IMG/VR virus record: IMGVR_UViG_2778261630_000008
Location: 1 to 36,187 of that record
Reading direction: 5' to 3' (one strand)
Origin: a virus
Lineage: Duplodnaviria; Heunggongvirae; Uroviricota; Caudoviricetes
DNA length: 36,187 bases
Shown here: one piece after another, positions 1-36,187 of the stretch
Position numbering within the stretch: the stretch's first letter is position 1
How the letters are laid out: every line of letters begins with the position of its first letter
Made by a program: the position numbers and the translations under genes
The notes under the pieces: model-generated
The model's database searches: none
The model's input: the letters and a program-made list of their open reading frames with translations, nothing else
What the model was told of the DNA's origin: nothing

Positions 1-1101
1 AGGCCACGGAACAGGCACACCAACCGGTAATGCAGAGCCTTCTCCCAAACCAAGGTATGTGAGAAGACCAGCTACATCCTTTCCACTCAAATTGGTAAGC
101 GTATTGTCCAGCGGTTGTTTACCTGCCAGCGCATTAAGCATTGTCGTGGCAAAGTTCGGATCATTCCCCAGTGCCGCCGCCAGTTCGTTCAGTGTATCCA
201 GTGCAGCAGGTGCAGAACCCACCATTCCTGCAATCGCCGATTTCACAAAAGCCGTAGTGGCAATCTGTGTATTGTTGACCGACTGCGCCGCCGTGGGGGC
301 TGTTGGCGTTCCGGTGAGTGCCGGACTCGACAACGGTGCTTTTAGTGCCAGCGCATTGTTAATGGTGGTACTGAAATTCGGATCATTGTTAATGGCTGCG
401 GCTATTTCTTTCAGCGTGTCCAGCGTGGCTGGCGCACCATTAATAAGGGCCGTCAGTGCCGCCTGTACAAACGCAGTGGTCGCAACCTGCGTGGTATTAT
501 TCCCCGCCGCTGGCGTTGGCGCTTTGGGGGTTCCGGTAAATGTCGGGCTGGCTTTTGGCGCGTACTGTGAATGCGGGTCCGGTGCGGCAAGATGTTTTGC
601 CATCTGATCATCCGCGTAAACCTTCAGCTCCAGTGCCTTGTCATCCACATACTTGCGGGTTGCCAGCACTACAGCAGGGTCGATTTTCAGGGTGATATTG
701 TCCGTGCTGCTGGTAATCAGCACCATGCGCACGGTCTGAGTGCGCCCGCTACCTTCAGCCAGTTGCGGCTTATAGCTTTCCGGGCAGTTGCCCACGGCAA
801 TCAATGCCCCGGACTCATCAAACAAGCCCACTTCACGTATCCACCAACCGCCCTCGTTTTCAGGGATCACCTGTTCGGCAATAATCTGGCTGCTGTTCTG
901 CGGGTCGATATAAAGCATATTCAGCGCAGCCCGGCGTTTCTCATTTACCAGTGCCGTCTGCTTTGCGTCCGGCGTTGGCAATACTCCACCGCCATCGCCC
1001 ACCGCCATATGGGTAATTTTTAGCGGCACACCGAGCGCGGCGGCGCTGGCAAGTTTCGCCGCGCCAATATCCGTCAGCAGGGTATAAAATTTTGTGCTCA
1101 T
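1..1101 (-). CDS. H: tail fiber protein H, N-terminal part (gene continues beyond position 1)
   Basis: Minus-strand frame opens at ATG 1101..1099 (MSTKFYTLLTDIG...), overlapping the stop of gene I; no stop before position 1, so absent from the ORF track; N-terminus matches my memory of P2 gpH; the plus-strand ORFs here are shadows. Confidence 0.75.
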   Translation of the reverse strand, partial: MSTKFYTLLTDIGAAKLASAAALGVPLKITHMAVGDGGGVLPTPDAKQTALVNEKRRAALNMLYIDPQNSSQIIAEQVIPENEGGWWIREVGLFDESGALIAVGNCPESYKPQLAEGSGRTQTVRMVLITSSTDNITLKIDPAVVLATRKYVDDKALELKVYADDQMAKHLAAPDPHSQYAPKASPTFTGTPKAPTPAAGNNTTQVATTAFVQAALTALINGAPATLDTLKEIAAAINNDPNFSTTINNALALKAPLSSPALTGTPTAPTAAQSVNNTQIATTAFVKSAIAGMVGSAPAALDTLNELAAALGNDPNFATTMLNALAGKQPLDNTLTNLSGKDVAGLLTYLGLGEGSALPVGVPVPWP

Positions 1102-1703
1102 GGATTCACTCTCATTGTGTCAATAACATGGACCGCCCCGCCTTCATGCGCGGTGCCACCGGAAATAATCGTTTCGTTGATATACGGATAGATCGTGATT
1201 TCTTCGCCAAGATAGCTGGCGGCTCCCACCCAATGCGGGCCGCTGGTCTGCAGATTGATGGACATGCCGATCATGTGGCGGCTACATGGTTTGGCATCGC
1301 TTATCAGTCGCTCAAGTTCCAGATAGGTATCTTCAGTGATGCCCTGGTCCTGCACGCCGATATCCAGGCGAAACGTGCCCGGTGTTTCTCCGGTCTGCCA
1401 CCACTCAATAATGCGGATCAGGAATCCGAACGGCTCCACCACCCGCCGCACGGCACTGGTGGTCCCTTTATGCTGATGAATATAAAAAGCATCCTTCACC
1501 ACCTGGCGCTTGACGCTTTCTGTCCAGCCCTCGTCCCAGCGATCCACAGAGAACGCCCAGGCGAGATAAGGCAGGAAACTGACCGGACAGGTTGCCGGAT
1601 TCCACAAGTCACGAAGCGGCACCTGCAGATCAGAAATCCCGCTGCAGGTTTGCGCCAGTCGGCGCTCCAGTGGTGTTGAACCCGGTGGCAGCAGACTATT
1701 CAT
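1098..1703 (-). CDS. I: baseplate/tail assembly protein I
   Basis: 201-aa ORF with WNP.TCP...LPYLAWAFSVDRWDE...GTFRLDIGV motifs recalled from P2 gpI; GGAGG RBS; position between J and H. Confidence 0.85.
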   Translation of the reverse strand: MNSLLPPGSTPLERRLAQTCSGISDLQVPLRDLWNPATCPVSFLPYLAWAFSVDRWDEGWTESVKRQVVKDAFYIHQHKGTTSAVRRVVEPFGFLIRIIEWWQTGETPGTFRLDIGVQDQGITEDTYLELERLISDAKPCSRHMIGMSINLQTSGPHWVGAASYLGEEITIYPYINETIISGGTAHEGGAVHVIDTMRVNP

Positions 1704-2604
1704 CCGTTCCTCCGTTGGTTACGCTCCACTGCGTACATGATGCCGCCTGTGTTTTGTTCAGGACCACATCCGCCAGAGGAGAAGCCAGCTCCACACGCTG
1801 CACCCCCTCAACATGCAGGGCGGCAAAAATGGCGCTACGGCGAATATCCCGACCAAGACGCGTCTGACTGGCGATGTACTTCTGCAGGCTGGCTTTTGCC
1901 GCTGCCATTACCGGCTCTGCTTCCGGTCCAGGATAGAGAAAAATGGTGGCTTCCACGCGATACGGGATGATTTCTGCGCTGCGAACCGTAAGACGGTCAG
2001 CCACCGGGCGGACGTTCTCACTGTTCAGAGCTTTTTCCACCACGTCCAGCAGGTCTTTTTCTGCAGTTCCATCGCCTTCGCGGCTAAGGACAGTCAGCAC
2101 CACCTCTGCAGGTGCCGGGCTGGTTGCACTGGCATCCGCCACCCGACCGTCGGCGCTTCGGGCATGAAATTCATAAGCTGCAGTTGGCCCCGCAACAGAA
2201 AGCCCTTCAAAGGCCGCAGGCACACGCAGGCGCAACGCTTCATCGCTTTCCATCACAGCTGCAACGGGCGGCACAGCATCATTATCAGCAGGCGTCACCG
2301 TCAGGCGTGTCACGTTGTAGTTGGCAGCGAGCTGGTCAAGATCGCCGCCCATCGCGTAAGCCACCATCACCGCCTGCGCGGCTTCGTTAATGCGCTGGCG
2401 CAGAAGCAACTCACGGTAAGCGTTCTCCTGCAACAATTTAGTGGCGGGTTCAGATTCCAGTTCCAGCGTGCGGATCACTGCTTCCTGCTCATCTTTCGGA
2501 TGAAGCGCCACAAATTCTGCCTTGCGTTCGGCAAGCAGCGTCTCAAAGTCCGGCACATCCACAATCTGCGGTGCAGGCAACTGCGAAAGGTCAATCACTG
2601 CCAT
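1696..2604 (-). CDS. J: baseplate assembly protein J
   Basis: Start re-picked at ATG 2604 (MAVIDLSQLP..., AGGAG RBS 6 nt upstream), giving 302 aa as in P2 gpJ; overlaps W and I as in P2. Confidence 0.9.
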   Translation of the reverse strand: MAVIDLSQLPAPQIVDVPDFETLLAERKAEFVALHPKDEQEAVIRTLELESEPATKLLQENAYRELLLRQRINEAAQAVMVAYAMGGDLDQLAANYNVTRLTVTPADNDAVPPVAAVMESDEALRLRVPAAFEGLSVAGPTAAYEFHARSADGRVADASATSPAPAEVVLTVLSREGDGTAEKDLLDVVEKALNSENVRPVADRLTVRSAEIIPYRVEATIFLYPGPEAEPVMAAAKASLQKYIASQTRLGRDIRRSAIFAALHVEGVQRVELASPLADVVLNKTQAASCTQWSVTNGGTDE

Positions 2605-2950
2605 TCTCTGCTCCTGTTGATACGGAAAGGGACACAGGCACACCGTTATTCCGCCGCCCGGTCAGCTCCACCACCATTGAACCGTCAAAATTGCTGTTGA
2701 TGGTGATGGAATCCAGCGTCAACCGTGGCTCCCAGCGACTCAGCGCCACATACACTGCCGACATGACCTGCAGGCGTAATGCCGGATTTTGTGGCTGATC
2801 TATCAGTGCCGACAGCAGGGAACCATATTCCCGGCGGGCAATACGGCTACCCTGCGGTGTCAGCAGAATGTCCCGCACCGACTGGCGCAGATGATCAATA
2901 TCAGTAATGACTTTGCCGCTGGTATTGTTCATCCCGCTATAAAGCGTCAT
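2591..2950 (-). CDS. W: baseplate wedge protein W (gp25-like)
   Basis: 119-aa ORF, GGAGG RBS, start codon overlaps V stop; size and position as P2 gpW. Confidence 0.9.
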   Translation of the reverse strand: MTLYSGMNNTSGKVITDIDHLRQSVRDILLTPQGSRIARREYGSLLSALIDQPQNPALRLQVMSAVYVALSRWEPRLTLDSITINSNFDGSMVVELTGRRNNGVPVSLSVSTGAENGSD

Positions 2951-3525
2951 ACCGGGCCTCCGGTTGTATCGCCGCCTTTCAGGACGCCAGTATGCTGATG
3001 CGCATCAACCACGATCCCGTTAGAACTCATCGCTCCGCCGCCCTGGGTAACGCCACCATTGATCACCACTTCGCTGTTAATGCGCGTGCGGTCAGCCTCC
3101 AGTACAAACTCACTGGTTTTCATGGTGATGTTGTCAGCAGCCTCAATGACCATGGATTTGATGCCCCTGACATACCAGCGCCCGGTGGCGGGTTCGTATT
3201 CAAACCAGCCACCGTCAGGATGTTCTGTCACGCAGGCGTCCGCCGACGTCGACGGTGGTGCGAACTGATTCGAATAGACAGCGGGCAGCGCAAAGGCGGT
3301 TTCCAGATTGCCGCCCAGACTCAGCAGCACCACCTGCTCACCTTCCGATGGTCGCCACCATGTACGGGCATTCCCGGCACGCAGCGTCAGCCAGCTGATC
3401 CAGTTGGTTTCAAGCTCGCCCGTTTTCACCCGGCAAAGCCAGTTTTCCCTGTCCACTTCGGTGACTACCCCTGTGCGGATCAGGTTGGTGATAAGGCGCA
3501 TGATTTCGGTTAATTGTGCGTTCAT
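2947..3525 (-). CDS. V: baseplate spike protein V
   Basis: 192-aa ORF; N-terminus MNAQLTEIMRLITNLIRTG aligns with my memory of P2 gpV; first gene after the S/V intergenic late promoter. Confidence 0.85.
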   Translation of the reverse strand: MNAQLTEIMRLITNLIRTGVVTEVDRENWLCRVKTGELETNWISWLTLRAGNARTWWRPSEGEQVVLLSLGGNLETAFALPAVYSNQFAPPSTSADACVTEHPDGGWFEYEPATGRWYVRGIKSMVIEAADNITMKTSEFVLEADRTRINSEVVINGGVTQGGGAMSSNGIVVDAHQHTGVLKGGDTTGGPV

Positions 3526-3570
3526 AGGGAAAGGTTGCCATCAGGGGAAGAAAGGCGGCAGTGCTGCAAC

Positions 3571-3590
3571 TTGTATCAGTGCTGATACAA
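3571..3590. promoter_or_regulatory. late-promoter activator site (TGT-N12-ACA dyad, Ogr/B/Delta type) upstream of V
   Basis: Perfect 20-bp palindrome TTGTATCAGTGCTGATACAA; TGT 3572..3574, ACA 3587..3589; centre 55 bp upstream of the V start codon. Confidence 0.5.
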
Positions 3591-3593
3591 AGA

Positions 3594-4040
3594 TCACCCC
3601 GCCAGCCATTGCAGAATCATGTCGCGGGTCATTGCCTCAACATCATCATTTACACCCAGAAGGCGACGCTCTGCGTAACGCACCTCCGGTCCCTTACGAC
3701 TGACGCGATCTCGCAGGCCGTAATGGTGAACGCGGGCAATGCGCTGCACCTTGCCTTCAAACTGCACGCTGGCAGAGTCGGTGCTGGCGGCAGTTTTCAG
3801 GTATTTTGTGGTGCGCAGCTTTGCAAACATCTGACGTTTGATGCGCCCCTTCTTGCTGCGTGCTGTTACCCTGCGCGGTTCATAACTGCTGCCATCTGGA
3901 TTGCGCTGCATCCTGATATTCTGCTGCTGTGTCCGGCGCAGTTCCTGCGCCAGCTGGCGCATCATGCGGCTTCTCGTGGCTGGTTCCAGATTCGCCAGCA
4001 AGGCACTCAGCCAGTCGTCCACCTTCTGCAGTTCAGCCAC
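3594..4040 (-). CDS. S: tail completion protein S
   Basis: 148-aa ORF with GTG start overlapping the end of R; size and position as P2 gpS. Confidence 0.8.
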   Translation of the reverse strand: MAELQKVDDWLSALLANLEPATRSRMMRQLAQELRRTQQQNIRMQRNPDGSSYEPRRVTARSKKGRIKRQMFAKLRTTKYLKTAASTDSASVQFEGKVQRIARVHHYGLRDRVSRKGPEVRYAERRLLGVNDDVEAMTRDMILQWLAG

Positions 4041-4464
4041 GTTTCACCGTCCACATTTCTTCAGGTTCATCAGGTTCCGCTATAGCTTCAACACTCGACA
4101 CACTACCGTCAGTGCTGACCAGCACACGCTCCGTCAGTTGCAGGTTCAGGCTGATATCACAGACATCGTTGCGCAGAATATCCACCTCAAAGGTGAATAG
4201 TTTTTCCCGTAACGCCGGGTTATTGATGGCATCGGGCTGGTTATCCCTCAGCCACAGCAAAACCGGGGCCATCAGCAGATTCTGGTCGCCGCTGAAATCC
4301 TCAATCACCGCGTTCAGGGTGTAACGGTACTCCCACGACATGGAGCTGGCCCCCGTGGCAACCAGCGAACCGTTATCCACAAACAGATGCAGTTTGTCCG
4401 GGTTATTGCGGACATAAGGCACCGCTTTATTGAGGGCGTGGCGCAGGGATTGTGGTTTGTTCAC
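4033..4464 (-). CDS. R: tail completion protein R
   Basis: ORF-track start 4485 is TTG; GTG at 4464 has AGGAG 8 nt upstream and gives a product (VNKPQSLRHALNKAV...) that aligns with the P2 gpR N-terminus. Confidence 0.8.
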   Translation of the reverse strand: MNKPQSLRHALNKAVPYVRNNPDKLHLFVDNGSLVATGASSMSWEYRYTLNAVIEDFSGDQNLLMAPVLLWLRDNQPDAINNPALREKLFTFEVDILRNDVCDISLNLQLTERVLVSTDGSVSSVEAIAEPDEPEEMWTVKRG

Positions 4465-4717
4465 TGTTTTGCTCCTGACACGCAATAATCATGTCCACTT
4501 TGTCTGCACAGACCGCCCAGGCGGCCTCCGTTTCATCCAACAACGCGTTCAGATCACCGTTAGTGCGCGGCTCTGCCTGATCCAGCCGACACGGTGTCAC
4601 TCGCGGACAACCACTGACGATAAGCTGCACCTCCGGTGAGCGTCGGACGTTCCCGCAGCCGGATAATGTCAGCAGGCAAAGGAGTATCAGTCCAGCGGCG
4701 TAAATCCTCGTTCTCAC
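4427..4717 (-). CDS. lysC: LysC-type o-spanin (outer-membrane lipoprotein)
   Basis: 96-aa ORF with signal peptide and lipobox (LLCLLTLSGC), embedded out of frame in lysB and running into R as in P2; GTG start. Confidence 0.6.
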   Translation of the reverse strand: MRTRIYAAGLILLCLLTLSGCGNVRRSPEVQLIVSGCPRVTPCRLDQAEPRTNGDLNALLDETEAAWAVCADKVDMIIACQEQNSEQTTIPAPRPQ

Positions 4718-4988
4718 GTTTCAGTTCCTCGATCCGGTGTTGTCGTTGTCTCAGCAGCGCGCTGGTCTGTTCTGCTTCGGCATAGAGCCGCGCCTGCTCC
4801 CGGTTATTGGTTTCAGTCAGAATGGACAGGCTGATAAGCTGGCTGTTGCTCTTTGCCAGTGCCTGGCTTTTGCTCTGCAGCTCGTCTGCCTGCGTGCTAA
4901 TGGTCTGGCTGGCATCAGCCAGCCGCCACGTCTGCCAGCCCAGCGCCGCCAGTAATAACGCCAGCACAACCAGCAGCAACCGGTTCAT
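4560..4988 (-). CDS. lysB: LysB-type i-spanin
   Basis: 142 aa, N-terminal TM helix then coiled-coil-rich periplasmic region; start overlaps lysA stop. Confidence 0.75.
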   Translation of the reverse strand: MNRLLLVVLALLLAALGWQTWRLADASQTISTQADELQSKSQALAKSNSQLISLSILTETNNREQARLYAEAEQTSALLRQRQHRIEELKRENEDLRRWTDTPLPADIIRLRERPTLTGGAAYRQWLSASDTVSAGSGRAAH

Positions 4989-5362
4989 GCTGCTACCTGT
5001 TGCGCCATCTGATTACGGGTGATCCAGAAGGCAATAACGGTCAGTAGATAAAAGACCAGGGTAATAGCCCACCCCGTCCAGGCGAGACTTACAACAATCA
5101 GCAATCGCATCACCCAACTGATAAATACGTTTTCTTTTCGGGTAATTGTCTTCAGTAAAGATGCCCTTAACTCCTGCCAGAGCGGGCCATTCTTAATTAA
5201 CGCAGCCAGTGCTACCGGAATTACCGCCCATGTCAGCAAACAGGCTACCCAAACGCCGGACGCTGCCAGTACCGGAAAAATCCCCTGCGGATACACCATT
5301 GCTGCGATTAACAGCGCCATCCATAACATCAGAAACAGTCCGCTGATTAATTTCTTTTTCAT
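4985..5362 (-). CDS. lysA: LysA-like multi-TM lysis accessory protein
   Basis: Start re-picked at ATG 5362 (MKKKLISGLF..., GGGAG RBS); ~126 aa with four hydrophobic segments; position K-lysA-lysB as in P2. Confidence 0.6.
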   Translation of the reverse strand: MKKKLISGLFLMLWMALLIAAMVYPQGIFPVLAASGVWVACLLTWAVIPVALAALIKNGPLWQELRASLLKTITRKENVFISWVMRLLIVVSLAWTGWAITLVFYLLTVIAFWITRNQMAQQVAA

Positions 5363-5363
5363 T

Positions 5364-5876
5364 TCAGTTTGCTCCCTGTAAACACCAGGCCATCTCCCGC
5401 GCACGGCGGTTATCCAGCCCCTGATTAAACACACCTTTTACATAAACCCAGCGCGGCAACTGTCGGCACGCATCCGCCCAGCGCCGCTGATTGAGCAATT
5501 TCACCAGCGTGGAGCTGCAGGCATTGCCCGTCCCCACGTTGAAGGCAAACGACACCGTAGCGTCATACACCTTCTGTGGTGGCAGTTGCTTCACACACCT
5601 TTCCAGTACCCGCTCCACACGCAGCACGTTGGAGATCAGCCCTTCTGCTGCCTGTCGTTCCGTGATTGTTTTGCCGGGAATGACGCCCGATGTATTACCA
5701 ATGCCGTCGGTCCAGACACCCGCGCTGCACTGATACGGCTGCAGACGACAGCCTTCGTAATCAGCAATCAGTTTCAGCCCCTCCACGGAGGTGTGAAGCT
5801 GCTGAAAACCCGGCAGCGTGGCAGCAATAGCCAGCACGGCCCCGACAAGGCAGCGTTTAACGATTGATGGATTCAT
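5364..5876 (-). CDS. K: endolysin (lysozyme)
   Basis: 170-aa ORF, N-terminal signal-anchor then lysozyme-like domain; position after holin as P2 gpK. Confidence 0.9.
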   Translation of the reverse strand: MNPSIVKRCLVGAVLAIAATLPGFQQLHTSVEGLKLIADYEGCRLQPYQCSAGVWTDGIGNTSGVIPGKTITERQAAEGLISNVLRVERVLERCVKQLPPQKVYDATVSFAFNVGTGNACSSTLVKLLNQRRWADACRQLPRWVYVKGVFNQGLDNRRAREMAWCLQGAN

Positions 5877-6072
5877 AGTCCTCCCGCGAGATCTGCCCGT
5901 CGCGCAGAAGCTGGTAGGATTTGTGTTTGTAGTACCAGTTGATAGCCAGCATCAGTACACCAATCATCAGACCGCCCAGCGTTGAGGCATCCTTGATGGA
6001 CAAATCGCCCAGCCAGGCCAGCACGACGGCGATGCAATACGTGATAAAGGCGCTGATTCGCTCAAGCGTCAT
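5857..6072 (-). CDS. Y: holin
   Basis: 71 aa, two TM helices plus charged C-terminus, immediately upstream of endolysin. Confidence 0.7.
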   Translation of the reverse strand: MTLERISAFITYCIAVVLAWLGDLSIKDASTLGGLMIGVLMLAINWYYKHKSYQLLRDGQISREDYESINR

Positions 6073-6075
6073 AAT

Positions 6076-6279
6076 TCAGTCCCATAGCTGGACGGTCTGC
6101 ACGGTGGTGGTGGTCGGAATGTCCGGCAGCTCCACCTGCAGCCCGTGAGGTAAAAAGGGGCCGTATTCGGCAAGCCCCGGATTTGCCTTCAGTACCTGCT
6201 CCGTGACCCCCTGCGTGCGCCCGTAATGACGCCAGCAAAGCGCGTCCACCGTGTCATACTGATGCGCACGCACTTTCAT
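6076..6279 (-). CDS. X: tail protein X
   Basis: 67 aa, same length as P2 gpX with shared ...YGRT.GV.E.VL.ANPGLAE...LPHG..VELPD... pattern. Confidence 0.85.
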   Translation of the reverse strand: MKVRAHQYDTVDALCWRHYGRTQGVTEQVLKANPGLAEYGPFLPHGLQVELPDIPTTTTVQTVQLWD

Positions 6280-6743
6280 CAGATAAGCTCCACTGTGCAG
6301 TGCGGCGCATCCTGCACTCGGCTGATGGCCCAGCGGGCGTCACGCCACAAATCACCGCTGGCTTCCGCCAGTTCCTCGCCCCGCTTCACACCGGACGCCG
6401 TGGCGTCATAGTCCTGGTATCGTTCGTTGAGCATGGCGCGTGCCCAGCAGTAAACCGCGTTGAAATAGTGCTGAATGCGCTCACTTTTGCCGTCCAGCTG
6501 TTCCGCCGGAACTTCTGCCAGCGAGGCATACCCCAGCATCTGCTGGCGTCTGCGAAACTCATACAGCTCTGCGTTGACCTCCGAAATTGCCGACAGCGCA
6601 ACCTGCTTTAAACGCGGCTGCGTCACCGTGCCGTCAGTGCGCATCACGCTGCGAAACTCCGACAGGTCCACATCAGGCCAGAACGGCGTATTCCTGATGA
6701 TTTCCGCCTGTTCTGGTGCCTGTTCTGGCGCAACAAACTTCAT
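6279..6743 (-). CDS. L: head completion/stabilisation protein L
   Basis: Start re-picked at ATG 6743 (MKFVAPEQ..., AGGAGA RBS 7 nt upstream); stop overlaps X start. Confidence 0.8.
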   Translation of the reverse strand: MKFVAPEQAPEQAEIIRNTPFWPDVDLSEFRSVMRTDGTVTQPRLKQVALSAISEVNAELYEFRRRQQMLGYASLAEVPAEQLDGKSERIQHYFNAVYCWARAMLNERYQDYDATASGVKRGEELAEASGDLWRDARWAISRVQDAPHCTVELI

Positions 6744-6838
6744 GCTGCTTTCTCCTGAAATAGAGGGCGGTGGACGGGGTTTTGATGTGGCAGTGCCTTT
6801 CGCCACCCCGTGCCGCCCGTGCGCGGGGGCACGTTCTG

Positions 6839-7489
6839 TCAGCGGCTGTCATTGCGCAGTCTGCGCTCCAGCTGCTGTTTGTCTTTTTTCACGCCACAGC
6901 GAGGATCGAGCTGTAACGCATGGTTGAGATGATTAAGGGCGGAAGCCGGGTTGCTTTCACTCAGGACAGCGCCAATCGCTTTATGCAGACGCGCCCGTGA
7001 CTGGTCCGGCATATCCAGACCGTCTGTCAGCTCCAGCGTCTGCAGCAACAGATCGGCATCAAAGCCGGTGGCGGCAAGCATTGCGCTCTGCGCCGCGTCT
7101 GCCATTTCCTCTGCCAGCACGGTCTGCACGTTGCGGTTACCCAGCGGCATCACCCAGCCATGACGCAGGGCATGACGCCCGATCTCCAGCGCCCCTGCAT
7201 AATCTCCGGCATCAATGCGCCACAGCATCACGTACATCAGCACGTCATCCTGTTGAGCGCCTCCGGCAGCCAGAACGCCCTCCGCCCAGGCGGCATATTT
7301 CGGCAGCAGCTCCACCTTGATTTCCGCTTTTTTGACCGTGGACTGAACGCCCTTGAGACGGCGGCGGTCTTCCGCCAGTTGCAGCAGCATCAGGTCATAG
7401 CCCGACGCGTGGCGAACACTGCCACCCTCGCGAGCGGCCTGTTCAGCCTGAACGCGCAGGCGATGCTGCCGTGCGGGACTCAGGCTCAT
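6839..7489 (-). CDS. M: terminase endonuclease (small) subunit
   Basis: 216-aa ORF between capsid gene N and L, as in P2. Confidence 0.85.
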   Translation of the reverse strand: MSLSPARQHRLRVQAEQAAREGGSVRHASGYDLMLLQLAEDRRRLKGVQSTVKKAEIKVELLPKYAAWAEGVLAAGGAQQDDVLMYVMLWRIDAGDYAGALEIGRHALRHGWVMPLGNRNVQTVLAEEMADAAQSAMLAATGFDADLLLQTLELTDGLDMPDQSRARLHKAIGAVLSESNPASALNHLNHALQLDPRCGVKKDKQQLERRLRNDSR

Positions 7490-7492
7490 GAA

Positions 7493-8551
7493 TTACGCTC
7501 CGGTTTCTGCTGCGGCGGCGCTGAAGTCACCAATCTGGATGTTTTCCACCAGTGCAGCGCAGCGATAGTCCTCAACCACATAGGCTTCGTTAACGGATTC
7601 AAAATTTTCAATCCGGTCACGTTTCGGGTTGTCGATAACTGAACGGCGGCGGGTATCTTCCTGCCAGTAGATGGACAGGTTATCCAGACGGGTGATCAGC
7701 AGCGCATTCGGCGGGAAGAACGGCGCACGCACCGCCTGCAGGCCACCCATGCGTTTCTGACTGATGATCATATCGGCAGCCAGTTTTTCACTGTTTTCCT
7801 GCTCTTTGTTGACCAGCGGGAAATACTTGTCAGACAGCAGTTCACGACCGCAAATCACCACCAGATCGTCATCGTCCTGGTAGACCACATCGATAAGCTC
7901 ATTGACGGCATCCATCACTACGGCGTCCAGGTTGGCATATTCGCCACCTTTCCCGACTTTCACCGCGCCCGGTGTGGTTTCACCGCCCGTGGTGGTGCTG
8001 CCCATGACGTGATCCGGTGCATCCTCACGGATTTTCTGCAGCCAGCCTTTGTTCACATCCTGCAGCAGCGGGTTTTCGCTACGGTTGGAGGTTTTCGCAC
8101 GCTTCACGCCGTTAAAGCCGATCATGATGCGGTCCAGTGCCTGACGTTTCACGATGGCGTTACGGATACGCACCTGGAAATCCTGAAACTTCGCCCACAG
8201 GTCCAGCTTCGCGTAGGTCAGCACCGTGTCAAAGTTGGTCTGTTCGCATTTGTATTCCACATCGACCATCAGCGTCGGATCGACAGGTTCTCGCTCTTTC
8301 GCGGTGGTATCAGTGGTTCCGGCAATGGTGCTGCCAACACCCAGCCCCAGCAACTGACCAGACTGCTCAGTCACTGGCGTGACGTTAATCAGCGTCAGGA
8401 AAGAGGCGGACTGCTGGATCTGGTCTTCCAGCGTCTGCTGCACGGACGGCTCTACGGTGAACTTGCTGGACAGTTCTTCAACTGCCACACCGTTCAGACG
8501 CGCCAGCTGCTGCAGGTAAGCGTTAAAAGCAAAGCGGGTATTCTTCTTCAT
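7493..8551 (-). CDS. N: major capsid protein
   Basis: 352 aa; size, position and sequence character as P2 gpN. Confidence 0.95.
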   Translation of the reverse strand: MKKNTRFAFNAYLQQLARLNGVAVEELSSKFTVEPSVQQTLEDQIQQSASFLTLINVTPVTEQSGQLLGLGVGSTIAGTTDTTAKEREPVDPTLMVDVEYKCEQTNFDTVLTYAKLDLWAKFQDFQVRIRNAIVKRQALDRIMIGFNGVKRAKTSNRSENPLLQDVNKGWLQKIREDAPDHVMGSTTTGGETTPGAVKVGKGGEYANLDAVVMDAVNELIDVVYQDDDDLVVICGRELLSDKYFPLVNKEQENSEKLAADMIISQKRMGGLQAVRAPFFPPNALLITRLDNLSIYWQEDTRRRSVIDNPKRDRIENFESVNEAYVVEDYRCAALVENIQIGDFSAAAAETGA

Positions 8552-8567
8552 CGGGTTTTGTGCTCCA

Positions 8568-9401
8568 TCAGCAATTGGTCAGAGTGTCAGCGGGGGCGTT
8601 ACCGCCTGTTGCACGCTGGCGGTAGTCCTGGCGGCTGTCTTCATGACTCAGCTTATTCACCAGTTCGTTAAAGGCGGTCTGCTGTGCCTGCAGGGCAGTC
8701 TCCAGCTCAGACAGACGTTCTTCCTGCTCAGACAGGGATTTTTCGGTGCGTGCGCTCAGGTTTTGCTGCTCAGTGGCGACCAGCTCCACGGCCTTATGCA
8801 CATCAGAGAACCGGGCATCGTCGGACTGCTCTTTTTTGGTAAACAGCGCCGTGACACGGGCAAACAGGGACGGTTTGTCCTCCTGGATTTCTTCCAGTTC
8901 GATCACTGTTTCCTCTGCGGCGGTAAAGAGATTGGCGGGATTCTGCTTGCGGTTTGCCAGCGGGTTATGGGCTGCACTGGCGCTGAATGTCAGCATTTCC
9001 GTACCCAAACTGGCAGGGTCATCAGTGGCAGCCAGGCCGACCAGGTAGGCTTTGCCCGTATCAGCGAACTTCGGGCTGACTTCCATAGAGGTGAATAATT
9101 TCTGGCCTTTTTTCACCAATTCCACCAGGGACTCCGTTGGCTCAACGTCGGCATACAGCGCCATCTTGCCTGCCAGCGGGCCTTCCGTGATTTCTTCAGC
9201 AAACAGCGCCGTCACCTTGCCGTAACGGTTAAAGGTGCTGTCCGGGAGATAAGACTTGATGTGCTCAAGGTTAATCAGCGCGGTATACACCGCCGGGTTG
9301 TAGCTGGCTGCCATCTGTTCCAGCCATTCACGCTGGATTTCGCGTCCGTCGGTGGTGGCACCTTCCACCCCGATGCGAAAACGCTTTGCTTTCACTGTCA
9401 T
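8568..9401 (-). CDS. O: capsid scaffolding protein
   Basis: 277 aa with acidic coiled-coil C-terminus; first gene of the leftward O-N-M-L operon. Confidence 0.9.
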   Translation of the reverse strand: MTVKAKRFRIGVEGATTDGREIQREWLEQMAASYNPAVYTALINLEHIKSYLPDSTFNRYGKVTALFAEEITEGPLAGKMALYADVEPTESLVELVKKGQKLFTSMEVSPKFADTGKAYLVGLAATDDPASLGTEMLTFSASAAHNPLANRKQNPANLFTAAEETVIELEEIQEDKPSLFARVTALFTKKEQSDDARFSDVHKAVELVATEQQNLSARTEKSLSEQEERLSELETALQAQQTAFNELVNKLSHEDSRQDYRQRATGGNAPADTLTNC

Positions 9402-9479
9402 GAGCCGTGCTCCGTTAGAAATAACTTACTGGAGCCTTATGGTTGCGGTGATGGGGGCAGTGAAACAATGCGCGGTATT

Positions 9480-9497
9480 TGTACCGACAACCACACA
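9480..9497. promoter_or_regulatory. late-promoter activator site (TGT-N12-ACA) in the O/P divergent region
   Basis: TGT 9480..9482, 12 nt, ACA 9495..9497; centre 55 bp upstream of the P start codon. Confidence 0.5.
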
Positions 9498-9543
9498 AAC
9501 CGCAGGCGGGGAAAGCCTTCATTCAAGGCTGTAGGTTTGTGCC

Positions 9544-11310
9544 ATGAACACCACACTGACACCCGCAGATCTCGATCCCCGTCGGCAGGCCATGCTGCTG
9601 TACTTTCAGGGATACCGCGTAGCCCGCATTGCTGAAATGCTGGGCGAGAAAGTTGCAACCGTTCACAGCTGGAAGAAACGCGACAAGTGGGGTGACTATG
9701 GGCCGCTGGATCAGATGCAGCTCACCACCGCCGCACGTTACTGCCAGCTCATTATGAAGGAGCACAAAGAAGGGAAAGATTTCAAAGAAATTGACCTGCT
9801 GGCGCGCCAGTCGGAGCGCCACGCGCGGATCGGCAAGTTTAACAATGGCGGCAACGAAGCCGACTTAAACCCTAACGTCGCCAACCGCAACAAAGGCCCG
9901 CGCCGTCAGCCGGAAAAGAATGTTTTCACCGATGAACAGATAGAGAAACTGGAAGAAATCTTCCATTCCTCCATGTTCAACTACCAGCGCCACTGGTGGG
10001 AAGCCGGAAAAACCAACCGCATCCGCAACCTGCTGAAGTCACGCCAGATCGGCGCGACCTTTTACTTTGCCCGTGAAGCCCTGATTGACGCCCTGCTTAC
10101 CGGACGTAACCAGATTTTCCTTTCTGCCAGTAAGGCACAGGCTCACGTCTTTAAGCAGTACATCATCGACTTCGCCAAAGAAGTCGAGGTGGAGCTGAAA
10201 GGCGATCCGATGGTGCTTCCTAACGGGGCCACGCTTTACTTCCTCGGTACCAATGCCCGCACGGCGCAGAGTTACCACGGCAACCTGTATCTGGATGAAT
10301 ATTTCTGGATACCGAAATTCCAGGAGTTGCGCAAAGTGGCTTCCGGTATGGCTATTCACAAGAAATGGCGACAAACCTATTTTTCCACGCCATCCAGCCT
10401 GACCCACAGTGCTTATCCGTTCTGGTCCGGTGCGCTGTTCAACCGTGGACGCAACAAAGCTGACAAGGTGGACATCGACCTGTCCCACAGCAATCTGGCC
10501 CCCGGCCTACTGTGCGCAGACGGGCAATACCGCCAGATAGTCACCGTGGAAGATGCGGTGCGCGGCGGCTGTAACCTGTTCGACCTCGACCAGCTGCGCA
10601 TGGAGTACAGCCCGGACGAATACCAGAACCTGCTGATGTGCGAGTTCGTGGACGATCTCGCGTCCGTGTTCCCGCTCAGCGAACTGCAGGCGTGCATGGT
10701 GGACAGCTGGGAAGTCTGGACCGACTTTCATGCACTGGCCCTGCGCCCGTTTGGCTGGCGCGAAGTGTGGATCGGTTATGACCCGGCAAAAGGTACGCAG
10801 AACGGCGACAGTGCCGGATGCGTGGTGGTGGCTCCGCCAGCCGTGCCGGGTGGTAAGTTCCGCATTCTTGAGCGTCACCAGTGGCGCGGGATGGACTTCC
10901 GCGCCCAGGCTGACGCCATCAAAAAACTGACCGAACAGTATAACGTGACCTATATCGGTATCGACTCGACCGGCGTCGGTCACGGGGTTTACGAGAACGT
11001 GAAAGCGTTTTTTCCTGCCGTCAGGGAGTTTGTCTATAACCCCAACGTTAAAAACGCCCTGGTACTCAAGGCCTACGACATTATCAGCCACCGCCGTCTG
11101 GAGTTTGACGCCGGGCACACCGACATTGCGCAGTCATTTATGGCAATCCGTCGCGCTACCACTGCCAGTGGCAACCGCCCGACCTATGAAGCCAGCCGCA
11201 GCGAAGAAGCCAGCCATGCCGATCTGGCCTGGGCAACAATGCACGCACTGTTTAACGAACCGCTGCAGGGCGAGTCCGCCAATACCAGCAATATTGTGGA
11301 GATTTTTTGA
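9544..11310 (+). CDS. P: terminase ATPase (large) subunit
   Basis: 588 aa; divergent from O as in P2; stop overlaps Q start (TGATG). Confidence 0.95.
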   Translation: MNTTLTPADLDPRRQAMLLYFQGYRVARIAEMLGEKVATVHSWKKRDKWGDYGPLDQMQLTTAARYCQLIMKEHKEGKDFKEIDLLARQSERHARIGKFNNGGNEADLNPNVANRNKGPRRQPEKNVFTDEQIEKLEEIFHSSMFNYQRHWWEAGKTNRIRNLLKSRQIGATFYFAREALIDALLTGRNQIFLSASKAQAHVFKQYIIDFAKEVEVELKGDPMVLPNGATLYFLGTNARTAQSYHGNLYLDEYFWIPKFQELRKVASGMAIHKKWRQTYFSTPSSLTHSAYPFWSGALFNRGRNKADKVDIDLSHSNLAPGLLCADGQYRQIVTVEDAVRGGCNLFDLDQLRMEYSPDEYQNLLMCEFVDDLASVFPLSELQACMVDSWEVWTDFHALALRPFGWREVWIGYDPAKGTQNGDSAGCVVVAPPAVPGGKFRILERHQWRGMDFRAQADAIKKLTEQYNVTYIGIDSTGVGHGVYENVKAFFPAVREFVYNPNVKNALVLKAYDIISHRRLEFDAGHTDIAQSFMAIRRATTASGNRPTYEASRSEEASHADLAWATMHALFNEPLQGESANTSNIVEIF

Positions 11311-12344
11311 TGGGAAAGAGTAAGAAGAACCGCGCTGCGTCGACGAAACAGATCCAGAATAAAAGCCAGACTTCAGCCGAAGCATTCAGCTTCGGTGATC
11401 CCGTTCCTGTTCTGGACCGCCGCGAACTGCTGGACTATGTGGAATGCGTACAGATGGATCGTTGGTACGAGCCGCCTGTGAGTTTCGACGGACTGGCGCG
11501 AACCTTCCGCGCCGCCGTGCATCACAGCTCACCGATTGCAGTGAAGTGCAACATTCTGACCAGCACCTACATCCCTCACCCGCTGCTCAGCCAGCAGGCT
11601 TTTTCGCGTTTTGTACAGGACTATCTGGTTTTTGGTAACGCCTACCTGGAGAAACGCACAAACCGCTTCGGTGAAGTTATCGCCCTTGAGCCTGCACTGG
11701 CAAAATACACCCGACGCGGGTTAGACCTTGATACCTACTGGTTTGTGCAATACGGCATGACTACGCAGCCGTATCAGTTCACGAAAGGCAACATTTTTCA
11801 TCTGATGGAACCGGACATCAACCAGGAGATCTACGGCCTGCCTGGTTATCTTTCTGCCATTCCGTCAGCTCTGCTCAACGAGTCCGCCACGCTGTTCCGC
11901 CGCAAGTATTACATTAACGGCAGTCATGCAGGCTTCATCATGTACATGACCGATGCAGCGCAGAACCAGGAGGATGTGAACAACCTCCGCAATGCGATGA
12001 AAAGCGCCAAAGGTCCTGGTAACTTCCGTAACCTGTTTATGTACTCGCCTAACGGTAAAAAGGACGGGCTTCAGATTATCCCGTTGTCAGAAGTGGCGGC
12101 GAAGGATGAGTTCCTGAATATCAAGAACGTGAGCCGGGACGACATGATGGCGGCGCATCGTGTGCCGCCACAAATGATGGGGATAATGCCTAATAATGTC
12201 GGGGGGTTTGGGGATGTGGAGAAGGCCAGTCGCGTATTTGTACGTAATGAATTAACGCCCTTGCAAAAAAGGCTACAAGAGCTGAACGACTGGCTGGGCG
12301 AAGAAGTGATTAAATTTACGCCCTATATTCTTTCAGAAGAATAA
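11310..12344 (+). CDS. Q: portal protein
   Basis: ORF-track start 11307 is TTG; ATG at 11310 gives 344 aa, the P2 gpQ length. Confidence 0.95.
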   Translation: MGKSKKNRAASTKQIQNKSQTSAEAFSFGDPVPVLDRRELLDYVECVQMDRWYEPPVSFDGLARTFRAAVHHSSPIAVKCNILTSTYIPHPLLSQQAFSRFVQDYLVFGNAYLEKRTNRFGEVIALEPALAKYTRRGLDLDTYWFVQYGMTTQPYQFTKGNIFHLMEPDINQEIYGLPGYLSAIPSALLNESATLFRRKYYINGSHAGFIMYMTDAAQNQEDVNNLRNAMKSAKGPGNFRNLFMYSPNGKKDGLQIIPLSEVAAKDEFLNIKNVSRDDMMAAHRVPPQMMGIMPNNVGGFGDVEKASRVFVRNELTPLQKRLQELNDWLGEEVIKFTPYILSEE

Positions 12345-12352
12345 TTCCGAAC

Positions 12353-13051
12353 TTATTTGTTTCTTCTTTGTTCACGCCTTGTCTTGGCTTCGATAAGGCG
12401 TTGAGGTTCAGTGTAAAGCCGTTCTAAAAAAAGATAGGTAAAATCTTCAAGATCCTCAGCAGCAGCTTTATCCAAAATACCTTCATGCGCTCCATCATTT
12501 CCGTCATCTTTAACGCATTCAGCTAGTTCCCTTAAAGCTTCAGGCAGTAGATGATTATCAAATAACCACTCCATTCTTAACCCTAGGCTTCTCCTTATTT
12601 TTTGCGCAGGCCCTTGCTCCCCATCAGGAAGAAGTCCTTTTGTGGCATAATCAAGGCAAAGCCTAAACATGGTTGCTGCTGCATTATAACAACCTATAGC
12701 CAAACATTTCGCCCCTTCCTCATATGCACTATTGATATGCTCAGGTAAGAACTCTGGTGGCTCCTCTACTGCTAAGTCTGCCGGTGATATAGGCCTAACA
12801 ACCTCTGCAACTTCCTTTAAGCCGAATATTCCACTTTCCCAATTATAGCCATCTAAAGTTTTATTTTTCGTTAAAGGTCTGCAAAGAAACATTGTCGTTT
12901 TATGACACTCTCGGCAAACACAATAGACCTCGTACTCGTATGTTTTACCCCCGCCCAATGCATTGTAAACCCTAGTGCAATTCAGCCCATTAACATCAAA
13001 CGCTATTTTTTGTGATCCACATCGTGGACAGTCATCTACTAACATAACCAT
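12353..13051 (-). CDS. cargo protein, 232 aa: N-terminal 4-Cys zinc ribbon plus helical C-terminal domain (possibly DUF4145-like); function unknown
   Basis: ATG 13051 with GGGAGGAG RBS; CPRC...CVCRECH cysteine pairs; more AT-rich than the phage backbone; inserted between the portal stop and cos. Confidence 0.6.
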   Translation of the reverse strand: MVMLVDDCPRCGSQKIAFDVNGLNCTRVYNALGGGKTYEYEVYCVCRECHKTTMFLCRPLTKNKTLDGYNWESGIFGLKEVAEVVRPISPADLAVEEPPEFLPEHINSAYEEGAKCLAIGCYNAAATMFRLCLDYATKGLLPDGEQGPAQKIRRSLGLRMEWLFDNHLLPEALRELAECVKDDGNDGAHEGILDKAAAEDLEDFTYLFLERLYTEPQRLIEAKTRREQRRNK

Positions 13052-13160
13052 GTCAATTACTCCTCCCTATGAAAAAAATGAGTTGAAAAATTGAATATTC
13101 ACGACTTAAAAAGCTAGCCTATTTAACACCATAATTTCATTAATTCAACCATGAGCGCGC

Positions 13161-13180
13161 GCTCGTATCCCCGCCACGCC
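13161..13180. other. cos site of the prophage (186-type variant)
   Basis: Minus-strand GGCGTGGCGGGGATACGAGC shares the first 13 nt with the 186 cohesive end as I recall it; the flanks align base-for-base with the satellite cos region at 27011..27060. Confidence 0.55.
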
Positions 13181-13225
13181 TGCCCGCTTTATGTAGTGGT
13201 TTTCATGCACCTGCATGATCTACGC

Positions 13226-13250
13226 AAAAGCCCGCCAGAACTGGGCGGGC
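13226..13250 (-). terminator. rho-independent terminator downstream of the 433-aa cargo gene
   Basis: GCCCGCC / GGCGGGC stem (13230..13236 with 13244..13250) followed on the minus strand by TTTT. Confidence 0.5.
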
Positions 13251-13475
13251 CTTAGCAAAAACGATCCTCAAACGATCATGCAATATCATGCACTAAAGAC
13301 ATGCACTAACAAGTGAAACTCCGTATCCAAATGACCACTTGCGAAACATTCGAATTAATAAAGCTAAAGATCTGCAGCGCTCGAGATGCGGTCGTTAGTT
13401 TAAGAAGCTTATTAGTGCATTAGAGTTATGAGATCGTTTGACATAGGGGCTCATAAGTGTTGCTACTTCTTATAT

Positions 13476-14777
13476 TTATTCGGTTAAATTTTTCAATGGC
13501 GCACCTGGAAGATGATGATGAACAAACTTACCTTTATATTCAATATGATAGCAAAGTAACATATAGAACAATGTTAGGCATGAGTTATAATTTTTAACAT
13601 TTTCTTGCCAAGAATGTTCTTTAAAATGTTTTGCGTGCGCAGATCTATTTCTTGCTTTATACCAAGTTGTAGCTAACTCTTCTGGAAAAAATCCTTTTTT
13701 TGCCATATTAAAAAGAGTTCCTTTGACCGAGGATCTTCCACCTTTTTCTAGCAATTGAATAATCGAAGATTTAACTCTCTCGTTTATTTCAAGGTTTTCT
13801 ATCACAGGCTTAGACTCACAACATAAACTGGAAAACTCAACATCTTCTATTTTAAAAGTAGAGTAAAATTTATTTATTACACCTTCAATTGAAACAGTTA
13901 GACTGAGAGTTTCATTTTCTAAATCAGATTGATGAGCATTAAATATCTTTCTCCAATAATAGTAAAAGGTTTTATCAGTCTCGAATTTTTTAATGTATGC
14001 TTGCGAAAATTGCACCCATTCATTTAGATAATATGGAGCTCTTTGAGGAATAAAAGTCATCAGCCTCTGTTTTTCTTTATTATCAATATGCTTAAATATC
14101 AATAACCTACTGTCATTCCCTTGCCACAACACTAAAGCAGGATTGAGTAGAACCCCAGATGCAACGGACAATGAATCTAGAATACTTTTAGCATATAAAT
14201 AAGAAAAATCATCATCAGAATCAAGACAAATCCTAGTGTATTTATCCTCTAAAAGAATGCTAACATTTATATTATTCAACGAAAATACGGATCTCGTCCT
14301 ACGCTTCCCTTCCTCACCTAAGTCTTGAAATTCATTACAAGGGATATTAATTTTTTGCGGGATGAAAAATATTACTTTATGTTTTTTAAAATCCCCATCT
14401 ATTTTTCTTTTTATTTCATAAAGCTCACAATCAATGCTTACCCCTTGTTGTGAAGCATTGATATTTACATATGGGTCAACATCTTTTGCTTGCCATAAAT
14501 ACCCATTCAAATCAATCGCATTCATAGAAAAAAGATATTCACTACCGATGATTTCTCCATAATCAAGATGATTATATGTTGGGCATGTGCTAAATTGAGC
14601 ATCAGTTTCTTTATGTAAGAACTTTAGATGAATTTTATTATTTTTATAATAAAAAAATCCAGAACCTGTAAACATTTTTGGATTTTCATTAGTTTGTTGT
14701 GTGAGAGTCACCTCAATTAATTCATGAGTAAATGAACCAGCCAATAGTTCTTCAATTTTTTCTTTAACAATGTTCAC
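13476..14777 (-). CDS. cargo protein, 433 aa, strongly AT-rich; C-terminal HEPN-like R-N-x3-H motif; candidate anti-phage / abortive-infection effector
   Basis: GTG 14777 with AAGGAAGGA RBS; motif WYKARNRSAHAKHF near the C-terminus; sits at the cos-to-gene-A accessory locus (old/tin position of P2); composition contrasts with the backbone. Confidence 0.7.
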   Translation of the reverse strand: MNIVKEKIEELLAGSFTHELIEVTLTQQTNENPKMFTGSGFFYYKNNKIHLKFLHKETDAQFSTCPTYNHLDYGEIIGSEYLFSMNAIDLNGYLWQAKDVDPYVNINASQQGVSIDCELYEIKRKIDGDFKKHKVIFFIPQKINIPCNEFQDLGEEGKRRTRSVFSLNNINVSILLEDKYTRICLDSDDDFSYLYAKSILDSLSVASGVLLNPALVLWQGNDSRLLIFKHIDNKEKQRLMTFIPQRAPYYLNEWVQFSQAYIKKFETDKTFYYYWRKIFNAHQSDLENETLSLTVSIEGVINKFYSTFKIEDVEFSSLCCESKPVIENLEINERVKSSIIQLLEKGGRSSVKGTLFNMAKKGFFPEELATTWYKARNRSAHAKHFKEHSWQENVKNYNSCLTLFYMLLCYHIEYKGKFVHHHLPGAPLKNLTE

Positions 14778-15034
14778 TAACTATCCTTCCTTCATATATA
14801 ATATCAACAATCATCACCACATCTTATATCCACTTTTCCTAAGTTTCAAACTAATCATGTTATAAGGCTCAGTTTGATTTATACATTTTTATTCTCAATT
14901 GAGTTTTAGCAATGCCCGCTTCTAATACACTGCTGATGATCACTTATCAAAGCGATCACGACATCTAACACCTCATTTCACTCGTTGTTCTATTTTATCC
15001 CCATCAGAATGAATCTTCTGGGGAGCAACGTTTC

Positions 15035-15268
15035 TTAATGCAGCCAGCTGTCGTCTTCCCACACCTTCTGCATAATTTTCATCACTTGTTTTCTTTCTTC
15101 ATCCAGTTGCAGTCCGGTTAGTTCCACACCGTTAGAGCTACCTTTGCGAATGCGAATTACCGTTTTGGGATACAGGGGGCGCAGATTGCGGTAAAGCTCG
15201 GATTCAAGGGCGTTCAGGGTAGACTGGCTAATCTTCTGCTCTTTATCGATCATTATTTCAATGCGCAT
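15035..15268 (-). CDS. DinI-family protein
   Basis: ATG 15268 with GAGGTGA RBS; 77 aa (MRIEIMIDK...VWEDDSWLH) resembling DinI as recalled; second gene of a LexA-box operon. Confidence 0.8.
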   Translation of the reverse strand: MRIEIMIDKEQKISQSTLNALESELYRNLRPLYPKTVIRIRKGSSNGVELTGLQLDEERKQVMKIMQKVWEDDSWLH

Positions 15269-15278
15269 AAAAGTCACC

Positions 15279-15467
15279 TCAGCTGATGACATCCATTGAG
15301 CGGTTGTATTCGTGGCTTCTGATTTTTGCCATGAGTTCATCAGTCAATTCAGAAACCCACTGCAGAGCCAGCCCCTTCTCTTCATCACTACACTCACTAG
15401 CCGCTACAAGCTTAAGAAAAAAATCAATGCGCTGGAGCTTCAAAGACTCCAAAAAATAGTCCTGCAT
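15279..15467 (-). CDS. small SOS-operon protein at the Tum (antirepressor) position of 186
   Basis: 62-aa ORF, ATG 15467 with AGGAGGAA RBS, ~40 bp downstream of a LexA box; function inferred from position only. Confidence 0.5.
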   Translation of the reverse strand: MQDYFLESLKLQRIDFFLKLVAASECSDEEKGLALQWVSELTDELMAKIRSHEYNRSMDVIS

Positions 15468-15509
15468 CTTTCCTCCTATAACACCAAAACGATACTGTAT
15501 AGATAACCA

Positions 15510-15525
15510 CTGTTTATATTTACAG
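15510..15525 (-). promoter_or_regulatory. LexA box (CTGT-N8-ACAG)
   Basis: CTGTTTATATTTACAG: exact CTGT, 8 A/T-rich nt, ACAG, upstream of the orf62/DinI-like operon. Confidence 0.65.
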
Positions 15526-15619
15526 CATATAATAATCTTACTGATGTAAAACGTTTTTTTACGTTCATCAGCCTGATATGCCTGGTATTATTAAGAGCAC
15601 GAATTGTTAACCCGCGTAA

Positions 15620-18034
15620 TTAATACAGGTTCCGCCACTTATCATCTTCCTGCAAACGCTGGTTCCGATAGAAGACACGCAGGCCTGCTCCTGACGGAAT
15701 ACTGCCGCCGCGAAGGAGTAAATCGACCTCTTTCTCGCTGCCATCAAATCCTCTGGACTTCAGTTCATAGACGAGCTGCTGTCGCTGATGGTCTGTAATT
15801 CGCTGTTTGTAGTCTTTACGCCGTTTCGGTTTCACCTGGCGTAACCTTGCAGCCAGTTCCCGGCGCTCTTTTTTGCTCATACTGTGCAGGTAATCGTGCA
15901 ACTCCTTGTCATTCATACGGGTAATATCCGTTCTGGAGTCCCCATCAGCTGATTTGTCTTTCCCTTGTTGGTTCAAATTTTCAGCAAGGGGACAGTTATT
16001 GCCACGAGTCCAAGGGGCGCAAGCGCCCTGGTCGGCTGCCGCCTCCTGAACGTCAACGGCCTTACGAACCATTTTCCACTTCACTGCATGAGTGCAGATC
16101 TTGCCCTCTGCAATGGGTGACCAGATGCCATAAATACGAATACCGTGATCGCCATAGGCGGTTGGCTCTTCGTTGATTTCATAAGCGGTTCTGATGAGGT
16201 GATATTTGCGGGGAACCAGTACGCCGCCCTGCTTCATGATGTAGGTGGCAAAACAACCAGCATCAGCAGCAGCCAGGATGGCATCAAGGCGCGGGTTATC
16301 CAGTACCGGCGCACCTGCTTTTTTGTCACCCTGTTGCCTTGCCGCCTGACCAGCCAGCAATCGCAGTTCACGGTAAGCCTGACGCCCCGGAATGCCAAAG
16401 AAGCGGAATTGCTGAACACGATGCAGAGACGCCCAGGCATTAACATATTCAGCGTTATCACGCAGGGATTTACCCGTTTCCTTACTGATCTCGCCAGCCA
16501 GACCACGCCCGTCAATATTCTTACTGATATATTTCGCAATGTAGCTTGTCGGCGTTCCTTTGCGCGGGTTTATCAGCTCAGACTTAAAGCGTGGCCCCGT
16601 GTTATTGCCCAGCTCCTCGCGGTCTTCTCGGATGGCAAACTTACGCAACAATGCAGTAATGGCGCGGCGGTCTTTTTTGCGCATGAAACACAACAGGTGC
16701 CAGTGAACTGTGCCGTCATGATGCGGCTCAGCCACCCGCACGCCATACCAGCGCAACCCGGCTTTGTGCATAGCCTTACGAAATGCAGCAAACATGCCGA
16801 CCAGATAATCGCTGCTTTGTCTTACTGTCGCGTTGGTCCAGGTCGGGTTTGGCCTGCCGTTATTTAGCGTGGAATGGAAACGTGACGGACAGGTGATGGT
16901 GTAGAAAACGGCGCAGTCACCACGCATTTCCGCGATAAGCTCCAGGCCTTTAACACAGGCCATCATCTCGTTGCGGCGATGCGCCGGGTTGCTGCTGCTG
17001 GCGTTTACCACATCCTCCATGTTCAGCGTGTCGCCGTCTTCGTTCACCAGTTCATGAGAACGGAAAAACTCCAGCGACTTACGGCGCTGCTCACGTTTAT
17101 GCATCACGGCTTCATAGCTGACATAGGGAGATGCTTTTTTGCTGACCAGGCAGACAGCACGCAACTGCTCTTCCCGCCATTCGCAACGCATCTTCCATAA
17201 TTTCCGATACCACCAGTCGGCGCACAGCATACGCGCCAGCGAACCCGGAATGAGTTCATAAGGCACAGGTTTGCGGCGGTTTCTTTTCCGGCGGAGTTGC
17301 TCAAACGCAGGCGGTATGACATCCAGTCGCAGGGTTTCTGCAGCCACCTTTTCCCATGTCTTGCGGATTTCTTCTGGCTTAACATCATCGGAGGCGTACA
17401 AATCACCACAAGCGGCATCAAGACACATGCTCATATGCGCAGCGACAAGGGTAGACAGGCGTTTCACCTGATCCTGACTCATTTCAGGCAGGATCAGCAG
17501 ACCGTCCAGCCCTTCATGGCTTGCCATAAAACGAAAAGATGCAGATAGCTGGCTGTCGCGTACATGCTCCAGTCGTTCCAGACATGGCTTAATCGTCTCA
17601 CGCAAATAGCGGGAATAAGCCTTTGGCCTGCCCAGGCTGCTGAAATATTCAATACGTTGCATCAGCGGCTTGCTGATATGGGAAGGCTGGGCGTTGACGT
17701 CAGCCAGAATGACCATATCCGGATTAAAACGCTGCTGCTCATGCGCCAGCTTTGCCCGGCTAATGAGCTTATCCTGCTCCATTTCGCGTTGGACAGGATC
17801 ACGGGATTCATTAAAGAAATAACGCTCCCAGACCTGATCACTCAGTGCCTCGCGGCGCAGTTGTTCCTGCTCGTTATCGGTAGCGTACAGAGTGATCAGG
17901 TTTGAAAGCGCAGAAACCGGCGCAACTTCCGCCGGGTCCAGATAAGGGTTAATGGCCTTTTTCGGGCTGTTCCATGAGAATGCTGCGGCGACCTTGTTAA
18001 AGCCGCTGCAGTTGTTCATATCAGCATGGCTCAT
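15620..18034 (-). CDS. A: replication initiation endonuclease (rolling-circle initiator)
   Basis: 804-aa ORF, convergent with Q across cos as in P2; start overlaps dam stop (ATGA). Confidence 0.95.
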
Positions 18035-18888
18035 GCACGCACTCCGTACACGGCAGAACTATCCACGCCACGCGAAGGATCAAATCCCACCCAGCAGCGC
18101 GGCCCGGAAACAGCGATGATTTCTGTTGCAGATTTACTCTCACCAGCTGCTACACCGATGCTGCGTTTTGCCTTGATGTAGTGGTGAGTAAAATTGCGAT
18201 ACAGCGAACGGATCAGGGATGTATCACTGTTAGAAACAATGACCGGATGTCCTTCTGATGACCGATGTTCAAGAACGGATGCCAGGTGATACTGGTCATC
18301 TTCAGTGAAACCATCAGTGTGATAGCCGGAAAACGTACCGTCATACGGCGGATCGCAATACACCACATCCCCCACCTGCAGCATCGCCAGCGTTTCATCA
18401 AAGCTTGCGCAGATAAACGTTGCACGCTGGGCTTTCTCTGCAAATGCGCGAATTTCTTTTTCAGGGAAATACGGATTTTTATAATTACCGTAGGGAATGT
18501 TGAAATGCCCGCTCTTGTTATAGCGACATAAACCACGGTAACCGTGACGATTGAGATACAGGAAATATACCGCTTTCATGAAATCAGTAATTTCAGTGGA
18601 GTAATTAAACTCCTGCCTTATGTTGTAATAAGCCACCTCCCTGTTTGCGATCTCAAATAAAACTCTGGCGCGAGATATAAACGATTCACAATCAGAGGCA
18701 ACCTTTTTATAGAGGTTGATTAAATCAGGATTAATATCCGCAACCAGATAGCTGGGGTAATCCGTCTCCATCATCACAGCACAGGAACCCGCGAAAGGTT
18801 CAACCAGTCGCGGGCCAGCAGGAAGGTGTTTTTTCAGTTCGGACATAATGGCGGTTTTATTTCCCGCCCATTTCAGGATGGTGCTCAT
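18031..18888 (-). CDS. dam: DNA adenine methyltransferase (Dam-like)
   Basis: Start re-picked at ATG 18888 ([11 protein letters not shown]..., GGAGG RBS); N-terminal AdoMet-binding motif and DPPY catalytic motif. Confidence 0.9.
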
Positions 18889-19112
18889 ACAGCACCTCCG
18901 TTGTAATGTTTGCCTTTCAGCTCTGCGATTTCCTGACAGGTAATGCAAAGCTGCACACCCGGAATGGCACGGCGGCGTGCTGGCGGAATTGGCGCTTCAC
19001 ACTCAACGCAAAGCACGCGGGACACGCCCGGCGTTTTGGCACGGGCAGCACGGATATGACGTTGGCGTTCTTCTTCAACTCGCTGCTGTACGAGATCCAT
19101 TGCATCAGCCAT
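18885..19112 (-). CDS. TraR/DksA-family C4 zinc-finger protein
   Basis: 75 aa with CVEC...CITC four-cysteine motif; early-operon position like P2 orf82. Confidence 0.8.
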   Translation of the reverse strand: MADAMDLVQQRVEEERQRHIRAARAKTPGVSRVLCVECEAPIPPARRRAIPGVQLCITCQEIAELKGKHYNGGAV

Positions 19113-19345
19113 CAGTGGATCTCCTGCGCTTCGTTCTGGATTGCTTCAGCAGTCACACGCAGCAGTTCTGCCGCTTCGACGTGGTTTAGTTGGCGGGATG
19201 TGATATGACACGCCAGGCTATCAAGGCGAGCTGCCATTGCTTCAGCCCTTGCCCGGCGTTCTTCCAGACGAGCCTCTGTCAGTAAAATATTAAGCCCTGC
19301 ATCATCCGGTCCGGTTTTAGTCGTGAGGGTTTCAATATTACGCAT
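19112..19345 (-). CDS. early-operon hypothetical protein
   Basis: ORF-track start is TTG; ATG 19345 has AGGAGA RBS; 77 aa. Confidence 0.55.
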   Translation of the reverse strand: MRNIETLTTKTGPDDAGLNILLTEARLEERRARAEAMAARLDSLACHITSRQLNHVEAAELLRVTAEAIQNEAQEIH

Positions 19346-19412
19346 AATCAATTCTCCTGAATTTAGATAAAGGGATGCCCGGCGGGTTTACGCCATTAAT
19401 TTCATTAGTTGG

Positions 19413-19754
19413 TTAATTCGGCATGGTTAGCCGTCTGGGAAATAAGCTCACCACTGCACGAAAATGATTCATTGCTTTAATCAGCTCCCGCTTTTCGTCA
19501 GTGGTCAGCTCATTAATGCTGATGCTATGACGTTCAGCTGGAATTTTTGCCATAAAGAATATGGCAGCCAGTGCCCGTTTATTTTGTTCATTATTGATAT
19601 CCCGTGGATCACGCATATCTTTAATAAACCGCTCAAGCTCTGACTCAATATTCAGGCCAAAAACTTTCGCCCTTAACTCCGCAATGTGATTAAGTCCATT
19701 CAGGCGTTCACCGGGGCTTAATGGAACAGTTGCTGCAGCGCCATTAATTGCCAT
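19413..19754 (-). CDS. early-operon hypothetical protein
   Basis: 113-aa ORF, ATG start, same orientation as the cII..A operon. Confidence 0.55.
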   Translation of the reverse strand: MAINGAAATVPLSPGERLNGLNHIAELRAKVFGLNIESELERFIKDMRDPRDINNEQNKRALAAIFFMAKIPAERHSISINELTTDEKRELIKAMNHFRAVVSLFPRRLTMPN

Positions 19755-19776
19755 ACTTCATATCCCCCAAACGCAG

Positions 19777-20001
19777 CTATCGTTCTTTGTTCTTACGGTA
19801 ACGCTCAAGAGGAGATACATTTTTTCGTATCGTCTCTTTAACCTGCTCTCCCCGTAAAAACGTCCCATCCTTTAACGTGAAAAAGTAACTGCCATCGCCC
19901 GACAATGACGGATAGCAACAGAGCAAATCATCTTCAGGTACTGAATAACTCTCCCCTCTGTAACGAAACTGATAAACCACTTCACTTTCTGCCCCATACA
20001 T
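19777..20001 (-). CDS. early-operon small ORF (fil/dhr position of 186)
   Basis: 74 aa; ATG 20001 with GGAGAAAG upstream; overlaps another frame. Confidence 0.4.
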   Translation of the reverse strand: MYGAESEVVYQFRYRGESYSVPEDDLLCCYPSLSGDGSYFFTLKDGTFLRGEQVKETIRKNVSPLERYRKNKER

Positions 20002-20168
20002 TTGGACTTTCTCCGTTTCCTCGTGGTCAATTCAGACAGCAATTCATCTTGTGAATGACATGGATGCCAGCGTTTTCCATCCTCACCCGTGATCCAGCCG
20101 TGACCGTAGTGCATTGCCGGGCTTTGTTTTACCAGCAGCGATGCAAATGATGGTTCTTTCGTCAGCAT
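19872..20168 (-). CDS. early-operon small ORF overlapping the previous one
   Basis: ATG 20168 with GAGGTG RBS directly after cII stop; C-terminal half overlaps the 74-aa ORF in another frame, so the true 3' end is uncertain. Confidence 0.3.
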   Translation of the reverse strand: MLTKEPSFASLLVKQSPAMHYGHGWITGEDGKRWHPCHSQDELLSELTTRKRRKSKCMGQKVKWFISFVTEGRVIQYLKMICSVAIRHCRAMAVTFSR

Positions 20169-20175
20169 AAACACC

Positions 20176-20685
20176 TCACAGCAAACCGAATGAAGCACCA
20201 AGGCCAGTCATGGTATCAACTGCACTCGCCATCGCCGGGTTAGCCTGTAAACGGGCCTGCAATGAAACAGCAGCCAGCGCCATCAGTCGTGTTACAGAGT
20301 TAATGCTGCTGATAGCATCACGACGACCTGCACTGGTTTTTACATTGCCAGATACCGCACCTGCAGCAATACGCCCGATCTCTGCGGTTGCACTCATGAC
20401 GTAATGCGGCAGTTTCTCTTTTGCTACCTCATTAATCGGTACACATGGCAGGCAGTGAATCTGTGCCAGAAAACCATCTATCAGCGTTGAATCTTCAGTC
20501 AGATCGGTAAGCAGCCAGATTTCTGGCGCATTGAGCTGATGCGGTTGATCTGGGTTGAGTTTGTTTCGCAGAGTCTGGACATTCATTCCTGCACGTTCTG
20601 CCAGCTTCGCCATATTGTGACGAAGTGCAAAAGCTCTACAGGCTTCATCAAAATGCGGGTGTTTGGAAATCTTATAATCAAACAT
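20176..20685 (-). CDS. cII: CII-type lysogeny establishment regulator (186 CII-like)
   Basis: 169 aa, the 186 CII length; N-terminal HTH; AAGGGGG RBS; follows apl. Confidence 0.85.
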   Translation of the reverse strand: MFDYKISKHPHFDEACRAFALRHNMAKLAERAGMNVQTLRNKLNPDQPHQLNAPEIWLLTDLTEDSTLIDGFLAQIHCLPCVPINEVAKEKLPHYVMSATAEIGRIAAGAVSGNVKTSAGRRDAISSINSVTRLMALAAVSLQARLQANPAMASAVDTMTGLGASFGLL

Positions 20686-20717
20686 GCTACCCCCTTAGAA
20701 AGTTCTCATAATTGAAC

Positions 20718-20960
20718 TTACTTACCAACAATGACGCGGAAGTTGGAATGACCGAGGGATTCACGGACCTGATCGGTTTTGTACATTAAATAACGCAGGC
20801 TTACGCGGCCTTTGTTTTTTTCTTTCTTGACCATGTATTTAGCAAGCTGACCATGGTGAATTTTTTGATACACGGAGCCGCGGGAGATACCTTCCCATTC
20901 CGCGAACTCAGCAGGCGTTGCCATCTCTTTTGGTACACGAATTGAAATATCAGTACTCAT
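20718..20960 (-). CDS. apl: Apl/Cox-type excisionase and lytic repressor
   Basis: 80-aa HTH protein, first gene of the rightward lytic operon, divergent from cI. Confidence 0.8.
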   Translation of the reverse strand: MSTDISIRVPKEMATPAEFAEWEGISRGSVYQKIHHGQLAKYMVKKEKNKGRVSLRYLMYKTDQVRESLGHSNFRVIVGK

Positions 20961-21076
20961 AGTGCAGTATCTCTTAGTTTGGTTTCGTTTTATCTTGTTT
21001 TATGTGGTTTGGTTTTGCTTTTCAAACCATGAATGGATATTAAGATCACTTTTTATATACGTCAAGAGGTTTGATT
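20961..21076. promoter_or_regulatory. immunity switch region (lytic and lysogenic promoters and operators)
   Basis: 110-bp AT-rich intergenic between apl and cI with repeated TTTTGCTTTTC / GTTTTATGTGGTTTGGTTTTG motifs; promoter positions not resolved. Confidence 0.45.
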
Positions 21077-21709
21077 ATGAGTTTAATCAAGGCAGGGAAT
21101 GATAGTGGTGGGCGCGATGCGATTAATAGGCTTATTAAGGCTTACAACTTCAGCTCACGACAGCAGCTCTGCGAACATCTGGAAGTATCAAAAAGCACTA
21201 TGGCTAACAGATACTTAAGGGATAGCTTTCCTGCCGAATGGGTAATCCAATGTGCCCTTGAAACAGGAGCTTCCCTTCTTTGGCTGGCTACTGGTCAAGG
21301 AGATATGTATGCGTGTGAGAACGAAGAAACAAATCTCAAAAATGAACCTCCCGTCACTGTAAGACCACTTTCTAAGATCGTTGCTCCTAGCATCAAACGT
21401 GTTGAACTGAAGAACGGCGAACTGCAGCCAAGTGATGAAATTCTTCTTGATAGCAGCCTGCTCGATGGTGACTCATCCAACGCTTTATTTGTTAAAACAG
21501 CTAATGATAGCTTTGTAGTGGATACGTCTGTTAAACAAGTCAGTAATGGCTTCTGGTTAGTCGATATGGACGGAGTTAAAAGCATCGTCAAAATTGCGCG
21601 CATACCCGGAAACAAAATAGTAGTTAACCAAGATGACACTTCATTTGAATGTTCTGTAGATGATGTGGAAGTCGTAGGACGTGCAGTCAAAGTAATCAAG
21701 AACCTCTAA
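21077..21709 (+). CDS. cI: CI immunity repressor
   Basis: ORF-track start 21071 is TTG; ATG 21077 has AGAGG RBS; N-terminal HTH and C-terminal oligomerisation-like domain; followed by int as in 186. Confidence 0.8.
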   Translation: MSLIKAGNDSGGRDAINRLIKAYNFSSRQQLCEHLEVSKSTMANRYLRDSFPAEWVIQCALETGASLLWLATGQGDMYACENEETNLKNEPPVTVRPLSKIVAPSIKRVELKNGELQPSDEILLDSSLLDGDSSNALFVKTANDSFVVDTSVKQVSNGFWLVDMDGVKSIVKIARIPGNKIVVNQDDTSFECSVDDVEVVGRAVKVIKNL

Positions 21710-21712
21710 CTT

Positions 21713-22753
21713 ATGACCATCAGAAAACAGCCGAACGGAAAATGGTTGTGTGAGTGCTATCCCAATGGACGCAATGGTAAGCGCGTGCGTAAGCAATTTG
21801 CTACCAAAGGCGAAGCCATTGCGTTTGAAAGCTTCACAATGGAAGAAGTGAACAAAAAACCATGGCTAGGGGAAAAGGAAGATCGGCGACATCTATCAGA
21901 ATTAATTGAGCTGTGGTATTCCCTGTATGGTCAAACACTCGCAGACCCCAAGCGCCTCATGGCGAAACTTAGAATTATCTGTAATGGTCTAGGCGATCCC
22001 ATCGCCTCAGAACTGACAGCTGGTGAGTTTACGAAATACCGCGAAGCACGGTTAAAAGGTGAAGTACGAAATGAAGATGGCACGCTTATGTCGCCAGTTA
22101 AGCCCCGCACGGTAAATCTTGAACAGCGCAACCTATCATCTGTTTTTGGTACACTGAAAAAGCTGGGCCACTGGTCAGCCCCCAACCCGCTTGCTGGGCT
22201 GCCAACATTTAAAATTGCTGAGGGTGAATTGGCGTTCCTGACCCCGGAAGAAATTAAACGTCTGCTGGATGCCTGTGCTGATTCTCAAAGCCCCAGTCTG
22301 CTGATGATTGCAAAAATATGCTTGGCCACCGGCGCACGCTGGAGCGAAGCCGAAAACCTACAGAGTCATCAGGTATCAAAATACCGTATCACTTATACCA
22401 AGACTAAAGGAAAGAAAAACCGAACAGTGCCTATTTCAAAGGATTTATATGAAGAACTGCCTAAGAATAGGGGAAAATTATTTACACCTTGTAGGAAAGC
22501 TTTTGAACGTGCGGTAAAACGAGCTGGTATCGAGCTACCAGAAGGGCAATGCACACACGTATTACGACATACATTTGCAAGTCACTTTATGATGAATGGC
22601 GGAAACATACTGGTGCTGCGCGATATTCTGGGCCATGTCGATATAAAAATGACAATGATTTACGCCCACTTCGCTCCCGACCATCTGGAAGATGCTGTAA
22701 CCAAAAATCCTCTTGCTAACCTTGGATGGAGAAAATTAGAAAGTGCTTGTTAA
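21713..22753 (+). CDS. int: tyrosine integrase
   Basis: 346 aa with C-terminal R...H.LRHT...Y catalytic region; 4 bp after cI stop. Confidence 0.9.
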   Translation: MTIRKQPNGKWLCECYPNGRNGKRVRKQFATKGEAIAFESFTMEEVNKKPWLGEKEDRRHLSELIELWYSLYGQTLADPKRLMAKLRIICNGLGDPIASELTAGEFTKYREARLKGEVRNEDGTLMSPVKPRTVNLEQRNLSSVFGTLKKLGHWSAPNPLAGLPTFKIAEGELAFLTPEEIKRLLDACADSQSPSLLMIAKICLATGARWSEAENLQSHQVSKYRITYTKTKGKKNRTVPISKDLYEELPKNRGKLFTPCRKAFERAVKRAGIELPEGQCTHVLRHTFASHFMMNGGNILVLRDILGHVDIKMTMIYAHFAPDHLEDAVTKNPLANLGWRKLESAC

Positions 22754-22859
22754 TAACTATATCCAACAATACCCATGGATATCGTACTTACTTATCATAA
22801 TATATTTTATATATATATGCCTTGAATTATATCTATGCGTATCAAAAAAAGGCTTTAAC

Positions 22860-23789
22860 ATGGATGAAAGGCCATTAACAAGTCAATACTTATTTAAACA
22901 ATCACTTAGGATTCCTGTATTTTCAGCGATATACTTTGGTATATTTTCCTGGCTTGGACATTCCCCTCAATTTGATAGTGAGGGCTTTAATAATTTCATT
23001 GCAATTAGCAAGCTTCCTATCGCCTTACTTTCTTTGTCCATACCATTTGTTGCTGTCGTAGCAAACATACACCGCACAGTTCAAACAAACCGACAAATTG
23101 AGGAAACCAAGCAAAAGAATCTATCTGATAGCTACTATAGCCATCTAAAGTTCGTTACTGATTATTTCACCAATTTACCTAACAAAACCATTAAACGCGA
23201 ACGTCATTATGGTACTAAAGAGATAAGTTATAAAATTAACTACCCAATACATCTATATAGATATATTTTCATAAATAGCTCACCAGAGAAGGGACGGCCT
23301 AAAAATACAGATAAAGAATACATACGTGAAGTAAATAATCACTGGGTTGATATACTAAAAAACCTAGAGAAGATACTTTCATCTAATCGTGGCTCTCAGT
23401 TTGACGAAGTTTTAATCCGTCAAATGCAATCTCTTCATTCAATAGAAAAACACTTATCCGAACTTAATCGAATGCTTTGCCTAACTCCCATGGAGTTAAA
23501 TGAACATGCAACTTTATACTTTGATGGATATGAAATGATTACTAACTTCATGTCCAGCATTGAACTTGGCGATACAATTGAAACCTACTTCAAATTTACC
23601 ATTGATATTCTTGATATTACCGATAATTTCCTTTCATTCAAGGATGATGGCTCGTCTGGGCAAATCATTATACTAGCAAGATTACTGAAAGATAATAATC
23701 CAGCTATCTTTGATGAAATTGTAACAAACAAAGGGAAGGCTCAACCTTCGTTGACCTACAATGGCGACAGATTGGCGACAGAACATTAA
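22860..23789 (+). CDS. cargo protein, 309 aa, AT-rich, two N-terminal TM helices; function unknown
   Basis: ATG 22860 after an AT-rich promoter-like stretch (TATATATATA); hydrophobic segments IPVFSAIYFGIFSWLG and IAISKLPIALLSLSIPFVAVVANI; lies between int and the att core. Confidence 0.6.
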   Translation: MDERPLTSQYLFKQSLRIPVFSAIYFGIFSWLGHSPQFDSEGFNNFIAISKLPIALLSLSIPFVAVVANIHRTVQTNRQIEETKQKNLSDSYYSHLKFVTDYFTNLPNKTIKRERHYGTKEISYKINYPIHLYRYIFINSSPEKGRPKNTDKEYIREVNNHWVDILKNLEKILSSNRGSQFDEVLIRQMQSLHSIEKHLSELNRMLCLTPMELNEHATLYFDGYEMITNFMSSIELGDTIETYFKFTIDILDITDNFLSFKDDGSSGQIIILARLLKDNNPAIFDEIVTNKGKAQPSLTYNGDRLATEH

Positions 23790-23874
23790 AAATGAGTAAA
23801 ACGGACAAACACAAGATAATACTAACTTGATGATTTTAAACGCAAGTTAATGTTTTTGCTATAGTGAAAATGGT

Positions 23875-23919
23875 ATGTAGGAATTTCGGACGCGGGTTCA
23901 ACTCCCGCCAGCTCCACCA
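23875..23919 (+). other. ssrA: tmRNA (ssrA) 3'-terminal 45-nt segment = attachment-site core shared by the prophage and the satellite
   Basis: ATGTAGGAATTTCGGACGCGGGTTCAACTCCCGCCAGCTCCACCA matches the E. coli tmRNA 3' end as I recall it; sequence upstream diverges, so this is not a full tmRNA gene. Confidence 0.8.
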
Positions 23920-23952
23920 CTTGCTCTTCCGGATACGTCCGGAGAAATCCTG

Positions 23953-23988
23953 AAAGCCCACATGGAACAAGCCTTGTGGGCTTTTTTG
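23953..23988 (+). terminator. rho-independent terminator (ssrA-type)
   Basis: GCCCACA / TGTGGGC stem followed by TTTTTT (23982..23987). Confidence 0.65.
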
Positions 23989-24030
23989 TGTCCTCAGTTG
24001 TCCGAGAATATCCCGCTAAATCCAGTGATT

Positions 24031-24083
24031 ATTGGTATACGTTTAGGTATACGGTAAGATGTATACCTAAAAGCGTATACCAA
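24031..24083. repeat. integrase arm-type repeats (GGTATAC-containing, direct and inverted)
   Basis: ATTGGTATACGTTTAGGTATACGG then inverted GATGTATACCT and CGTATACCAA; a near-identical direct copy lies at 34434..34460. Confidence 0.4.
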
Positions 24084-24103
24084 TTCATAAAGGAGCGGCC
24101 AAA

Positions 24104-25297
24104 GTGGCAAGAACGACACGCCCCCTGACCAACACAGAAGTGCTGCGCGCAAAAGCGTTAGAAAAGGATCTTACATTGCATGATGGCGATGGTCTTTTTC
24201 TTCTCGTTAAAACGAACGGTAAGAAGTTATGGCGTTTCCGTTATCAACGTCCGACAACAAAGCAGCGGACAATGATGGGGCTAGGTGCCTTCCCAGCCAT
24301 ATCGCTTGCAGATGCCAGGAGATTAAAAGCTGATTATCTTTCATTATTAGCCAATGGAATTGATCCGCAAATTCAAGCGAAAGTGGCAGAGGAACAGCAA
24401 CAAATCGCGCTTGACAGTATTTTTTCAACAGTCGCCGCTAACTGGTTTCTGCTCAAAAGCAAAAGCGTTACCCCTGATTACGCAAAAGACATTTGGCGTT
24501 CACTTGAGAAAGACGTATTCCCCACTATCGGTGAGATCCCCGTTCAGAAGATCAAAGCCCGAACATTAATTGAAGCTCTTGAGTCCGTCAAAGCTCGAGG
24601 GGCGCTAGAGACCGTTCGTCGACTGGTGCAACGCATTAACGAGATAATGATTTATGCGGTTAACACCGGTTTGATTGATGCAAATCCAGCATCAGGTGTT
24701 GGTATGGCATTTGAGAAACCTAAAAAGAAAAATATGCCAACACTACGCCCAGAGGAATTGCCTAATCTGATGCATTCATTAACAATGTCAAATCTATCTG
24801 TCTCTACTCGATGTCTCATTGAATGGCAACTCCTAACTCTTGTCCGCCCTTCTGAAGCTTCAGGCACTCAATGGGCTGAGATCGATTTAGATGCGAAACT
24901 CTGGATAATTCCAGCTGAAAGAATGAAAGCAAAACGAGAACACATTGTTCCTTTGTCCCCCCAAGCTTTAGACATTTTGAATATAATGAAACCCATCAGT
25001 GCTCATCGTACACATGTTTTTCCTAGCAGGAGTGACCCCTTAAAACCAATGAATAGCCAAACGGCAAATGCCGCATTAAAGCGAATTGGCTTCGCTGGCA
25101 AACTAGTAGCCCATGGTCTACGTTCTATTGCAAGCACCGCCTTAAACGAACGTGGTTACAATCCTGATGTTATAGAAGCAGCTCTTGCTCATAGCGATAA
25201 AAACGAAGTACGTCGCGCTTATAATCGCTCGGTTTATTTAGAAAAACGTAAGCAACTAATGAATGATTGGGGGCAAATTGTGCACCCCCAATCATAA
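24104..25297 (+). CDS. int: P4-family tyrosine integrase (IntA-like)
   Basis: 397 aa, GTG start with AAGGAG RBS; strong resemblance to CP4-57 IntA / P4 Int as recalled; ~185 bp downstream of the ssrA core. Confidence 0.9.
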   Translation: MARTTRPLTNTEVLRAKALEKDLTLHDGDGLFLLVKTNGKKLWRFRYQRPTTKQRTMMGLGAFPAISLADARRLKADYLSLLANGIDPQIQAKVAEEQQQIALDSIFSTVAANWFLLKSKSVTPDYAKDIWRSLEKDVFPTIGEIPVQKIKARTLIEALESVKARGALETVRRLVQRINEIMIYAVNTGLIDANPASGVGMAFEKPKKKNMPTLRPEELPNLMHSLTMSNLSVSTRCLIEWQLLTLVRPSEASGTQWAEIDLDAKLWIIPAERMKAKREHIVPLSPQALDILNIMKPISAHRTHVFPSRSDPLKPMNSQTANAALKRIGFAGKLVAHGLRSIASTALNERGYNPDVIEAALAHSDKNEVRRAYNRSVYLEKRKQLMNDWGQIVHPQS

Positions 25298-25346
25298 AAA
25301 ACGATTTCAGTCCAAGCAACTATTAAAATTCAATAGATTGGGGACT

Positions 25347-26931
25347 TTATGTAGATTTAACATCAAGATGTTCTCCACAGTATCCGATAATTATTTTACG
25401 TTTACTTCTATCAACCCAAAAGTGGATTCTTATAGTTTCAGACTTGGAGCGGGCTGTTCCTATACCAACGTGTTGGAACATCTTTATTTTTTGACCATTA
25501 TAGTCAAACTCTCTCATTTTAGATAATGTAGCAGATCGCTCTACCGTCTCTGATTCATTTGCTGAATAAGCATCACCAAGAATATCTTTGGCCTTATTAT
25601 CTCCATTTTCAAGATACTCAAGAAGATATTCTGTACAAAGTTTATATAATAAATAAATCAATCTATGATTGTGTTTGAATTTCGATGAGTTCCTCGCTGA
25701 AGAAAATGCTGATTTAAGAATCTCAACATTATTAGGGATTAGGATTTCTAATAAACTCAAAACGGACTCAGGGTTTAACCTATTGCTAATTAAAGATATT
25801 ATCTTTTCAACATCAACATCACCATCAGTAGCTTTTCCATGGTATTTCCTAATATCGTATTTTAACCTTTCTAAGTCTACTTCTATTTTATTTTTTTCAA
25901 AGACAACTGCATCATGCTTTGCATCCAATTCCTCAATCCTTTTTAAATAATCAAGCTCTAATTCTTCACTAGCAGCCTTAAACTCCTCAAACTCTAAGAG
26001 GACTTCATCGAGCAAAGCTTCATACTGAGCACCATCTTTTAACTCATTTAATCTCTGCCTAAAAGAAATATTATCATCACGCTGTCTTTTGGCACGAACA
26101 TTAGCTGGTGATAAATGCAACTTTTTATTATAGCCATTAAAAGCATGCGTTATTACTGATAATATATAATTATTAATAGGAACATTACCCGCTTTAATTT
26201 CATCAACTTGCTTCGGGAGAAAAAGTTTTGTTCCTATATACCCTGACTTATTCATTGGGTAAATAATATTTATTGCCCCCCCCCCAAGATGAATAGTGTC
26301 TTCCAAGTAATCGTTCCATTTCCCAAGAGTCCATTTTACCACTTGTTGCAACAACCTGAGCAAGCCCAATAAGTTGCTCCTGTAGTTTTTCAGGTATAAC
26401 AGGAAATCCATCATTACCTTCACTAATAAAAACTAGCGGGTAGGTCCTGTCATCCCTAGAAATTTCATGCATAAGATACTGAAAGTCGCCATACTGACTT
26501 TTAATATAATCCACTTTCTGGCCGATAACATCCAGATCGAATACACAATTCCGTTTCAAATATGATACCAGAGATGGACGAGTAGCAATTGGTTTTGCAT
26601 CAACCATAGTGCTAACATCACTTATTTCTAACAATATAGATATAAACGTGCTTCCTTTTTCACGTCTAATTCCAATTTCTGTAATCCATTGTCTACCGCT
26701 CACATTCCTATCAGGATGAGTGTACATTATGGAATATATTTTAGGTTCCATTCTATCAGCCGTGTAGGTTCTAACATAGGCTCGCTCTAAATTCCAATCA
26801 CGCCGCGAAAGTAGCTCATCTGTTGATAGGCGAATATTAGCAACCCTATTAAGCCAACCACACACAGAACGCACTACGCTAAAAAAACTATCTTCACCGA
26901 TGCAATTAAACGAATTAACATAAACTAACAC
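25347..26931 (-). CDS. satellite hotspot gene, ~528 aa if read through a G10 tract; as written split into 227-aa and 358-aa overlapping frames; function unknown
   Basis: GTG 26931 with AAAGGAGA RBS; frame A (26931..26248) and frame B (26423..25347) overlap by 176 bp with the homopolymer inside the overlap; loss of one G fuses them; AT-rich; between int and cos. Confidence 0.55.
26276..26285. repeat. homopolymeric tract, C10 on plus strand (G10 on coding strand)
   Basis: Ten consecutive C at 26276..26285, at the junction of the two frames of the hotspot gene. Confidence 0.95.
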
Positions 26932-27019
26932 TACAATCTCCTTTCACTCATTTAAAGGGGAGGCTGAAAAGGAGTTATCTTATATACTTTTTGTAAATTA
27001 TTTCAATCTTTTGCGCGCA

Positions 27020-27038
27020 GTGCTTTCCCCGCCTCGCC
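27020..27038. other. cos site of the satellite (P2/P4 type)
   Basis: GTGCTTTCCCCGCCTCGCC is the reverse complement of GGCGAGGCGGGGAAAGCAC, the 19-nt P2/P4 cohesive end as I recall it. Confidence 0.8.
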
Positions 27039-27140
27039 CGCCCGCTTTGCGGGGCGGTTTTAATGCAGTTTCACTGACACGCTCAGGCCGCGCCGGGAAT
27101 GGCGCGGTCTGCAGAAAATGAGGCAGGAAAACGCATGCAA

Positions 27141-27172
27141 AGCCATGCACCTTATCGATGCATGGCTTTTTT
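27141..27172. terminator. stem-loop terminator between cos and psu
   Basis: AGCCATGCA / TGCATGGCT 9-bp stem with T-run on the plus side and A-run on the other; could terminate the sid-delta-psu transcript. Confidence 0.45.
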
Positions 27173-27202
27173 CAGTAAAAACAGGCGGATTTTCGGGGAA
27201 TT

Positions 27203-27775
27203 TTACACAGACTGACGTGATGCCAGTTGCGCACTTTTACGCGAAAAAATCATGTTCTGCGCAGGGGTGAATTTTTCACGGCTGTCATCCACCGAAGCCG
27301 CGTCAGGCCTGAATCCGATGGCCGTTAAAATGTCGCTATCCTGTGCGGAATAATTAATTTTTTCCCCCTTCGCAAGCCAGGACAGAAGGGCTTCACGCAG
27401 GGCATCTGTGGTACGCTGTATGGCACAGTTTCGGGCAATGGCCGTCAGCTCACTGTAGCCCATCAGCTCCGGTGCCAGTGCCGCCGCCAGTGCTGTACCG
27501 TGCTGCTGCATAAAATCATTCAGCCGGTCGCGGATGCTGATGTGCTGAACGGCTTCATGCGAACGAATATAACGACCGGCGGCCTGATTCACCTGCCATT
27601 TTCTGACTTCGATAATATTGCGTAATTCGTCCAGGCGGCTGACGTTTCTGCCTTCTCCTGACAGAAGCCGCAGATATTCCTGTTCGGCCGCTGCCAGCTC
27701 ATTTTTGCGTTGCAGCCATGCTGCTTTGTTATTCTGACAGGTGTCAAAGGCCTGCTGTAAGGCTGTGCTTTCCAT
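27203..27775 (-). CDS. psu: polarity suppression protein Psu (capsid decoration / Rho antagonist)
   Basis: 190 aa, the P4 Psu length; last gene of the sid-delta-psu operon next to cos. Confidence 0.9.
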   Translation of the reverse strand: MESTALQQAFDTCQNNKAAWLQRKNELAAAEQEYLRLLSGEGRNVSRLDELRNIIEVRKWQVNQAAGRYIRSHEAVQHISIRDRLNDFMQQHGTALAAALAPELMGYSELTAIARNCAIQRTTDALREALLSWLAKGEKINYSAQDSDILTAIGFRPDAASVDDSREKFTPAQNMIFSRKSAQLASRQSV

Positions 27776-27848
27776 CGTTATCTCTTTCTCATCATGCTGA
27801 AGAATAAAAATACGGTGTGCGGCGACGGCCGGGGTTAACCGGCAGCCC

Positions 27849-28349
27849 TCATTCCAGACGCAGCGAATATGATTGTGTTTTTAACCGTACTGGCGGCAGT
27901 TCCTGTTTTTCATGCAGGCGTTCTGCCAGTTCGTCCGGCGTGACCGGGCGGACAATGAAGCGGTTGATGGTCTGAAGCGTTTTAAACACCAGACCACAGC
28001 CCGGATCCGTGCACACATAAAAACGCTCGGTGACTTCCTGAGACAGACGCCGCGATGTTCTTGACAGTGCAAGGCCTTTACATCTCCGACAACAATATCC
28101 GGTAACAAGCATTCTTTTCGGGCGTTTCATACTGCCGGAGGCCGACGTCAGTGAATCGAGGTATCTCTGTTTGCCTGAAATGTATTCCATTCCTGAATCT
28201 TTACAGTCAGAGAAAAAGCTTTCACTCGCTTCAAATGTCGCAGAGCAATAAATATTCCGGCACTGTGCAATCATTATCTTGGTGCCATCGTCCATGAAAT
28301 GTGCGCGACGGGTGTGAGCAACATGTCCACACGACGGGCAGTAAATCAT
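27849..28349 (-). CDS. delta: Delta late-gene transactivator (duplicated Ogr-type zinc finger)
   Basis: 166 aa with two CxxC...CxxC units (CPSCGH... and CCRRCKG...); start overlaps sid stop. Confidence 0.9.
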   Translation of the reverse strand: MIYCPSCGHVAHTRRAHFMDDGTKIMIAQCRNIYCSATFEASESFFSDCKDSGMEYISGKQRYLDSLTSASGSMKRPKRMLVTGYCCRRCKGLALSRTSRRLSQEVTERFYVCTDPGCGLVFKTLQTINRFIVRPVTPDELAERLHEKQELPPVRLKTQSYSLRLE

Positions 28350-29080
28350 GACAGCAGTCCTCTGGCCTTAAGCTCTGCTCCCTGCTGGTCTATTTTGTCC
28401 TGCCACACCTTGCGCTGTGCCGGTGTGCCTGCCACCTCATAATCCATGTGCGGGAGTGTTGCCGCTGACAGTCCGGTCAGCCGGAGAACCGGCTCGCCGG
28501 TGAGGCTGATTTGCATCTGTTTTATTTTCTGTTCCAGCGATGATTTCACCTGCTGCATGACAGCTTTATCGGGTGCGACGTAGCCCTGATGGCCGGTGGT
28601 GTTGGCGAGCGGATTTTCCTGTACCAGGATGCTCAGATGCATTGCCCGGACAAGCGCCTCACAGGTTTCATTCAGGGCGTGTTCCAGCTCATTCTCTGCA
28701 TACAGACTCAGAAGGTGATGATGTGCCTTCCGGTAGGCGGTGGCCGTGCTGTCACACGCCCCTTTCAGGCGTTCACGTTCAAAATTCAGCACCACGGCCA
28801 GATTGTCATATTCCTGTACCAGCTCCCGGCGTGCCACGCGCTCAATGTGGCGCTGTTTCAGCTCGTCGCTCAGGACACCTCCGGCTGCACGAAAGGCCGT
28901 GCGCCAGTCGTCAGCGTCGTTTCCGTCGGCCTGCGCCAGCGCATTTTTTTCCTGCTCTGCCCGTTCAATAGCCGTGACGGTCTCATCCATCAGGCGGGCG
29001 TTCTCAAGATGAGCGACTCTGGCCTTTTCCAGTTGTGCCAGCGCGGGTTGCAGATATTCAGGGATGGTGTTGTCAGACAT
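28346..29080 (-). CDS. sid: Sid external scaffold (capsid size determination)
   Basis: ORF-track start 29098 is GTG; ATG 29080 with GAGGAG RBS gives 244 aa, the P4 Sid length. Confidence 0.85.
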   Translation of the reverse strand: MSDNTIPEYLQPALAQLEKARVAHLENARLMDETVTAIERAEQEKNALAQADGNDADDWRTAFRAAGGVLSDELKQRHIERVARRELVQEYDNLAVVLNFERERLKGACDSTATAYRKAHHHLLSLYAENELEHALNETCEALVRAMHLSILVQENPLANTTGHQGYVAPDKAVMQQVKSSLEQKIKQMQISLTGEPVLRLTGLSAATLPHMDYEVAGTPAQRKVWQDKIDQQGAELKARGLLS

Positions 29081-29114
29081 TTTCCGGCTCCTCGTCACTT
29101 CAGGTTAAGAAAAT

Positions 29115-29132
29115 TGTGACGTACACCGGACA
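29115..29132. promoter_or_regulatory. TGT-N12-ACA activator site upstream of sid (Psid-type late promoter)
   Basis: TGT 29115..29117, 12 nt, ACA 29130..29132, just upstream of the sid start. Confidence 0.5.
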
Positions 29133-29249
29133 ACAACACGACGCATTGCAGATGTGCCAGCCCTGACACAGGAGACTCATCCTCAGACCGGCAAGCCAGG
29201 AAAAGGTCGCAGGAAAAACCGGCTTACTGTTTGTTTTTTTATATTTTAC

Positions 29250-29363
29250 TGTTCACCTCTGTTCACCATAAGAAAAAAGATAAGTAATACAGTAAGTTAA
29301 ATGGTGAACAATCGCAGTAATGACTGTTCACCGTCTGTTCACCACTGTTCACCACTGTTCACC
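29250..29363. repeat. iteron cluster (TGTTCACC octamers), ori-like
   Basis: Six direct TGTTCACC copies (29250, 29260, 29325, 29336, 29346, 29356) plus one inverted GGTGAACA (29303); this octamer is the alpha-protein binding repeat of P4 ori/crr as I recall it. Confidence 0.7.
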
Positions 29364-29521
29364 CGTTGATGGGCTTTTTGTGCTGTTTATTACTTTTTAT
29401 TTTTATTAATTCACTGAAATAAATAAGAAAAAACAATTTGTATTTCACTATAATTTTTTCCAGCCCCTTCCAGAGCGTTTTAAAGCTATCTGGCGCTGAT
29501 GTGCAAAAAATACACAGCCAT

Positions 29522-29539
29522 TGTAAGACAGCCTGAACA
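29522..29539. promoter_or_regulatory. TGT-N12-ACA activator site upstream of vis (PLL-type promoter)
   Basis: TGT 29522..29524, 12 nt, ACA 29537..29539; ~110 bp upstream of the vis start. Confidence 0.45.
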
Positions 29540-29641
29540 AATCCCCCCTGTTGCGTCTGCTGAAAATATTCACAAAATAAAGCGCTACCCGAAGCCGGAC
29601 GGACTTATCCGGTGCTGTATGGACATTAACGAGGTAGCCCG

Positions 29642-29908
29642 ATGCAAGCTGTTTTTTCTTCCCCGTCTCCCGCTCCTGTAACGCCACTGATTCCGCTGCC
29701 GGACATCACGCAGGAGCGTTTTTTACGTCTGCCGGAAGTGATGCACCTGTGCGGCCTGTCACGCTCGACCATCTATGAACTCATCCGTAAGGGGGAATTT
29801 CCGCCGCAGGTGAGTCTTGGCGGTAAAAATGTGGCCTGGCTGCACTCTGAAGTCACTGCATGGATGGCCGGGCGCATTGCCGGACGCAAACGGGGGTACG
29901 ACGCATGA
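29642..29908 (+). CDS. vis: Vis / AlpA-family excisionase-type regulator
   Basis: 88 aa, the P4 Vis (orf88) length; AlpA-like HTH ([29 protein letters not shown]); GAGG RBS. Confidence 0.8.
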
Positions 29909-30036
29909 TGATGCCTGTTCTGCAAAAACTCCCTTTTTCTGGCTTGCCTTTTTCCGGCATTTGCGGATATAGTTTTTCCGCTGCCGCAAAATCGGCAGCC
30001 GGGCGTGAGAACCCGTGTAACTCGAAGGCGACATAT

Positions 30037-30058
30037 GACGCGCCATGCGTCTTTTTTT
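30037..30058 (+). terminator. short hairpin with T7 tract (candidate attenuator/terminator in the vis-to-orf66 gap)
   Basis: GACGC / GCGTC 5-bp stem (30037..30051) followed by TTTTTTT (30052..30058); weak stem. Confidence 0.35.
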
Positions 30059-30297
30059 GTGTCGCAATCAACGCCACAGAGCGCCAGATTATGGTGTGGC
30101 GTGTGGTTTGCCGTGCAGGTATGATCCTGTTCGCAATCACATGTTATGCCACTGAGTCAATGGTAGCTCAGGCGGGGCAGCCTCCGGGCTGGCCGGTATT
30201 CTTCGAGGCCGGTATTCTCACCCCCGTCTGGGCTATCGCCATCGAGCGTGAGAACTCCGGCGATAGCAGTTATTTGCTACTCGAAGGAGGCTGCCTT

Positions 30298-30495
30298 ATG
30301 GCTACAACCCTTACCCCCTCACACCCTGAATTTGTCTTTGTGTTTGCCGCTGTCCGTCGCGCAGACCGTCATCCCCGTATCTGCATGCTTCGCACCGTCG
30401 CCGGTGATGAACGCAGTGCCCGCCGTTCCCTTGTCCGTGACTATGTGCTCTCCCTTGCTGCCCGTCTGCCGGTGATGGGGGTGTCCCGTGCGTAA
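30298..30495 (+). CDS. small left-operon protein, 66 aa (kil position of P4?)
   Basis: ATG 30298 preceded by GAAGGAGG; the longer upstream extension of this frame looks non-coding and low-complexity. Confidence 0.4.
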
Positions 30496-30775
30496 TAAAA
30501 AAGCCCCTCAGACCGTCTCAGCGCGTCATGACGCCCGTGAACACCTCAGCATTGAGGCTTACCATAAGCTCAACCGCGCCAGCGCCGTATCCCAGTTTGT
30601 TGGGGGTGATTTGATTCACCGTGAACTCTCCGGCCTGCATCAGCTCTACATTCCGCATATTTTCAGCTACCTGAATGAGGATATTGATTTTGTGCTGAAT
30701 GAGCTGAAAGCCAAAGGCCTGTGCCGTGATTTTCTCGCCCAGCAGAAAGACCGGGGAGACAGGACGCATGTTTGA
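30488..30775 (+). CDS. small left-operon protein, 95 aa (epsilon position of P4?)
   Basis: GTG start overlapping the previous stop; size and order relative to orf151/cnr/alpha match my recollection of P4 epsilon; no sequence-level confirmation. Confidence 0.4.
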
Positions 30776-31223
30776 TTTTCCCCAGCCCGGTGAGATTTAC
30801 CGTTCTGCCGGTTTTCCCGATGTGGCCGTGGTCGGCATTCTGGAAGACGGTATTCCGTGGGAAATGCCGTACCGCTGCCCGGACATTGTCTGGAACCCGT
30901 ACCGCCGTAAATTCAGTATCCTTGTGCGTATCCTCGCTGACGGACGCACCACAGACATCCCGCTGGGGCGTTTTCTGCGGGAATTTACCTGTGACCGTCC
31001 TGACCTGTTTAAACGCAGCCCCGTAAACCGGCATGCGGTACTGAAAGAAATGGCCGGAGACCCGGAATTACAGAAATGGCGGGAGAAATATCTGGATATT
31101 TACCCGCAGGCCCCTGTTCCGGTCAGCCGGGCGGCACCGGTGGCGCGGGAATGGCGGGAAATTCCCCGCACGGAGTCTGACCCGGAAATCACCCCGGATA
31201 ACAGTTACCGCAATTATCTGTAA
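30768..31223 (+). CDS. left-operon protein, 151 aa (P4 orf151-like)
   Basis: ATG 30768 ([12 protein letters not shown]...) with GGAG upstream; length and position equal P4 orf151 as recalled. Confidence 0.55.
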   Translation: MFDFPQPGEIYRSAGFPDVAVVGILEDGIPWEMPYRCPDIVWNPYRRKFSILVRILADGRTTDIPLGRFLREFTCDRPDLFKRSPVNRHAVLKEMAGDPELQKWREKYLDIYPQAPVPVSRAAPVAREWREIPRTESDPEITPDNSYRNYL

Positions 31224-31358
31224 TTAAAAAACGACACCCGAAAAATTAAATGTGCGTATTCGCGCAGGGATACGCACGTCTTCAGGAGACGCAGATATGC
31301 CTTATCAGTTAATGCAACCGGCACGGAATGCAGTCATCTGTCACAGGGAGGAAAACAA

Positions 31359-31679
31359 ATGAAAACACCCTTACCGCCCGTCTTACGCGCTGCCCTTTAC
31401 CGTCGCGCTGTCGCCTGTGCCTGGCTGACCGTGTGCGAACGTCAGCACCGCTACCCGCATCTCACCCTTGAGTCACTGGAGGCGGCCATCGCCGCTGAGC
31501 TGGAAGGCTTTTATCTGCGCCAGCACGGTGAGGAAAAAGGGCGTCAGATAGCCTGTGCCCTGCTGGAAGATTTAATGGAATCCGGCCCCCTGAAGGCCGC
31601 GCCGTCGCTGTCCTTTCTCGGGCTGGTTGTGATGGATGAACTCTGTGCCCGTCACATAAAAGCGCCGGTACTGCACTGA
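31359..31679 (+). CDS. left-operon protein, 106 aa (P4 Cnr/orf106-like)
   Basis: ATG with GGGAGGAAAA RBS; 106 aa immediately upstream of alpha. Confidence 0.55.
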
Positions 31680-31693
31680 AGGAGAACAACACC

Positions 31694-34027
31694 ATGAAAA
31701 TGAACGTAACCGCCACCGTCAGCCATGCGCTCGGCCACTGGCCGCGTATTCTCCCGGCGCTGGGGATTCAGGTGCTGAAAAACCGTCATCAGCCCTGTCC
31801 GGTCTGTGGCGGGAGTGACCGCTTCCGTTTTGATGACAGGGAGGGGCGCGGCACCTGGTACTGCAATCAGTGTGGTGCCGGTGACGGCCTGAAACTGGTT
31901 GAAAAGGTGTTTGGTGTTTCCCCGTCCGACGCGGCCGCAAAGGTGGCTGCCGTGACCGGCAGCCTGCCCCCGGCTGACCCGGCAGTGACGACCGCCGCCG
32001 GTGCTGAAACAGACGCTGCCCGGAAGAACGCCGCCGCACTGGCACAAACCCTGATGGCGAAAACCCGTCCCGGAACCGGTAACGCCTACCTGACCCGCAA
32101 GGGCTTTCCCGGCCGGGAATGCCGGATGCTGACCGGCACACACAGAGCCGGTGGCGTGAGCTGGCGCGCCGGTGACCTTGTGGTGCCACTGTATGACGAC
32201 AGCGGCGAACTGGTTAACCTTCAGTTAATCAGCGCTAACGGCCGTAAGCGCACCCTGAAAGGCGGACAGGTCAGGGGCACCTGTCACACCCTTGAAGGAC
32301 AGAATCAGGCCGGAAAACGTCTGTGGATAGCGGAGGGATACGCGACCGCACTTACCGTGCATCACCTGACCGGTGAAACGGTGATGGTGGCGCTTTCTTC
32401 CGTGAACCTCCTTTCTCTGGCCAGCCTTGCCCGGCAGAAGCATCCGGCCTGTCATATTGTCCTTGCTGCTGACCGTGACCTCAGCGGTGACGGCCAGACA
32501 AAAGCCGCCGCAGCCGCAGATGCGTGTGAAGGTGTTGTTGCCCTGCCGCCGGTCTTCGGTGACTGGAATGATGCCTTCACGCAGTACGGCGGGGAAGCCA
32601 CCCGTAAGGCCATTTATGATGCCATCCGGCCACCGGCTGAAAGCCCGTTCGACACCATGAGCGAAGCGGAGTTTTCCGCCATGAGTACCAGCGAAAAGGC
32701 CATGCGTATCTATGAGCATTACGGCGAGGCGCTCGCGGTCGATGCCAACGGCCAGCTTCTGTCCCGCTATGAAAATGGTGTCTGGAAGGTGCTGCCGCCA
32801 CAGGACTTTGCCCGGGATGTGGCCGGGCTGTTTCAGCGTCTGCGCGCGCCGTTCTCCTCCGGGAAGGTGGCCTCCGTGGTGGACACCCTGAAGCTGATTA
32901 TTCCGCAGCAGGAAGCCCCCTCCCGCCGCCTGATTGGCTTTCGTAACGGCGTGCTCGACACGCAGAGCGGCACGTTCCACCCGCACAGTCCGTCACACTG
33001 GATGCGCACCCTGTGCGATGTGGATTTCACCCCGCCGGTGGAAGGGGAAACGCTGGAAACCCACGCCCCCGCGTTCTGGCGCTGGCTTGACCGTGCCGCC
33101 GGTGGTCGTGCGGAAAAACGCGACGTGATTCTGGCCGCACTGTTTATGGTGCTGGCAAACCGCTACGACTGGCAGCTCTTTCTGGAGGTGACCGGCCCCG
33201 GCGGCAGCGGCAAAAGTATCATGGCCGAAATAGCCACCCTGCTGGCCGGTGAGGATAACGCCACGTCGGCCACCATCGAGACGCTGGAATCCCCGCGTGA
33301 ACGTGCCGCGTTAACTGGCTTCTCACTGATACGCCTGCCGGACCAGGAAAAATGGAGCGGCGACGGTGCCGGACTCAAGGCCATCACCGGCGGCGATGCG
33401 GTGTCCGTTGACCCGAAATACCGGGATGCATACTCCACGCATATCCCGGCGGTAATTCTGGCCGTGAACAATAACCCGATGCGCTTCACCGACCGCAGCG
33501 GCGGCGTGTCACGCCGGCGGGTGATTATTCACTTCCCGGAACAGATAGCCCCGCAGGAGCGCGACCCGCAGCTTAAGGACAAAATCACCCGCGAGCTGGC
33601 GGTCATCGTGCGTCACCTGATGCAGAAGTTCAGCGACCCGATGCTCGCCCGGTCACTGCTTCAGTCCCAGCAGAACTCAGACGAGGCGCTGAACATCAAA
33701 CGGGATGCCGACCCGACGTTTGATTTTATCGGCTATCTGGAAACCCTGCCGCAGACCAGCGGCATGTATATGGGGAACGCCAGTATCATCCCGCGCAATT
33801 ACCGTAAATACCTCTATCACGCCTATCTGGCCTACATGGAGGCAAACGGCTACCGGAATGTACTCAGTCTGAAAATGTTCGGGCTGGGGCTGCCGGTGAT
33901 GCTGAAGGAATACGGACTGAATTACGAGAAGCGCCATACCAAACAGGGGATACAGACCAACCTGACGCTGAAAGAGGAAAGCTACGGCGACTGGCTGCCA
34001 AAATGTGACGACCCTGCAACAACCTGA
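31694..34027 (+). CDS. alpha: alpha primase-helicase (zinc-binding N-terminus, primase, SF3-type helicase, iteron-binding C-terminus)
   Basis: 777 aa, the P4 alpha length; CPVCGG...CNQCG zinc motif at the N-terminus, Walker A GPGGSGKS mid-protein; GGAGAA RBS. Confidence 0.95.
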   Translation: MKMNVTATVSHALGHWPRILPALGIQVLKNRHQPCPVCGGSDRFRFDDREGRGTWYCNQCGAGDGLKLVEKVFGVSPSDAAAKVAAVTGSLPPADPAVTTAAGAETDAARKNAAALAQTLMAKTRPGTGNAYLTRKGFPGRECRMLTGTHRAGGVSWRAGDLVVPLYDDSGELVNLQLISANGRKRTLKGGQVRGTCHTLEGQNQAGKRLWIAEGYATALTVHHLTGETVMVALSSVNLLSLASLARQKHPACHIVLAADRDLSGDGQTKAAAAADACEGVVALPPVFGDWNDAFTQYGGEATRKAIYDAIRPPAESPFDTMSEAEFSAMSTSEKAMRIYEHYGEALAVDANGQLLSRYENGVWKVLPPQDFARDVAGLFQRLRAPFSSGKVASVVDTLKLIIPQQEAPSRRLIGFRNGVLDTQSGTFHPHSPSHWMRTLCDVDFTPPVEGETLETHAPAFWRWLDRAAGGRAEKRDVILAALFMVLANRYDWQLFLEVTGPGGSGKSIMAEIATLLAGEDNATSATIETLESPRERAALTGFSLIRLPDQEKWSGDGAGLKAITGGDAVSVDPKYRDAYSTHIPAVILAVNNNPMRFTDRSGGVSRRRVIIHFPEQIAPQERDPQLKDKITRELAVIVRHLMQKFSDPMLARSLLQSQQNSDEALNIKRDADPTFDFIGYLETLPQTSGMYMGNASIIPRNYRKYLYHAYLAYMEANGYRNVLSLKMFGLGLPVMLKEYGLNYEKRHTKQGIQTNLTLKEESYGDWLPKCDDPATT

Positions 34028-34034
34028 CCCACCT

Positions 34035-34059
34035 GACCGGCATCTGCCGGTCTTTTTTT
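34035..34059 (+). terminator. rho-independent terminator of the alpha operon
   Basis: GACCGGC / GCCGGTC stem with ATCT loop followed by TTTTTTT (34053..34059), 8 bp after the alpha stop. Confidence 0.7.
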
Positions 34060-34074
34060 ATCCCTGAATTCCCC

Positions 34075-34375
34075 GAAGGTGAACAATCCACTGTTCACCC
34101 TTCACCGTATATTCACCCGTTATCACACTGAAATTAAAAGAGAAAAATGAAAGGTGAACAGTGTGAACAATCAAATCAAAAAAAACTTTTTTCTCCCTGT
34201 GTGATTTCAGTGCGGGGGATTAATCACCGGTATGAGTCACACCGGCAGAATGCCGGAGGTGAAGAATCGAATGTTCACCCTTCACCCATTATTAACCACC
34301 TATCACTCTGAAATAAAAGGAGAAAATCAAAGGGTGAACAGTGTGAACAGTTCTTTCGAAAAAAAATTTTTTTCC
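34075..34375. repeat. crr-like region: two ~120-bp direct repeats, each carrying GGTGAACA/TGTTCACC octamers
   Basis: Unit 1 ~34075..34195 and unit 2 ~34255..34375, period 180 bp, near-identical; about 4.9 kb from the other iteron cluster, matching the P4 ori/crr arrangement as recalled. Confidence 0.75.
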
Positions 34376-34433
34376 TGTACGATATAGCATCAATCCAAGT
34401 AAAAATGCGCTTTCATTTCACATTAACTTACAG

Positions 34434-34460
34434 CCATTGGTATACGATTAGGTATACGCA
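34434..34460. repeat. arm-type repeat copy at the satellite right end
   Basis: CATTGGTATACGATTAGGTATACGCAC, direct copy of 24031..24053. Confidence 0.4.
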
Positions 34461-34511
34461 CAAAAACTGAATTAAACAAAATCGTTAAAAATCAAAGCAA
34501 TATAATATTTA

Positions 34512-34531
34512 TTCAAACTCCGCCAGCCTCA
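34512..34531. other. degenerate copy of the ssrA 3' core (candidate attR of the satellite)
   Basis: TTCAAACTCCGCCAGCCTCA versus TTCAACTCCCGCCAGCTCCA in the 23875..23919 core; roughly 19 of 23 positions match when two indels are allowed; arm-type repeat ~50 bp to its left. Confidence 0.35.
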
Positions 34532-34654
34532 TGATTGGACGGTGTAAGGACTACACCAACAAAAACAGGAAGTTATAAGTCTCAGCAGGACACCGACCAG
34601 ACGGTGAGGAGACAAAAAAGGATACGCAACGGAGTCGCGACTCCCTATGACATT

Positions 34655-34680
34655 AAAGCCCGCTGATGCGGGCTTTTTTA
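34655..34680. terminator. bidirectional-looking terminator in host intergenic DNA
   Basis: AAAGCCCGC-TGAT-GCGGGCTTTTTT hairpin. Confidence 0.5.
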
Positions 34681-35110
34681 TTGGTCCTGACCCGCCCTGA
34701 ATAGAATTCATCCAATTACAGTCCAGACATATACAGTATCCCTCAGCTCAGTATCAGCTTCTCGACAAATGGTCACTGTTATTTACCCGTTGCCAGAAAG
34801 AGAATAATTTGCTCCCATAGCCAGCCTTCCCGGAATCTGTATATTCATTAATATTGTTATCGATTCCATCAAGTAACATAGGTTGGATGCGATTGATCTT
34901 ACTCACATTAGTCGACACGGAACTCAGTAAGTTGAACTCTGAAAAAGCAGTTTAAATAGCATTTAAACAAATGCCACCAGTTCGAAAAAGAGTATAAGCA
35001 CACTTAATATATTGTTTTAATTATTCATTTCCTTTCAACCCAATTCTTATCCCTCACATTATTTGTTATTAATTTGTTGTTTTTGATCACAATAAGAAAA
35101 CAATATGTAA

Positions 35111-36187
<1,077 letters not shown>

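Follow-up and report, generated by a model that had tools for sequence, protein, structure and literature searches.

A 232-aa cargo protein encoded between the portal gene and cos of a P2-like prophage was found, judging by sequence and profile alignments, to be a true, remote homologue of RAZR, the ring-activated zinc-finger RNase of E. coli UMB1727 that was formerly called PD-T7-4 (PDB 9Y9C; Zhang et al., Nature 2026, PMC13017515). The two proteins are of like architecture, and the cargo protein is placed in a sister family outside RAZR. Its gene lies in a 36,187-nt stretch of phage DNA, the whole of which is referred to here as the window. The gene is accessory cargo and, from what its sequence and setting suggest, probably defensive. 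It is reasonably probable that the product defends against phages by means of a triggered HEPN RNase, a reading supported by the two-domain homology to RAZR, a conserved His/Asn/basic motif, a mobile distribution, and a location in a known hotspot. The first-pass annotation, made from the sequence of the window alone, had proposed a moron or defence gene, and defence appears to be the best reading given the RAZR/PD-T7-4 homology and the mobile-element or defence-like contexts of homologues elsewhere.

Earlier publications describe the hotspot, the domain, the architecture, and how the nearest relative works, and the cargo gene itself has been catalogued already. The new elements are the connection of this DUF4145 cargo to RAZR, the delineation of a large sister family whose presumed sensor domain is distinct and whose active site tolerates R or K, and the finding of a homologue of a portal sensor beside a portal gene.

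Position of the cargo gene in the P2-like genome

The features referred to below are located in the window as follows.

11310..12344, plus strand: portal gene Q (Pfam Phage_portal; RefSeq annotation of the identical locus)
12353..13051, minus strand: cargo gene for the 232-aa zinc-ribbon and DUF4145/HEPN protein (ORF, Pfam, PADLOC, PHROG, RefSeq)
12407..12742, minus strand: C-terminal DUF4145 (divergent HEPN) domain, aa 104-215 (Pfam, hhalign, BLASTP)
12485..12511, minus strand: putative active-site motif KDDGNDGAH, K181 to H189 (alignments with RAZR)
12881..13051, minus strand: N-terminal Cys4 zinc-ribbon domain, aa 1-57, with CPRC at 8-11 and CREC at 46-49 (translation, Cys invariance)
13060-13067, minus strand: Shine-Dalgarno sequence GGGAGGAG, 8 nt before the ATG of the cargo gene (read from the sequence)
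13162..13180, minus strand: cos, with a predicted 19-nt cohesive end GGCGTGGCGGGGATACGAG (alignment to P2 cosL 1-19)
13226..13250, minus strand: hairpin and T-run (GCCCGCC-N7-GGCGGGC-TTTT) between the 433-aa cargo gene and cos (read from the sequence)
13476-14777, minus strand: 433-aa cargo gene on the other side of cos, AT-rich, with an invariant KARNxSAH, a HEPN-type motif
15620-18034: replication gene A, which bounds the gpA-gpQ interval in the window

The cargo gene and Q are convergent, with their stop codons 8 nt apart (the Q stop is at 12344). A 12-nt cos core, GGCGTGGCGGGG, was located by pattern match at 13169-13180, where the number of chance matches expected is 0. This core corresponds, base by base, to the beginning of P2 cosL, and the record of phage Cartapus has cos annotated at the corresponding place; the exact cleavage positions in the window are those that we infer. 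Because the gene is convergent with Q and because of where the cos core lies, the gene is placed between Q and cos and is read from the cos side, with its start codon 110 bp downstream of cos. The open reading frame, the Shine-Dalgarno sequence, and the cos core thus agree with the first-pass annotation, which had described a 232-aa gene with a strong ribosome-binding site in this gap. The Q-cos interval is ∼820 bp in the window and is occupied by the cargo gene, compared to 167 bp from the Q stop to cosL in P2, where a terminator is the sole content of the gap; the distance of roughly 100 bp that the first-pass annotation gave for P2 was close enough. The recorded AT-richness relative to the backbone also held, with a GC content of 41.6% for the cargo ORF compared to 51.6% for Q, 56.5% for P, and 56.2% for window positions 1-12344. 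The protein is identical to RefSeq WP_000245245 and shows 100% identity to CARTA_1 of phage Cartapus.

Upstream of the cargo gene, the order of elements is the hairpin (13226-13250), then cos, and then ∼110 bp leading to the start codon. The hairpin, which was absent from the minus-strand list of a terminator consensus scan, is likely a terminator that shields the DUF4145 gene from transcription arriving from upstream. A consensus scan of the upstream region found no convincing sigma-70 promoter, and a weak TTGAAT-17-TAAATA match was seen there by eye. Also in the window, ∼11 kb from the cargo gene, is a P4-like satellite that has a cos of its own.

In P2-like phages, the cos-proximal interval between gpA and gpQ is a published defence hotspot, with 1,650 arrangements across 18,150 loci (Rousset et al. 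2022, PMC9122126), and is the P2 defence “hotspot #1” of a second study (Vassallo et al. 2022, PMC9519451). The cargo gene falls inside this interval, the order in the window being Q, cargo gene, cos, and A. WP_000245245 is itself listed in Table S5A of the first study (Rousset et al. 2022, PMC9122126), for example in the arrangement “hypothetical + hypothetical + DUF4145 + hypothetical + DinI”; the DUF4145 gene is catalogued there and stands outside the set of cloned and tested systems (Rousset et al. 2022, PMC9122126). The “putative HEPN” pFR103 that was tested by Rousset is a different protein. The first-pass annotation was right that the gene is accessory (43 genomes carry it compared to 1,258 with a related portal gene, see below), whereas its statement that the location is unusual did not stand, because the location is the published gpA-gpQ hotspot. 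In the accessible portions of both papers the hotspot is defined only as the gpA-gpQ interval, and the Q-side slot is not singled out (PMC9122126, PMC9519451).

Unlike the window, P2 itself has all of its cargo (old, tin) on the gpA side of cos, and its Q-cos gap is empty. In relatives, cargo is regularly found on the Q side of cos. For instance, Klebsiella phage ST512-KPC3phi13.2 has an Abi gene in the Q-cos slot, phage 4LV2017 has a retron RT and effector there, and phage 500465-1 has a gene for a TIR protein. The comparison of the Q-cos interval across relatives that the first-pass annotation had recommended thus found it variable, with Abi, retron, or TIR cargo instead of the DUF4145 gene, and cargo turnover was seen on both sides of cos. 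Among the carriers examined, the DUF4145 gene always adjoins Q, with cos ∼100 bp upstream (four E. coli loci and Cartapus), and the same Q-adjoining, cos-proximal placement was found in five other species, with protein identities as low as 52%. Across cos, at least five kinds of partner were seen: two small hypotheticals, DUF2971, DUF6575 with a hypothetical, a P-loop NTPase, and the 433-aa protein. This means that the DUF4145 gene is an independent module, since the far-side cargo differs between carriers.

A C-terminal tail of the portal protein (KFTPYIL-EE) is common to the carriers of close DUF4145 alleles and is not found in carriers of distant ones. Coadaptation of this tail with the DUF4145 gene was considered and set aside; the pattern is read instead as linkage via a recombination breakpoint in the 3′ end of Q.

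Relation to RAZR and conservation within the family

RAZR, described earlier as a “Zn finger-HEPN” protein under the name PD-T7-4 (Vassallo et al. 2022, PMC9519451), consists of a Cys4 ribbon and a DUF4145 HEPN RNase domain and is harmless alone, a phage trigger being required (PMC13017515). It forms a 24-mer that polymerises around T7-like portal rings or an Erf-like recombinase ring, and the trigger is sufficient for activation (PMC13017515). Once activated, it cleaves single-stranded RNA nonspecifically, leading to translation arrest and abortive infection, and either R146A or H154A abolishes defence (PMC13017515). The zinc-finger domain sets the specificity and is the most variable region, whereas the linker is conserved (PMC13017515).

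Several lines of evidence connect the cargo protein to RAZR. First, its C-terminal part matches Pfam DUF4145 (PF13643) over residues 114-203 with an E value of 4.5e-7 and 30.3 bits, above the 23.1-bit curated cut-off. The resemblance to DUF4145 that the first-pass annotation had proposed, including the sequence block quoted for it, is borne out by this match. Second, PD-T7-4 was the sole PADLOC defence model matched by the cargo protein (E 1.2e-6, 26.1 bits), with partial coverage: model positions 39-165 of 211 aligned with residues 36-200, and other members of the clade covered positions 15-175/186. Third, profile comparisons extended the likeness to both domains. The reference RAZR family used for this purpose was an alignment built from Streptococcus phage Javan263 gp9, which scores 235.9 bits on the PD-T7-4 model, and its relatives. 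Its profile matched PDB 9Y9C chain OA with 251 bits, and several ∼210-aa proteobacterial members have R146, H154, and Q140 exactly at the published positions, so the Javan263 family is taken to be the RAZR family. The printed RAZR sequence likewise reproduces R29, Y31, R35, T41, E43, and AGN at 68-70. By hhalign, the cargo family aligned with Javan263 gp9 over 187 columns that take in both CxxC pairs, at 96.5% probability, and with the RAZR family at 97.9% probability (E 6e-13). By BLASTP, the cargo protein and RAZR-Ec were 25% identical over 136 aa. A PDB search with the cargo protein returned no relevant match, and one with the cargo-family profile returned nothing at an E value of ≤10, though RAZR is present in the PDB.

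The alignments place K181 opposite R146 and H189 opposite H154 (RIVGNQAVH of RAZR), and the proline-rich linkers also align, the P99/P103 segment with PNPDMP of RAZR. Of the RAZR catalytic pair, the His is therefore present in the cargo protein (H189) and the Arg position is occupied by Lys (K181), which may be functional in place of Arg. The two are single proteins of similar size (219 aa for RAZR compared to 232 aa), each having a Cys4 ribbon at the N-terminus and a DUF4145/HEPN domain at the C-terminus, with a proline-rich linker in between. The basic-x7-His spacing is identical and stands in a G-N-x-x-x-H context, and a variable sensor domain and carriage by mobile elements are common to RAZR and the cargo family. 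However, some differences were apparent. Identity is just 25% in the HEPN half, and the likeness of the ribbons is detectable at the profile level only. On the PD-T7-4 side, 26 bits for the cargo protein stand against 236-251 bits for true members, which is read as the mark of a sister family. In the cargo protein, a highly variable stretch of ∼25 additional residues follows the ribbon, ahead of the linker, and the HEPN domain has an 8-residue insertion (the SLGLRMEW region, with conserved R159 and W162). Its gene is found in the P2 Q-cos slot. Because the ribbon aligns only at the profile level and because of the ∼25 extra residues, the trigger and the assembly geometry of RAZR cannot be transferred to the cargo protein.

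An exhaustive HMMER scan of 1.84 billion representatives for members of the family gave 927 matches at an E value of ≤1e-3 and 137 at ≤1e-30, the latter being clusters at 50% identity. The four cysteines of the N-terminal ribbon (C8, C11, C46, and C49), which the first-pass annotation had picked out, are invariant in 117 of 117 close homologues and are kept in ∼106-116 of 120 diverse representatives, the exceptions being mostly N-terminal gaps. The linker prolines P99 and P103 are also invariant. Mean column entropy was 2.05 bits for the zinc-ribbon domain, 2.64 bits for the segment that follows it, and 1.01 bits for the HEPN part, so the ribbon together with the following linker is the variable part of the protein. 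The ribbon domain is presumed to be the sensor.

In 120 near-full-length representatives, position 181 was R in 67, K in 42, Q in 5, and another residue in 6 (Thr, His, or Ser in a few family members), and R, K, and Q were mixed across all identity levels. E112, R130, N185, and H189 were essentially fixed in the same set. This argues, as far as sequence can, that the site around position 181 is functional and needs a basic residue, because R and K interchange freely beside a fixed Asn and His. A word-indexed search had made Lys181 appear invariant (116 of 117); this was an ascertainment artefact, as the HMMER scan found R, K, or Q at this position. A second metal site made up of C116, C121, C132, and C179 was also considered and dropped, since these positions exchange with Ala, Ser, Thr, and Val.

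DUF4145 is a family of the HEPN superfamily in which the motif is “mostly conserved (80%)” and in which zinc-ribbon fusions occur (Anantharaman et al. 2013, PMC3710099). Membership of the superfamily is defined by an Rx4-6H motif and a four-helix core (Anantharaman et al. 2013, PMC3710099). The motif of the cargo protein is K-x7-H, with a spacing equal to that of R-x7-H in RAZR, and the DUF4145 domain is predicted to be helical even in a poor single-sequence AF2 model (pLDDT 39.5), which was left out of fold searches.

Distribution of the gene and its homologues

Of 5,426 complete E. coli genomes, 43 carry the cargo gene, in most cases at 99-100% nucleotide identity, whereas 1,258 have a related portal gene (43 compared to 1,258, ∼3%). 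It is accessory and not core; the possibility raised in the first-pass annotation that it might turn out to be a conserved core component of such phages fails on these counts.

Relatives of the gene were found in 136 species of many phyla in a contig scan that used one genome per species. A tblastn search with marker proteins of the best 80 of these 136 species loci placed 5 by a P2-type portal and 1 by a P4-type integrase, whereas 74 were associated with neither P2 nor P4. The neighbours in ten sampled non-P2 loci included a tyrosine integrase, a resolvase, transposases, PIN_12, TIR, HEPN_RiboL-PSP, and a second DUF4145 protein; a phage Rha-type regulator stood beside the homologue in one of the ten. 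These contexts are mobile-element or defence-like, and the overall distribution marks a mobile gene of defence type that was captured by enterobacterial P2-like phages.

Proposed function and alternative readings

Defence, RNase activity, abortive infection, and the nature of the trigger are what we infer for the cargo protein; a search of the searchable literature found no experiments on its clade. The cargo gene would be horizontally acquired defence cargo of a P2-like prophage, and its product a single-protein sensor-effector of the RAZR type. The variable Cys4 zinc-ribbon domain would recognise a protein of a superinfecting phage, and this recognition would drive or reshape oligomerisation of the cargo protein, placing the DUF4145/HEPN domains in the geometry of an active dimer. 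These domains would then cleave RNA nonspecifically, translation would stop, and the infection would be aborted, which would protect the lysogen population and hence the prophage. That the trigger is a phage protein ring, by analogy with RAZR, is a possibility put forward tentatively. The trigger probably differs from that of RAZR, because the sensor domain differs.

If the protein does defend, the RAZR mechanism, in which immune activation occurs by polymerising around a viral protein ring, would extend to a large sister family of 137 clusters in many phyla. Cartapus, a functional temperate phage in E. coli LF82, would then be a convenient test case, with a sensor beside its own portal gene, that lets one ask how sensors avoid self-activation during prophage induction. 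Encapsidated genomes of Cartapus, which carries the identical gene, are still produced in E. coli LF82; therefore, the resident portal causes no complete self-abort. An unlikely extension of the RAZR analogy is that a ring sensor of this type was domesticated by a phage that builds a portal ring of its own, from a gene 8 nt away. If so, the resident portal would have been selected to evade its own sensor, and the portal or recombinase rings of competitors would be the triggers, making a natural self/non-self pair for supramolecular pattern recognition. Other P2-like phages might be targets of such a protein, as might P4-type satellites, which borrow the capsid of their helper.

A quite improbable account of the gene is that it is a selfish toxin, or an addiction-type HEPN module, with no anti-phage role. 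Many HEPN proteins are indeed the toxins of toxin-antitoxin pairs (PMC3710099), and the gene does accompany integrases and transposases. However, no conserved antitoxin-like neighbour was found: the flanks in P2-type loci are Q and cos, and neighbours vary from locus to locus among the ten non-P2 loci sampled. The behaviour of the homologue RAZR, which is nontoxic alone and needs a phage trigger (PMC13017515), also argues against an addiction toxin.

The protein could instead be a DNA-binding or regulatory life-cycle protein, for example, a cos-proximal packaging or transcription factor, which we consider very unlikely. This account draws on the zinc ribbon, on the distance of 110 bp to cos, on a homologue in the unrelated actinophage Meyran of Gordonia that is gene 1, by the genome end, and on a match to PHROG 1305 (E 9.5e-53), which is labelled “DNA binding protein.” That label comes from annotation and probably misnames the family on account of its zinc ribbon. 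PHROG 1305 (Shigella phage POCJ13 gp20, Stx phage 75/02) matches the cargo protein over its full length, its members have the same zinc-ribbon and DUF4145 architecture, and they occur in moron-rich regions of temperate phages, beside HigBA and a Ren-like exclusion gene. The lambdoid members are ∼25% identical to the cargo protein and keep Arg at the catalytic position. Against a role in the life cycle, the gene is missing from ∼97% of the E. coli genomes with a related portal gene and from P2, its homologues are mostly outside phages, and it is the HEPN domain with its catalytic-type motif that is conserved and not the ribbon.

Counter-defence is a third alternative and seems highly improbable. 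Here, the cargo protein would be a weakened RAZR-like decoy that co-assembles or competes with a RAZR-type sensor of the host and so shields the phage's own portal ring. Such a role would suit a gene that adjoins the portal gene in every P2-type locus examined, and RAZR senses portal rings and is inactive as R146A (PMC13017515), a position at which the cargo protein has K. However, the free R/K interchange and the conservation of N185, H189, and R130 are the pattern of an active enzyme, and ∼3% of related prophages carry the gene. Protection of the portal would not be the general role either, since 74 of the best 80 species loci lack a P2 or P4 association, and co-assembly with RAZR is unlikely because the sensor domain is unlike that of RAZR. 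Finally, a joint system of the DUF4145 gene and its 433-aa neighbour on the other side of cos (13476-14777), suggested by the fact that both are AT-rich cargo on one strand of one hotspot and that the 433-aa protein has an invariant KARNxSAH motif, can be rejected as an extremely improbable pairing, because the DUF4145 gene has at least five different partners across cos, the hairpin terminator and cos lie between the two genes, the two are apart on the packaged linear genome, and a homologue of the 433-aa protein was found by tblastn in 0 of the best 80 species loci.

A DUF4145/HEPN domain is also the presumed effector of other defence proteins, namely, DS-38 (DefensePredictor), BxaP (BREX-associated), and Ishtar1 (anti-plasmid). 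Defence-annotation tools probably miss the cargo family, as indicated by the 26 bits on the PADLOC PD-T7-4 model, despite its recurrence in a well-studied hotspot. The sizes and partner domains of DS-38, BxaP, and Ishtar1 differ. Unlike the cargo protein, BxaP has a HEAT-like C-terminus and Ishtar has its HEPN domain at the N-terminus. DS-38 has a zinc finger, as does the cargo protein, and an identity of the two was considered and rejected, since DS-38 (WP_001313577) is 366 aa long.

Apparent left boundary of the cargo module

The portal gene Q itself appears to hold one edge of the cargo carried between it and cos. The comparison concerns the 3′ end of Q (12270-12344 in the window) and loci L001, L009-L012, and L019-L021. 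When portal genes from loci lacking the DUF4145 gene (the Zn-ribbon cargo gene next to Q) were aligned to that of the window, the alignment ended 35 to 75 nt ahead of the Q stop codon. The portal tail also follows the cargo allele. Carriers of close DUF4145 alleles have in common the tail ...EEVIKFTPYILSEE, and carriers of alleles with ≤59% identity have different tails. Therefore, the left recombination boundary of the module seems to lie within the 3′ end of Q.

A homologue with the same Zn-ribbon and DUF4145 domains, at 27% identity, is gene 1 of the unrelated Gordonia phage Meyran (locus L008, 94-783). There it occupies the extreme left end of the genome, by the cohesive ends and directly ahead of the terminase genes, a placement that parallels the cos-proximal position of the DUF4145 gene in the window.

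Genes on the other side of cos

Two ORFs of the window lie in this part of the cos region:

13476-14777, minus strand, 433-aa cargo gene, on the opposite side of cos from the DUF4145 gene
15035-15340, minus strand, DinI-family ORF, 101 aa in its longest version

The 433-aa cargo gene is strongly AT-rich (30.8% GC), and its product had no match in Pfam, PADLOC, PHROG, or NCBIfam. Its orphan family is tiny, with 14 clusters from Enterobacterales and one Pseudomonas. A C-terminal KARNxSAH motif is invariant and corresponds to the canonical HEPN R-N-x3-H, making the protein a candidate uncharacterized HEPN defense protein that shares the hotspot with the DUF4145 gene.

A DUF2971 protein takes this place across cos in some prophages (for example, E. 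coli L3_E36, locus L010, 5970-7088; Rousset Table S5A). The DefensePredictor supplementary tables label the construct of validated system DS-45 as "2971," a name from which we take DS-45 to be a DUF2971 protein. Because this construct is listed as validated, cos in the DUF2971 variant of the hotspot may be flanked by one validated and one untested defense gene.

In the DinI-family ORF, the DinI domain spans residues 38 to 100, and the annotated length in relatives is 77 aa. The extra N-terminal residues are probably an artifact of ORF calling.

The adjoining P4-like satellite

22743-23789, plus strand, 348-aa ORF flanked by the P2-like and P4-like integrases
~24104-34027, P4-like satellite, directly downstream of the P2-like prophage integrase
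25347-26931, minus strand, HEC-07-like gene in the int-psu hotspot of the satellite
27027-27038, minus strand, satellite cos core
at 35210, chromosomal gene csiD, after the satellite

Genes for an integrase, Psu, and an alpha primase-helicase are present in the satellite, together with a delta-like gene. Over its first 26 nt (GGCGAGGCGGGGAAAGCACTGCGCGC), the satellite cos is identical to that of P2, whereas the cos of the adjoining P2-like prophage (GGCGTGGCGGGGATACGAG) differs. A question that follows is whether the terminase of the resident prophage can package the satellite.

The HEC-07-like gene resembles PADLOC candidate HEC-07, with NsnC-like similarity. The match is split between two overlapping ORFs, 26248-26931 covering model positions 36 to 255 and 25347-26423 covering positions 333 to 551, suggesting either that the gene is frameshifted or a pseudogene or that the sequence contains an error.

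The 348-aa ORF, which had no Pfam match and whose sole PADLOC match was a weak one to "2TM effector" (E = 2e-4), may be additional cargo where prophage meets satellite.

Follow-up and report, generated by a model that had tools for sequence, protein, structure and literature searches.

Ribonucleases of the HEPN type, joined to sensors of many kinds, are increasingly recognized as a major class of bacterial immunity (ApeA, RAZR, DS-11), and the informative difference among them is the way in which infection is sensed. The ApeA proteins studied to date have catenin-like N-terminal and PafA-like Mid domains, assemble into decamers that cut phage RNA or the anticodon loops of tRNA, and are activated through a pocket, which in Ec2ApeA takes up 5'-phosphorylated deoxydinucleotides (bioRxiv 10.64898/2026.01.26.701840; 10.64898/2026.03.20.713152). 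The substitution R521A abolishes defence by Ec1ApeA (bioRxiv 10.64898/2026.01.26.701840). RAZR, the ring-activated zinc-finger RNase, combines a zinc ribbon with DUF4145 (PMC13017515). The cos-adjacent interval between gpA and gpQ, which holds old and tin in P2, is a defence hotspot that serves P2-like phages as a reservoir of anti-phage systems (Rousset et al. 2022, PMC9122126).

The window analyzed here, that is, the whole stretch of 36,187 nucleotides of IMG/VR record IMGVR_UViG_2778261630_000008, carries a P2-like prophage with a candidate defence gene, an ORF of 433 codons that starts with GTG. We read its product as a single-gene anti-phage immunity protein in which a β-rich sensor is joined to a HEPN RNase and which works like ApeA or RAZR. 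Taken as a full chain, this reading has our qualified preference, at slightly better than even.

Anatomy of the gene and its place beside cos

The composition of the gene sets it apart from its surroundings, with a GC content of 0.308 versus 0.547 for P and Q, 0.530 for gene A, and 53-55% for the P2-like backbone in general. The GTG start is supported by an in-frame TAG two codons 5' of it and by the N-termini of 12 homologues, which agree with this start. A Shine-Dalgarno sequence precedes the start codon, and two promoter-like matches sit in the 257-bp AT-rich gap after dinI; promoter-like sites were fewer than expected from shuffles. A terminator-like hairpin lies ~220 nt beyond the stop codon (-22.4 kcal/mol with flanks); it was missed by a simple terminator scan. 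An earlier note on this DNA had described an AT-rich gene with its own ribosome-binding site, a terminator at 13226..13250 and a position between cos and the SOS operon or gene A, at the old/tin locus, and these descriptions agree with what was found (Table 1).

The cos-like site is presumably comparable to the P2/186 cos. The terminase ATPase and portal genes read toward it, and the dinI-like gene, a 62-aa ORF and replication gene A lie upstream of the candidate, with a Dam methylase also on the gene A side of cos. The candidate is thus a variable cassette beside cos, between gpA and gpQ.

On the portal side of cos, a 232-aa gene encodes a Cys4 zinc ribbon at the N-terminus together with a HEPN domain of the DUF4145 type (Pfam, 4.5e-7; PADLOC PD-T7-4, 1.2e-6; phrog_1305), the architecture of RAZR. 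Judged by predicted domains, two HEPN-type genes flank cos in this hotspot. In the P2 table of Rousset et al., the 232-aa protein (WP_000245245) appears with other cargo, and homologues of the 433-aa protein occur without it; a functional link between the two was rejected on these grounds.

A complete-looking P4-like satellite is located ~1.3 kb past the P2-like integrase, and host csiD begins at 35210, after the satellite, so that helper and satellite are integrated in tandem. In addition to its integrase and α primase, the satellite carries psu, delta, a sid-like gene and Ash. Its cos is the exact P2/P4 19-mer, from which the prophage cos-like core differs at several positions. The int-psu hotspot of the satellite holds two overlapping ORFs of 227 and 358 aa that match the N- and C-terminal halves, respectively, of PADLOC candidate HEC-07 (a single protein of ~553 aa; E 2.3e-18 and 2.1e-8), the best match of the 358-aa ORF being NsnC (7.2e-15). 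By these matches, the pair looks like a frameshifted or split HEC-07. At the prophage-satellite junction, a 348-aa ORF overlaps the end of the P2-like integrase; it had no Pfam match and a weak match to the PADLOC '2TM effector' (E 2e-4).

Table 1. Positions, in the window, of the candidate gene, its parts and the features around it
Feature	Position	Strand	Remark
Terminase ATPase	9544..11310		reads toward cos-like site
Portal	11307..12344		reads toward cos-like site
232-aa gene	12353..13051	-	portal side of cos
cos-like GGCGTGGCGGGGATACGAGC	13161..13180	-	read from sequence
Intrinsic terminator-like hairpin and U-tract	~13225..13254	-	GCCCGCC-CAGTTCT-GGCGGGC-TTTTG; between 433-aa gene and cos
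CDS, 433 aa, candidate defence gene	13476..14777	-	RefSeq WP_089624026, 'hypothetical protein'; GTG at 14775..14777
C-terminal all-helical HEPN-like domain	13533..13976	-	residues ~268-415
Rx4H motif R376-N-R-S-A-H381, predicted catalytic site	13635..13652	-	end of helix H3; conservation in 44 sequences
Helix-1 conserved block L291-N302 (LSLTVSIEGVIN)	13872..13907	-	pattern LxLxVxIEGxxN, invariant E298-G299; alignment
N-terminal β-rich domain	14043..14777	-	residues 1-245; presumed sensor/regulatory
Two sigma-70-like promoter matches	14780..14849	-	TTGAAA-17-TAAGAT and TTGATA-16-GATAGT; consensus matches only
Shine-Dalgarno AAGGAAGGA	14784..14792	-	6 nt upstream of GTG; read from sequence
dinI-like gene	15035..15340	-	same strand as 433-aa gene
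62-aa ORF			between dinI-like gene and gene A
Replication gene A	15620..18034		upstream of 433-aa gene
P2-like integrase	21713..22753		
348-aa ORF	22743..23789	+	prophage-satellite junction
P4-like satellite	24104..34027		
P4-type integrase	24104..25297		satellite
int-psu hotspot, 227- and 358-aa ORFs	25347..26931	-	satellite
Exact P2/P4 cos 19-mer GGCGAGGCGGGGAAAGCAC	27020..27038	-	satellite
α primase, 777 aa	31694..34027		satellite

Family conservation and predicted fold

A first protein search returned only 14 clusters, 55-99% identical to the 433-aa protein. A tblastn match on a Pseudomonas veronii plasmid is a frameshifted relic of a distant relative; once it was included in the query alignment, a further 31 clusters came up, whose proteins are ~455 aa long, derive mainly from Pseudomonas and share 20-27% identity with the 433-aa protein. 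The family comprises 44 clusters from Enterobacterales and Pseudomonas, all named "hypothetical". Searches of the 433-aa protein and all 44 members against Pfam, PADLOC, PHROGs and NCBIfam models gave no match, even with the threshold relaxed to E<=10. No curated HEPN family was matched significantly at the level of sequence profiles in these databases, nor was any family of housekeeping or structural phage proteins; a confident match of the latter kind was among the findings that the earlier note had named as speaking against its proposal. A search of PDB sequences with the 433-aa protein gave no match, and literature searches with accession WP_089624026 and signature peptides found nothing. 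At 90% identity, the cluster comprises 407 E. coli and Salmonella sequences, and many of those listed are partial sequences from Salmonella. The family was not found in 50,697 deposited phage genomes (tblastn) nor by pattern scans of IMG/VR.

The RNxxAH motif that the earlier note had seen near the C-terminus lies within WYKARNRSAHAKHF (residues 372-385), and the accompanying caution that a chance match is not very improbable proved justified. Among shuffles of the protein, 12% contained R-[polar]-x3-H and 72% some Rx4-6H, and for this reason RNxxAH in one sequence alone is weak evidence. The conservation of R376 and H381 across the family is not weak evidence: just 21 columns of the alignment are invariant, and the two residues account for 2 of these, among 44 sequences that fall into two subfamilies ~20% identical. 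Also invariant are E298-G299, W275, W372 and L403-F404-Y405, and N377 and A380 are nearly so. A second motif, WRKIFNAH, is present literally (R276..H282) but is not conserved; R276 is replaced by L or V in 12/12 close homologues, and the motif was rejected as a HEPN site.

Structure prediction gave a consistent picture. A first model (13-sequence alignment, pLDDT 78, pTM 0.75) and a second (44-sequence alignment, pLDDT 86.8, pTM 0.83) concur in a β-rich region at residues ~17-230 and an all-helical region at residues 248-411. The helical region is predicted to fold as a four-helix up-down bundle in the order H1 (286-304, with E298), H2 (313-327), an insert, H3 (366-379) and H4 (390-411). The Rx4-6H motif, with a polar residue after the arginine, is placed at the C-terminal end of H3, which ends in R-N-x-x-A-H. 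The C-domain matched the structures of TTHA0636, YutE, HI0074 and sacsin HEPN, and, with the second model only, Cas13bt3, in alignments that span ~100-110 residues at 2.5-3.3 Å. In the models, the helix order corresponds to the HEPN plan described for ApeA and HepT, and the C-domain is a candidate HEPN-type RNA-cutting module fused to a β-rich front half. Of the profile and structure searches that the earlier note had proposed, the former (Pfam, PDB sequences) gave no match and the latter produced the anticipated HEPN-like helical domain. That the C-domain is instead a helical bundle of a generic kind, or HEPN-like yet non-catalytic, with R and H serving structure or ligand binding in an accessory moron of unrelated function, we consider most improbable.

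The β-rich half resembled no known fold consistently. Foldseek with the first model gave weak matches to a PilZ-like c-di-GMP sensor, to split-barrel flavin reductases and to tail-tube/Hcp folds, all of which disappeared with the better model. The PilZ motifs RxxxR and D/NxSxxG are absent from the N-domain, and a PilZ barrel was not found. Residues 146-155 of this domain form a conserved IPxN...GE loop.

A solo cassette among prophages, satellites and islands

The exact gene (100% identical) occurs in 9/5426 complete E. coli genomes. A megablast search with the 1.8-kb segment 13200..15000, comprising the gene and its flanks, found the cos-proximal end in 650 E. coli genomes and the gene-containing full length in 9. 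Homologues occupy a range of other positions: the P2 G-FI (Z/fun) hotspot in E. coli, the primase end or edge of a P4-like satellite in Pantoea, a lambdoid prophage in Cronobacter (between int and the tail fibre), and an integrative island with toxin-antitoxin (TA) modules (RelE/MqsA-like, YjhX) in Dickeya. In Pseudomonas cerasi, the neighbours of the homologue are IS110, a SNIPE nuclease and an integrase. Of two further Pseudomonas homologues, one is located in an island next to a umuC-like gene and the other among HNH, PD-(D/E)XK and a 1723-aa protein that matches AAA_16 faintly. Across eight contexts, there was no conserved neighbour or antitoxin-like partner. The GC content of the homologues is always low, 0.31-0.35 versus 0.43-0.58 in the flanks, and 0.42 versus 0.53-0.57 in Pseudomonas. 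The family moves as a solo cassette between defence hotspots of prophages, satellites and islands.

Two plasmid copies are disrupted. In Salmonella Poona (L012, 6001..7014), an IS3 element truncates the protein after residue ~332 and thereby removes the catalytic motif. The copy on P. veronii plasmid LT599585 (L011, 4157..5522) carries a pair of frameshifts, and its annotation shows two hypothetical genes. From these copies we infer a turnover typical of costly defence genes.

A HEPN nuclease could also have been selected for competition between mobile elements, for addiction or stabilization, or for the lytic programme of the prophage itself rather than for defence of the lysogen. Such a role would suit the many types of element that carry the family, including a TA-rich conjugative plasmid region and the Dickeya island, the P4-like satellite beside the prophage, and the location downstream of the dinI-like gene on the same strand, where read-through on induction is possible. 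It is at odds with the missing antitoxin-like partner, with a gene that has its own ribosome-binding site, promoter-like sites and terminator, and with the fact that the occupied positions are experimentally enriched for anti-phage systems (PMC9122126; bioRxiv 10.64898/2026.02.27.708500). We hold it to be quite improbable.

In the immunity reading that we prefer, the P2-like prophage would carry the gene as a moron at its old/tin hotspot near cos, and the C-terminal HEPN domain of the protein would be a latent, metal-independent endoribonuclease. The active site would consist of R376, N377 and H381, probably with E298 of helix 1, and is most likely completed by HEPN-HEPN dimerization, as in other HEPN RNases. 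The β-rich N-domain may hold the nuclease off in uninfected lysogens and switch it on at an infection cue, which could be a phage protein or an infection-derived small molecule. Cleavage of tRNA, rRNA or mRNA would then halt translation and block the superinfecting phage. The reading builds on the location beside cos between gpA and gpQ, the solo low-GC cassette, the hotspot contexts, the conservation of R376, H381, E298 and G299, and the decayed copies, as well as on precedents that follow the same logic (ApeA, RAZR/PD-T7-4, DS-11). The earlier note had proposed a single-protein abortive-infection RNase outside any named family; the analysis supports this proposal in part, and it is best recast as a sensor joined to a HEPN RNase, with the modest preference expressed at the outset.

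Relation to ApeA, RAZR and other known systems

In UniRef, the exact protein is named 'ApeA N-terminal domain-containing protein', a label that may be machine-predicted and that provides a lead, not a test. The protein could be a very divergent member of the ApeA group, belonging either to the ApeA-NTD1 + HEPN(Apea) architecture, which was defined computationally (Anantharaman et al. 2013), or to ApeA itself, which has been studied by experiment (Gao et al. 2020), and acting by ligand-activated cleavage of anticodon loops or phage RNA. Membership was tested by BLASTP, hmmsearch in both directions, shuffles and hhalign against full Ec1ApeA (WP_000706972) and Ec2ApeA (WP_032180471), both taken from E. 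coli genomes, and a diverse set of six plasmid homologues. Together, these tests gave one modest match only, and membership was not established. The family C-domain HMM matched Ec2ApeA exactly at helix H1 with 8.5 bits, a score that 2-3/2000 shuffles equalled or exceeded; the L291-N302 block is the only stretch that aligns with ApeA H1 (LLNLWIAIESLIPD). BLASTP placed RNRSAH on the catalytic R521..H526 of Ec1ApeA (E=0.055). Against this, 7/8 ApeA sequences had no match at the homologous position, the reverse search was inconsistent, and hhalign of the 44-sequence family with the 8-sequence ApeA alignment gave a probability of <1%, both over the whole length and for the HEPN regions alone. No member matched Pfam ApeA_NTD1 or HEPN_Apea, PADLOC ApeA or NCBIfam apeA; the latter two models gave no match to the 433-aa protein at E<=1 or E<=10. 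Ec1ApeA and Ec2ApeA themselves had no Pfam HEPN_Apea match at E<=1.

Genomic setting is a further point of resemblance: the gene for Ec2ApeA, too, stands alone within a P2-like prophage, and the listed contents of P2 and P4 hotspots include HEPN_Apea cassettes. In E. coli SC516 (L013, 3105..4856), the Ec2ApeA gene sits between baseplate gene V and morphogenesis gene S. The V-S interval is a third P2 moron slot, and in another locus (L007) it holds an unannotated 261-aa gene.

Similar to ApeA, the 433-aa protein is encoded by a single gene without a partner, found on mobile elements, and has an N-terminal region of presumed regulatory or sensor function followed by a C-terminal HEPN domain with R-N-x3-H; its helix-1 signature is also similar (L-x-L-x-[IV]-[AS]-[IL]-E-[SG]). 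The studied ApeA proteins are longer (~580-600 aa) and mainly α-helical, with N and Mid domains that form a ligand pocket with HEPN, whereas the N-half of the 433-aa protein is β-rich, such α-helical domains were not found in it, and its spacing from H1 to the catalytic arginine is ~50 residues shorter. The ApeA-NTD1 + HEPN(Apea) architecture (PF18862/PF18739; PMC3710099), described as an N-domain of ~300 aa, mostly of β strands and with conserved aromatics, followed by a C-terminal HEPN domain, has the plan of the 433-aa protein, as a descriptive match only. With the corresponding Pfam models, 0/44 members reached even E=10. To our knowledge, this architecture has not been studied experimentally. 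On balance, we judge membership of the ApeA group unlikely, if clearly the most substantial of the alternatives. A remote relationship would mean that the ApeA HEPN core has been joined to two entirely different sensor architectures.

Like RAZR/PD-T7-4 (PMC13017515), the protein would provide defence on its own, as a HEPN RNase kept inactive until its non-HEPN part senses a phage trigger. Unlike RAZR, it has neither a Cys4 zinc ribbon nor DUF4145, and its N-domain is different and much larger. The HepT toxins of type VII HepT/MNT systems (5yep, 7ae2, 8xdj) are ~130 aa and neutralized by MNT, whereas the 433-aa protein has a fused domain of 245 aa and its gene no partner; no conserved gene, and hence no MNT nucleotidyltransferase antitoxin, was found adjacent to it. 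Two further candidates were set aside: the 'Putative HEPN' P2 gene of Rousset et al. (pFR103, E. coli S88) is a different protein, and the architecture of the P4 systems of a 2026 preprint (Crouga, Bandua, Aernus, Toga, Reve, Hailong) does not fit.

The protein may represent a single-gene immunity family that has not been described before and that is separate in evolution from ApeA and RAZR, in which a new kind of β-rich infection sensor, with no match in PDB, is coupled to a minimal HEPN RNase and whose cassette has moved among both P2 hotspots, the border of a P4-like satellite, lambdoid prophages and chromosomal defence islands; we put this forward tentatively, as somewhat short of even. 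If active, it would add one more family to defence catalogues, together with a new sensor fold. Because current annotation tools miss the family, the prophages that carry it are scored as having no known defence at the hotspot slot. The protein combines a compact, unrecognized sensor domain with a clear predicted catalytic motif for mutagenesis, and natural variants of 20-78% identity are usable for mapping the trigger.

The gene shares its genomic slot with old and tin of P2, which are prophage-borne exclusion genes (PMC9122126). Old is an ABC ATPase with a TOPRIM nuclease, to which the 433-aa protein is unrelated. Tin acts via the single-stranded DNA-binding protein of T-even phages. Single-protein defence with a HEPN effector is known from prophage hotspots, and what is best called new is a family that has an unrecognized N-domain and is not represented by any database model.

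Follow-up and report, generated by a model that had tools for sequence, protein, structure and literature searches.

Anatomy of the locus

The window, by which we mean the whole analyzed stretch of 36,187 nucleotides, derives from a Fels-2-type (Felsduovirus) P2-family prophage. Directly 3′ of its replication gene A, two small genes lie on the minus strand behind a predicted promoter and two overlapping SOS boxes. In the direction of transcription, the features are:

15620..18034, minus strand: replication gene A (P2 gpA-like nicking replicase), 804 aa; an ORF, annotated as replication endonuclease/gpA in all relatives
~15540..15572, minus strand: imperfect hairpin in the gap behind gene A, ahead of the tum promoter (-16.7 kcal/mol, z -2.2 when 15520-15600(-) is folded; weak evidence)
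15545..15550, minus strand: predicted -35 element TTTACA of a p95-equivalent promoter, from a crude PWM scan
15522..15529, minus strand: predicted -10 region, placed by its likeness to 186 p95 and shared in part with the left arm of SOS box 1
15508..15527, minus strand: SOS box 1 (LexA operator), TGCTGTAAATATAAACAGTG, with the core CTGT-N8-ACAG at 15510-15525
15493..15512, minus strand: SOS box 2, CAGTGGTTATCTATACAGTA, with a 5-nt overlap with box 1
15472..15476, minus strand: tumA RBS, GGAGG, read from the sequence, 4 nt before the ATG
15279..15467, minus strand: tumA (orf62), 62 aa, putative antirepressor; ATG at 15467-15465, stop codon TGA
15275..15280, minus strand: tumB RBS, GAGGTG, read from the sequence and overlapping the tumA stop codon
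15035..15268, minus strand: tumB, DinI-family, 77 aa, starting 10 nt past the orf62 stop
14998..15024, minus strand: hairpin directly 3′ of tumB, without a U-tract (fold -16.3 kcal/mol, z -3.1)

Gene A, ending at 15620, sets the upstream limit of the tum position, and the 152-nt gap between it and tumA contains the first hairpin, TTTACA and TATATGCTGTAAATATAAACAGTGGTTATCTATACAGTAT. The TTTACA element sits in the descending arm of this hairpin, which is possibly an early-transcript terminator or an insulator, and the hairpin behind tumB is a possible partial terminator. An Rfam search of 12000-24500 returned no match. The layout bears out the original prediction, which had described a LexA box, CTGTTTATATTTACAG (15510-15525 on the plus strand), about 40 bp upstream of a 62-aa ORF with a strong RBS and, 10 bp further on, a DinI-family gene with an RBS of its own; the distance from the end of the box to the orf62 ATG is 42 nt, and the spacer between the genes is exactly 10 nt. 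Its core reading was that an operon under LexA control, encoding the inducer, occupies the tum position of a 186-like prophage; this too is supported by the comparisons that follow.

Homology to other phages breaks at 15024-15037, right behind tumB. The DNA between this break and the portal gene is variable cargo, for which relatives carry retron St85, ParA+SIR2 or other genes; the window has an AT-rich 433-aa ORF without a family match and a DUF4145 / PD-T7-4-like ORF.

Operator, promoter and the base at 15526

The pattern CTGT-N8-ACAG occurs a single time in the 36-kb window, with 0.44 occurrences expected by chance; with an all-A/T spacer it is again found once in the window, and in 0 of 100 shuffles. 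The box is more than a chance occurrence because a perfect copy precedes the small gene in every relative examined. In all 11 of the diverse loci compared (the window, Fels-2, 186, PSP3, a Yersinia phage, an ESSI2-like phage and five distant prophages whose orf62 homologues have 37-44% identity), the start codon is preceded at 15-45 nt by a perfect CTGT-N8-ACAG. With the remaining intergenic DNA not conserved, the box makes a strong phylogenetic footprint.

In contrast to 186 and PSP3, which have a single SOS box, the window and the Fels-2 type have two overlapping ones. The second Fels-2-type box, CAGTGGTTAT-NNN-TACAGTA, overlaps box 1 by five bases, and the resulting operator fits the colicin-type pattern CTGT-N8-(A/C)CAGTGG-N8-ACAG of two overlapping SOS boxes. 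Across 119 IMG/VR contigs with box 1, retrieved by a pattern that itself includes box 1, box 2 has conserved arms around a freely varying centre. The 39-nt double-box unit is ~92% identical to a sequence on more than 1,000 plasmids, mostly small and mobilizable (ColRNAI); in the one plasmid that we checked, a cloacin/colicin-like gene begins 43 nt past the unit, with immunity and lysis genes behind it. The cloacin-type plasmid operator TACTGTATATAAAACCAGTGGTTATATGTACAGTAT is almost the same sequence as TGCTGTAAATATAAACAGTGGTTATCTATACAGTAT in the window, and colicin and phage operons are also alike in driving a function lethal to the cell. Colicin operators are reported to be bound by two LexA dimers (Lu & Chak 1996, as cited in PMC2994835), and by analogy the double box suggests tighter and probably cooperative repression in Fels-2-type prophages. 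The two arrangements differ in promoter placement: in our own reading of the colicin plasmid, the -35 and -10 appear upstream of the boxes, whereas the predicted -10 in the window overlaps box 1.

A crude promoter PWM, indicative only, places the -10 of most family members on the left arm of box 1, either as TACTGT or as TATACT two bases upstream. The corresponding candidates in the window are TGCTGT (17-nt spacer) and TATGCT (15-nt spacer), compared with TACTGT and TATACT in relatives. The annotated p95 promoter of 186, TTCACA-18-TACTGT, has the same geometry as the promoter predicted here. A simple promoter scanner returned no promoter at the operator.

The departure of the window from its relatives in these hexamers comes from one base. 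At 15526, the second base of the 20-mer operator and a position inside the predicted -10, the minus strand of the window has TATATGCTGT in place of TATATACTGT, a G for an A. The window and the closest complete genome (E. coli E6) have just two differences across 12000-16060, and this is one of them. A is present in six of six close relatives and in 116 of the 119 box 1-selected contigs, with G in 3 of the 119. The affected base would be the A at -11 of a 186-type TACTGT -10 or, alternatively, position 4 of TATACT. On the crude PWM, G removes TTTACA-17-TACTGT (9.8) and lowers TTTACA-15-TATACT from 10.1 to 7.9. Taken together, the rarity of G and the lower score suggest that this copy may be less inducible.

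Carried further, the same observations would make this copy an attenuated or non-inducible allele, in which a weaker tum promoter leaves TumA too scarce to titrate CI while gene content is unchanged. We consider this unlikely. The argument draws on the near-uniform A among relatives, on a promoter score that is an indication only, and on a -10 hexamer and transcription start that are predictions for Fels-2-type phages. Natural SOS boxes with TGCTGT, namely lexA box 1 and that of colicin E1, count against attenuation. Furthermore, the three other contigs with G have diverged backgrounds (88-98% identity), which suggests a tolerated polymorphism, and a lone SNP could be a sequencing error. There is nonetheless a precedent in Gifsy-1 of Salmonella D23580, which is non-inducible through one SNP in the promoter of a LexA-controlled antirepressor operon (PMC5322425).

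The two products and their relation to Tum

The original prediction had put 186 Tum at about 146 aa, which is its actual length, and had proposed aligning orf62 to it. Pairwise BLASTP of orf62 against 186 Tum gave no alignment. In contrast, an HMM of the orf62 family (30 members) matched residues 6-48 of 186 Tum with a score of 34.4 bits and, at Z=1e5, an E of 5e-8, and hhalign of the family against Tum returned 93.7% with an E of 1.9e-7, pairing residues 5-44 with 5-44. Identity between Tum 5-44 and orf62 is ~20%, and the match is visible to profile methods only. The same family HMM scored 38.9 bits against a Yersinia phage protein annotated as 'tum protein'. Judged by these profile matches, orf62 is the N-terminal half of Tum as a separate gene. 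This settles the choice left in the original prediction between a truncated and a distinct antirepressor: orf62 is a homologue of the Tum N-terminal part and not a distinct antirepressor.

For orf62, comparison with Pfam, NCBIfam and PDB sequences gave no meaningful match and no structure for any relative, and the protein corresponds to phrog_698, 'unknown function'. An exhaustive search of 1.8 billion representatives yielded 67 relatives with identities down to ~35%, nearly all of them stand-alone proteins of 50-75 aa that share the approximate motif L(Q/E)R(I/V)(D/E)-x-(V/I)A(R/K)L-x-A-x3-C-x3-(D/E)(K/R)(E/D)(L/I)AL-x-W(I/V)(A/S)E(L/I). The AlphaFold model of orf62 is a two-helix hairpin (helices 2-23 and 28-61, pLDDT 90).

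The product of the downstream gene matches Pfam DinI (PF06183) at 79.8 bits against a cut-off of 24.2 (E 1.9e-22), is 40% identical to 186 Tum 71-145 (E 1e-23), and can be aligned over its whole length with E. coli DinI (PDB 1GHH). Since it scores 41 bits against the NCBIfam DinI equivalog, below the 111-bit cut-off, TumB is a DinI paralogue rather than DinI itself, and its family membership makes it a presumed modulator of RecA filaments. With orf62 corresponding to the N-terminal half of Tum and the DinI-like protein to the C-terminal half, the pair constitutes a split Tum (62 + 77 aa versus 146). The original prediction did not connect the DinI-like gene with the remaining half of Tum; it was also silent on the colicin-type box pair, the dispensability of DinI in distant relatives, the at least 14 CI types described below and the A-to-G difference at 15526.

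Functional evidence comes from DuoHS, a P2-like prophage of E. coli HS whose 'tum' product is 100% identical to orf62. According to the Phollow study (PMC12055606), an in-frame delta-tum was made in DuoHS, and delta-tum and lexA(Ind-) each abolish lysis and virion formation after mitomycin C. The delta-tum junction primer NHR28 given there, ATAGGAGGAAAGATG|TGAGGTGACTTTTATGCGCATTG, has both halves exact in the window, where they map to the orf62 start codon (15465-15479) and to the stop codon plus the tumB start (15259-15281). The DuoHS deletion thus removes exactly orf62, and, the protein being identical, the tests that the original prediction had proposed have already been done on an orthologue.

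An alternative view would make the DinI-like protein the real inducer or a co-required partner, or would have a +1 frameshift in the 62-nt frame overlap yield an active fused Tum. Both parts are indeed one polypeptide in 186, the DinI frame is open across the 3′ end of orf62, and an A5 run (GCA AAA ATC) lies inside the overlap. We nonetheless regard this as very improbable. A 24-codon open stretch has a chance of about one in three, no +1 shift site is recognisable, and the internal starts of 186 tum are annotated as making the DinI part separately. For PSP3, antirepressor activity was reported for the upstream gene alone (PMC3121763), and the DuoHS deletion takes out orf62 only, although a polar effect on tumB is possible. 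Moreover, distant family members in P2-like prophages have the LexA box and the small gene with no DinI-like sequence found in their flanks; the order gene A - small gene - ogr/portal is kept there as well. With DinI missing and the LexA box and TumA kept in these members, the conserved core is 'LexA box + TumA', and the DinI half is an accessory that is dispensable in distant relatives.

Decay of a once-fused tum into a frameshift pseudogene that no longer induces is the least credible reading, for although the two ORFs are in different frames (+1), the DinI frame is open 72 nt further upstream (a 101-aa ORF at 15035-15340) and RefSeq labels orf62 a 'hypothetical protein', each gene has its own RBS, homologues down to 35% identity retain the ORF and the conserved motif, deletion of the identical ORF abolishes induction in DuoHS, and the lengths and spacing are constant across IMG/VR contigs, as expected of a split form rather than of decay. 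The supporting counts are that orf62 is exactly 62 aa in 112 IMG/VR contigs, with a 77-aa DinI gene 10-11 nt downstream in 105 of the 112, so that the exact lengths and spacer recur in more than 100 contigs, as they do in about 1,125 E. coli genomes.

The arrangement is also common among sequenced hosts, as 1,125 of 5,426 complete E. coli genomes (~21%) carry the locus, including those of B, C and BLR(DE3) / BL21-type strains. The RefSeq gene names there run 'replication endonuclease | hypothetical protein | DinI-like family protein'. An exact-pattern scan of a contig collection with one genome per species retrieved a single locus. The practical value of the assignment is one of annotation: an antirepressor that has no Pfam or NCBIfam model is labeled 'unknown function' in PHROG and 'hypothetical protein' in RefSeq.

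Repressor pairing and comparison with known systems

The presumed target of TumA is encoded in the immunity region of the window, which comprises:

20176-20685, minus strand: cII, phrog_101
20718-20960, minus strand: apl-like gene, 80 aa, assigned on position and size only
21071..21709, plus strand: cI, 186-type immunity repressor (Pfam Phage_CI_repr + Phage_CI_C)

The Apl-like ORF, CII and Fil are oriented opposite to cI, and the integrase follows cI. Aligned over its full length, the window CI shares 32% identity with 186 CI (E 6e-37). Its identity to DuoHS CI is only 37%, so the TumA sensitivity of the window's CI is an extrapolation from the DuoHS pair.

Overall, with a probability of roughly 90%, we assign the locus as the split version of the SOS ('tum') operon, carried by a prophage of the Fels-2 type (Felsduovirus, P2/186 family). 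As long as the lysogen is undamaged, LexA on the two overlapping boxes that cover the -10/+1 region would keep the operon silent. DNA damage would activate RecA, LexA would cleave itself, and the operon would be transcribed. TumA, a predicted two-helix protein of 62 aa, would then bind the 186-type CI stoichiometrically and prevent it from binding its operators, upon which the early lytic promoter (apl, cII and the replication genes) would fire and the prophage would excise and enter lytic growth. TumB, as a DinI-like protein, would probably adjust the SOS signal through binding to RecA filaments. The functional case is one of analogy with orthologues, in which LexA dependence and the need for tum come from DuoHS and CI sequestration comes from 186.

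The pairing of TumA with CI hints at how this contact may be made. Across 66 loci, a sample retrieved by operator sequence and biased to similar tum regions, TumA is 92-100% identical, yet the accompanying CIs form at least 14 clusters when grouped at 80% identity, and identical TumA proteins are paired with very different CIs. The CI C-terminal domains range down to ~24% identity with that of the window, whereas the N-terminal domains remain 60-100% identical and share the block ...SKST.A.R..RD.FP..W.IQCALETG.... An almost invariant TumA facing divergent CIs suggests recognition of the conserved N-terminal DNA-binding domain and cross-induction of heteroimmune relatives, and we offer both as inference only. 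We hold it a tentative proposal, with the odds somewhat against it, that many heteroimmune Fels-2-type prophages share one near-invariant TumA as their 'master key'. If so, TumA would inactivate CI via its conserved N-terminal domain, any Fels-2-type prophage could cross-induce heteroimmune relatives, and the damage threshold for induction, set by the colicin-grade double LexA operator, would be high and open to tuning or disabling by rare operator/-10 alleles such as G at 15526. The double colicin-like operator, the invariant TumA with its diverse CIs and the rare promoter SNP are leads on induction threshold and cross-induction in this very common prophage family.

The feature as such is ordinary and already known, being the described split tum (tumA/tumB) SOS operon, and for phage 186 the LexA-Tum induction route is textbook knowledge. 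There, CI is sequestered by Tum and p95 is under LexA control (PMC7708051); the primary sources are Lamont 1989, Brumby 1996 and Shearwin 1998, as cited in PMC7708051 and the NC_001317 annotation. The p95 transcripts of 186 extend to orf97. Binding to CI that blocks operator contact is, in the accounts that we drew on, known for full-length 186 Tum only (Shearwin 1998, via PMC3121763 and PMC7708051). The window resembles 186 in map position after gene A, in a LexA box over the -10 and in a 186-type CI target. In contrast to the one 146-aa polypeptide of 186, with annotated internal starts for the DinI part, the window has two genes in different frames.

Closer parallels are provided by PSP3 and Fels-2, in both of which tum is split in two and the upstream PSP3 gene has antirepressor activity (Lemire 2011, PMC3121763). 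The PSP3 record lists tumA ('similar to 5' end 186 tum; UV induction of prophage') right after gene A and, behind it, tumB ('similar to dinI and 3' end of 186 tum'). PSP3 TumB is 77% identical to TumB of the window, whereas PSP3 TumA, which alone is annotated as TumA, has no detectable similarity to orf62 (3.8 bits against the orf62 profile, not significant) and no BLASTP match to 186 Tum. The PSP3 genes are in the same frame with a stop codon between them, in contrast to the different frames of the window pair. The Fels-2 equivalents are STM2728 ('hypothetical') and STM2726.1 ('DinI family, similar to TumB of PSP3'). The Fels-2 locus is ~96.6% identical to the window at the DNA level, and over 850 bp the region shares 96-98% identity with Fels-2 and with many phages of E. 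coli, Klebsiella and Salmonella. The title of Bunny et al. 2002, as cited in PMC3121763, attributes lexA-null lethality in Salmonella to Fels-2.

DuoHS has the same operon layout, with a TumB 99% identical to that of the window, and differs in its downstream cargo genes. Its locus is less than 99% identical to a 641-bp segment of the window, without the near-identity seen in E6. The comparison also covers the Gifsy dinI-gfoA and gftA operons, which are alike in being LexA-controlled and in pairing a DinI homologue with a small non-covalent antirepressor (PMC3121763); they differ in that dinI comes first, the antirepressor and repressor families are unrelated, and the phages are lambdoid.

TumA and its presumed target

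TumA, the 62-aa antirepressor encoded at 15279-15467 (minus strand), is near-identical (92-100%) across loci L017-L137, while it is paired there with at least 14 clusters of CI, the 186-type immunity repressor presumed to be its target (21071-21709, plus strand, in the window). The C-terminal domains of these CI clusters fall to ~24% identity, and a conserved block is retained in the N-terminal domain. Taken together, these alignments suggest that the N-terminal block is where TumA binds, and they raise the possibility of cross-induction.

In distant P2-like prophages (L004, L005, L007-L011) the tumA-like gene stands alone: it has a LexA box, is followed directly by ogr/portal and has no DinI-like gene beside it. 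The tumA family is a gap in database annotation: no Pfam or NCBIfam model covers it, phrog_698, in which it is placed, is listed as 'unknown function', and its RefSeq name is 'hypothetical protein'. Some UniRef and Klebsiella phage records name it 'levan regulatory protein', which is probably a mis-annotation.

Cargo genes and the adjoining satellite

The variable cargo region between tumB, the DinI-like gene, and the portal gene includes two adjoining ORFs:

13476-14777, minus strand: 433-aa ORF, 31% G+C
12353-13051, minus strand: 232-aa ORF with DUF4145; weak PD-T7-4 match (PADLOC, 1.2e-6)

The 433-aa ORF has no match in Pfam, PHROGs, PADLOC or NCBIfam, is preceded by promoter-like sites of its own, and is also present in E. 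coli E6, the nearest complete genome. We consider it a candidate unknown defence gene. Another low-G+C ORF overlaps the prophage integrase gene:

22743-23789, plus strand: 348-aa ORF starting within the 3′ end of the integrase gene

Its product hits phrog_17460, a family of unknown function, and gives a weak match to a two-transmembrane 'effector' model.

Directly adjoining the Fels-2-type prophage is a P4-like satellite (24104-34027) encoding a P4-type integrase, Psu, a Sid/Psu-like protein, a Delta-like regulator and an alpha-type primase. It also contains:

25347-26931, minus strand: two overlapping ORFs, 358 and 227 aa, 34-38% G+C

Between them, these correspond to the C-terminal and N-terminal parts of PADLOC HEC-07 models, and the pair looks like a satellite defence gene that is either split by a frameshift or mis-called.

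The tum promoter and its double operator

Over 12000-16060 the window differs from E. coli E6 at only two positions, one of which, 15526, is base 2 of SOS box 1 and lies within the predicted −10 element. The window has G here (minus strand TATATGCTGT) and close relatives have A; G is rare among IMG/VR contigs (A in 116, G in 3). Upstream lies a further element:

15540-15572, minus strand: imperfect hairpin separating replication gene A from the tum promoter, whose −35 element it overlaps

The early transcript may end at this hairpin, which may also insulate the SOS promoter.

The operator itself (15493-15527) consists of overlapping SOS boxes, a colicin-type pair. Over 39 nt it is ~92% identical to sequence in more than 1,000 plasmids, mostly small and mobilizable; in the one plasmid checked, this sequence lies upstream of a cloacin/colicin-like gene. 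In contrast to the overlapping pair in the window, the related phages 186 and PSP3 possess one SOS box each.

Follow-up and report, generated by a model that had tools for sequence, protein, structure and literature searches.

A three-helix membrane protein encoded between int and the att core of a 186/Fels-2-like prophage is a candidate lysogen-expressed anti-phage protein

The window analyzed here is the whole 36,187-nucleotide stretch of the virus record IMGVR_UViG_2778261630_000008. It contains the right part of a P2/186-like prophage, in which a 186-type cI repressor gene, a tyrosine integrase gene (int) and a gene denoted X lie in a row on the + strand (Table 1). The same CI repressor gene appears in the PGAP annotation of E. 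coli 503440. The int reading frame begins 3 nt past the cI stop and ends with a TAA codon at 22751–22753, and the stop codon of X is followed after about 86 nt by the 3′ end of ssrA, which also Fels-2-like phages use as att core. In other E. coli genomes, an annotated ssrA overlaps the core stretch (...GGACGCGGGTTCAACTCCCGCCAGCTCCACCA; hits H66 and H69), and ARAGORN detected no complete tmRNA gene in the window. As the earlier note had observed, X is much more AT-rich than int (34.7% compared with 45.8% GC), and the late region reaches 56% GC. Directly past the displaced ssrA 3′ end is a P4-like satellite (24104–34100), and host glaH/csiD begins beyond it at 35210. The ssrA site is thus occupied by two elements in tandem, a P2-like helper prophage and this P4-like satellite.

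Table 1. Features in the window, with positions counted from its first nucleotide.
Feature	Position	Strand	Evidence or remark
DUF4145 protein, GpA–portal hotspot	12353–13051	−	Weak PD-T7-4 match
433-aa protein, GpA–portal hotspot	13476–14777	−	Zero matches
DinI-like protein, GpA–portal hotspot	15035–15340	−
186-type CI repressor gene, first cistron of lysogenic operon	21077–21709	+	Pfam Phage_CI_repr and Phage_CI_C, 1e-33 to 1e-40
186/Fels-2-type tyrosine integrase (int)	21713–22753	+	Pfam Int_N and Phage_integrase
Gene X, full form, 348 aa	22743–23789	+	ORF list; alignment A1; starts in 72 relatives; codon pattern and dN/dS; PHROG 17460
TM1 (residues about 12–34), holds the TATATATATA run	22776–22844	+	Kyte-Doolittle maximum 2.4; AF2 helix 12–34
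TM2 (residues about 52–72; conserved P58, G66, W70)	22896–22958	+	Alignments, hydropathy, AF2
TM3 (residues about 88–110; SKLP motif, conserved P92 and P101)	23004–23072	+	Alignments, hydropathy, AF2
Membrane-proximal helix continuing TM3 (residues 110–143)	23070–23171	+	Alignments A1 and A2; AF2; dN/dS
Variable C-terminal domain (residues about 146–340), predicted cytoplasmic	23178–23762	+
Two direct repeats TGGCGACA, Int arm-binding sites	23762–23769 and 23773–23780	+	Align with Fels-2 non-coding DNA after int stop
att core, displaced ssrA 3′ end	about 23875–23919	+	Sequence read directly; aligns with Fels-2 attP
First terminator-like hairpin with T run after cI-int-X, host ssrA terminator	23969–23991	+	Promoter/terminator scan
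P4-type integrase, P4-like satellite	24104–25297
psu, P4-like satellite	27203–27775
Alpha primase, P4-like satellite	31694–34027

The GpA–portal hotspot of the prophage (12353–15340, − strand), a classical site, is also AT-rich, with a GC content down to 30%. In the satellite, the int–psu hotspot (25347–26931, − strand) holds two overlapping ORFs of 32–37% GC, 25347–26423 and 26248–26931, that correspond to the C-terminal and N-terminal halves, respectively, of the PADLOC HEC-07 model. The first ORF also matches NsnC, and the pair looks like one candidate defence gene broken by a frameshift. Rfam matches to c4-a1b1, isrK and C4 antisense RNA on the + strand of the satellite (29967–30243) presumably mark its RNA-based immunity region.

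The long open reading frame that the earlier note placed between the int stop and the att core is borne out by the ORF list, the sequence and the RefSeq annotation, where 14 of 5426 complete E. coli genomes have the 22860–23789 frame listed as a hypothetical protein. X is carried at 99.4% identity by a Klebsiella phage record, and is also present in phage record OK490418 and in IMG/VR viral contigs. Its boundaries need revision at both ends. The coding region stops at 23789 and does not extend to 23870 as proposed, and the length of 309 aa, obtained as in PGAP-style annotation from ATG 22860, gives way to 348 aa because the start positions in relatives favour GTG 22743, which overlaps the last 11 nt of int. 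The relatives were recovered as 94 viral contigs and 12 genomes encoding them. In about 60 of the 72 distinct relatives that adjoin a 186-type int, the start codon lies at −16 to +11 nt relative to the int stop; the commonest junction is a 4-nt ATGA overlap, and ATG accounts for 51 of the starts. The 39 extra N-terminal residues form a hydrophobic helix ahead of the conserved core in an alignment of 30 homologues (A1), where the same start position is kept even at only 35–47% identity. At least 25 residues precede the first conserved loop in 130 of 173 family representatives, and 117 of these 130 have a hydrophobic stretch of transmembrane (TM) strength there. When the 117-nt extension of the window is compared with that of two relatives, 2 of 28 differences fall at second codon positions, as expected where hydrophobic codons are kept. 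PHROG 17460 (function unassigned) is matched at E = 3e-148, with residues 1–293 of the 309-aa form aligned to positions 29–343 of a profile of 343; the profile runs about 28 positions further N-terminally, which agrees with the 348-aa form.

Judged from these comparisons, GTG 22743 is most likely the start of X. In this lineage, the GTG has a poorly spaced Shine-Dalgarno sequence, and it is possible that a shorter form with two TM helices is made from ATG 22860 as well or instead. A holin-like dual start, considered on account of the near-invariant M40 in the close subfamily, was rejected because the wider family has Leu or Ile at this position and no conserved start codon. The corrected gene model restores one TM helix and the coupling to int, both of which are lost when X is started 117 nt late, as in PGAP and the earlier note.

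The promoter-like leader that had been assigned to X, the AT-rich run TATATATATA at about 22810–22822, lies inside the coding extension and encodes the I-Y-F-I-Y-I segment of TM1. A promoter scan, which overall gave fewer sites than in shuffled sequence, detected no promoter-like site on the + strand between the int stop and 22860, and the scan revealed neither a + strand promoter-like site nor a terminator between cI, int and X. Because of the 3-nt gap between cI and int, the 11-nt overlap between int and X, and the lack of a promoter site between them, X is best read as the third cistron of a cI-int-X operon, and its translation appears to be coupled to that of int. For phage 186, leftward transcription on the cI side is read out with an int-lacZ fusion (PMC7708051). 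X is almost certainly expressed in the lysogen, where its transcription would proceed from pL.

The position of X relative to the phage attachment site can be defined closely by comparison with Fels-2, where the int stop is followed by 117 bp that contain no gene, and then by the attP core. Collinearity between the window and Fels-2 breaks off at the int stop and resumes at about 23760, and the alignment supports the earlier view of X as an insertion where relatives have int beside att. The right boundary of this cargo slot is formed by the two arm repeats TGGCGACA, whose TGGCggca sequence is matched by the reverse complement of the 186-type Int arm consensus tgccGCCActt (PMC3448106). Because the junction falls on these repeats, the last eight codons of X (GDRLATEH, then stop) are encoded by the arm sites. 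Unrelated cargo proteins of the slot, including those in L100, L103 and L104, share a tail of the form G-(D/G)-x-L-A-A-E-H and the same stop codon, and the tail codons of the cargo are the two arm-binding repeats TGGCGnCA read through. X accordingly lies inside the element, between the int stop at 22753 and the arm sites and core at 23762–23919, at the int–att position that a 2026 survey counts among the minor defence hotspots of P2-like phages (PMC13586616).

The att arm is present in 217 E. coli genomes, and the occupants of the slot were read from a sampled subset of these. In one prophage the slot is empty, as in Fels-2, and in another it holds a GapS1 family protein. Other prophages carry an anti-phage dCTP deaminase on the strand opposite to int, a different member of the X family, or one of several unrelated hypothetical proteins. 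The slot GapS1 gene of another strain is not matched by the X family HMM. The int gene of the window is 90–100% identical to those that adjoin X family members in other loci, and X proteins that are only 27–48% identical are found beside int sequences with 90–95% identity. This disparity indicates rapid exchange of the cargo next to a near-constant int, and the empty slot in Fels-2 and other functional relatives indicates that X is dispensable for the phage life cycle. From these comparisons, X is accessory, swappable cargo in a slot that it has in common with proven anti-phage genes. The cargo genes GapS1 and dCTP deaminase (PMC13586616) are likewise single, AT-rich and swappable, and occupy the same position in ssrA-integrated prophages, but they have no sequence relationship to X, which is a membrane protein whose gene is oriented like int and coupled to it. 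Its place in this slot makes X a good candidate for phage defence, although the argument is one by association.

X belongs to a large unnamed family. A profile search against 1.84 billion representatives gave 1061 proteins with E ≤ 1e-3, 506 of them with E ≤ 1e-10; the 1061 members are representatives at 50% identity. The earlier statement that the soluble domain has no recognizable motif holds, as Pfam, NCBIfam and PDB sequence searches were all empty. In Pfam, no match was obtained for X at E ≤ 0.1, including SLATT and other membrane-effector domains, and none recurs among 62 family members; in NCBIfam, there is no family at E ≤ 1, the GapS1 model included. A sequence-profile search of the PDB gave no match, and Foldseek with the full X model against the PDB gave nothing at E ≤ 0.001. 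Searches with the N-terminal module alone for fusions to known domains returned only unannotated fragments, and no mention of the X protein accessions or the PHROG identifier was found in the literature. Nor was significant similarity to validated defence or exclusion proteins detected in comparisons with PADLOC, SieA and RexA/RexB.

The family extends to elements of very different kinds. A family member lies immediately behind the S24 repressor gene of small Vinavirales-like Vibrio elements, the filamentous Vibrio phage VALG_phi6 (an inovirus) carries a member, and further members are found near lambda-type integrases. The TM and HR-helix module was located at 3842–4918 in L095 (PQ189356) and at 2887–3726 in L096 (MN719123), with HMM E-values of 1.5e-18 and 4e-12, respectively. 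In contig L076, the family member is placed between cI and int, a position that is a hotspot in K139-like phages according to Rousset et al. (PMC9122126). Several copies look damaged. The match to X in L019 begins at residue 50, about 1.3 kb past int, which suggests interruption by inserted DNA. The frames in L033 and L079 open about 120 nt past int and do not encode TM1, and P0011 is a truncated form of 176 aa that stands for 59 sequences. An identical X is found in E. coli 503440 (L001, NZ_CP025881), in a rearranged prophage with a truncated replication gene A beside an IS100 copy; there, the att region is followed by tail genes, and the genome contains the att arm twice.

That X is a spurious or decaying frame in AT-rich filler between int and att would be compatible with its low GC content, with a dN/dS of 0.3–0.67 in the less constrained N-terminal extension, and with the truncated or interrupted relatives (L019, L033, L079 and P0011). 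It is nevertheless highly improbable that 348 codons in DNA of 35% GC are open for this reason: the family counts 1061 representatives, dN/dS amounts to 0.02 for the core and 0.2 for the C-domain, and the structure models are confident (pLDDT 83–86). These conservation and selection data effectively refute the explanation.

Hydropathy and the AlphaFold model (pLDDT 83) agree on three TM helices in X, at residues of about 12–34, 52–72 and 88–110, one more than proposed earlier. A cytoplasmic loop with the conserved motif PLTxQxLF (loop 1) immediately precedes TM2, which itself follows the pattern FG..F.W.G. Residues 90–143 are modelled by AF2 as one unbroken helix, such that TM3 continues into a membrane-proximal segment with the signature H110 R111 T Q114 T Q118 I ... 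K125 N126 D129 ... H134 K136. The signature columns are invariant or nearly so in the alignments A1 and A2, and the residues H110-R-T-x-Q114-T-x-x-Q118-I ... K125-N-x-x-D129 are located on one face of the helix. The C-domain is modelled as a mixed alpha/beta structure that comprises a four-helix bundle and two beta-hairpins, with no known fold relative. Across the family, the combined Lys and Arg counts are 0.7 for the N terminus, 3.3 for loop 1, 1.1 for loop 2 and 2.7 for the part that follows TM3. By the positive-inside rule, these counts place the C-domain in the cytoplasm, and the N terminus is predicted to be periplasmic.

The earlier description of the membrane part as an anchor for a soluble domain has to be reversed in emphasis, since the membrane part is the most conserved region of X and the soluble domain is the variable one. 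The dN/dS ratio is 0.02 for the membrane core (residues 40–145) and about 0.2 for the C-domain, and among pairs of 162 representatives, BLAST mutually detects the N-terminal module in 100% and the C-domain in 14%. The membrane core is therefore a constrained functional module joined to a fast-diverging domain; at an average dN/dS of about 0.2, the C-domain gives no direct sign of positive selection. The invariant polar face formed by H110, Q114, Q118, K125 and D129 suggests a specific conserved partner. Conservation of this degree in a membrane core would be unusual for simple pore formers, and binding of a conserved host or phage partner fits equally well.

A specific partner can also be accommodated if X has no role in defence and instead acts as a membrane-tethered modulator of the lysis–lysogeny switch or Int, as an addiction or toxin-like stabilizer, or in lysogenic conversion that alters envelope physiology. 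Besides the invariant polar face, the tight coupling of X to cI and int in many different elements and the lack of a known defence domain are in line with such roles. They are difficult to reconcile with the empty slot in Fels-2 and other functional relatives, where X is dispensable, and with the anti-phage genes found as alternative occupants. The rapid turnover of X beside a nearly identical int fits conflict and not housekeeping, and X contains no enzyme-like motif or fold. We regard a non-defence function as improbable, somewhat more so than the exclusion of superinfecting phages that is considered below.

Several characterized membrane proteins share features of architecture with X. SieA of phage P22 is, like X, expressed from a prophage and located in the inner membrane; both have three predicted TM helices, and their sequence types have diverged strongly (PMC10883804). 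It differs in being only 162–164 aa long, lacks a large cytoplasmic domain, and is expressed from its own promoter in the P22 immI region. An hhalign comparison of alignment A2 with P22 SieA gave a probability of 0.3%. As the main alternative to abortive infection, X might nevertheless work in the manner of SieA and block genome injection at the inner membrane without killing the cell. The three-TM inner-membrane layout and the expression together with the repressor would agree with this, as in classical sie and rex genes, and the strong conservation of the membrane core and the periplasmic loop would be compatible with contacts to a conserved membrane component of host or phage. Apart from the missing homology to SieA, however, the periplasm-exposed parts of X are tiny and conserved, and the large variable domain would, by the predicted topology, lie in the cytoplasm and thus remote from the incoming ejection apparatus. 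Moreover, myoviruses, Vinavirales-like elements and an inovirus all have family members, and the competitors of such different elements do not share one route of cell entry. Superinfection exclusion is for these reasons an unlikely function of X.

The lambda RexA and RexB proteins provide exclusion functions that are co-transcribed with the repressor in the lysogen, as proposed here for X. The membrane component RexB is thought to depolarize the cell once the cytoplasmic sensor RexA has been triggered, and X would join the two roles in one polypeptide. Whereas Rex consists of two genes and RexB has four TM helices, X is a single gene with three. The hhalign probabilities are 1.2% for RexB and 0.06% for RexA, and on these negative profile comparisons X was rejected as a homologue of either SieA or RexA/RexB.

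The 2TM effectors of CBASS and Pycsar systems (PADLOC PDLC00691, PDLC00682, PDLC00695 and 2TM_IV) resemble X in that N-terminal TM helices precede a cytoplasmic domain. The known effectors of this type kill by membrane disruption. A faint match of X to PDLC00691 (CBASS 2TM) was obtained at E = 8e-5 for the 309-aa form and 2e-4 for the 348-aa form, and the weak 2TM profile matches extend from TM2 through TM3 to the helix behind it. CBASS 2TM models are matched by only 5 of 62 family members, X included; these sporadic matches may reflect the composition of the TM segments and are too faint to assign X to this class. No CD-NTase, cyclase or other signal-generating partner is present near X, where the neighbours are cI, int and att, and the same is true in about 70 related loci; X has no SAVED, beta-barrel or other nucleotide-binding fold. 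The KwaA profile does not match X and reaches only 2 of the 62 members (E of about 0.005–0.009), and because the slot lacks a second gene (a kwaB partner), X does not classify as Kiwa. Finally, PdpSau/AbiP resembles X in that one accessory gene of a prophage encodes a protein whose N-terminal segment lies in the membrane and whose C-domain is cytoplasmic. PdpSau, for which loss of membrane potential upon infection is described (PMC10127798), has one TM helix and a positively charged OB-fold-like domain, resides in a staphylococcal phage lysis module, and is set apart from X by the described folds.

Based on the locus and on the architecture of the protein, the following role can be proposed. 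X is carried as cargo by a 186/Fels-2-like prophage, at a site bounded precisely by the int stop on one side and the Int arm sites of attP on the other, and in the lysogen it would be made from the leftward cI-int transcript as a third, translationally coupled cistron. The product is predicted to reside in the inner membrane with three TM helices, the N terminus in the periplasm and the C-domain in the cytoplasm. The fast-evolving cytoplasmic domain may recognize a component of an infecting phage, upon which the conserved three-TM bundle and the HRTxQTxxQI helix would act on the membrane and cause ion leakage or depolarization. Such membrane damage would abort the infection and thereby protect the lysogen against other phages. 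The mechanism would be functionally similar to those of RexAB or PdpSau/AbiP, without homology to RexAB. We consider this reading, in which X is a lysogen-expressed anti-phage protein that combines sensor and membrane effector in a single chain and acts by abortive infection, to have not quite an even chance of being correct. A lysogen-expressed exclusion or abortive-infection gene had been proposed in the earlier note, and this part of the proposal gains contextual support from the cargo slot shared with anti-phage genes, the tight packing of cI, int and X, and the turnover of the sequence; the separate promoter, the two TM helices and the role of the membrane part as an anchor find no support.

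A more far-reaching version of the proposal is that X is the founding example of an unnamed immunity family coupled to the lysogeny operon, with the three-TM/HRTxQTxxQI unit as a new phage-triggered channel that opens under the control of a hypervariable cytoplasmic sensor of novel fold. The family would in this case comprise at least 1000 clusters at 50% identity, in P2/186-like prophages, elements with lambda-type integrases, Vinavirales-like Vibrio elements and an inovirus. This version appears doubtful to us; if true, it would amount to a new single-protein mechanism of abortive infection.

What is new here is the uncharacterized family, and what is already known is the kind of system, i.e., prophage accessory genes at an integrase-proximal defence hotspot. 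X therefore merits experimental testing as a candidate and is not in itself surprising. For such work, the invariant membrane module set against the diverging cytoplasmic domain offers a handle on the coupling between sensing and effector action. If X is protective, it would represent a widespread family of single-gene membrane defence proteins that is missed by current defence-finding tools (Pfam, NCBIfam and PADLOC), and the int–att slot of ssrA-integrated P2-like prophages would be a productive source of new systems.

Follow-up and report, generated by a model that had tools for sequence, protein, structure and literature searches.

An ssrA 3' end between a prophage and a satellite

The window (the whole 36,187-nucleotide [nt] stretch of viral DNA that was analyzed) contains two mobile elements side by side, an arrangement that can be read directly from its anatomy. 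The right-hand ~24 kb of a Fels-2/Cartapus-like, P2-family prophage occupies positions 1 to 23874, and a satellite related to P4 lies to the right. Each element has its own integrase, and an internal 45-nt segment, ATGTAGGAATTTCGGACGCGGGTTCAACTCCCGCCAGCTCCACCA (23875 to 23919, plus strand), separates the int and cargo genes of the prophage from the arm-type repeats and integrase gene of the satellite. We designated this segment a displaced 3' end of ssrA because it is 100% identical in alignment to the last 45 nt of the intact, 363-nt ssrA of Escherichia coli FDAARGOS_1058, with the identity breaking off exactly at 23875, because the Rfam tmRNA model gave a 5'-truncated match ending at 23919 (E = 1.1e-16; confident alignment over the last ~47 nt only), and because the same 45 nt are found in attP of Fels-2. 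The fragment is detectable by the Rfam model at an E-value threshold only; at the gathering threshold no tmRNA was found in the window, and ARAGORN found no tRNA gene and no complete tmRNA there.

The gene order described in the first-pass annotation of this DNA was recovered on both sides of the segment. To the left are the prophage integrase gene (21713 to 22753, plus strand) and a cargo gene (22860 to 23789, plus strand). To the right are the satellite integrase gene (24104 to 25297, plus strand) and, ahead of it, four copies of the arm-type motif GGTATAC (24034 to 24081). The terminator said to follow the segment is present as a hairpin with a U-run at 23955 to 23988 (−16.5 kcal/mol, z = −3.4). 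It is part of a spacer and rho-independent terminator (23920 to 23990, plus strand) that is supplied by the satellite: an identical stretch follows the intact ssrA in FDAARGOS_1058, and ssrA in satellite-only strains ends with this same terminator.

The annotation had also called the segment the only tmRNA sequence in the window. The segment is real, as the ssrA alignment and the Rfam match indicate, but the window holds a second, damaged ssrA remnant at 34512 to 34531. Direct searches with the 45-nt segment returned the segment itself. A 32-mer and a 23-mer taken from it each have a single occurrence in the window (0 expected from shuffles), no second att copy was found in the window with up to 3 mismatches allowed, and local alignment of the core and terminator against the remaining window gave scores at the chance level only. 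The second remnant was found via the repeated arm motif, its P4-like spacing, and strain comparison, as discussed below.

A Fels-2/Cartapus-like prophage

The identity of the left element follows directly from megablast matches to Escherichia phage Cartapus and Fels-2, protein identities to P2, and annotated homologues in E. coli strains HS4 and H22. At the nucleotide level (megablast), identity is 97% to Cartapus across the head and terminase region and 88% to Fels-2 in the int region. The minus-strand genes are, in order, tail fiber gene H (cut by the window edge), I, J, W, V, S, R, the lysis genes, X, L, M, N, and O. These are followed by P and Q (both on the plus strand), cargo, cos, further cargo, a DinI/Tum-like gene, replication gene A, dam, the genes for CII, Apl, and CI, int, and the final cargo gene. 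Q, P, O, N, M, and L are in the P2 order, and all six products have 40 to 63% amino acid identity to those of P2. The left end of the prophage (G, FI to D, ogr, and attL) is outside the window: because the window begins within the tail fiber gene, the tail module, D, ogr, and attL are not covered. The homologous HS4 prophage does have the tail module, D, and ogr.

The prophage cos region (13162 to 13208, minus strand) contains the cohesive-end candidate GGCGTGGCGGGGATACGAG. It reads GCATGAAAACCACTACATAAAGCGGGCAGGCGTGGCGGGGATACGAGCGCGCGC and is identical to the putative cos annotated at the start of the Cartapus record.

The prophage has a 186-type CI/Apl/CII switch. CI (21071 to 21709, plus strand; 212 amino acids) was recognized by the Pfam families Phage_CI_repr and Phage_CI_C, the Apl/Cox-like excisionase (20718 to 20960, minus strand) by PHROG 6912 (excisionase, E = 4e-39), and CII from annotated homologues. 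The earlier description of the element as a 186-like phage fits this switch only, whereas the integrase and attP are of the Fels-2 type. The integrase is an ssrA-specific tyrosine recombinase (Pfam Int_N and Phage_integrase) with 93% amino acid identity to Int of Fels-2. Joining the annotated attP halves of Fels-2 yields these same 45 nt of ssrA and, after them, a phage terminator; the terminator of Fels-2-type phages reads aataaaacaaggggttacg....

The cargo gene between int and the 45-nt segment encodes a protein of 309 amino acids with a hydrophobic N terminus. It belongs to PHROG 17460 (unknown function, E = 3e-148) and has a weak PADLOC match to a 2TM effector; no Pfam match was found. The int-att region of P2-like phages is a cargo hotspot (PMC13586616); that report makes no mention of ssrA or of tandem placement.

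A P4 satellite with a foreign integration module

The identity of the right element is equally direct. Positions 27039 to 34372 are 97.2% identical at the nucleotide level, over 7.3 kb, to positions 4291 to 11624 of P4 (NC_001609). The psu (27203 to 27775), delta (27849 to 28349), and sid (28346 to 29098) genes are on the minus strand, with Psu, Delta, and Sid sharing 98.4%, 97.6%, and 98.4% amino acid identity with their P4 counterparts (Pfam Psu, E = 3e-88; Ogr_Delta, E = 7e-22). The P4 left operon (29642 to 34027, plus strand) comprises vis/orf88, the CI RNA immunity region, epsilon (30488 to 30775), orf151, orf106, and the alpha primase-helicase gene (31694 to 34027), with products 97 to 100% identical to those of P4 (97.7% for AlpA/Vis, 98.9% for Epsilon, and 98.8% for Alpha). 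The immunity region includes the seqA/B targets (29967 to 30019) and the CI/C4 RNA (30156 to 30243); Rfam recognized C4 (74 bits), c4-a1b1 (50 bits), and also isrK. The crr region (34073 to 34372, plus strand) has two 120-nt repeats with TGTTCACC iterons, identified by repeat analysis, P4 alignment, and the P4 annotation, and iterons matching them are present at ori (29248 to 29363). The cos cohesive end (27020 to 27038, minus strand) is the exact 19-mer of P2 and P4, GGCGAGGCGGGGAAAGCAC (0 expected by chance), with flanks that match P4.

The element thus has the whole core set described for P4-like satellites by de Sousa and Rocha (PMC8628076), namely an integrase at its end, psu-delta-sid, and alpA/vis, epsilon, and alpha. 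It also has a P2-type cos between int and psu, CI RNA immunity, and ori and crr iterons. These features bear out the earlier claim that the right element is a P4-type satellite. In its core genes it is a genuine one, for which helper-dependent packaging into small capsids would be expected.

The integrase and cargo differ from those of P4. The satellite integrase (Pfam Arm-DNA-bind_3, Phage_int_M, and Phage_integrase) is a P4-family enzyme of the CP4-57 IntA clade, with 61% amino acid identity to IntA of E. coli K-12 versus 36% to P4 Int. Where P4 has its gop-beta-cII cargo, the satellite has a candidate defense gene related to HEC-07 (25347 to 26931, minus strand; PADLOC HEC-07/NsnC matches). 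This gene is broken into two open reading frames by a 1-nt indel, seen as a single gap against the intact 1,584-nt gene of FDAARGOS_1058. Because the core is ~97% identical to P4 but the integrase and cargo are foreign, the satellite is best described as a P4 with an exchanged integration and cargo module.

A damaged ssrA end on the far side of the satellite

The putative arm-type integrase binding sites on the int side of the satellite (24031 to 24081) consist of two direct and two inverted copies of GGTATAC. The 23-nt unit ATTGGTATACGNTTAGGTATACG at 24031 occurs again at 34436, forming a distal arm (34436 to 34458, plus strand) that is a 96% copy of positions 24031 to 24053. Two copies of GGTATAC are found there (34439 to 34457), and the entire window has one further copy beyond these and the four on the int side. 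A distance of ~111 nt separates the 45-nt segment from the arms to its right, and 53 nt lie between the distal arm and TTCAAACTCCGCCAGCCTCA (34512 to 34531, plus strand) to its right; the corresponding distances in P4 attP are 112 and 53 nt. Because the arm-to-core distances match the P4 attP geometry, we consider TTCAAACTCCGCCAGCCTCA to be a second, damaged ssrA remnant, the attR of the satellite. It consists of TTCAAACTCCGCCAGC followed by CTCATGATTGG. Its sequence indicates that the left part comes from the satellite attP and that the right part (CTCA) is the original chromosomal ssrA end minus ~7 nt.

Strain comparison supports this assignment. In E. coli MS 16-3, which provides a direct reference for the unoccupied site, the ssrA end ...GCCAGCTCCACCA is followed by ATCATGATTGGACGG..., the terminator AAAGCCCGCTGATGCGGGCTTTTTT, and glaH. 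The DNA to the right of the remnant (34532 to 36187, plus strand) is 99.9 to 100% identical to that of strains A3, A26, H22, and MS 16-3 and includes the native ssrA terminator (~34657 to 34682) and glaH/csiD (35210 to 36187). The distal displaced fragment is thus followed by the native flank. Because this flank is the DNA found downstream of ssrA in MS 16-3, the entire array must have been inserted between the body of ssrA and its native downstream region.

Scars of this kind form a series. The scar reads GCCAGCCTCATG in the window, GCCAGCCCACCAATCATG in strains ST1193 and HS4 (ΔT), and GCCAGCCAATCATG in FDAARGOS_1058, A3, and H22 (Δ5). In all satellite attR scars that were compared, the chromosomal part is shortened to the right of GCCAGC. 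Strains 88-3493 and MINF_1D, which have the phage only, retain the perfect 45 nt, followed by ATCATG. According to Table 1 of PMC10107115, which cites Williams 2003, islands with P4-type integrases leave damaged ends at ssrA and P2-type phages leave perfect ends. The scars match this published pattern, with the perfect end left by the phage in 88-3493 and MINF_1D and the damaged end found after the P4-type element (compare PMC10107115).

The identity common to ssrA and the reconstructed attP of the satellite is CCGCCAGCTCCACCA. From these identity blocks we infer that the satellite crossover falls inside or adjoining CCGCCAGC. The 45-nt segment would therefore have two roles. Judged from the alignments, the prophage has its attR identity block here, and the final ~15 to 23 nt appear to double as the attL core of the satellite.

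The ssrA site in other genomes

The closed genome of E. coli HS4 (NZ_CP142035) has the same layout as the window, with ssrA, a Fels-2-like prophage, the 45-nt fragment, and a P4 satellite. At the far end of the HS4 prophage are ogr, a cargo gene, and an intact ssrA that ends in CCACCA and is followed by a Fels-2-type terminator; smpB adjoins. The first-pass annotation had predicted an intact ssrA beyond the left end of the prophage. The locus itself is outside the window, and by analogy with HS4 an intact ssrA is very probably located there.

Strains carrying one of the elements at ssrA, with which that annotation had proposed comparison, exist in E. coli for both elements, as does the empty site, so that the independent distribution of phage and satellite could be observed directly. 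The site is empty in MS 16-3. FDAARGOS_1058 and ST1193 have only the satellite, and 88-3493, MINF_1D, and H22 have only the phage. Strains 503440, 07-4299, and A41 have the phage together with a different P4-integrase island, unrelated to the satellite, and HS4 and the window have the phage together with P4. A satellite nearly identical to that in the window (99.1% over 10.8 kb) directly adjoins intact ssrA in other strains. The satellite integrase family is found at ssrA in ~393 of 5,426 complete E. coli genomes (~7%) and the phage int-cargo module in 14 of them. Among the subset of these 14 neighborhoods that was inspected, a set that is small and possibly clonal, a P4 satellite neighbor is known in HS4 alone; in other strains the module adjoins unrelated islands, ypjA, or glaH. 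An exact-pattern scan for the phage-type displaced fragment in one genome per species identified five loci, in Enterobacter, Citrobacter (two loci), Klebsiella, and Photorhabdus. Two had a P4-family integrase or integrase remnant downstream and one had a psu fragment, and within the 8 kb examined none of the five had a complete P4.

The Δ5 scar of strain H22, which has the phage only, raises the possibility that phages of this kind are able to enter, and repair, an ssrA gene that a scar has damaged.

A probable tandem array at the tmRNA gene

These results make it highly likely that the 45-nt segment is an att site inside a tandem array of two elements at the tmRNA gene, and that a shared target, rather than a functional link, accounts for the adjacency. 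The array is deduced from one internal and one distal att site together with the homologous genome, the prophage attL and the intact ssrA being outside the window. The anatomy and the identities of both elements support the earlier claim that the two are integrated in tandem on one displaced ssrA fragment.

The phage and the satellite most likely adjoin because both target the ssrA 3' end. Two unrelated tyrosine integrases would recombine within the final 45 nt of the gene. The Fels-2-type integrase of the prophage would use an attP with the whole 45-nt block, and the CP4-57/IntA-type integrase of the satellite would use the last ~15 to 23 nt, with its crossover in or next to the short core named above. 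Each element would bring along an ssrA 3' end and a terminator of its own, and therefore the gene would be intact at the upstream end of the array. The 45 nt displaced by prophage insertion would serve as prophage attR and satellite attL at once, and the far end of the satellite would hold what is left of the original, now damaged ssrA end, with native downstream DNA and glaH beyond it.

One alternative is that the junction is an artifact of assembly, in which a phage contig was joined to an ssrA-satellite contig through the 45-nt repeat. The join does coincide exactly with a sequence that is repeated in such genomes. However, any current read is longer than the repeat, the same layout is present in the closed HS4 genome, and what precedes 23875 is the phage attP arm, exactly as in Fels-2 and five other strains. 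An artifact is therefore extremely improbable.

Order of integration

The structure of the tandem array does not reveal the order in which the two elements arrived because both histories yield an identical final sequence. If the satellite came first, the phage would have recombined with the regenerated ssrA, leaving the displaced 45 nt joined to the satellite terminator. If the phage came first, the satellite would have recombined with the displaced fragment, substituting its own DNA for the 3' part of the fragment and what lay downstream and carrying the old ssrA end to its far side.

We consider it a little better than an even chance that the satellite was at ssrA first, like CP4-57, and that the phage later entered the regenerated ssrA upstream of it. 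The nearly identical satellite directly beside intact ssrA in other strains is consistent with this order. It is also mildly favored by the arrays that were inspected (the window, HS4, 503440, 07-4299, and A41), in every one of which the phage occupies the ssrA side, with the element that has the P4-type integrase distal to it, although these arrays are possibly not independent. A late phage would be forced into the observed order because the phage needs the full 45 nt and the satellite attR lacks the left half of that block; a late satellite would also have the option of the intact gene, and the order would then be reversed. However, integration of the phage followed by the satellite into the displaced 45-nt fragment would give exactly the same sequence, and a perfect displaced fragment is present in strains that have only the phage (88-3493 and MINF_1D). 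Presence and absence of the elements give no direction because precise excision of the phage from the array would restore the satellite-only state. The damaged attR was considered as proof against prior integration of the phage, and this argument was dropped: the part to the right of the crossover is chromosomal in both scenarios, and damage is typical of P4-type elements.

Relationship between the prophage and the satellite

The first-pass annotation regarded the prophage as a potential helper and the adjacency as noteworthy for co-induction. The sole basis for this suggestion was family membership, and the comparisons made here do not bear it out. If the neighbors were a matched helper-satellite pair whose tandem position had been selected for coupled induction or transfer, then the satellite being P4 and the prophage a P2-family phage with the same head-gene order would be expected. 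Some phages other than P2 itself, among them its relatives 186 and PSP3, can also serve P4 as helpers. In addition, TGT-N12-ACA dyads of the activator type are present in the expected intergenic regions, upstream of V (3572) and between O and P (9480) in the prophage and upstream of sid (29153) in the satellite. However, this is a common pattern, weakly above chance in the window (14 found versus 9 expected).

Other comparisons argue against a matched pair. Compared with the P2/P4 cos of the satellite, the prophage cos has 5 differences among the 19 cohesive-end bases and 13 across the 54 positions of the wider site, and the exact P2/P4 19-mer is kept in all four satellites examined, regardless of the neighbor. 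The terminase and capsid proteins are 49 to 63% identical to those of P2. The Epsilon protein of P4 inactivates the C-type repressor of P2, whereas the prophage repressor is a 186-type CI that aligns with P2 C over 59 amino acids only (29% identity). A terminator stands between the prophage transcripts and the satellite int. There is also no sign of enrichment, with one known P4-satellite neighbor (HS4) among the 14 genomes with the phage module, of which some were inspected. Since ~7% of genomes have the satellite integrase family at ssrA, the adjacency appears, for these small numbers, no more common than chance co-use of the site would produce. Functional coupling is thus possible at the family level, the sequence comparisons leave the helper idea weak, and we regard a matched pair as unlikely.

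A tandem position might benefit the satellite in two further ways, by protecting ssrA and by widening the range of helpers. With a prophage upstream, phage DNA would complete a functional ssrA, so that excision of the satellite by recombination between the 45-nt fragment and the scar, if the element is competent for excision with a damaged attR, would spare the tmRNA. The same event in a satellite-only strain would leave GCCAGCCTCATG as the end of ssrA and would be expected to inactivate trans-translation, as does excision of CP4-57, which yields ssrA ΔT357 and an inactive tmRNA (PMC10107115). If the joint reading were true, a Fels-2-type phage with a divergent cos might package P4, extending the helper range beyond phages with a P2-type cos. 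We hold this combination of advantages to be unlikely. En bloc excision of both elements also seemed unlikely on consideration, as the left half of the 45-nt phage block is missing from the scar and the satellite arm sites are missing from the intact ssrA.

Significance and comparison with known systems

Tandem arrays at att sites have been described as common, and integrative elements are recognized to form them at tRNA and tmRNA genes (PMC7192596); those at ssrA have long been known. The locus is a further instance of this arrangement; it reveals no new mechanism, and helper coupling is unsupported by the cos, repressor, or distribution data. Its value is as a clean, fully delimited case of the ssrA 3' end as a common landing pad for a P2-family phage and a P4 satellite, for which the empty, phage-only, satellite-only, and double states can all be compared in public E. 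coli genomes. It also illustrates that P4 exchanges its integration module while the remainder stays ~97% identical, and the scar in the window extends the series of scars left by P4-type integrases at ssrA.

Salmonella Typhimurium LT2 offers a close parallel. Table 1 of PMC10107115, drawn from Williams 2003, places both a P2-family phage with a P2-type integrase (Fels-2) and an element with a P4-type integrase (Stm27X) at the ssrA 3' end of LT2. As in the E. coli genomes compared here, that source gives a perfect displaced end for the phage and a damaged end (CGCCAGC, then a deletion) for the P4-type element (PMC10107115). The window differs in that the host is E. coli and the second element is a complete P4 satellite rather than a cryptic island. 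The two LT2 elements are reportedly in physical tandem, as Williams is said to have described in 2003 under the title "Traffic at the tmRNA gene."

CP4-57 of K-12 has an integrase of the same clade as the satellite. It directly adjoins ssrA on the 3' side and provides the end of that gene, and its distal att is likewise damaged. In contrast to the satellite, it is a 22-kb cryptic island without the P4 hijacking genes, and the loss at its scar is 1 nt, versus ~7 nt at the scar in the window. P4 itself (NC_001609) shares with the satellite 97.2% nucleotide identity from crr to cos, 97 to 100% identity in Psu, Delta, Sid, Vis, Epsilon, Orf151, Orf106, and Alpha, an identical cos 19-mer, the CI RNA, ori, the crr iterons, and the att arm/core geometry. 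The satellite differs from P4 in its integrase (36% identical), its target (ssrA rather than leuX), its arm motifs, and its cargo, a frameshifted HEC-07-like gene in place of gop-beta-cII.

The prophage resembles the peduoviruses (Peduoviridae) Fels-2, SopE-phi, and Cartapus in its Int (93% identical to that of Fels-2), the same 45-nt attP block, and the 186-type CI/Apl/CII switch, and it shares 97% identity with Cartapus across the head and terminase region and cos. Unlike these phages, it is a mosaic with other cargo in the Q-cos, cos-A, and int-att hotspots. In helper-embedded phage-inducible chromosomal islands (PICIs) a satellite is likewise physically linked to a prophage of an exploitable kind (PMC10111431). 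However, those satellites are inside a late gene of the helper and are regulated in cis, whereas the elements in the window are neighbors at a shared site with a terminator between them. A close counterpart of the window is HS4, which has the same layout and a prophage early region and int-cargo module that are 99% identical, combined with a satellite integrase allele that is 82% identical, other cargo, a ΔT scar, and ypjA downstream instead of glaH.

Scars and arrays at ssrA

The scars at the distal ssrA remnants, where the 3' end of ssrA is shortened at the distal att site of a satellite or island, form a series of deltaT, delta5, and approximately delta7, with the last of these found in the window (34512-34531). 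The other sites compared were at position 19839 in the locus from strain H22, position 16527 in comparison locus L010, and position 24633 in comparison locus L001. The attR of H22 has the delta5 scar that is typical of P4-type islands, even though the sole element in this strain is a Fels-2-like prophage. Either an island was excised from an earlier array in H22, or the phage entered an ssrA that was already damaged and thereby repaired it.

Strain 503440 (NZ_CP025881.1) has two copies of the phage cargo gene (2473670-2474744 and 2509729-2510658). These copies are ca. 36 kb apart, and the arrangement suggests that ssrA in this strain is followed by two tandem Fels-2-like prophages and then by a third element, whose integrase is of the P4 type. 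In Citrobacter pasteurii (NZ_CDHL01000049.1), a displaced ssrA fragment of the Fels-2 type is followed, after ca. 120 nt, by a psu-like fragment of 54 amino acids (50% identity), at about 3884-4045 when numbered in the phage attR orientation, which is the reverse complement of the stored locus. The psu-like fragment may be what is left of a P4-like satellite that occupied the same tandem position in a different genus.

Satellite genes and immunity leader

In the P4 immunity leader of the satellite, Rfam gives a match (29980-30057) to its model for isrK, an Hfq-binding sRNA of Salmonella, and this match overlaps the one to the c4-a1b1 target. The seqA/seqB region of P4-like elements is apparently what the isrK family represents. 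The satellite has kept the P4 version of Vis (29642-29908; 97.7% identical). However, its IntA-like integrase (24104-25297) is only 36% identical to that of P4, and the arm sites are likewise not those of P4.

The int-cos hotspot of the satellite carries a HEC-07-like candidate defense gene, recognized with PADLOC (25347-26931, minus strand). Its counterpart in the satellite-only strain FDAARGOS_1058 is intact (1,584 nt); compared with that gene, the window copy has a one-base indel that breaks it into two ORFs, which overlap. The split copy is either a pseudogene or the product of a sequencing error.

Prophage cargo genes

Between the prophage int and attR is a gene for a 309-amino-acid protein with a hydrophobic N terminus (22860-23789), which matches PHROG 17460, annotated as unknown function, and weakly matches the PADLOC 2TM-effector. 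In Escherichia phage Cartapus this slot is instead occupied by a RES-domain protein. The cos-to-A region, the position of the P2 old/tin hotspot, contains a 433-amino-acid ORF (13476-14777, minus strand) with no matches in Pfam, PHROG, or PADLOC, whereas HS4 and H22 have other genes in this slot (ATP-binding protein, methyltransferase, P-loop NTPase). A DUF4145/PD-T7-4-like gene (12353-13051, minus strand; PADLOC E=1e-6; PHROG 1305) is located between cos and the portal gene Q. Cartapus and H22 share this gene with the window prophage, but P2 has no gene at the Q-cos position.

Follow-up and report, generated by a model that had tools for sequence, protein, structure and literature searches.

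The window analysed here, a 36,187-nucleotide stretch of viral DNA, contains a P4-like satellite whose cargo gene is split between two reading frames at a run of ten guanines. Judged by its sequence, this copy appears to be an OFF (G10) allele, separated by a single slip from an ON allele that is the same in every other respect. We consider it probable that the run is a slipped-strand mutational hotspot, which creates heritable ON (G9, G12) and OFF (G7, G8, G10, G11) alleles of a satellite-borne candidate defence gene. The observations behind this reading are the tract and its frame arithmetic, the polymorphism in tract length and its recurrence on different haplotypes, the integrity of the OFF alleles, and the absence of such behaviour from tract-less homologues.

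According to the proposed mechanism, the hotspot would sit in the conserved W-G-G-A motif of the thioredoxin-like domain of a HEC-07-family protein, where replication slips of one base would shift the tract among lengths from G7 to G12. G9 and G12 would yield the full-length protein (ON), and G7, G8, G10 and G11 would cut it short after about 218 residues (OFF). Given the homology to the HEC-07 representative that has been tested, the ON alleles would be expected to defend, and the OFF alleles would be devoid of defence activity. E. coli is mismatch-repair proficient. We infer slippage as the mechanism from the indel rate in E. coli, which climbs exponentially with run length (PMC8510543).

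A homopolymer at the junction of two reading frames

Two minus-strand open reading frames (ORFs; 26931..26248 and 26423..25347) are offset by one base, and their overlap of 176 nt contains the tract, in agreement with the initial annotation, which had placed a C10 run within the overlap of two frames. The run is the sole G/C run of at least eight bases within the 36-kb window. The features of the gene are as follows.

26276..26285, minus strand: G10 homopolymer (C10 on the plus strand); in the G9 allele it reads TGG GGG GGG GCA, encoding W216-G217-G218-A219
25347..26931, minus strand: whole frameshifted gene, a HEC-07-family single-gene candidate anti-phage defence; 527 aa if G9
26931..26248, minus strand: N-terminal ORF of the OFF (G10) allele, a fragment of 227 aa whose end reads ...SSWGGGNKYYLPNE, with the stop codon TAA at 26250-26248
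25347..26275, minus strand: C-terminal 309 codons in the other frame, whose longest ORF reaches 26423; they encode the remaining thioredoxin-like domain, a long coiled coil and the C-terminal domain (RelE-like according to the HEC-07 authors)
26253..26255, minus strand: ATG encoding Met226 (C-terminal frame), located 2 nt ahead of the stop codon of the G10 frame, ATGAATAA
25803..25823, minus strand: in-frame 6-bp repeat (GAT GTT)x2, encoding G-DV-DV-EK; copy number 1, 2 or 3 across genomes

Deleting one base (G9) gives a single ORF of 527 aa, which reads ...SS-W-G-G-A-INIIYP... around the tract, and adding two bases (G12) gives 528 aa with one extra Gly. The expectation that either length would restore a single frame is thus borne out by computation, and proteins of both lengths occur in public genomes. 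The G7, G8, G10 and G11 alleles yield fragments of 219-227 aa, and the reading frame toggles with tract length.

The gene has a GC content of 35% versus 50% for the window, and under a first-order model a gene of 35% GC is expected to contain about 1e-5 to 2e-4 runs of at least ten bases; runs of this length appeared in three of 100 dinucleotide-preserving shuffles of the whole window. As the peptide W-G-G-A is conserved, the run requires two consecutive GGG codons, and GGG accounts for only 2 of the 26 other Gly codons of the gene.

A split gene might still be expressed if the G10 allele gave rise to a product through transcriptional slippage, +1 ribosomal frameshifting, or re-initiation as two polypeptides. 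The run is in principle long enough for some slippage of polymerase or ribosome, which on runs is established mainly for A/T tracts, and the position of the Met226 ATG just ahead of the G10-frame stop makes re-initiation a speculative source of a separate C-terminal polypeptide. However, the in-frame G9 form is the majority and presumed normal state, most homologues have no run, and the split would lose the conserved AINIIYP strand. No significant frameshift-stimulating RNA structure was found downstream of the tract (z = -1.09), and the locus does not combine an out-of-frame arrangement as the conserved norm with a stimulatory element, as programmed frameshifting would. We therefore regard recoding as very improbable.

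The split gene occupies the cargo slot of a P4-like satellite

The gene lies between the integrase and psu genes of a P4-like satellite, in the psu-int cargo slot. The neighbouring features are as follows.

24104..25297, plus strand: P4-type satellite integrase, one border of the cargo hotspot
27203..27775, minus strand: psu (polarity suppression protein), the other border of the hotspot
27849-28349: delta, beyond psu
28346-29098: sid-like gene, after delta

In complete genomes the equivalent loci go on with alpA-like, Icd/Ash-like, derepression and primase genes, and most adjoin ssrA. The psu-int slot is variable even where Psu is constant: contigs encoding exactly the Psu of the window (L161-L170) hold six different cargos, namely AAA_15 with DUF4435, Fic, a DNA methylase with HTH, a ResIII helicase, a Pua-like metallophosphatase with a HAD hydrolase, and the HEC-07-like gene. 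The pair of AAA_15 ATPase and DUF4435 in this slot we take to be PARIS-like. The behaviour of the slot as a defence hotspot of P4-like satellites has been described (Rousset et al. 2022, PMC9122126).

The first part of the window (1-23800) is a P2-like prophage that directly adjoins the satellite integrase, placing helper and satellite in tandem. Its ORFs include capsid, terminase, portal-sized, CI repressor, CII-family regulator, Dam-type methylase and site-specific integrase genes. The tandem layout of prophage and satellite is also found in L152 (NLTD01000012.1), and RM10740 has a phage integrase upstream as well. A link between the OFF state and an adjacent prophage was considered and dropped, the independent cases being too few.

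A candidate defence protein of the HEC-07 type

The PADLOC profile PDLC04161 for HEC-07 matches the protein almost end to end, with residues 12-525 aligned to positions 36-551 of the 553-position profile (E 9.8e-29). Weaker matches were obtained to three other HEC-07 profiles, and NsnC profiles, likewise from PADLOC, match the last 150 residues. A Pfam search of the protein yielded sub-threshold noise only, a PDB sequence search with the family profile yielded only coiled-coil noise from the central helix, and searching a phage collection with the gene gave no match.

Structural assignments were made on an AlphaFold2 (AF2) model of an 88%-identical homologue (pLDDT 85.8). This model comprises a beta-rich N-terminal domain, an alpha/beta domain at about residues 120-250, a helix of about 115 residues and an alpha+beta C-terminal domain. 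The middle domain is thioredoxin-like and does not contain a CxxC motif. The tract-encoded W216-G217-G218-A219 directly precedes the strand 220-223. In two family alignments (A1, 26 sequences; A2, 36 sequences) W216, G218, A219 and N221 are invariant, and I220 is invariant in A1 and near-invariant in A2; a His near the C-terminus is invariant in the family alignments. On the model, truncation at the tract would take away a conserved strand.

Profile match and thioredoxin-like domain together place the protein in the HEC-07 family, as far as sequence can assign it. HEC-07 is described as a single-gene candidate with AdoMetDC-like, thioredoxin-like and RelE-like domains and as one of the seven out of nine HEC systems that reduce plaquing, in its case of some phages (bioRxiv 10.1101/2024.01.29.577857). 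The gene product is accordingly a candidate abortive-infection protein of the HEC-07 type, and its gene is not of the surface or restriction kind.

A separate branch of homologues of about 504 aa occurs in Vibrio, Aeromonas, Photobacterium and Pseudoalteromonas (P0083-P0104; P0087, P0088, P0095, P0098). It has the first ~330 residues in common with the other homologues, including W-D-G-A-I/V-N, and an unrelated C-terminal domain, which looks like the swap of an effector on a common N-terminal module.

Tract length varies across E. coli and Salmonella

Ten complete E. coli genomes carry the gene at 99.7% identity or more, with one to three SNPs outside the tract. The sole indel among them is the tract itself, which is G8 in two (RM10740 and N51), G9 in seven and G10 in one (HCM-26C-1). 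The seven G9 genomes are annotated as encoding one 527-aa protein, and equivalent split loci are annotated by PGAP as two hypothetical proteins.

To this we added exact-protein look-ups in a collection of 15 billion proteins. The resulting contig numbers are raw counts that include clonal oversampling.

G9 full length, three alleles: 261, 152 and 18 contigs
Salmonella 529-aa form, in frame (G9): 35 + 8 contigs
G12 full length (WGGGA): 1 contig
G8 fragment (…WGGQ, then stop): 327 + 18 contigs
G10 fragment: 13 contigs
G7 fragment: 5 contigs
G11 fragment: 1 contig

Raw totals are about 475 in-frame (~55%) versus about 364 out-of-frame (~45%) contigs, stemming from NCBI isolate assemblies, Logan assemblies and metagenomes. 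The identical G10 N-terminal fragment of the window is present on other contigs, and no G5, G6, G13 or G14 forms were found in these exact look-ups. Loci for comparison at the DNA level were sampled via the integrase, N-terminal fragment and Psu of the window itself; scanning viral contigs for the pattern of tract plus flanks returned one locus, which was already known.

The Asp-Val repeat (GAT GTT) of the gene also varies in copy number, with one copy in CP028768 and L153, two in most E. coli and three in the Salmonella forms (GDVDVDVEK); P0004 has the variant GDGDVDVEK. Many Salmonella Derby and Agona contigs stop inside the gene, and their proteins are flagged as partial (P0008, P0010, P0012-P0015, P0023, P0025), which could reflect the collapse of repeats from multiple satellites or assembly trouble near repeats.

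Length changes recur on several haplotypes

Haplotypes were compared over 5.1-5.25 kb of satellite DNA from which the tract had been removed. Haplotype A comprises eight loci with 0 SNPs among them, RM10740 being G8 and the other seven G9. Haplotype B, one SNP from A, includes three G8 loci (N51, KZ269830, ABHFXZ01) and one G9 locus (FDAARGOS_1058). L154 (G10), which has a different chromosomal integration site, is one SNP from L056 (G9), and HCM-26C-1 (G10) is on another separate haplotype. The window itself (G10) shows 0 differences to L166 (G9) at the aligned positions over 5.1 kb, and its protein allele (M61, I252) also occurs with G8 (P0009, P0017). Over a longer distance, N51 (G8) and FDAARGOS_1058 (G9) are separated by 6 SNPs across 41.6 kb. 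In total, length changes have occurred repeatedly, on at least six satellite haplotypes, and at least nine independent changes are required in the E. coli/Salmonella gene family if G7, G11 and G12 are counted.

Because the tract has changed within haplotypes without a single substitution over 5 kb, its mutation rate must exceed the summed substitution rate of thousands of sites. The near-identical copies with tracts from G7 to G12, recurring on several haplotypes, indicate a hypermutable tract that switches the gene between an intact and a split form. The comparison with other genomes that had been proposed as a check of the initial annotation thus came out positive. Its suggestion of a hypermutable ON/OFF switch holds as regards recurrent length changes that alternate between an intact and a split gene; its parallel to switches of surface and restriction genes does not extend to this gene, which is neither.

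Long-read assemblies tend to err at homopolymers. Some of the complete genomes are of this type, and a further run (A7/A8) differs between N51 and FDAARGOS_1058. Against an artefact stand the 345 contigs with the G8 fragment and the 13 with the G10 fragment, which come from many independent projects and sources, and the grouping of the states by haplotype instead of a random scatter. Since the sources span isolate assemblies, Logan and metagenomes, a platform artefact is ruled out as a general explanation, and we hold an artefact at the homopolymer to be extremely improbable. The A7/A8 difference itself (position 28826 of L150 versus L151) lies downstream of the satellite primase gene; it is another homopolymer polymorphism or else a sequencing error in one of the two assemblies.

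The window copy could also be an ordinary decaying pseudogene, a piece of dead cargo for which the tract is merely the site of the break. The gene is indeed split in the window and annotated as two hypothetical proteins in equivalent genomes, and OFF alleles persist in clones. The same break, however, has independent origins on several haplotypes and also in a second genus, and there is an in-frame counterpart of identical haplotype. Moreover, all 13 OFF loci that were covered over the whole gene give an uninterrupted ORF of 525 or 527 aa if the run is set back to G9, and none of the 13 carries a second disabling mutation. The OFF alleles are thus one slip from ON and show no secondary decay, which makes simple decay improbable and fits a mutational hotspot that generates ON and OFF alleles.

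OFF states are common to several isolates within one haplotype and are stably inherited in clones, from which it follows that switching is not fast on epidemiological time-scales. For none of the observed length events could an OFF-to-ON direction be inferred.

Homologues beyond E. coli and Salmonella

The motif was read in about 80 homologous loci, drawn from genomes, metagenomes and viral contigs. In all but two families the G run at the motif measures 2-5 bases, the two exceptions being the E. coli/Salmonella type and the Pantoea type, in which the tract is uninterrupted in every locus read. The ~70 other loci use mixed Gly codons at the motif and are almost always intact. The relatives at 88% identity (Enterobacter/Cronobacter) have TGG GGT GGT, the Klebsiella relatives at 78% (on ~110-kb plasmids) have TGG GGA GGA, and a Dickeya homologue has W-S-G at the motif. 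The Klebsiella gene is intact in nine of nine full-length plasmid matches, and members of the Klebsiella and Enterobacter/Cronobacter clusters are mostly 529 aa long. The initial annotation had held that uniform tract length in the population, together with homologues lacking any homopolymer at this position, would speak against a switch; length heterogeneity was found between genomes, and most homologues do lack the homopolymer there.

The Pantoea lineage (73% amino acid identity) is satellite-borne as well, in a psu-int slot beside smpB, and has the identical TGG GGG GGG (G9), with G8 (IMG/VR locus L147; split pair P0111/P0112) and G10 (P0119) variants. E. coli and Pantoea are only 36% identical at 4-fold sites, and a neighbour-joining tree places the tract-less genes of Enterobacter and Klebsiella between them. 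With 4-fold sites saturated and tract-less lineages in between, the tract must have been gained twice or else preserved in the face of synonymous decay. Recombination was rejected as the origin of the tract in Pantoea, the nucleotide identity at the tract (78%) being in the range of the neighbouring segments (75-79%).

Phage-defence genes are thought to be costly and to have a fast turnover. The tract might be an evolved contingency locus, at which second-order selection keeps an uninterrupted G9 tract in satellite-carrying populations and so hedges between an active, possibly costly abortive-infection defence of the RNase type and a silent copy that is recoverable by one slip; we regard this as possible, if rather unlikely. 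On the same reading, which we entertain only tentatively, the G9 tract would have been gained or retained independently in the E. coli/Salmonella and the Pantoea satellite lineages. Several observations point in this direction. Two satellite-borne lineages with saturated synonymous sites have the same TGG GGG GGG, with GGT GGT and GGA GGA lineages between them; the OFF alleles are free of secondary decay; the in-frame G12 allele is most simply reached by stepwise slips through OFF states; and ON and OFF forms are both common, in a near-even mix. In addition, defence pseudogenes are otherwise reported to be rare in P4 hotspots, with systems being swapped before inactivation (NAR 2026, PMC13586616), and a G tract in pglX phase-varies the Pgl phage defence of Streptomyces (PMC4365076). 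However, given the E. coli case, the chance of GGG GGG in one of the ~20 other W-G-G lineages is about 0.17 by a codon-usage estimate, which is not significant, and we therefore rejected the shared tract as proof of selection and take it as suggestive only. Conservation of the tract among the E. coli alleles carries no weight because these are 99.8% identical, and the clonal inheritance of OFF states speaks against rapid switching. A mutational hotspot that produces heritable ON and OFF alleles, with or without such selection, is the reading we retain.

Two homologues merit description in their own right. The Klebsiella homologue (L046-L049, H19-H27) is on ~110-kb non-mobilizable replicons, with gp32-, 5'-3' exonuclease- and RecA-like genes and a Rep3 initiator nearby; such a replicon looks like a phage-plasmid, that is, another type of mobile element with the same defence gene. 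In Shewanella sp. Isolate7 (L015, 3001-5099) the match takes up about 2.1 kb for 526 residues, pointing to an insertion of some 500 nt within the gene.

Significance and comparison with known systems

The cargo gene persists as a near-even mix of in-frame and out-of-frame alleles that differ only in the length of one G run. If the run is a switch, simple-repeat phase variation would reach a candidate abortive-infection gene that satellites carry in E. coli, Salmonella and Pantoea. If the switch is a selected one, no earlier defence gene with simple-repeat phase variation would be known from a satellite, nor from enterobacteria proficient in mismatch repair. As public strains include both states, a switch of this kind would be a tractable system for the cost-benefit of such defences. 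Even if the run is a mere mutational hotspot, annotation pipelines for defence systems miss or split the gene in ~45% of genomes. A limited literature search retrieved no description of a homopolymer switch, either for P4-like satellites or for HEC-07.

The locus resembles the contingency loci of Haemophilus, Neisseria, Campylobacter and Helicobacter in its uninterrupted homopolymer within an ORF, its toggling of the frame by single bases and its polymorphism among close relatives; we found a mutable uninterrupted homopolymer, frame toggling and recurrent polymorphism among close isolates. The organisms in which such loci are classical have many of them, often have weak or absent mismatch repair, and show documented switching within cultures. 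Here, in contrast, there is a single locus in mismatch-repair-proficient hosts, and polymorphism is documented between isolates only.

Mycobacterium tuberculosis has no canonical mismatch repair. Its homopolymer frameshifts, such as those in glpK, are described as reversible, as located at a short G/C run and as known mostly from population genomics (PMC10334774; bioRxiv 10.1101/717272). The gene of the window is similar to glpK in that both are ordinary genes apart from a short G/C run with frameshift variants, whereas glpK is a metabolic gene with a drug-tolerance phenotype and the gene of the window a candidate defence gene of a mobile element.

As to the gene family, the window copy agrees with HEC-07 (Hma-embedded candidate 07; Payne et al., bioRxiv 10.1101/2024.01.29.577857) in the full-length profile match, the thioredoxin-like middle, the invariant His close to the C-terminus and the single-gene organization. 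It differs in location: the tested representative lies inside Hma systems, the window copy in a P4-like satellite hotspot. The sections of the preprint covered here mention neither a homopolymer nor phase variation. As to the location, the gene fills exactly the slot of the P4 psu-int hotspot (Rousset et al. 2022, PMC9122126; NAR 2026, PMC13586616), but unlike the rarely inactivated cargo of the latter report (PMC13586616) it is out of frame in ~45% of the sampled contigs.

[quoted passage not shown] Both have a guanine homopolymer in the coding sequence of a phage-defence gene, which is a candidate one here. The two differ in that pglX encodes a methyltransferase of a multi-gene system and the gene of the window a single, unrelated HEC-07-type protein; in that pglX is chromosomal in a high-GC actinomycete and the window gene, at 35% GC, belongs to a phage satellite in Enterobacteriaceae; and in that the rate was measured for Pgl, whereas the window gene is known from genome sequences alone. 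Phage-defence genes toggled by a homopolymer are thus already known, and the present locus would place such a gene on a phage satellite in enterobacteria.

Follow-up and report, generated by a model that had tools for sequence, protein, structure and literature searches.

Different cohesive-end classes in a P4-like satellite and the Fels-2-lineage prophage adjoining it at ssrA in Escherichia coli

Introduction

Does a P4-like satellite that sits directly beside a P2-like prophage use that neighbour as its helper? P4 supplies only the cos site; terminase, capsid, tail and lysis proteins come from the helper phage. In the P2/P4 system, cos on a circular monomer is the target of the terminase (gpM and gpP), which cuts the two strands in a stagger of 19 nt and packages the molecule; once injected, the ends anneal. 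The identity of the P2 and P4 cos sites has long been known. Phage 186 packages P4 despite two mismatches in the 19-mer, so exact identity of the 19-mer is not required.

The DNA analysed here, called the window, is the whole 36,187-nt stretch of IMG/VR record IMGVR_UViG_2778261630_000008, and carries such a pair. The original prediction, made from the letters of the window, was that the satellite has an exact P2-type cos and the adjacent prophage a divergent, 186-type one. Two explanations were offered: the neighbour may not be the helper to which the satellite is adapted, or its terminase may tolerate both ends. These were the correct alternatives, and they are weighed below. Each element is an ordinary representative of a known family, the P4-like satellites in one case and P2-like prophages of the Felsduovirus/Elveevirus type in the other. 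The mismatch between their ends is real and modestly interesting, and no new kind of element is involved.

Results

A P2-like prophage of the Fels-2 lineage

Positions 1 to about 22750 of the window hold a P2-like prophage of the Fels-2 lineage (Peduoviridae; Felsduovirus/Elveevirus, Cartapus-like), with the following features.

6839..7489, minus strand: small terminase subunit TerS (gpM homologue; Pfam Phage_term_smal)
7493..8551, minus strand: major capsid protein (gpN homologue; Pfam Phage_cap_P2; 60% identical to P2 gpN)
9544..11310, plus strand: large terminase subunit TerL (gpP homologue; Pfam Terminase_6N/6C/Terminase_5)
11307..12344, plus strand: portal (gpQ homologue; Pfam Phage_portal)
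12353..13051, minus strand: cargo gene beside the prophage cos (Pfam DUF4145; weak PADLOC match to PD-T7-4, E = 1e-6)
13476..14777, minus strand: low-GC cargo gene on the other side of cos (433-aa ORF in a stretch of 31-36% GC; no match in Pfam, PADLOC or NCBIfam)
15035..15340, minus strand: DinI/Tum-like gene (Pfam DinI)
15620..18034, minus strand: replication endonuclease gpA (Pfam Phage_GPA)
21071..21709, plus strand: 186-type CI repressor (Pfam Phage_CI_repr and Phage_CI_C)
21713..22753, plus strand: integrase (Pfam Int_N and Phage_integrase)

The major capsid protein gpN is the target of Sid and Psu in takeover of the P4 type. Cartapus and its Klebsiella and E. coli relatives are 95% identical to the prophage over 85-88% of its length. 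The Fels-2/SEN8/Cartapus lineage shares with it the 186-type CI and the DinI/Tum-like gene, and in these relatives the cargo around cos and past the integrase varies from record to record. Cartapus has itself been described as closely similar to Fels-2 (PMC9928086). Phage 186 (Eganvirus) resembles the prophage in its CI-type lysogeny module and in the first 13 nt of the cohesive end, but at 4 of the final 6 positions the ends differ, and its TerL and TerS are only 64% and 50% identical.

A P4-like satellite integrated at ssrA

To the right of the prophage lies a copy of the ssrA attachment site, followed by the satellite.

23880..23919, plus strand: 3' end of ssrA (tmRNA), att copy between prophage and satellite, GGAATTTCGGACGCGGGTTCAACTCCCGCCAGCTCCACCA
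24104..25297, plus strand: satellite integrase, ssrA-targeting and not P4's own (Pfam Arm-DNA-bind_3, Phage_int_M, Phage_integrase)
25347..26931, minus strand: hotspot cargo, an HEC-07-like candidate defence gene split in two frames (PADLOC PDLC04161)
27203..27775, minus strand: psu (Pfam Psu, E = 3e-88; within a block 97.3% identical to P4)
27849..28349, minus strand: delta, Ogr/Delta activator (Pfam Ogr_Delta)
28346..29098, minus strand: sid (under P4 sid in the 97.3%-identical alignment)
30156..30243, plus strand: P4-type CI/C4 immunity RNA (Rfam RF01695, 74.3 bits)
31694..34027, plus strand: alpha primase-helicase (Pfam Zn_Ribbon_Prim, Toprim_3, D5_N, Pox_D5; 777 aa, as in P4)

The att copy has two mismatches to an annotated ssrA attP, and the same junction occurs in strains PSS-08-2 and GPEC673, where a partial ssrA is annotated. 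The window includes just the final ~40 nt of ssrA, which is why ARAGORN and Rfam detected no tmRNA in it. On its right the satellite is bordered by E. coli glaH, with 100% identity to strains A3 and A26.

With psu, delta, sid, alpha, an integrase and the immunity RNA in P4 order, the element is a P4-like satellite. It shares with P4 (NC_001609) 97.3% DNA identity from cos through psu, delta, sid and the immunity region to alpha and crr, as well as the C4 immunity RNA. It differs in that its integrase and cos-proximal cargo are unrelated at the DNA level to the int and gop-beta-cII genes of P4 (no megablast match of the integrase to the P4 integrase region), and in that it is integrated at ssrA, the usual site for P4 being a tRNA-Leu gene. 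In the split cargo gene, the ORF at 26248-26931 matches positions 36-255 of PDLC04161 and the ORF at 25347-26423 matches positions 333-551.

The two cos sites

Each element has one cos site, both on the minus strand.

13162..13180: prophage cohesive-end 19-mer GGCGTGGCGGGGATACGAG, Fels-2/SEN8 type (single match; identical in Fels-2, Cartapus and the HS4 prophage)
13155..13220: prophage cos core, flank plus 19-mer plus CGCGCGC (66/66 identical to Fels-2, 48/66 to P2 and to P4, 52/66 to 186)
27020..27038: satellite cohesive-end 19-mer GGCGAGGCGGGGAAAGCAC, P2/P4 type (exact, single match in the window)
27013..27078: satellite cos core, 40 nt of right-end flank plus 19-mer plus TGCGCGC (64/66 identical to P4, 57/66 to P2)

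The satellite 19-mer, expected 0 times by chance in the window and found once, is identical to the annotated P2 cosL (NC_001895, 1-19) and to positions 1-19 of P4, so the exact P2-type cos attributed to the satellite is indeed there. The annotated 186 cos (NC_001317, 1-19) is GGCGTGGCGGGGAAAGCAT, and the cohesive ends given in the original prediction agree with the P2, P4 and 186 records. Window positions 27039..34372 correspond to P4 11624..4291 at 97.3% identity; the end of the P4 record (11624) thus aligns to 27039, and the P4 genome end falls exactly beside the 19-mer. The site lies 164 nt past the psu stop, as at the P4 genome ends, and its core keeps the conserved P2/P4 flanks on both sides of the end, from -40 to +7. 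In satellites selected blind to cos, the conserved span runs from about -36 to +7. A cos region of about 55 bp is common to P2 and P4, according to the papers that cite Ziermann & Calendar 1990 for it (PMC3931495, PMC9122126). The base that follows the 19-mer is T in the satellite, as in P2, and C in P4.

As in P2, the prophage site has the portal gene on one side and gpA on the other. The predicted 20-mer GGCGTGGCGGGGATACGAGC is present once in the window, at 13161..13180 on the minus strand; the cohesive end proper is the 19-mer at 13162..13180, the 20th base being the first flanking base. The Fels-2-type flank TGCATGAAAACCACTACATAAAGCGGGCA is present alongside it. When aligned to the reference cos sites of P2, 186 and P4, a check proposed at the outset, 13162..13180 fell within an ungapped, homologous cos block. 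The prophage 19-mer is identical to that of 186 at 15/19 positions, the differences being at 14, 16, 17 and 19; it agrees over the first 13 nt, as predicted, and of the last six only four differ, not all six. From P2 it differs at 5/19 positions, these four and position 5. It is thus not a 186-type 19-mer, and the label of a divergent 186-type cos is misleading, for reasons given in the next section.

Compared with each other without gaps, the two window sites agree at 26/40 upstream positions, 14/19 positions of the end and 6/7 downstream positions (GCGCGC), or 46/66 of the core. The similarity ends abruptly past +7, beyond which the sequences are unrelated. The claim that some 50 bp of flanking DNA align without gaps was accurate, the extent being about -40 to +7. 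On the left, both sites read ATGCAnnTGCAT[T/G]AAAAC, about 9 variable nt, then AAGCGGGC[A/G]; on the right, the 19-nt segment is followed by [T/C]GCGCGC. The first base after the bottom-strand nick varies among the P2, 186 and Fels-2 types.

Within this common build, positions 14-19 divide the 19-mers into two classes, ...A(A/G)AGCA(C/T) and ...ATACGAG. Positions 16-18 are GCA in all satellites and all P2/186-class ends sampled, and CGA in all Fels-2-class ends. The window pair shares neither the same cos nor the same cos class, since the satellite has GCA at these positions and the prophage CGA.

The prophage end is standard in its lineage

The prophage 19-mer is the standard end of the Fels-2/SEN8/Cartapus lineage and no one-off variant. 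The whole 66-bp cos core of the prophage recurs in Fels-2 (66/66), Cartapus and the HS4 prophage, and SEN8 has the same 19-mer; the 19-mer is already in print, the SEN8 genome paper naming ggcgtggcggggatacgag as the cos site (PMC5427200). In the SEN8 and Cartapus records the 19-mer is annotated as a putative cos; these labels, that of the SEN8 paper included, go by analogy to P2.

Sets of loci selected by a cos pattern are partly circular as regards conservation of the 19-mer, and the sets blind to cos are only the two selected by portal and by Psu. For the first, 80 IMG/VR phages were chosen by similarity to the window portal. A cos site was found in 62/80; 60 of these 62 have the exact Fels-2 19-mer and 2 have one change, and P2-type or AGAGCAT-type ends were found in 0/62. 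Among the prophage's relatives a block of ~45 bp is conserved around the site (about -36 to +7), against ~47% column identity in the adjoining cargo DNA. This drop indicates that the block is conserved as a site, beyond mere relatedness.

Cos class co-varies with terminase clade

The packaging proteins of the prophage are about equally distant from those of P2 and of 186, which are much closer to each other. Identities of the window protein to P2, of the window protein to 186, and of P2 to 186 are 64%, 64% and 89% for TerL, 50%, 50% and 71% for TerS, and 60%, 59% and 76% for the capsid protein; the portal is 61-63% identical to those of P2 and 186.

The same division is seen among the IMG/VR matches listed. 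Phages with the Fels-2 19-mer have TerL 84-100% and TerS 81-100% identical to those of the window, compared with 62-64% and 47-53% for phages with a P2-type or GGCGTGGCGGGGAGAGCAT end. Between P2-type and AGAGCAT-type phages, again among the matches listed, identities are 75-86% for TerL and 65-79% for TerS. Cos class thus co-varies with terminase clade. The end of PSP3 belongs with the ...A(A/G)AGCA(C/T) group of P2, 186 and the AGAGCAT phages (PMC5261728). In print, the ends of SEN4/5 and those of Stenotrophomonas phage Smp131 likewise terminate in ACGAG, so the split into two classes may be old.

Satellites carry the P2/186 class of end

IMG/VR was scanned for exact 19-mers, and the loci were classed by tblastn with the satellite and phage proteins of the window. 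Among the matches listed, the loci were distributed as follows.

Fels-2 type: 119 loci, of which 114 phage, 0 satellite and 5 unclassified
P2 type: 120 loci, of which 99 phage, 20 satellite and 1 unclassified
AGAGCAT type: 106 loci, of which 20 phage, 84 satellite, 1 tandem and 1 unclassified

Counting the tandem, satellite content of the AGAGCAT type is 85/106 among the matches listed. On these matches the Fels-2 type differs in satellite content from the P2 type (Fisher, p = 8e-7) and from the AGAGCAT type (p = 2e-42). The five unclassified Fels-2-end loci were considered as unusual satellites and rejected: four are short phage fragments, and the fifth (L035) is seemingly a P2-type phage with lambdoid early genes. 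Four P2-type loci that scored for both satellite and phage proteins are not tandem arrays; they are phages whose ogr matches delta, and were counted as phage. As judged by IMG/VR contig names, overlap of genome identifiers between satellites and phages is too sparse for use as evidence of co-residence, at 2-3 per cos class among the matches listed.

The second cos-blind set consisted of satellites from other species, found via a Psu alignment, with cos recovered in 38/43 loci. Of these 38 ends, 27 are of AGAGCAT type, 7 of P2 type, 1 of 186 type and 3 are singletons; the Fels-2-type end occurs in 0/38. The commonest satellite end across species is therefore GGCGTGGCGGGGAGAGCAT (27/38). The P4-like satellites of other Enterobacterales that carry it resemble the window satellite in gene order and flank skeleton, with cos 165-200 nt beyond psu, and differ from it at positions 5, 14 and 19 of the end. 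They too are found in tandem with Fels-2-class prophages (MARGA_3; IMG/VR contigs).

Whole collections were also searched with a composite pattern, the 19-mer plus codons of the invariant Psu motif FRPD at the right distance. For the Fels-2 type this gave 0 matches, both in IMG/VR, with either of two gap ranges, and among 241 M metagenome records. The controls gave 70 matches for the P2 type (IMG/VR) and 111 for the AGAGCAT type (metagenomes). The P2-type control regained 15/20 of the satellites already known, which puts the sensitivity of the scan at roughly three quarters.

In these sampled sets, then, the ...ATACGAG class is confined to the Fels-2 phage lineage, and nearly all satellites use the P2/186 class. 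The end of a P4-like satellite is either of P2 type or GGCGTGGCGGGGAGAGCAT, in rare cases a close variant, and both main types also occur on phages. A TerL gene of the Fels-2 clade is present in 1,176/5,426 complete E. coli genomes (22%), and one of the P2 clade in 1,595 (29%), so the absence of the Fels-2 end on satellites does not come from scarcity of the phages. The P4-like cos-psu-delta-sid segment is present at full length in 867 complete E. coli genomes, and with a match of any kind in 2,271.

Mismatched tandem arrays recur at ssrA

A 25-kb query running from TerL to alpha recovered the same ssrA array in at least 13 complete E. coli genomes, and 9 further genomes with a more divergent satellite. 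In many other genomes the prophage is alone, the match ending at the ssrA fragment. The same arrangement is seen in IMG/VR contigs 2558860442_000001, 2786546178_000003 and 2788499887_000001.

Eight arrays were checked: HS4, PSS-08-2 (satellite cos only), GPEC673, E47, SCU-172, L3_E36_ETEC, MARGA_3 and D3. The prophage has the Fels-2 19-mer in 7/7 cases where its cos was in the sequence examined. The satellite end is of P2 type in 6/8; MARGA_3 has the AGAGCAT type, and D3 an odd site resembling GGCGGGCGGGGCAGCGCAC. A Fels-2-type end was found on the satellite in 0/8 of these E. coli arrays. The cos sites of the tandem are thus always mismatched where checked. Cargo genes of the checked arrays vary from strain to strain. 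The tmRNA locus is an integration hotspot for several prophage groups and for P4-like satellites (PMC10121019), which suffices to explain the adjacency without a functional link.

Discussion

The comparative data favour the view that the neighbouring prophage is probably not the helper to which the satellite is adapted, because cos class tracks terminase clade and no sampled satellite has a Fels-2-type end. On this reading, to which we give a probability of roughly 55%, prophage and satellite would belong to different packaging-specificity classes and be neighbours only through a shared integration site. The 3' end of the E. coli ssrA gene would have received two independent cos-packaging elements in a tandem array, their adjacency resulting from both integrases targeting ssrA and not from a matched pairing. 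In each, terminase would nick both strands of the 19-nt segment, leaving 5' cohesive ends. The packaging site of the satellite would copy the P2/186 class, not that of its neighbour. It would then most likely depend on a P2/186-class helper, superinfecting or resident elsewhere in the genome, and the neighbouring prophage would be at best a suboptimal packager.

Annealing of the ends needs only self-complementarity, which any cos provides. The conservation of positions 14-19 within each class thus points to recognition by a protein, near the bottom-strand nick, and we infer that these positions are read by the terminase. The mismatch would then be expected to lower or abolish packaging by the neighbour.

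A literature search found no paper on the testing of a Fels-2-type phage as a P4 helper, nor on cos-class compatibility.

The alternative that keeps most of its force is that the neighbour is a working helper, the tandem being a true helper-satellite unit of the P4/186 kind. A Fels-2-type terminase would recognise TGCAT.AAAAC ... AAGCGGGC and the first 13 nt of the end and nick at a fixed distance, so that the last six bases would be tolerated and the mismatch without functional effect. We hold this possible, with the balance somewhat against it. Phage 186, a proven P4 helper with a non-identical cos, is a precedent for a helper lacking the exact 19-mer of P4. The two window sites share an ungapped cos skeleton with 46/66 core identity; the distance of the 40-nt flank from P4 was judged no greater for the prophage (27/40 identical) than for P2 (30/40) or 186 (31/40); and the base after the bottom-strand nick is variable already among P2, 186 and Fels-2 types. 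The tandem moreover recurs, in the E. coli genomes and IMG/VR contigs described above, with two satellite cos classes. Finally, a terminase that accepts P2-type ends would free satellites from any need for the Fels-2 19-mer, so that the lack of satellites with an ATACGAG end fits tolerance too.

Weighing against tolerance are the distance of the neighbour from the proven helpers (TerS 50%, TerL 64% and capsid 60% identical), the class-fixed positions 16-18, which argue for reading by the enzyme, and the shared use of ssrA, which accounts for the adjacency by itself. Transcriptional cross-talk is plausible from TGT-N12-ACA dyads of the Ogr/Delta type in the P/O intergenic region of the prophage (9480-9497) and upstream of sid (29115-29132 and 29153-29170). 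The dyads are where such sites should be, but a motif this frequent carries no weight as evidence: its count across the window, 14 against 9 expected, is not above chance. To our knowledge, P4 epsilon does not inactivate a 186-type CI repressor, so exploitation of the neighbour would need SOS induction or a superinfecting helper. The CI type and the DinI/Tum-like gene suggest that the prophage would respond to SOS induction.

Going further than separate packaging classes, one may propose that Fels-2-lineage phages form a class that P4-like satellites cannot pirate. Co-divergence of the cos end (positions 14-19) and the terminase would be an escape from parasitism by satellites, and satellites beside these phages at ssrA would act as defence islands for the lysogen instead of parasitising that prophage. 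We consider this stronger proposal unlikely as it stands, if worth keeping in mind.

It is very improbable that the satellite is an immobile, fixed defence island whose cos is a relic, its match to any phage being irrelevant. Its hotspot cargo gene is split by a frameshift, related arrays show decay (the satellite integrase broken by an IS in GPEC673, an ash pseudogene in E47), and P4-like elements are reported to be widespread in enterobacterial genomes (PMC8628076). Against this, the 19-mer is intact in a cos core matching P4 at 64/66 positions, psu, delta, sid and alpha are full-length in a 7.3-kb block with 97.3% identity to P4, the score of the immunity RNA is well over threshold, and the integrase ORF is intact.

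That 13162..13180 is not the packaging site of the prophage, the true cos being elsewhere, deserves almost no credence: every database label of the Fels-2-type 19-mer is "putative" and given by analogy to P2, and no experimental mapping of the ends was found, but the site has the position of the P2 cos, aligns without gaps to the P2, 186 and P4 cores, lies in a conserved ~45-bp block beside hypervariable cargo, and the window has no further match to either 19-mer at up to 3 mismatches.

We return to the reading in which prophage and satellite would belong to different packaging classes. In the searchable literature we did not find the co-variation of cos class with terminase clade, the use of one class by satellites, or the common occurrence of mismatched tandem arrays. 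In large surveys, every P2-like prophage is scored as a possible helper for P4-like satellites; in recent ones cos classes were not analysed and P2-like phages were handled collectively as helpers. Our results point to at least two cos/terminase classes among P2-like phages, with satellites copying only one although the other is nearly as common (22% versus 29% of complete E. coli genomes). If the escape proposal were true, "P2-like helper" would split into exploitable and refractory classes in satellite-helper surveys. Should the mismatch not block packaging, P2-family terminases would not read the last third of the cohesive end. If it does block packaging, co-occurrence statistics, estimates of satellite host range and designs for P4-based delivery would need a helper-class term, and the tandem would be a simple and testable case in which packaging is the step where a phage lineage evades a satellite.

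Cohesive ends and cos flanks

Among satellites of Enterobacterales species, the most frequent cohesive end was not the P2/P4 end but GGCGTGGCGGGGAGAGCAT, found in 27 of 38 cases (Psu-selected loci from other species, L247-L289). Carriers of this end in IMG/VR were mostly satellites (84), and only 20 were phages, among the matches listed (L290-L395).

The window satellite differs from P4 at a single place across the 40-nt cos flank: the near-palindrome TGCAACTGCA of P4 reads TGAAACTGCA at 27066-27078. The same variant is present in the cos flank of the satellite of E. coli GPEC673. Directly after alpha, in the same place as the annotated crr repeats of P4, lies a repeated feature:

34073-34372, two direct repeats of 120 nt each, 180 nt spacing, 79% identical

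A divergent satellite, with the gene order delta-psu-sid, adjoins a Fels-2-class prophage in E. coli D3 (L484). It has a cos-like site:

L484, about 27560-27600, cos-like site; flank as usual, GTGCATGAAAACC...AAGCGGGCA

The end itself is unusual, GGCGGGCGGGGCAGCGCAC, and the GCGCGC normally present directly after the end is missing.

The Fels-2 19-mer was also found at 1475-1493 of a 13.5-kb IMG/VR contig (2700989567_000009, L035), with a diverged flank upstream. In this contig, gpA and the P2-type early genes are replaced by an integrase, RecE/RecT, YdaT, a ParB-HTH protein and a DnaC-like gene. The contig, which stops short of any head genes, may represent a P2-type phage whose early region is lambdoid.

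Cargo genes of the satellite and the prophage

The satellite hotspot is occupied by a candidate defence gene, detected with PADLOC:

25347-26931 (-), HEC-07-like gene in two overlapping frames

Positions 36-255 of the PADLOC HEC-07-like model are covered by the ORF at 26248-26931 (-), and positions 333-551 of the same model by the ORF at 25347-26423 (-). The split gene is either a frameshifted pseudogene or the product of a sequencing error.

The prophage cos is flanked by cargo genes on both sides:

12353-13051 (-), DUF4145 protein with weak PD-T7-4 similarity
13476-14777 (-), 433-aa protein in a stretch of 31-36% GC

For the 433-aa protein, the family search returned no match. GPEC673 has the same pair of genes around its prophage cos, and in other strains genes of other kinds (TIR, DUF2971, STAS-like) occupy this position.

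Another ORF lies at the end of the prophage, between its integrase and the ssrA fragment:

22743-23789 (+), 348-aa ORF

No family match was obtained for it in the family search. The corresponding slot holds an anti-phage dCTP deaminase in E. coli E47, an HNH endonuclease in E. coli MARGA_3, and hypothetical proteins in the remaining strains. The integrase-ssrA interval appears to be a second site of variable cargo, located at the end of the prophage.

What the first reader, a model, noticed from the sequence alone, without database searches (positions are those of the whole stretch)
29250..29363. Dense TGTTCACC iteron cluster between the sid and vis promoters
Seen: seven copies of the octamer within ~115 bp, four of them in a tight tandem array (29325..29363), about 4.9 kb from the crr-like repeats. 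Established knowledge: the P4 alpha protein binds this octamer at ori and crr. Its placement between two divergent activator-dependent promoters suggests replication and late transcription signals overlap here.
Basis: partly seen in the sequence, partly recalled or inferred. Interest (0 to 1): 0.35.

Follow-up and report, generated by a model that had tools for sequence, protein, structure and literature searches.

The report
P4 satellite replication origin (ori1)
The repeat cluster is the well-known replication origin of a P4-type satellite prophage, nearly identical to phage P4's own origin except for one extra 10-bp repeat unit, so it is ordinary.

Summary
TGTTCACC occurs 7 times in 29250-29363 (2 direct, 1 inverted, 4 tandem) and 5 more times at 34078-34340, against about 1 expected in the whole window.

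It is ori1 of a P4-like satellite prophage (about 23,920-34,680). The segment is 92% identical to phage P4 at the place where GenBank X51522 annotates the origin of replication and its type 1 repeats, and nearly base-for-base identical across the iterons.

The partners are all present:
- crr, with two 120-bp repeats.
- An intact alpha, 99% identical to P4 alpha, whose C-terminal origin-binding domain is 100% identical to PDB 1KA8.
- Cnr, 100% identical.

The iterons and a 35-bp AT-rich spacer are conserved across Enterobacterales satellites, while the flanks are not.

Two differences from P4 were found. One is an extra 10-bp iteron unit, a rare slippage allele seen in 7 of 375 comparable E. 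coli copies. The other is replacement of the neighbouring "type 2 repeat" block, which in P4 coincides with the binding boxes for the helper phage's Cox protein.

The origin lies between Psid and PLL but is 79 bp and 158 bp from their activator sites. Verdict: already known, low interest.

The parts
29228..29363 (+). ori1 core of the P4-like satellite: T-run, seven type 1 iterons and the internal AT-rich spacer
   Evidence: Aligns nearly base-for-base with P4 X51522 9310-9413 and flanks, which the record annotates as 'ori type 1 repeat' x6 inside 'origin of DNA replication'. Conserved across 17 other lineages.
29250..29267 (+). Iterons 1 and 2 (TGTTCACC at 29250-29257 and 29260-29267), direct, 10-bp pitch
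   Evidence: Identity to other lineages is 0.84 and 0.96.
29268..29302 (.). 35-bp AT-rich spacer (about 77-80% A+T), the presumed unwinding tract; AATACAGTAAGTTAAA is almost invariant
   Evidence: AT profile. Identity across lineages is 0.80, against 0.47 for the other spacer.
29303..29310 (-). Iteron 3, inverted; forms a head-to-head dyad with iteron 4 (29303-29332)
   Evidence: Identity across lineages is 1.00. The dyad was flagged as a stem by the terminator scan.
29325..29363 (+). Iterons 4-7, tandem array (starts 29325, 29336, 29346, 29356). P4 has three here; the window has one extra 10-bp unit, CTGTTCACCA
   Evidence: Four-copy allele in 7 of 375 full-length E. coli matches. Tandem run of 3-5 copies in P4-like IMG/VR contigs.
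29153..29170 (-). TGT-N12-ACA element of the sid late promoter (Ogr/Delta activator site); a second copy at 29115-29132 is present only in the window and P4
   Evidence: The arms are 0.99 conserved across lineages. Consensus taken from PMC3931495. The assignment to Psid is inferred.
29441..29521 (.). Lineage-variable block between ori1 and PLL. It replaces the P4 'type 2 repeats', which coincide with P2 Cox boxes. Not part of the conserved origin
   Evidence: Alignment divergence from P4. Identity across lineages is 0.31. TTAAAGNCA occurs only in the P4 type 2 repeats and nowhere in the window. Cox-box consensus from PMC3936717.
29522..29539 (+). TGT-N12-ACA element upstream of vis (PLL late promoter)
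   Evidence: identical in P4. Poorly aligned in other lineages, so the assignment is less secure.
34073..34372 (.). crr, the second cis-acting replication site: two 120-bp direct repeats 180 bp apart, carrying 5 exact and 4 one-mismatch iterons
   Evidence: About 97% identical to the annotated P4 crr.
31694..34027 (+). alpha: initiator with Zn-ribbon/Toprim primase, SF3 helicase and a C-terminal winged-helix origin-binding domain
   Evidence: 767/776 identical to P4 alpha. Residues 671-770 are 100% identical to PDB 1KA8. Pfam domains.
31359..31679 (+). cnr (ORF106), copy-number regulator of P4 replication
   Evidence: 106/106 identical to P4 ORF106. The function is from my own knowledge of the P4 literature.
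29642..29908 (+). vis (ORF88), first gene of the leftward late operon
   Evidence: 86/88 identical to P4 ORF88.
28346..29082 (-). sid, first gene of the sid-delta-psu late operon
   Evidence: ORF list; alignment to the P4 sid start.

Best explanation
The cluster is ori1, the alpha-dependent replication origin of a P4-type satellite prophage integrated next to ssrA.

Shown here:
- The segment is homologous, almost base for base, to the annotated P4 origin.
- It has the same 2 direct + 1 inverted + tandem iteron layout, with all direct copies on one helical face.
- It encloses a conserved 35-bp AT-rich tract.
- It is paired with a crr 4.7-4.8 kb away, just downstream of an intact alpha gene whose origin-binding domain is identical to the crystallised P4 domain.

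Inferred from established P4 biology (my own knowledge, plus PMC4889955 and PMC2777425 for the domain roles):
- After derepression, alpha binds the TGTTCACC octamers at ori1 and crr through its C-terminal winged-helix domain.
- Alpha assembles as an SF3 helicase, opens the AT-rich tract and primes DNA synthesis with its own DnaG-type primase domain, giving bidirectional theta replication that does not need host DnaA, DnaB or DnaG.
- crr is required in cis, and Cnr restrains alpha to set copy number.

The extra seventh iteron is a 10-bp replication-slippage allele that keeps the helical phasing. It most likely has little or no effect beyond adding one more alpha site.
For: Homology: 92.4% identity over 801 bp to P4 X51522 8972-9763, where the record annotates 'origin of DNA replication', six type 1 repeats and three type 2 repeats. 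The pairwise alignment is identical across the iteron block apart from four point substitutions and one 10-bp insertion.

Statistics: 12 octamers against 1.04 expected, all of them in ori or crr.

Partners: crr is about 97% identical to P4 crr, with two 120-bp repeats. Alpha is 99%, Cnr 100% and Vis 98% identical to P4. [quoted passage not shown]

Conservation: in 80 alpha-encoding loci from many Enterobacterales genera, the octamer clusters at a fixed position upstream of alpha and just downstream of it. A de novo 8-mer count recovers the TGTTCAC core as the word shared by both sites. Iterons are 0.84-1.00 conserved against 0.31-0.47 for spacers and flanks.

Phasing: the direct iterons sit at offsets of 0-2 bp modulo 10.5.

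Allele: the four-copy array recurs independently in E. coli (7 of 375) and in P4-like IMG/VR contigs that have 3-5 copies.
Against: Nothing in the sequence contradicts this. The classic papers that define alpha-iteron binding and the minimal ori1 could not be read in the held library, so those points rest on the GenBank annotation and on my memory. Whether this particular prophage is still inducible is unknown. The effect of the seventh iteron is unknown.
Confidence: 0.94

Rival explanations
1. The octamers act mainly as transcriptional operators. Alpha, or another protein bound there, would regulate the divergent late promoters Psid and PLL, so the cluster would be a regulatory element that couples replication to late transcription.
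For: The cluster lies in the 560-bp sid-vis intergenic region between two TGT-N12-ACA elements. No sigma-70-type promoter is predicted there, which fits activator-dependent promoters. A conserved block of unknown role (29193-29215) lies between the Psid site and the iterons.
Against: The outermost iterons are 79 bp and 158 bp from the activator sites, with poorly conserved sequence between them. The same octamers recur at crr, downstream of alpha, where there is no late promoter. The P4 record annotates the site as an origin. A secondary regulatory effect of alpha binding cannot be excluded.
Confidence: 0.04
2. The cluster is a decayed or non-functional remnant. The prophage would be a domesticated island and the repeats would persist only by descent from P4, with the 10-bp insertion marking relaxed constraint.
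For: The element is chromosomal in every E. coli genome examined, never on a plasmid. The cargo gene at 25347-26931 appears to be split into two ORFs. The P2-type Cox boxes are absent.
Against: Alpha, Cnr, Vis, sid, delta, psu, integrase, crr and the immunity RNAs are all intact and 98-100% identical to P4. The iterons are perfect copies, whereas neutral decay would degrade them. The insertion is exactly one repeat unit and preserves the phasing.
Confidence: 0.02

Closest known systems
Phage P4 ori1 (GenBank X51522 / NC_001609, type 1 repeats at 9310-9413, within rep_origin 9086-9809)
   Same: The octamer, the orientation pattern (2 direct, 1 inverted, then tandem), the 35-bp AT-rich spacer and the flanking sequence back to the sid start are all the same. 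So is the position between sid and vis. The partner crr has two 120-bp repeats, and alpha, Cnr and Vis are 98-100% identical.
   Different: The tandem array has four copies instead of three, one extra 10-bp unit. The adjacent block carrying P4's three 'type 2 repeats' is replaced by unrelated sequence from about 29441 to 29521. Four point substitutions lie within or next to the iteron block.
P4-like satellite prophages of E. coli and other Enterobacterales
   Same: About 1,000 of 5,426 complete E. coli genomes carry this ori segment on the chromosome. An element 99.1% identical over 10.8 kb sits at ssrA in strain PapRG-06-5. Iterons at ori and crr are conserved in many genera.
   Different: Nearly all have three tandem copies; four occur in 7 of 375 comparable E. 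coli copies and five occur rarely in IMG/VR. More distant lineages (58-70% alpha identity) use drifted variants such as TGTTCACT, TCTTCACC and TATTCACC.
Classical iteron origins of plasmids (pSC101, RK2, F, P1 type)
   Same: They also have directly repeated initiator-binding sites phased with the helix next to an AT-rich tract, and initiator titration by extra sites as a copy-control principle. These shared points are general knowledge.
   Different: The repeats here are 8 bp at a 10-11-bp pitch rather than about 17-22 bp. The origin is bipartite, with a required cis site 4.7 kb away. The initiator is itself the helicase and primase (Pfam domains). No DnaA box, IHF core or GATC lies in the conserved core; one relaxed DnaA-box match lies outside it at 29500-29508.

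Membership tests
P4-type bipartite origin (ori1 + crr, alpha-dependent) | Cluster of type 1 iterons TGTTCACC, direct and inverted, spaced close to the helical repeat | tested here: met
   Seven exact copies at 29250-29363; the direct copies sit at offsets of 0-2 bp modulo 10.5.
P4-type bipartite origin (ori1 + crr, alpha-dependent) | Sequence homology to the experimentally defined P4 origin | tested here: met
   92.4% identity over 801 bp to X51522 across the annotated rep_origin and type 1 repeats; the iteron block is near-identical.
P4-type bipartite origin (ori1 + crr, alpha-dependent) | AT-rich tract associated with the iterons | tested here: met
   29268-29302 is 77-80% A+T and 0.80 conserved across lineages.
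P4-type bipartite origin (ori1 + crr, alpha-dependent) | Second cis site (crr) with two 120-bp direct repeats carrying the same iterons, several kb away and downstream of alpha | tested here: met
   34073-34192 and 34253-34372, with 5 exact and 4 one-mismatch iterons, about 97% identical to P4 crr and 4.7-4.8 kb from ori.
P4-type bipartite origin (ori1 + crr, alpha-dependent) | Cognate initiator alpha with primase, SF3 helicase and a winged-helix origin-binding domain, plus Cnr | tested here: met
   Alpha is 767/776 identical to P4 alpha. Residues 671-770 are 100% identical to 1KA8. Pfam finds Zn_Ribbon_Prim, Toprim, D5_N, DUF5906 and Pox_D5. Cnr is 106/106 identical.
P4-type bipartite origin (ori1 + crr, alpha-dependent) | Location in the sid-vis intergenic region of a P4-like gene order (int ... 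psu-delta-sid | vis ... cnr-alpha-crr) | tested here: met
   ORF order and identities; P4 immunity RNAs C4 and isrK at 29967-30243.
P4-type bipartite origin (ori1 + crr, alpha-dependent) | Alpha binds the octamers, and the fragment supports alpha-dependent replication | not testable with these tools
   Needs EMSA or footprinting and a replication assay. Here it is inferred only from the identity of the binding domain and of the sites.
P4-type bipartite origin (ori1 + crr, alpha-dependent) | Type 2 repeats next to the iterons, as annotated in the P4 record | tested here: not met
   That block is replaced in the window and varies in every lineage. In P4 the repeats match the P2 Cox-box consensus, so they are better read as a PLL/helper-sensing element than as a defining part of the origin. 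As I recall, the published minimal ori1 excludes them.
Classical plasmid iteron origin (Rep / DnaA-dependent) | Iterons of about 17-22 bp, DnaA boxes in the origin, and a separate host helicase and primase | tested here: not met
   The repeats are 8 bp. There is no DnaA box in the conserved core, only one relaxed match at 29500-29508 in the variable block. The initiator carries its own helicase and primase domains.

The most novel reading that the evidence does not exclude
The origin itself is P4's. The most novel reading left open concerns the 80-bp block beside it (29441-29521). That block may be a swappable 'helper-sensor' cassette. In P4 it holds P2 Cox boxes. In other satellite lineages it holds different sets of 3-4 repeats phased at 10-11 bp. 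In this lineage it holds neither. Satellites could therefore retune which helper's Cox/Apl protein wakes them, independently of a strictly conserved origin. In that reading, the rare seventh iteron might be a linked adjustment of copy control.
Probability: 0.25. Interest if true: 0.4.

Novelty: already known. Interest (0 to 1): 0.08.

Why it matters
It matters little for new biology. The finding re-identifies the textbook origin of satellite phage P4 in a prophage copy. It is useful for annotation, because it fixes the element as a complete and probably replication-competent P4-like satellite lying beside a P2/186-like prophage. It also documents natural variation in iteron copy number (3-5) at a well-studied origin. 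The only lead with some wider interest is the neighbouring variable block. P4's so-called 'type 2 ori repeats' coincide with helper Cox boxes, and they are replaced lineage by lineage while the origin stays fixed.

Tried and rejected
- **Primary P4 replication papers.** I tried to read Tocchetti 1999, Ziegelin 1993 and the Lindqvist 1993 review, but none is held. A full-text search for the octamer returned only unrelated primer sequences. Statements about the minimal ori1, alpha footprinting, crr looping and Cnr are therefore marked as my own knowledge.
- **Variable block versus the neighbouring prophage.** I tested whether 29365-29521 shares repeated words with the CI/Apl switch region (20961-21077) or the att region of the neighbouring 186-like prophage. 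It shares 5 seven-mers, and 181 of 500 random window segments share as many or more, so there is no signal.
- **Lineage-specific repeat pair in P2-like phages.** I scanned IMG/VR for GGTCAATAATGGCCAAT. Seven of the ten hits were satellites and three were chance matches in unrelated contigs, so the result is uninformative.
- **ORF at 35210+.** I first took it for an integrase of a further island. Pfam shows it is host CsiD/GlaH, so I dropped that reading.
- **Terminator-like stem at 29303-29332.** It is simply the head-to-head iterons 3 and 4. I rejected it as a terminator.
- **Megablast with a 96-bp query to count four-copy alleles.** It was uninformative, because three-copy loci were joined from two overlapping pieces and still scored 100% coverage. 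I replaced it by reading match spans for the 321-bp query.

Full report
**1. Observation**

The octamer TGTTCACC occurs exactly at 29250, 29260 (+), 29303 (-), 29325, 29336, 29346 and 29356 (+). The last four form a tandem array at 11/10/10-bp pitch, which Tandem Repeats Finder reports as period 10 x 4.0 copies. Five more exact copies lie at 34078-34340, and there are none elsewhere in the 36,187 bases. The total of 12 compares with 1.04 expected, and no dinucleotide shuffle out of 100 reaches 12. Allowing one mismatch adds nothing in the ori segment and four copies in the distal cluster.

**2. What it is**

Window 28900-29700 is 92.4% identical to phage P4 (X51522 / NC_001609) at 8972-9763. 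There the record annotates 'origin of DNA replication', six 'ori type 1 repeats' and three 'ori type 2 repeats', flanked by sid and ORF88 (vis). In the pairwise alignment, everything from the sid start through the iterons is the same apart from four point substitutions and one 10-bp insertion (CTGTTCACCA). That insertion turns P4's three tandem iterons into four.

The distal cluster is P4's crr. It has two 120-bp direct repeats 180 bp apart and is about 97% identical to P4, lying immediately after alpha's terminator.

The trans-acting genes are essentially P4's:
- Alpha is 767/776 identical.
- Cnr (ORF106) is 106/106 identical.
- Vis is 86/88 identical.
- Alpha residues 671-770 are 100% identical to PDB 1KA8. 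That entry is the winged-helix DNA-binding (origin-binding) domain of P4 alpha (PMC2777425; PMC4889955).
- Pfam finds the Zn-ribbon, Toprim primase, D5_N, SF3 helicase and Pox_D5 C-terminal domains.
- Rfam finds the P4 immunity RNAs (C4, isrK, c4-a1b1) at 29967-30243.

The element spans about 23,920-34,680. The same 10.8-kb block occurs at 99.1% identity at the 3' end of ssrA in E. coli PapRG-06-5, with the gene order int, cargo, psu, delta, sid, [ori], vis, icd-like, two ORFs, cnr, alpha.

**3. Conservation**

I took 80 loci encoding alpha homologues (58-99% identity) from many Enterobacterales genera. In nearly all loci with at least 74-78% alpha identity, exact TGTTCACC copies cluster at one fixed position upstream of alpha. 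The order is (+)(+)...(-)...(+)(+)(+), and further copies lie 50-310 bp downstream of alpha.

A count of repeated 8-mers that made no assumption about the motif recovers CTGTTCAC/GGTGAACA, or the one-base variant AGTGAACA, as the word shared by the two sites. In the 58-70% identity group the motif drifts.

A 19-sequence alignment of the whole sid-vis intergenic region gives these identities to the window base among 17 other lineages:

| Segment | Identity |
|---|---|
| Iterons | 0.84-1.00 |
| 35-bp AT-rich spacer (29268-29302) | 0.80 |
| Other inter-iteron spacer | 0.47 |
| Right flank | 0.43 |
| Block 29441-29521 | 0.31 |

The low value returned for the last iteron is only an artefact of where the aligner placed the 10-bp gap.

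**4. Mechanism**

Shown here are the homology, the layout, the phasing (direct iterons at offsets of 0-2 bp modulo 10.5), the AT-rich tract, the paired crr, and an intact initiator with an identical DNA-binding domain.

The rest is inferred from established P4 biology. For the domain roles I rely on PMC4889955; for the remainder I rely on my own knowledge of Flensburg and Calendar 1987, Ziegelin et al. 1993/1995/1997, Tocchetti et al. 1999 and Yeo et al. 2002, none of which could be opened here:
- Alpha binds the octamers at ori1 and crr through its C-terminal winged helix.
- It unwinds the AT-rich tract as an SF3 helicase and primes with its own DnaG-type primase.
- The result is bidirectional theta replication independent of host DnaA, DnaB and DnaG.
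- crr is required in cis, and Cnr limits initiation.

As I recall, the published minimal ori1 is a 123-bp segment with the six iterons and a 35-bp AT-rich region. That matches the conserved core seen here.

**5. The extra iteron**

For a 321-bp query across the origin, 375 E. coli complete genomes give full-length matches. Seven of them span 321 bp (four tandem copies) and the rest span 311 bp (three). This includes the 99.1%-identical PapRG-06-5 element, which has three.

In IMG/VR the P4-type three-copy array with exact flanks occurs in 54 contigs. P4-like contigs with four copies (L087, L089, L094, L100, L109) or five (L103) exist on different sequence backgrounds. None of the 80 species representatives has four copies.

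So the seventh iteron is a rare, recurrent slippage allele of exactly one repeat unit that keeps the phasing. Its effect is untested, and it is most likely neutral or a small change in alpha titration.

**6. The 'overlap' idea**

TGT-N12-ACA, the Ogr/Delta-dependent late-promoter element (PMC3931495), occurs at 29153-29170, 29115-29132 and 29522-29539. The arms of the 29153 site are 0.99 conserved. No sigma-70-type promoter is predicted in the region.

The outermost iterons are 79 bp from the Psid-side site and 158 bp from the PLL-side site, with weakly conserved sequence in between. The origin therefore lies between the two late promoters, exactly as in P4, but the signals are adjacent modules rather than overlapping ones. 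A functional influence of alpha binding on transcription is not excluded, but nothing here supports it.

**7. The block beside the origin**

P4's three 'ori type 2 repeats', read on the other strand, are TTAAAGTCA and TTAAAGCCA. TTAAAGNCA occurs only there in the 8.6-kb P4 locus and nowhere in the window. This is the P2 Cox-box consensus TTAAA(G/C)NC(A/C). Cox boxes are spaced 10-11 bp, and they are the sites through which helper Cox binds upstream of P4 PLL and derepresses the satellite (PMC3936717). W-phi Cox recognises a different repeat and does not activate P4 (PMC5009727).

In the window this block (29441-29521) is replaced by unrelated sequence, a version shared by 375 of about 1,008 E. 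coli copies. Other lineages carry their own 3-4 phased repeats in the same place, for example GATTGCCA, GTTTGCC and ATGGCCAAT.

I therefore read the 'type 2 repeats' as a helper-sensing element of PLL, not as part of the origin. Two quick tests for matching sites in helper phages gave nothing. One compared the block with the neighbouring prophage's switch region and the other was an exact 17-mer scan.

**8. Context**

- Window 1 to about 23,874 is a P2/186-like prophage with capsid, terminase, tail, replication endonuclease, CII, an Apl-like protein, CI and int.
- A 45-bp copy of the ssrA 3' end at 23875-23919 separates it from the satellite.
- ARAGORN finds no complete tmRNA in the window.
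- To the right of the satellite, the ORF at 35210+ is host CsiD/GlaH, not an integrase as I first noted.

**9. Verdict**

This is P4 ori1 in a P4-like prophage, which is already known. Interest is low (0.08). The only mildly novel threads are the natural 3-5 copy variation of the tandem iterons and the lineage-variable helper-sensor block next to a fixed origin.

Noticed in passing
window 1-23919: A P2/186-like prophage lies directly beside the satellite. It has tail, capsid and terminase genes, a replication endonuclease, CII, an Apl-like gene at 20718-20960, CI at 21071-21709 and int at 21713-22753. A 45-bp copy of the ssrA 3' end (23875-23919) separates the two elements, so helper-type phage and satellite are integrated in tandem at ssrA. 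The same arrangement is seen in strain GPEC673.
   Followed up: partly
window 29441-29521 (P4 X51522 9176-9205): P4's annotated 'ori type 2 repeats' match the P2 Cox-box consensus. This block is replaced in the window and differs in every satellite lineage, and several lineages carry their own 3-4 repeats at 10-11-bp pitch. It may be a swappable helper-sensing cassette upstream of PLL.
   Followed up: partly
L084-L113 (e.g. L108:200-301 and 13126-13208; alpha-like gene L108:11308-13077): About 23 IMG/VR contigs of roughly 39% GC carry four or five TGTTCACC copies at the same 10-11-bp pitch in unrelated flanks. L108 and L111 encode a protein about 40% identical to alpha residues 347-760. In L108 this is a 589-aa ORF that lacks the Zn-ribbon/Toprim part. 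Octamers also lie 50-125 bp after the L108 gene (a crr-like position), and a 406-aa ORF lies next to it, at the position of int in Pmp7. The closest annotated relatives are Pasteurella 'phages' Pmp7 and Pmp8 (54% identity). Pmp7 itself has only one exact copy.
   Followed up: partly
window 33463-33470 (minus strand), inside alpha: An iteron-like TGTTCACG lies here, as in P4. The same position holds an exact TGTTCACC in more than a dozen of the 80 alpha loci. It may correspond to the internal ori2 that I recall from the P4 literature. However, it encodes the conserved Ala-Val-Asn-Asn helicase residues, so coding constraint could explain it.
   Followed up: partly
window 25347-26931 (minus strand): The cargo region between int and psu reads as two overlapping ORFs (358 and 227 aa) with no Pfam match. 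The 99%-identical element in PapRG-06-5 has a single 527-aa hypothetical gene there, so the window copy is probably frameshifted. This is the position of the P4 defence-gene hotspot.
   Followed up: partly
window 29193-29215: A conserved block, GCCAGGAAAAGGTCGCAGGAA (0.75 identity across lineages), lies between the Psid activator site and the iterons. Its function is unknown.
   Followed up: no
window 29500-29508 (minus strand): A single match to the relaxed DnaA-box consensus (TTTTGCACA) lies in the variable block, 14 bp from the PLL TGT-N12-ACA. About 0.02 matches are expected by chance in this segment. It is absent from P4.
   Followed up: no
window 29967-30243: Rfam hits to c4-a1b1, isrK and C4 antisense RNA mark the P4-type RNA immunity system downstream of vis. 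They overlap the ORF annotated as Icd-like/Ash (29860-30495).
   Followed up: no
L171:6589-9662 and L174:3444-6498: Two IMG/VR P4-like contigs carry a 2.6-kb duplication that repeats a partial sid, the variable block upstream of PLL and vis, giving two vis copies.
   Followed up: no

Follow-up and report, generated by a model that had tools for sequence, protein, structure and literature searches.

The region between the genes vis and kil in the DNA analysed here, a stretch of 36,187 nucleotides which we call the window, is very probably the immunity module of a P4-like satellite prophage, serving the maintenance of lysogeny and built as in phage P4. Expression, processing and immunity function of the module are assigned by analogy with P4 and would follow the scheme described for that phage. 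The system itself is already understood and ordinary in kind, and its recognition sequence differs from the P4 allele.

The window is part of an E. coli chromosome in which a P2-like prophage is followed by the P4-like satellite. The region under study lies within the satellite, between vis (29642-29908) and the start codon of kil (30298); all features described here are located on the plus strand unless stated otherwise. Alignment of window positions 29400-30900 with phage P4 extended from end to end with 93.5% identity and covered ORF88 (vis), the old 'cI' ORF, epsilon and ORF151 in the same order, and the mean column identity over 29880-30520 amounted to 96%. The succession of vis, immunity region, kil/eta, epsilon, orf151, orf106 and alpha corresponds to that of the P4 module. 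According to the P4 alignment, vis encodes an 88-residue homologue of the ORF88 product, an AlpA-type excisionase and regulator, which is annotated in P4 as 'excisionase and transcriptional regulator'. The satellite contains no retron and adjoins the P2-like prophage.

Scanning of the whole window with Rfam covariance models revealed exactly three matches above the gathering scores, all of them in this region and on the plus strand. The C4 model (RF01695) matched positions 30156-30243 over its full length with 74.3 bits (gathering score 45; E = 7e-13), the isrK model (RF01394) matched 29980-30057, also over its full length, with 70.7 bits (gathering score 50; E = 2.3e-13), and the c4-a1b1 model (RF03163) matched 29967-30019 with 50.4 bits (gathering score 46.7; E = 5.2e-10). 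C4 is the Rfam family by which the CI RNA of P4 is detected (PMC3632133, PMC10111431), and C4 and isrK together detect the CI RNA and the seqA leader of this phage (PMC3632133, PMC4825925, PMC10111431); the C4 and c4-a1b1 motifs were first defined by Weinberg et al. 2010 (PMC2864571). A preliminary description of the window had placed a P4-type immunity RNA and a premature-termination leader in this gap and had proposed a covariance-model search as a check. This proposal was borne out by the three models, each of which passed its gathering score, and by the 93.5% identity to P4. Singly, the features on which it was founded are not beyond chance, because the terminator scan found two sites where 2.1 are expected in shuffled sequences; together they are real, because three Rfam covariance models matched above their gathering scores.

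The sole promoter-like site in 29100-30800 is found at 29944-29973 and resembles a sigma-70 promoter of the PLE type, with a -35 hexamer TTGCCT, a spacer of 18 nt, a -10 hexamer TATAGT and a putative transcription start near 29980. Its -10 hexamer aligns with the '-10 consensus' of P4 record X02534 (positions 2367-2372; a record of 1984), and the match of the isrK model starts at 29980, 7 nt downstream of the -10. We regard this site, which is located within the eta frame, as the candidate PLE promoter.

A leader RNA of 79 nt (29980-30058), corresponding to the isrK-like seqA region, was delimited by the isrK and c4-a1b1 matches, its fold and its complementarity to CI. Its 5' end is formed by hairpin 1, GCTGCCG-CAAAAT-CGGCAGC with a 7-bp stem, at 29980-29999; the preliminary description had seen this hairpin correctly but had placed it at 29971-29996. 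Hairpin 2 (30000-30015) has a 4-bp stem and holds in its loop the target box 1 of seqA, GTGAGAA (30005-30011), and box 2, CTCGAAGG (30021-30028), follows in single-stranded sequence. The leader ends with the hairpin GACGCGCCATGCGTC (30037-30051) and a run of seven T residues (30052-30058), both noted beforehand at precisely these positions; the terminator scan identified them as an intrinsic terminator after seqA. It is the sole intrinsic-terminator-like site on the plus strand of 29100-30800 and is kept in relatives. We take it to be the site reportedly named t1 in P4 (Briani et al. 2000). An assignment as timm was considered and rejected: timm is a Rho-dependent terminator at 8365-8209 of P4 record X51522 (PMC3177188), and the homologous DNA maps to window positions 30298-30454, inside kil, in the P4 alignment.

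The isrK match, which is above threshold and covers the full length of the model, raises the question whether the leader (29980-30058) also acts in trans on the longer read-through transcript as a small RNA, in the manner of IsrK, for example through exposure of the ribosome-binding site of kil or titration of CI. IsrK combines roles as small RNA and as mRNA, and the seqA RNA was named its structural homologue (PMC4825925); furthermore, IsrK-like sequences are required in P4-like prophages of S. Typhi (PMC3632133). The genes downstream of the leader are, however, unlike orf45-anrP of Gifsy-1, and a function of this kind would supplement the main explanation and not supplant it. We consider such an additional role unlikely and read the leader as the seqA region of a P4-type immunity module.

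Between the terminator and CI RNA, folding revealed a long G-U-rich spacer hairpin (30087-30158) with a free energy of -34 kcal/mol and z = -4.86. P4 has an equivalent long hairpin in its spacer, although many substitutions and a 9-nt indel separate the two sequences. The spacers of the divergent relatives L102 and L122 form short hairpins only, with energies no better than those of shuffled sequences (z = -0.87 and -0.24). The spacer hairpin may be a precursor or processing element.

The C4 match and the fold define a CI immunity RNA of about 80 nt at 30156-30243 with a cloverleaf-like structure. Its closing helix 1 comprises 17 bp, formed by 30161-30177 and 30222-30238, and the next three bases (30239-30241) are CCA; helix 2 occupies 30178-30191, and helix 3 is formed by 30192-30196 with 30209-30213. 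Recognition segment 2, TCTTCGAG in the DNA and UCUUCGAG in the RNA, is located in the loop of helix 3 (30200-30207), and recognition segment 1, TTCTCAC (RNA UUCUCAC), forms a single-stranded 'tail' (30215-30221) between helix 3 and the closing helix. The minimum free energy of CI RNA is -48 kcal/mol with z = -5.35. Across 11 relatives, all 297 of 297 pair cells of the fold were paired and three pairs were compensatory, and among close relatives nearly all variation in CI falls within the two unpaired segments.

The second target, seqC (30248-30290), was recognised by its bipartite pattern and its pairing with CI. Box 1, GTGAGAA (30248-30254), begins ten bases past the CI closing helix, while box 2, CTCGAAGG (30280-30287), overlaps the Shine-Dalgarno sequence GGAGG of kil (30286-30290). 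Two instances of the pattern GTGAGAA-N(5-30)-CTCGAAGG were counted in the 36-kb window, and none in 100 shuffled versions of it. With seqA as well as with seqC, the CI RNA of the window can form seven of seven pairs at box 1, and seven Watson-Crick pairs plus one G-U pair at the eight positions of box 2.

A search for complementarity between sub-segments of the region, likewise suggested in the preliminary description, was positive, and the complementarity covaries across relatives. P4-like regions were gathered from IMG/VR with two different anchors, and the covariation alignment consisted of 14 sequences, with mismatched cases deliberately taken in. In this alignment, 96.2% of the cells were paired between seqA and CI and 98.6% between CI and seqC, with 11 of the 15 intermolecular pairs changed on both sides in either case. 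Slid partners used as controls were paired at 38-52%, and none of 500 shuffles reached the observed seqA:CI and CI:seqC values. A census set composed of IMG/VR contigs, P4 and the window gave perfect complementarity, defined as Watson-Crick or G-U pairing at all four sites, in 119 of 127 distinct P4-like regions. With non-cognate loop probes, 66 and 106 of 2413 cases gave a perfect site (2.7-4.4%), mostly alleles which differ by a wobble, and with non-cognate tail probes 2 and 0 of 635 did so (0-0.3%). From these patterns, pairing of CI with its targets appears to be selected. We also weighed a third contact, between CI helix 2 (30176-30185) and the Shine-Dalgarno region of kil (30286-30295), which are perfectly complementary over 10 nt. 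This contact is unsupported as a conserved pairing; it is kept in close relatives only via unchanged or wobble positions, and the 10-nt complementarity is absent from the divergent relatives L153 and L210.

Comparison of the recognition sequences with those of P4 revealed identity of segment 1 and four differing positions in segment 2, which reads UCUUCGAG in the window and CCUGUGAA in P4. Target box 2 is CTCGAAGG in the window and TTCACAGG in P4; for three of the four changes in segment 2, seqA and seqC both contain the compensating change, and at the fourth a G-U pair is retained. The immunity specificity of the element in the window is probably different from that of P4, or overlaps with it only partly, because three loop substitutions are compensated in both targets. 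Duplex energies predicted for the CI RNA of the window were -30.5 kcal/mol with its own leader and -34.0 kcal/mol with its own seqC, and those predicted for P4 CI on the targets of the window were -26.4 kcal/mol (leader) and -28.2 kcal/mol (seqC). Cross-immunity with P4 is predicted to be reduced or absent, and the different specificity has the standing of a prediction only, because box 1 is the same as in P4 and the non-cognate duplexes are predicted to be still fairly stable.

Among the 127 distinct regions of the census, the loop occurred in 20 alleles and the tail in 6, and 38 combinations of the two were counted; the allele pair of the window, TCTTCGAG with TTCTCAC, was present in 6 distinct sequences of the set. 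In some recombinants (L110, L142, L156 and others), seqA has ceased to match the CI of the same element. We see evenly balanced chances that P4-like satellites possess a combinatorial RNA immunity code, in which the two segments vary independently and both targets follow, and that the element in the window is heteroimmune or only partly cross-immune to P4. If this is true, L110, L142 and L156 would represent natural variants which have no leader autoregulation and keep the control at seqC. The breadth and modularity of the allele combinations and the seqA-mismatched recombinants are the only parts of this analysis which may be new: no paper describing a census of recognition alleles was found in the searchable literature, and the immunity RNA is not mentioned in the large surveys of P4-like elements which we searched. 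Satellites residing together offered too few cases to judge exclusion by allele, with two different alleles in one genome, two identical ones in another and two modules on one contig. Some version of the 411-nt region was found in 1048 of 5426 complete E. coli genomes. The hits of a search of genome contigs with the 18-mer CTCCGGGCTGGCCGGTAT were mostly due to chance, in genomes rich in GC, and none of them entered the analysis.

Some decay of the prophage is evident from a neighbouring cargo gene, which is frameshifted, and the module could be silent in this strain. Such a module would be an intact-looking relic of a cryptic satellite, with RNA elements no longer expressed or needed. In favour of this, the cargo gene, which belongs to the satellite, is split by a homopolymer frameshift, and P4-like elements are often defective (PMC8628076). 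Against this stand the promoter hexamers, both targets, the terminator, the CI fold, kil and the eta frame, all of which are intact, and the full-length ORFs for integrase, psu, delta, sid, epsilon and alpha. The 411-nt region furthermore recurs with 100% identity in another E. coli genome, and 54 complete E. coli genomes contain it at an identity of 99% or more. We regard a relic as distinctly improbable and continue to treat the region as an intact immunity module.

The region is crossed by a long open reading frame of 196 codons (29905-30495), which is the known P4 gene eta (PMC10111431). Its ATG overlaps the stop codon of vis as ATGA (29905-29908), it runs through promoter, leader, CI RNA and seqC, and its last 65 codons constitute kil (30298-30495), which encodes an Icd-like cell-division inhibitor of 65 residues and is the first gene translated from PLE transcripts. 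Of 57 related elements, divergent ones with indels included, 54 have no interruption of this frame between the ATG and the kil stop, and the other two frames contain 2-8 stops each; only 64 of 5000 dinucleotide shuffles of 29905-30297 (1.3%) were free of in-frame stops. We had to consider whether the long ORF is a spurious extension of kil by the PGAP annotation, which calls a 196-aa 'Icd-like' CDS over the region. This was ruled out by the conserved open frame together with the description of eta in PMC10111431. On P4 eta that source states, with reference to Forti et al. 1999, that only transcripts of the late promoter, which lies upstream of vis, give rise to the full-length product, that eta translation is coupled to that of the alpA homologue and prevents termination, and that Kil represents the C-terminal part of eta and is translated from PLE transcripts.

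Variable columns at the first, second and third codon position numbered 25/22/29 in the part of the frame which belongs to eta only, as against 10/5/25 for vis and 6/1/12 for kil. An excess at third positions, the signature of coding sequence, is evident in vis and kil and lacking in the eta-only part. Eta seems to be a frame kept open without a conserved peptide, which is consistent with the reports that its translation prevents termination. The region had been called an apparently non-coding gap covered by an unprotein-like ORF; in fact the known eta frame traverses all of it, is open in most relatives and matches Pfam Phage_ASH, whereas the distribution of variable columns agrees with the earlier impression insofar as peptide conservation of the coding type is missing.

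A plain protein-coding gene for a repressor, in which hairpins and repeats are incidental, could be read from the same open and conserved frame. Eta residues 22-143, which span the region from promoter to seqC, match Phage_ASH (PF10554) with E = 8.7e-22, phrog_6928 'transcriptional repressor' matches the ORF at 7.5e-88, and P4 records annotate here a 137-aa 'cI gene product' or 'put. ash gene'. The NCBIfam model for Icd-like proteins (NF033153; 1.6e-21) is, however, confined to the last 65 codons, matching kil residues 12-59, and the section of the ORF that precedes kil (146 codons, 29860-30297) is matched by no NCBIfam model. Besides the lack of a third-position excess, the substitutions in RNA loops which are compensated at two distant targets, as predicted by no protein model, and the three RNA covariance models above their thresholds speak against a repressor protein, and the later literature describes the repressor as RNA and assigns importance to eta translation (PMC4825925, PMC3632133, PMC10111431). 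The protein-family matches are what is expected from an RNA-constrained sequence translated in a frame kept open, and we read the labels Phage_ASH and 'transcriptional repressor' as a legacy of the early cI/ash assignment, not as evidence for a repressor protein. This alternative is highly improbable, and the immunity RNA is retained as the repressor of the module. ORFs on the minus strand of the region (102 and 95 aa) had no Pfam match.

The direct repeat GGCCGGTATTCT reported in the preliminary description exists, its first copy having been given one base off. The copies are located at 30191-30202 and 30207-30218 with a spacing of 16 nt, both inside CI RNA, and the repeat is explained by the CI structure: the CCGG cores of the copies pair with each other as helix 3, and with the TATTCT after CCGG the loop begins in copy 1, and the single-stranded tail in copy 2. 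Owing to a different loop allele, the repeat is shorter in P4 and also in other alleles, with only about 9 of these nucleotides repeated; therefore the length of 12 nt is an accident of the allele present in the window. Given this position in helix, loop and tail and the incomplete repetition in P4 and other alleles, protein-binding sites on the DNA such as iterons or operators can practically be dismissed despite the exact repeat of 12 nt at 16-nt spacing, for which the 1984 P4 annotation by Lin gives only 'imp. direct repeat 4/4''.

For P4 it is reported that RNase P generates the CI 5' end, that CI regulates its own synthesis through the intrinsic terminator which follows seqA, and that another terminator lies between cI and timm (Forti 1995, Briani 2000, Hartmann 1995). 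Transposed to the window, this suggests the following mechanism. Transcription from PLE, inside the eta frame, would begin near 29980 and yield a leader which carries the two-part seqA and ends at the intrinsic terminator. Read-through RNA would continue into the spacer hairpin and the CI RNA of about 80 nt, which, as in P4, would be excised from the PLE transcript by RNase P and 3' trimming; in modules of the P4 type this processing acts on a tRNA-like acceptor stem with 3' CCA and yields a stable RNA of about 79 nt, and the corresponding sequence features are present here in the 17-bp closing helix and the subsequent CCA (30239-30241). Binding of CI to seqA on the nascent leader would increase termination at the intrinsic terminator and thereby establish autoregulation, and binding to seqC would block translation of kil and lead to termination before the replication genes epsilon and alpha, in part Rho-dependent and inside kil if the P4 scheme applies. 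Activation of the upstream late promoter by the helper would send transcripts in through vis. Ribosomes would then pass from vis to eta via the ATGA overlap, and translation of eta across the region would prevent termination and render late-promoter transcription insensitive to immunity. For P4 itself, the literature describes that CI derived from the PLE transcript pairs with seqA and seqC, resulting in premature termination, blocked kil and silent replication genes (PMC4825925, PMC3632133, PMC10111431).

These findings leave the known working of the P4 immunity system unchanged. They settle the annotation of the window, in which the apparent gap comprises a promoter, a regulatory leader, a small repressor RNA and a second target, all nested in the eta frame. 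Automatic annotation presently offers just a 196-aa 'Icd-like protein', and in the P4 reference record the overlapping ORF is still named 'transcriptional repressor'. The aligned set amounts to a natural experiment in RNA-RNA recognition, in which one scaffold is kept and two short segments vary together with two targets in hundreds of satellites. It might be used to predict mutual exclusion of satellites in a cell or to design orthogonal antisense terminator switches.

Among known systems, the immunity region of phage P4 is closest to the module in the window: both have the same promoter hexamers, leader hairpins, intrinsic terminator, CI fold, recognition segment 1, kil and eta frame, at 93.5-96% DNA identity and with the same gene order. 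The module in the window differs from that of P4 in recognition segment 2 with the matching boxes in seqA and seqC, and in the spacer hairpin, which has many substitutions and a 9-nt deletion. Other P4-like satellites such as retronphage phiR73 show the same architecture, in which the complementarity of CI to its two targets determines the specificity; unlike phiR73, the element in the window has no retron and lies beside a P2-like prophage. Sabbattini and co-workers reportedly described an alternative immunity specificity of retronphage phiR73 in Virology in 1996. Single cases of differing specificity, namely phiR73 versus P4 and P1 versus P7, are old precedents for the variation seen here.

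The ImmI system of P1 and P7 (c4 antisense RNA, icd and ant), the biology of which Citron and Schuster are said to have described in 1990, shares the C4 family and the upstream c4-a1b1 motif with the window. As in the window, ImmI has two targets, the downstream one being located over the start of an Icd-like gene, and the specificity differs naturally between relatives. In contrast to ImmI, no ant antirepressor gene follows kil in the window, which has homologues of P4 epsilon, orf151, orf106 and alpha instead; the controlled genes serve derepression and replication of a satellite, control in P4 is exerted by transcription termination, and the eta frame encloses the whole module. In its mode of action the module resembles ImmI, yet it does not belong to that system.

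The leader of the window matches the isrK model from end to end and in this respect resembles IsrK/STnc1160 of Gifsy-1 in Salmonella, where a stable RNA, produced by processing and located downstream of IsrK, has been proposed as a CI analogue (PMC4825925). A trans-activating role of the short RNA was shown in Gifsy-1; orf45-anrP lie downstream there and P4-type genes here, so that the leader RNA family is the only element in common. N15-type linear plasmid prophages (phiKO2, PY54 and relatives), which are temperate phages and not satellites, have 76-82% DNA similarity to the window over leader and CI part. Their annotations over the RNA module read 'transcriptional repressor', 'terminator' and 'Icd-like protein', and the similarity is confined to this module of about 300 nt.

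The P4-like satellite (24100-34030) adjoins a P2-like prophage (1-23800), and helper and satellite are thus arranged in tandem in the window. The prophage comprises ORFs for capsid, scaffold, terminase and portal proteins (7493-12344), a replication endonuclease (15620-18034) and an integrase (21713-22753), and the satellite encodes its own integrase (24104-25297) as well as a primase (31694-34027). An ssrA remnant was found between prophage and satellite in one related genome. Coverage of positions 12000-36187 by any complete E. coli genome did not exceed 86%. Between the two integrase genes lies an ORF of 348 amino acids (22743-23789), which matched the PADLOC family '2TM effector' weakly (2e-4) and retrieved no match in an NCBIfam search.

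The interval between the portal and replication genes of the prophage, the known position of a variable hotspot, is occupied by a pair of ORFs on the minus strand. The product of the first (12353-13051) is a DUF4145 protein that matched PD-T7-4 of PADLOC weakly (1.2e-6), and the second (13476-14777) remained without any match. The satellite carries a cargo gene of its own, located on the minus strand between integrase and psu (25347-26931), which is matched in two halves by HEC-07, a candidate defence family of PADLOC. A run of 10 C (26276-26285, plus strand) breaks this gene into two overlapping ORFs; strain FDAARGOS_1058 has 9 C at the same homopolymer, and its gene is intact (527 amino acids). 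The split could reflect a frameshift, phase variation or a sequencing error.

The RNA genes of the immunity module are hidden by the public annotation of positions 29905-30495, labelled by PGAP as an 'Icd-like protein' of 196 amino acids (NZ_CP065970, 2205654-2206244). In the RefSeq record of phage P4 the label is a 'transcriptional repressor' of 137 amino acids (NC_001609, 8168-8584). Protein families have been built on the same stretch, namely Pfam 'Phage_ASH' and PHROGs 'transcriptional repressor', and both derive from the translation of an RNA-constrained sequence.

Among the P4-like immunity regions collected from IMG/VR contigs, the small repressor RNA (CI RNA) is no longer matched by its target seqA in the leader and/or its target seqC over the kil ribosome-binding site in the elements L110, L142, L156, L109, L117, L189, L229 and L251. 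In L110 and L142, CI RNA and seqC share one allele and seqA carries another, which points to recombination between leader and CI gene. Co-residence was represented by the L156 contig and the locus pairs L121/L165 and L124/L128. The L156 contig contains two complete immunity modules with different alleles, 2.6 kb apart, whose leader motifs matched at 7106-7124 and 9742-9760, each module reaching about 400 nt further downstream. The two satellites of one genome differed in their alleles, of which one was that of the window, and in another genome the two satellites had an identical allele.

Helix 2 of the CI RNA together with its UCCG loop (GGCAGCCTCC, 30176-30185) is perfectly complementary over 10 nt to the kil Shine-Dalgarno region (GGAGGCTGCC, 30286-30295). 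This complementarity is maintained via wobble pairing in L156 and is missing from the divergent L153 and L210; compensatory changes were not observed. Further upstream, a near-direct repeat (CCTTTTTCTGGC, 29932-29943, and CCTTTTTCCGGC, 29947-29958) borders the -35 hexamer of the promoter PLE and extends into it; this repeat is a possible regulator-binding site.

The spacer from the leader terminator to the CI RNA forms a long G-U-rich hairpin (30087-30158, z = -4.86), which folds on the plus-strand RNA only and may serve as a processing or folding insulator. The spacers of divergent relatives contain only short hairpins with a stability not above that of their own shuffled sequences. P4 possesses an equivalent spacer hairpin, which differs in its distal sequence and is longer by 9 bases.
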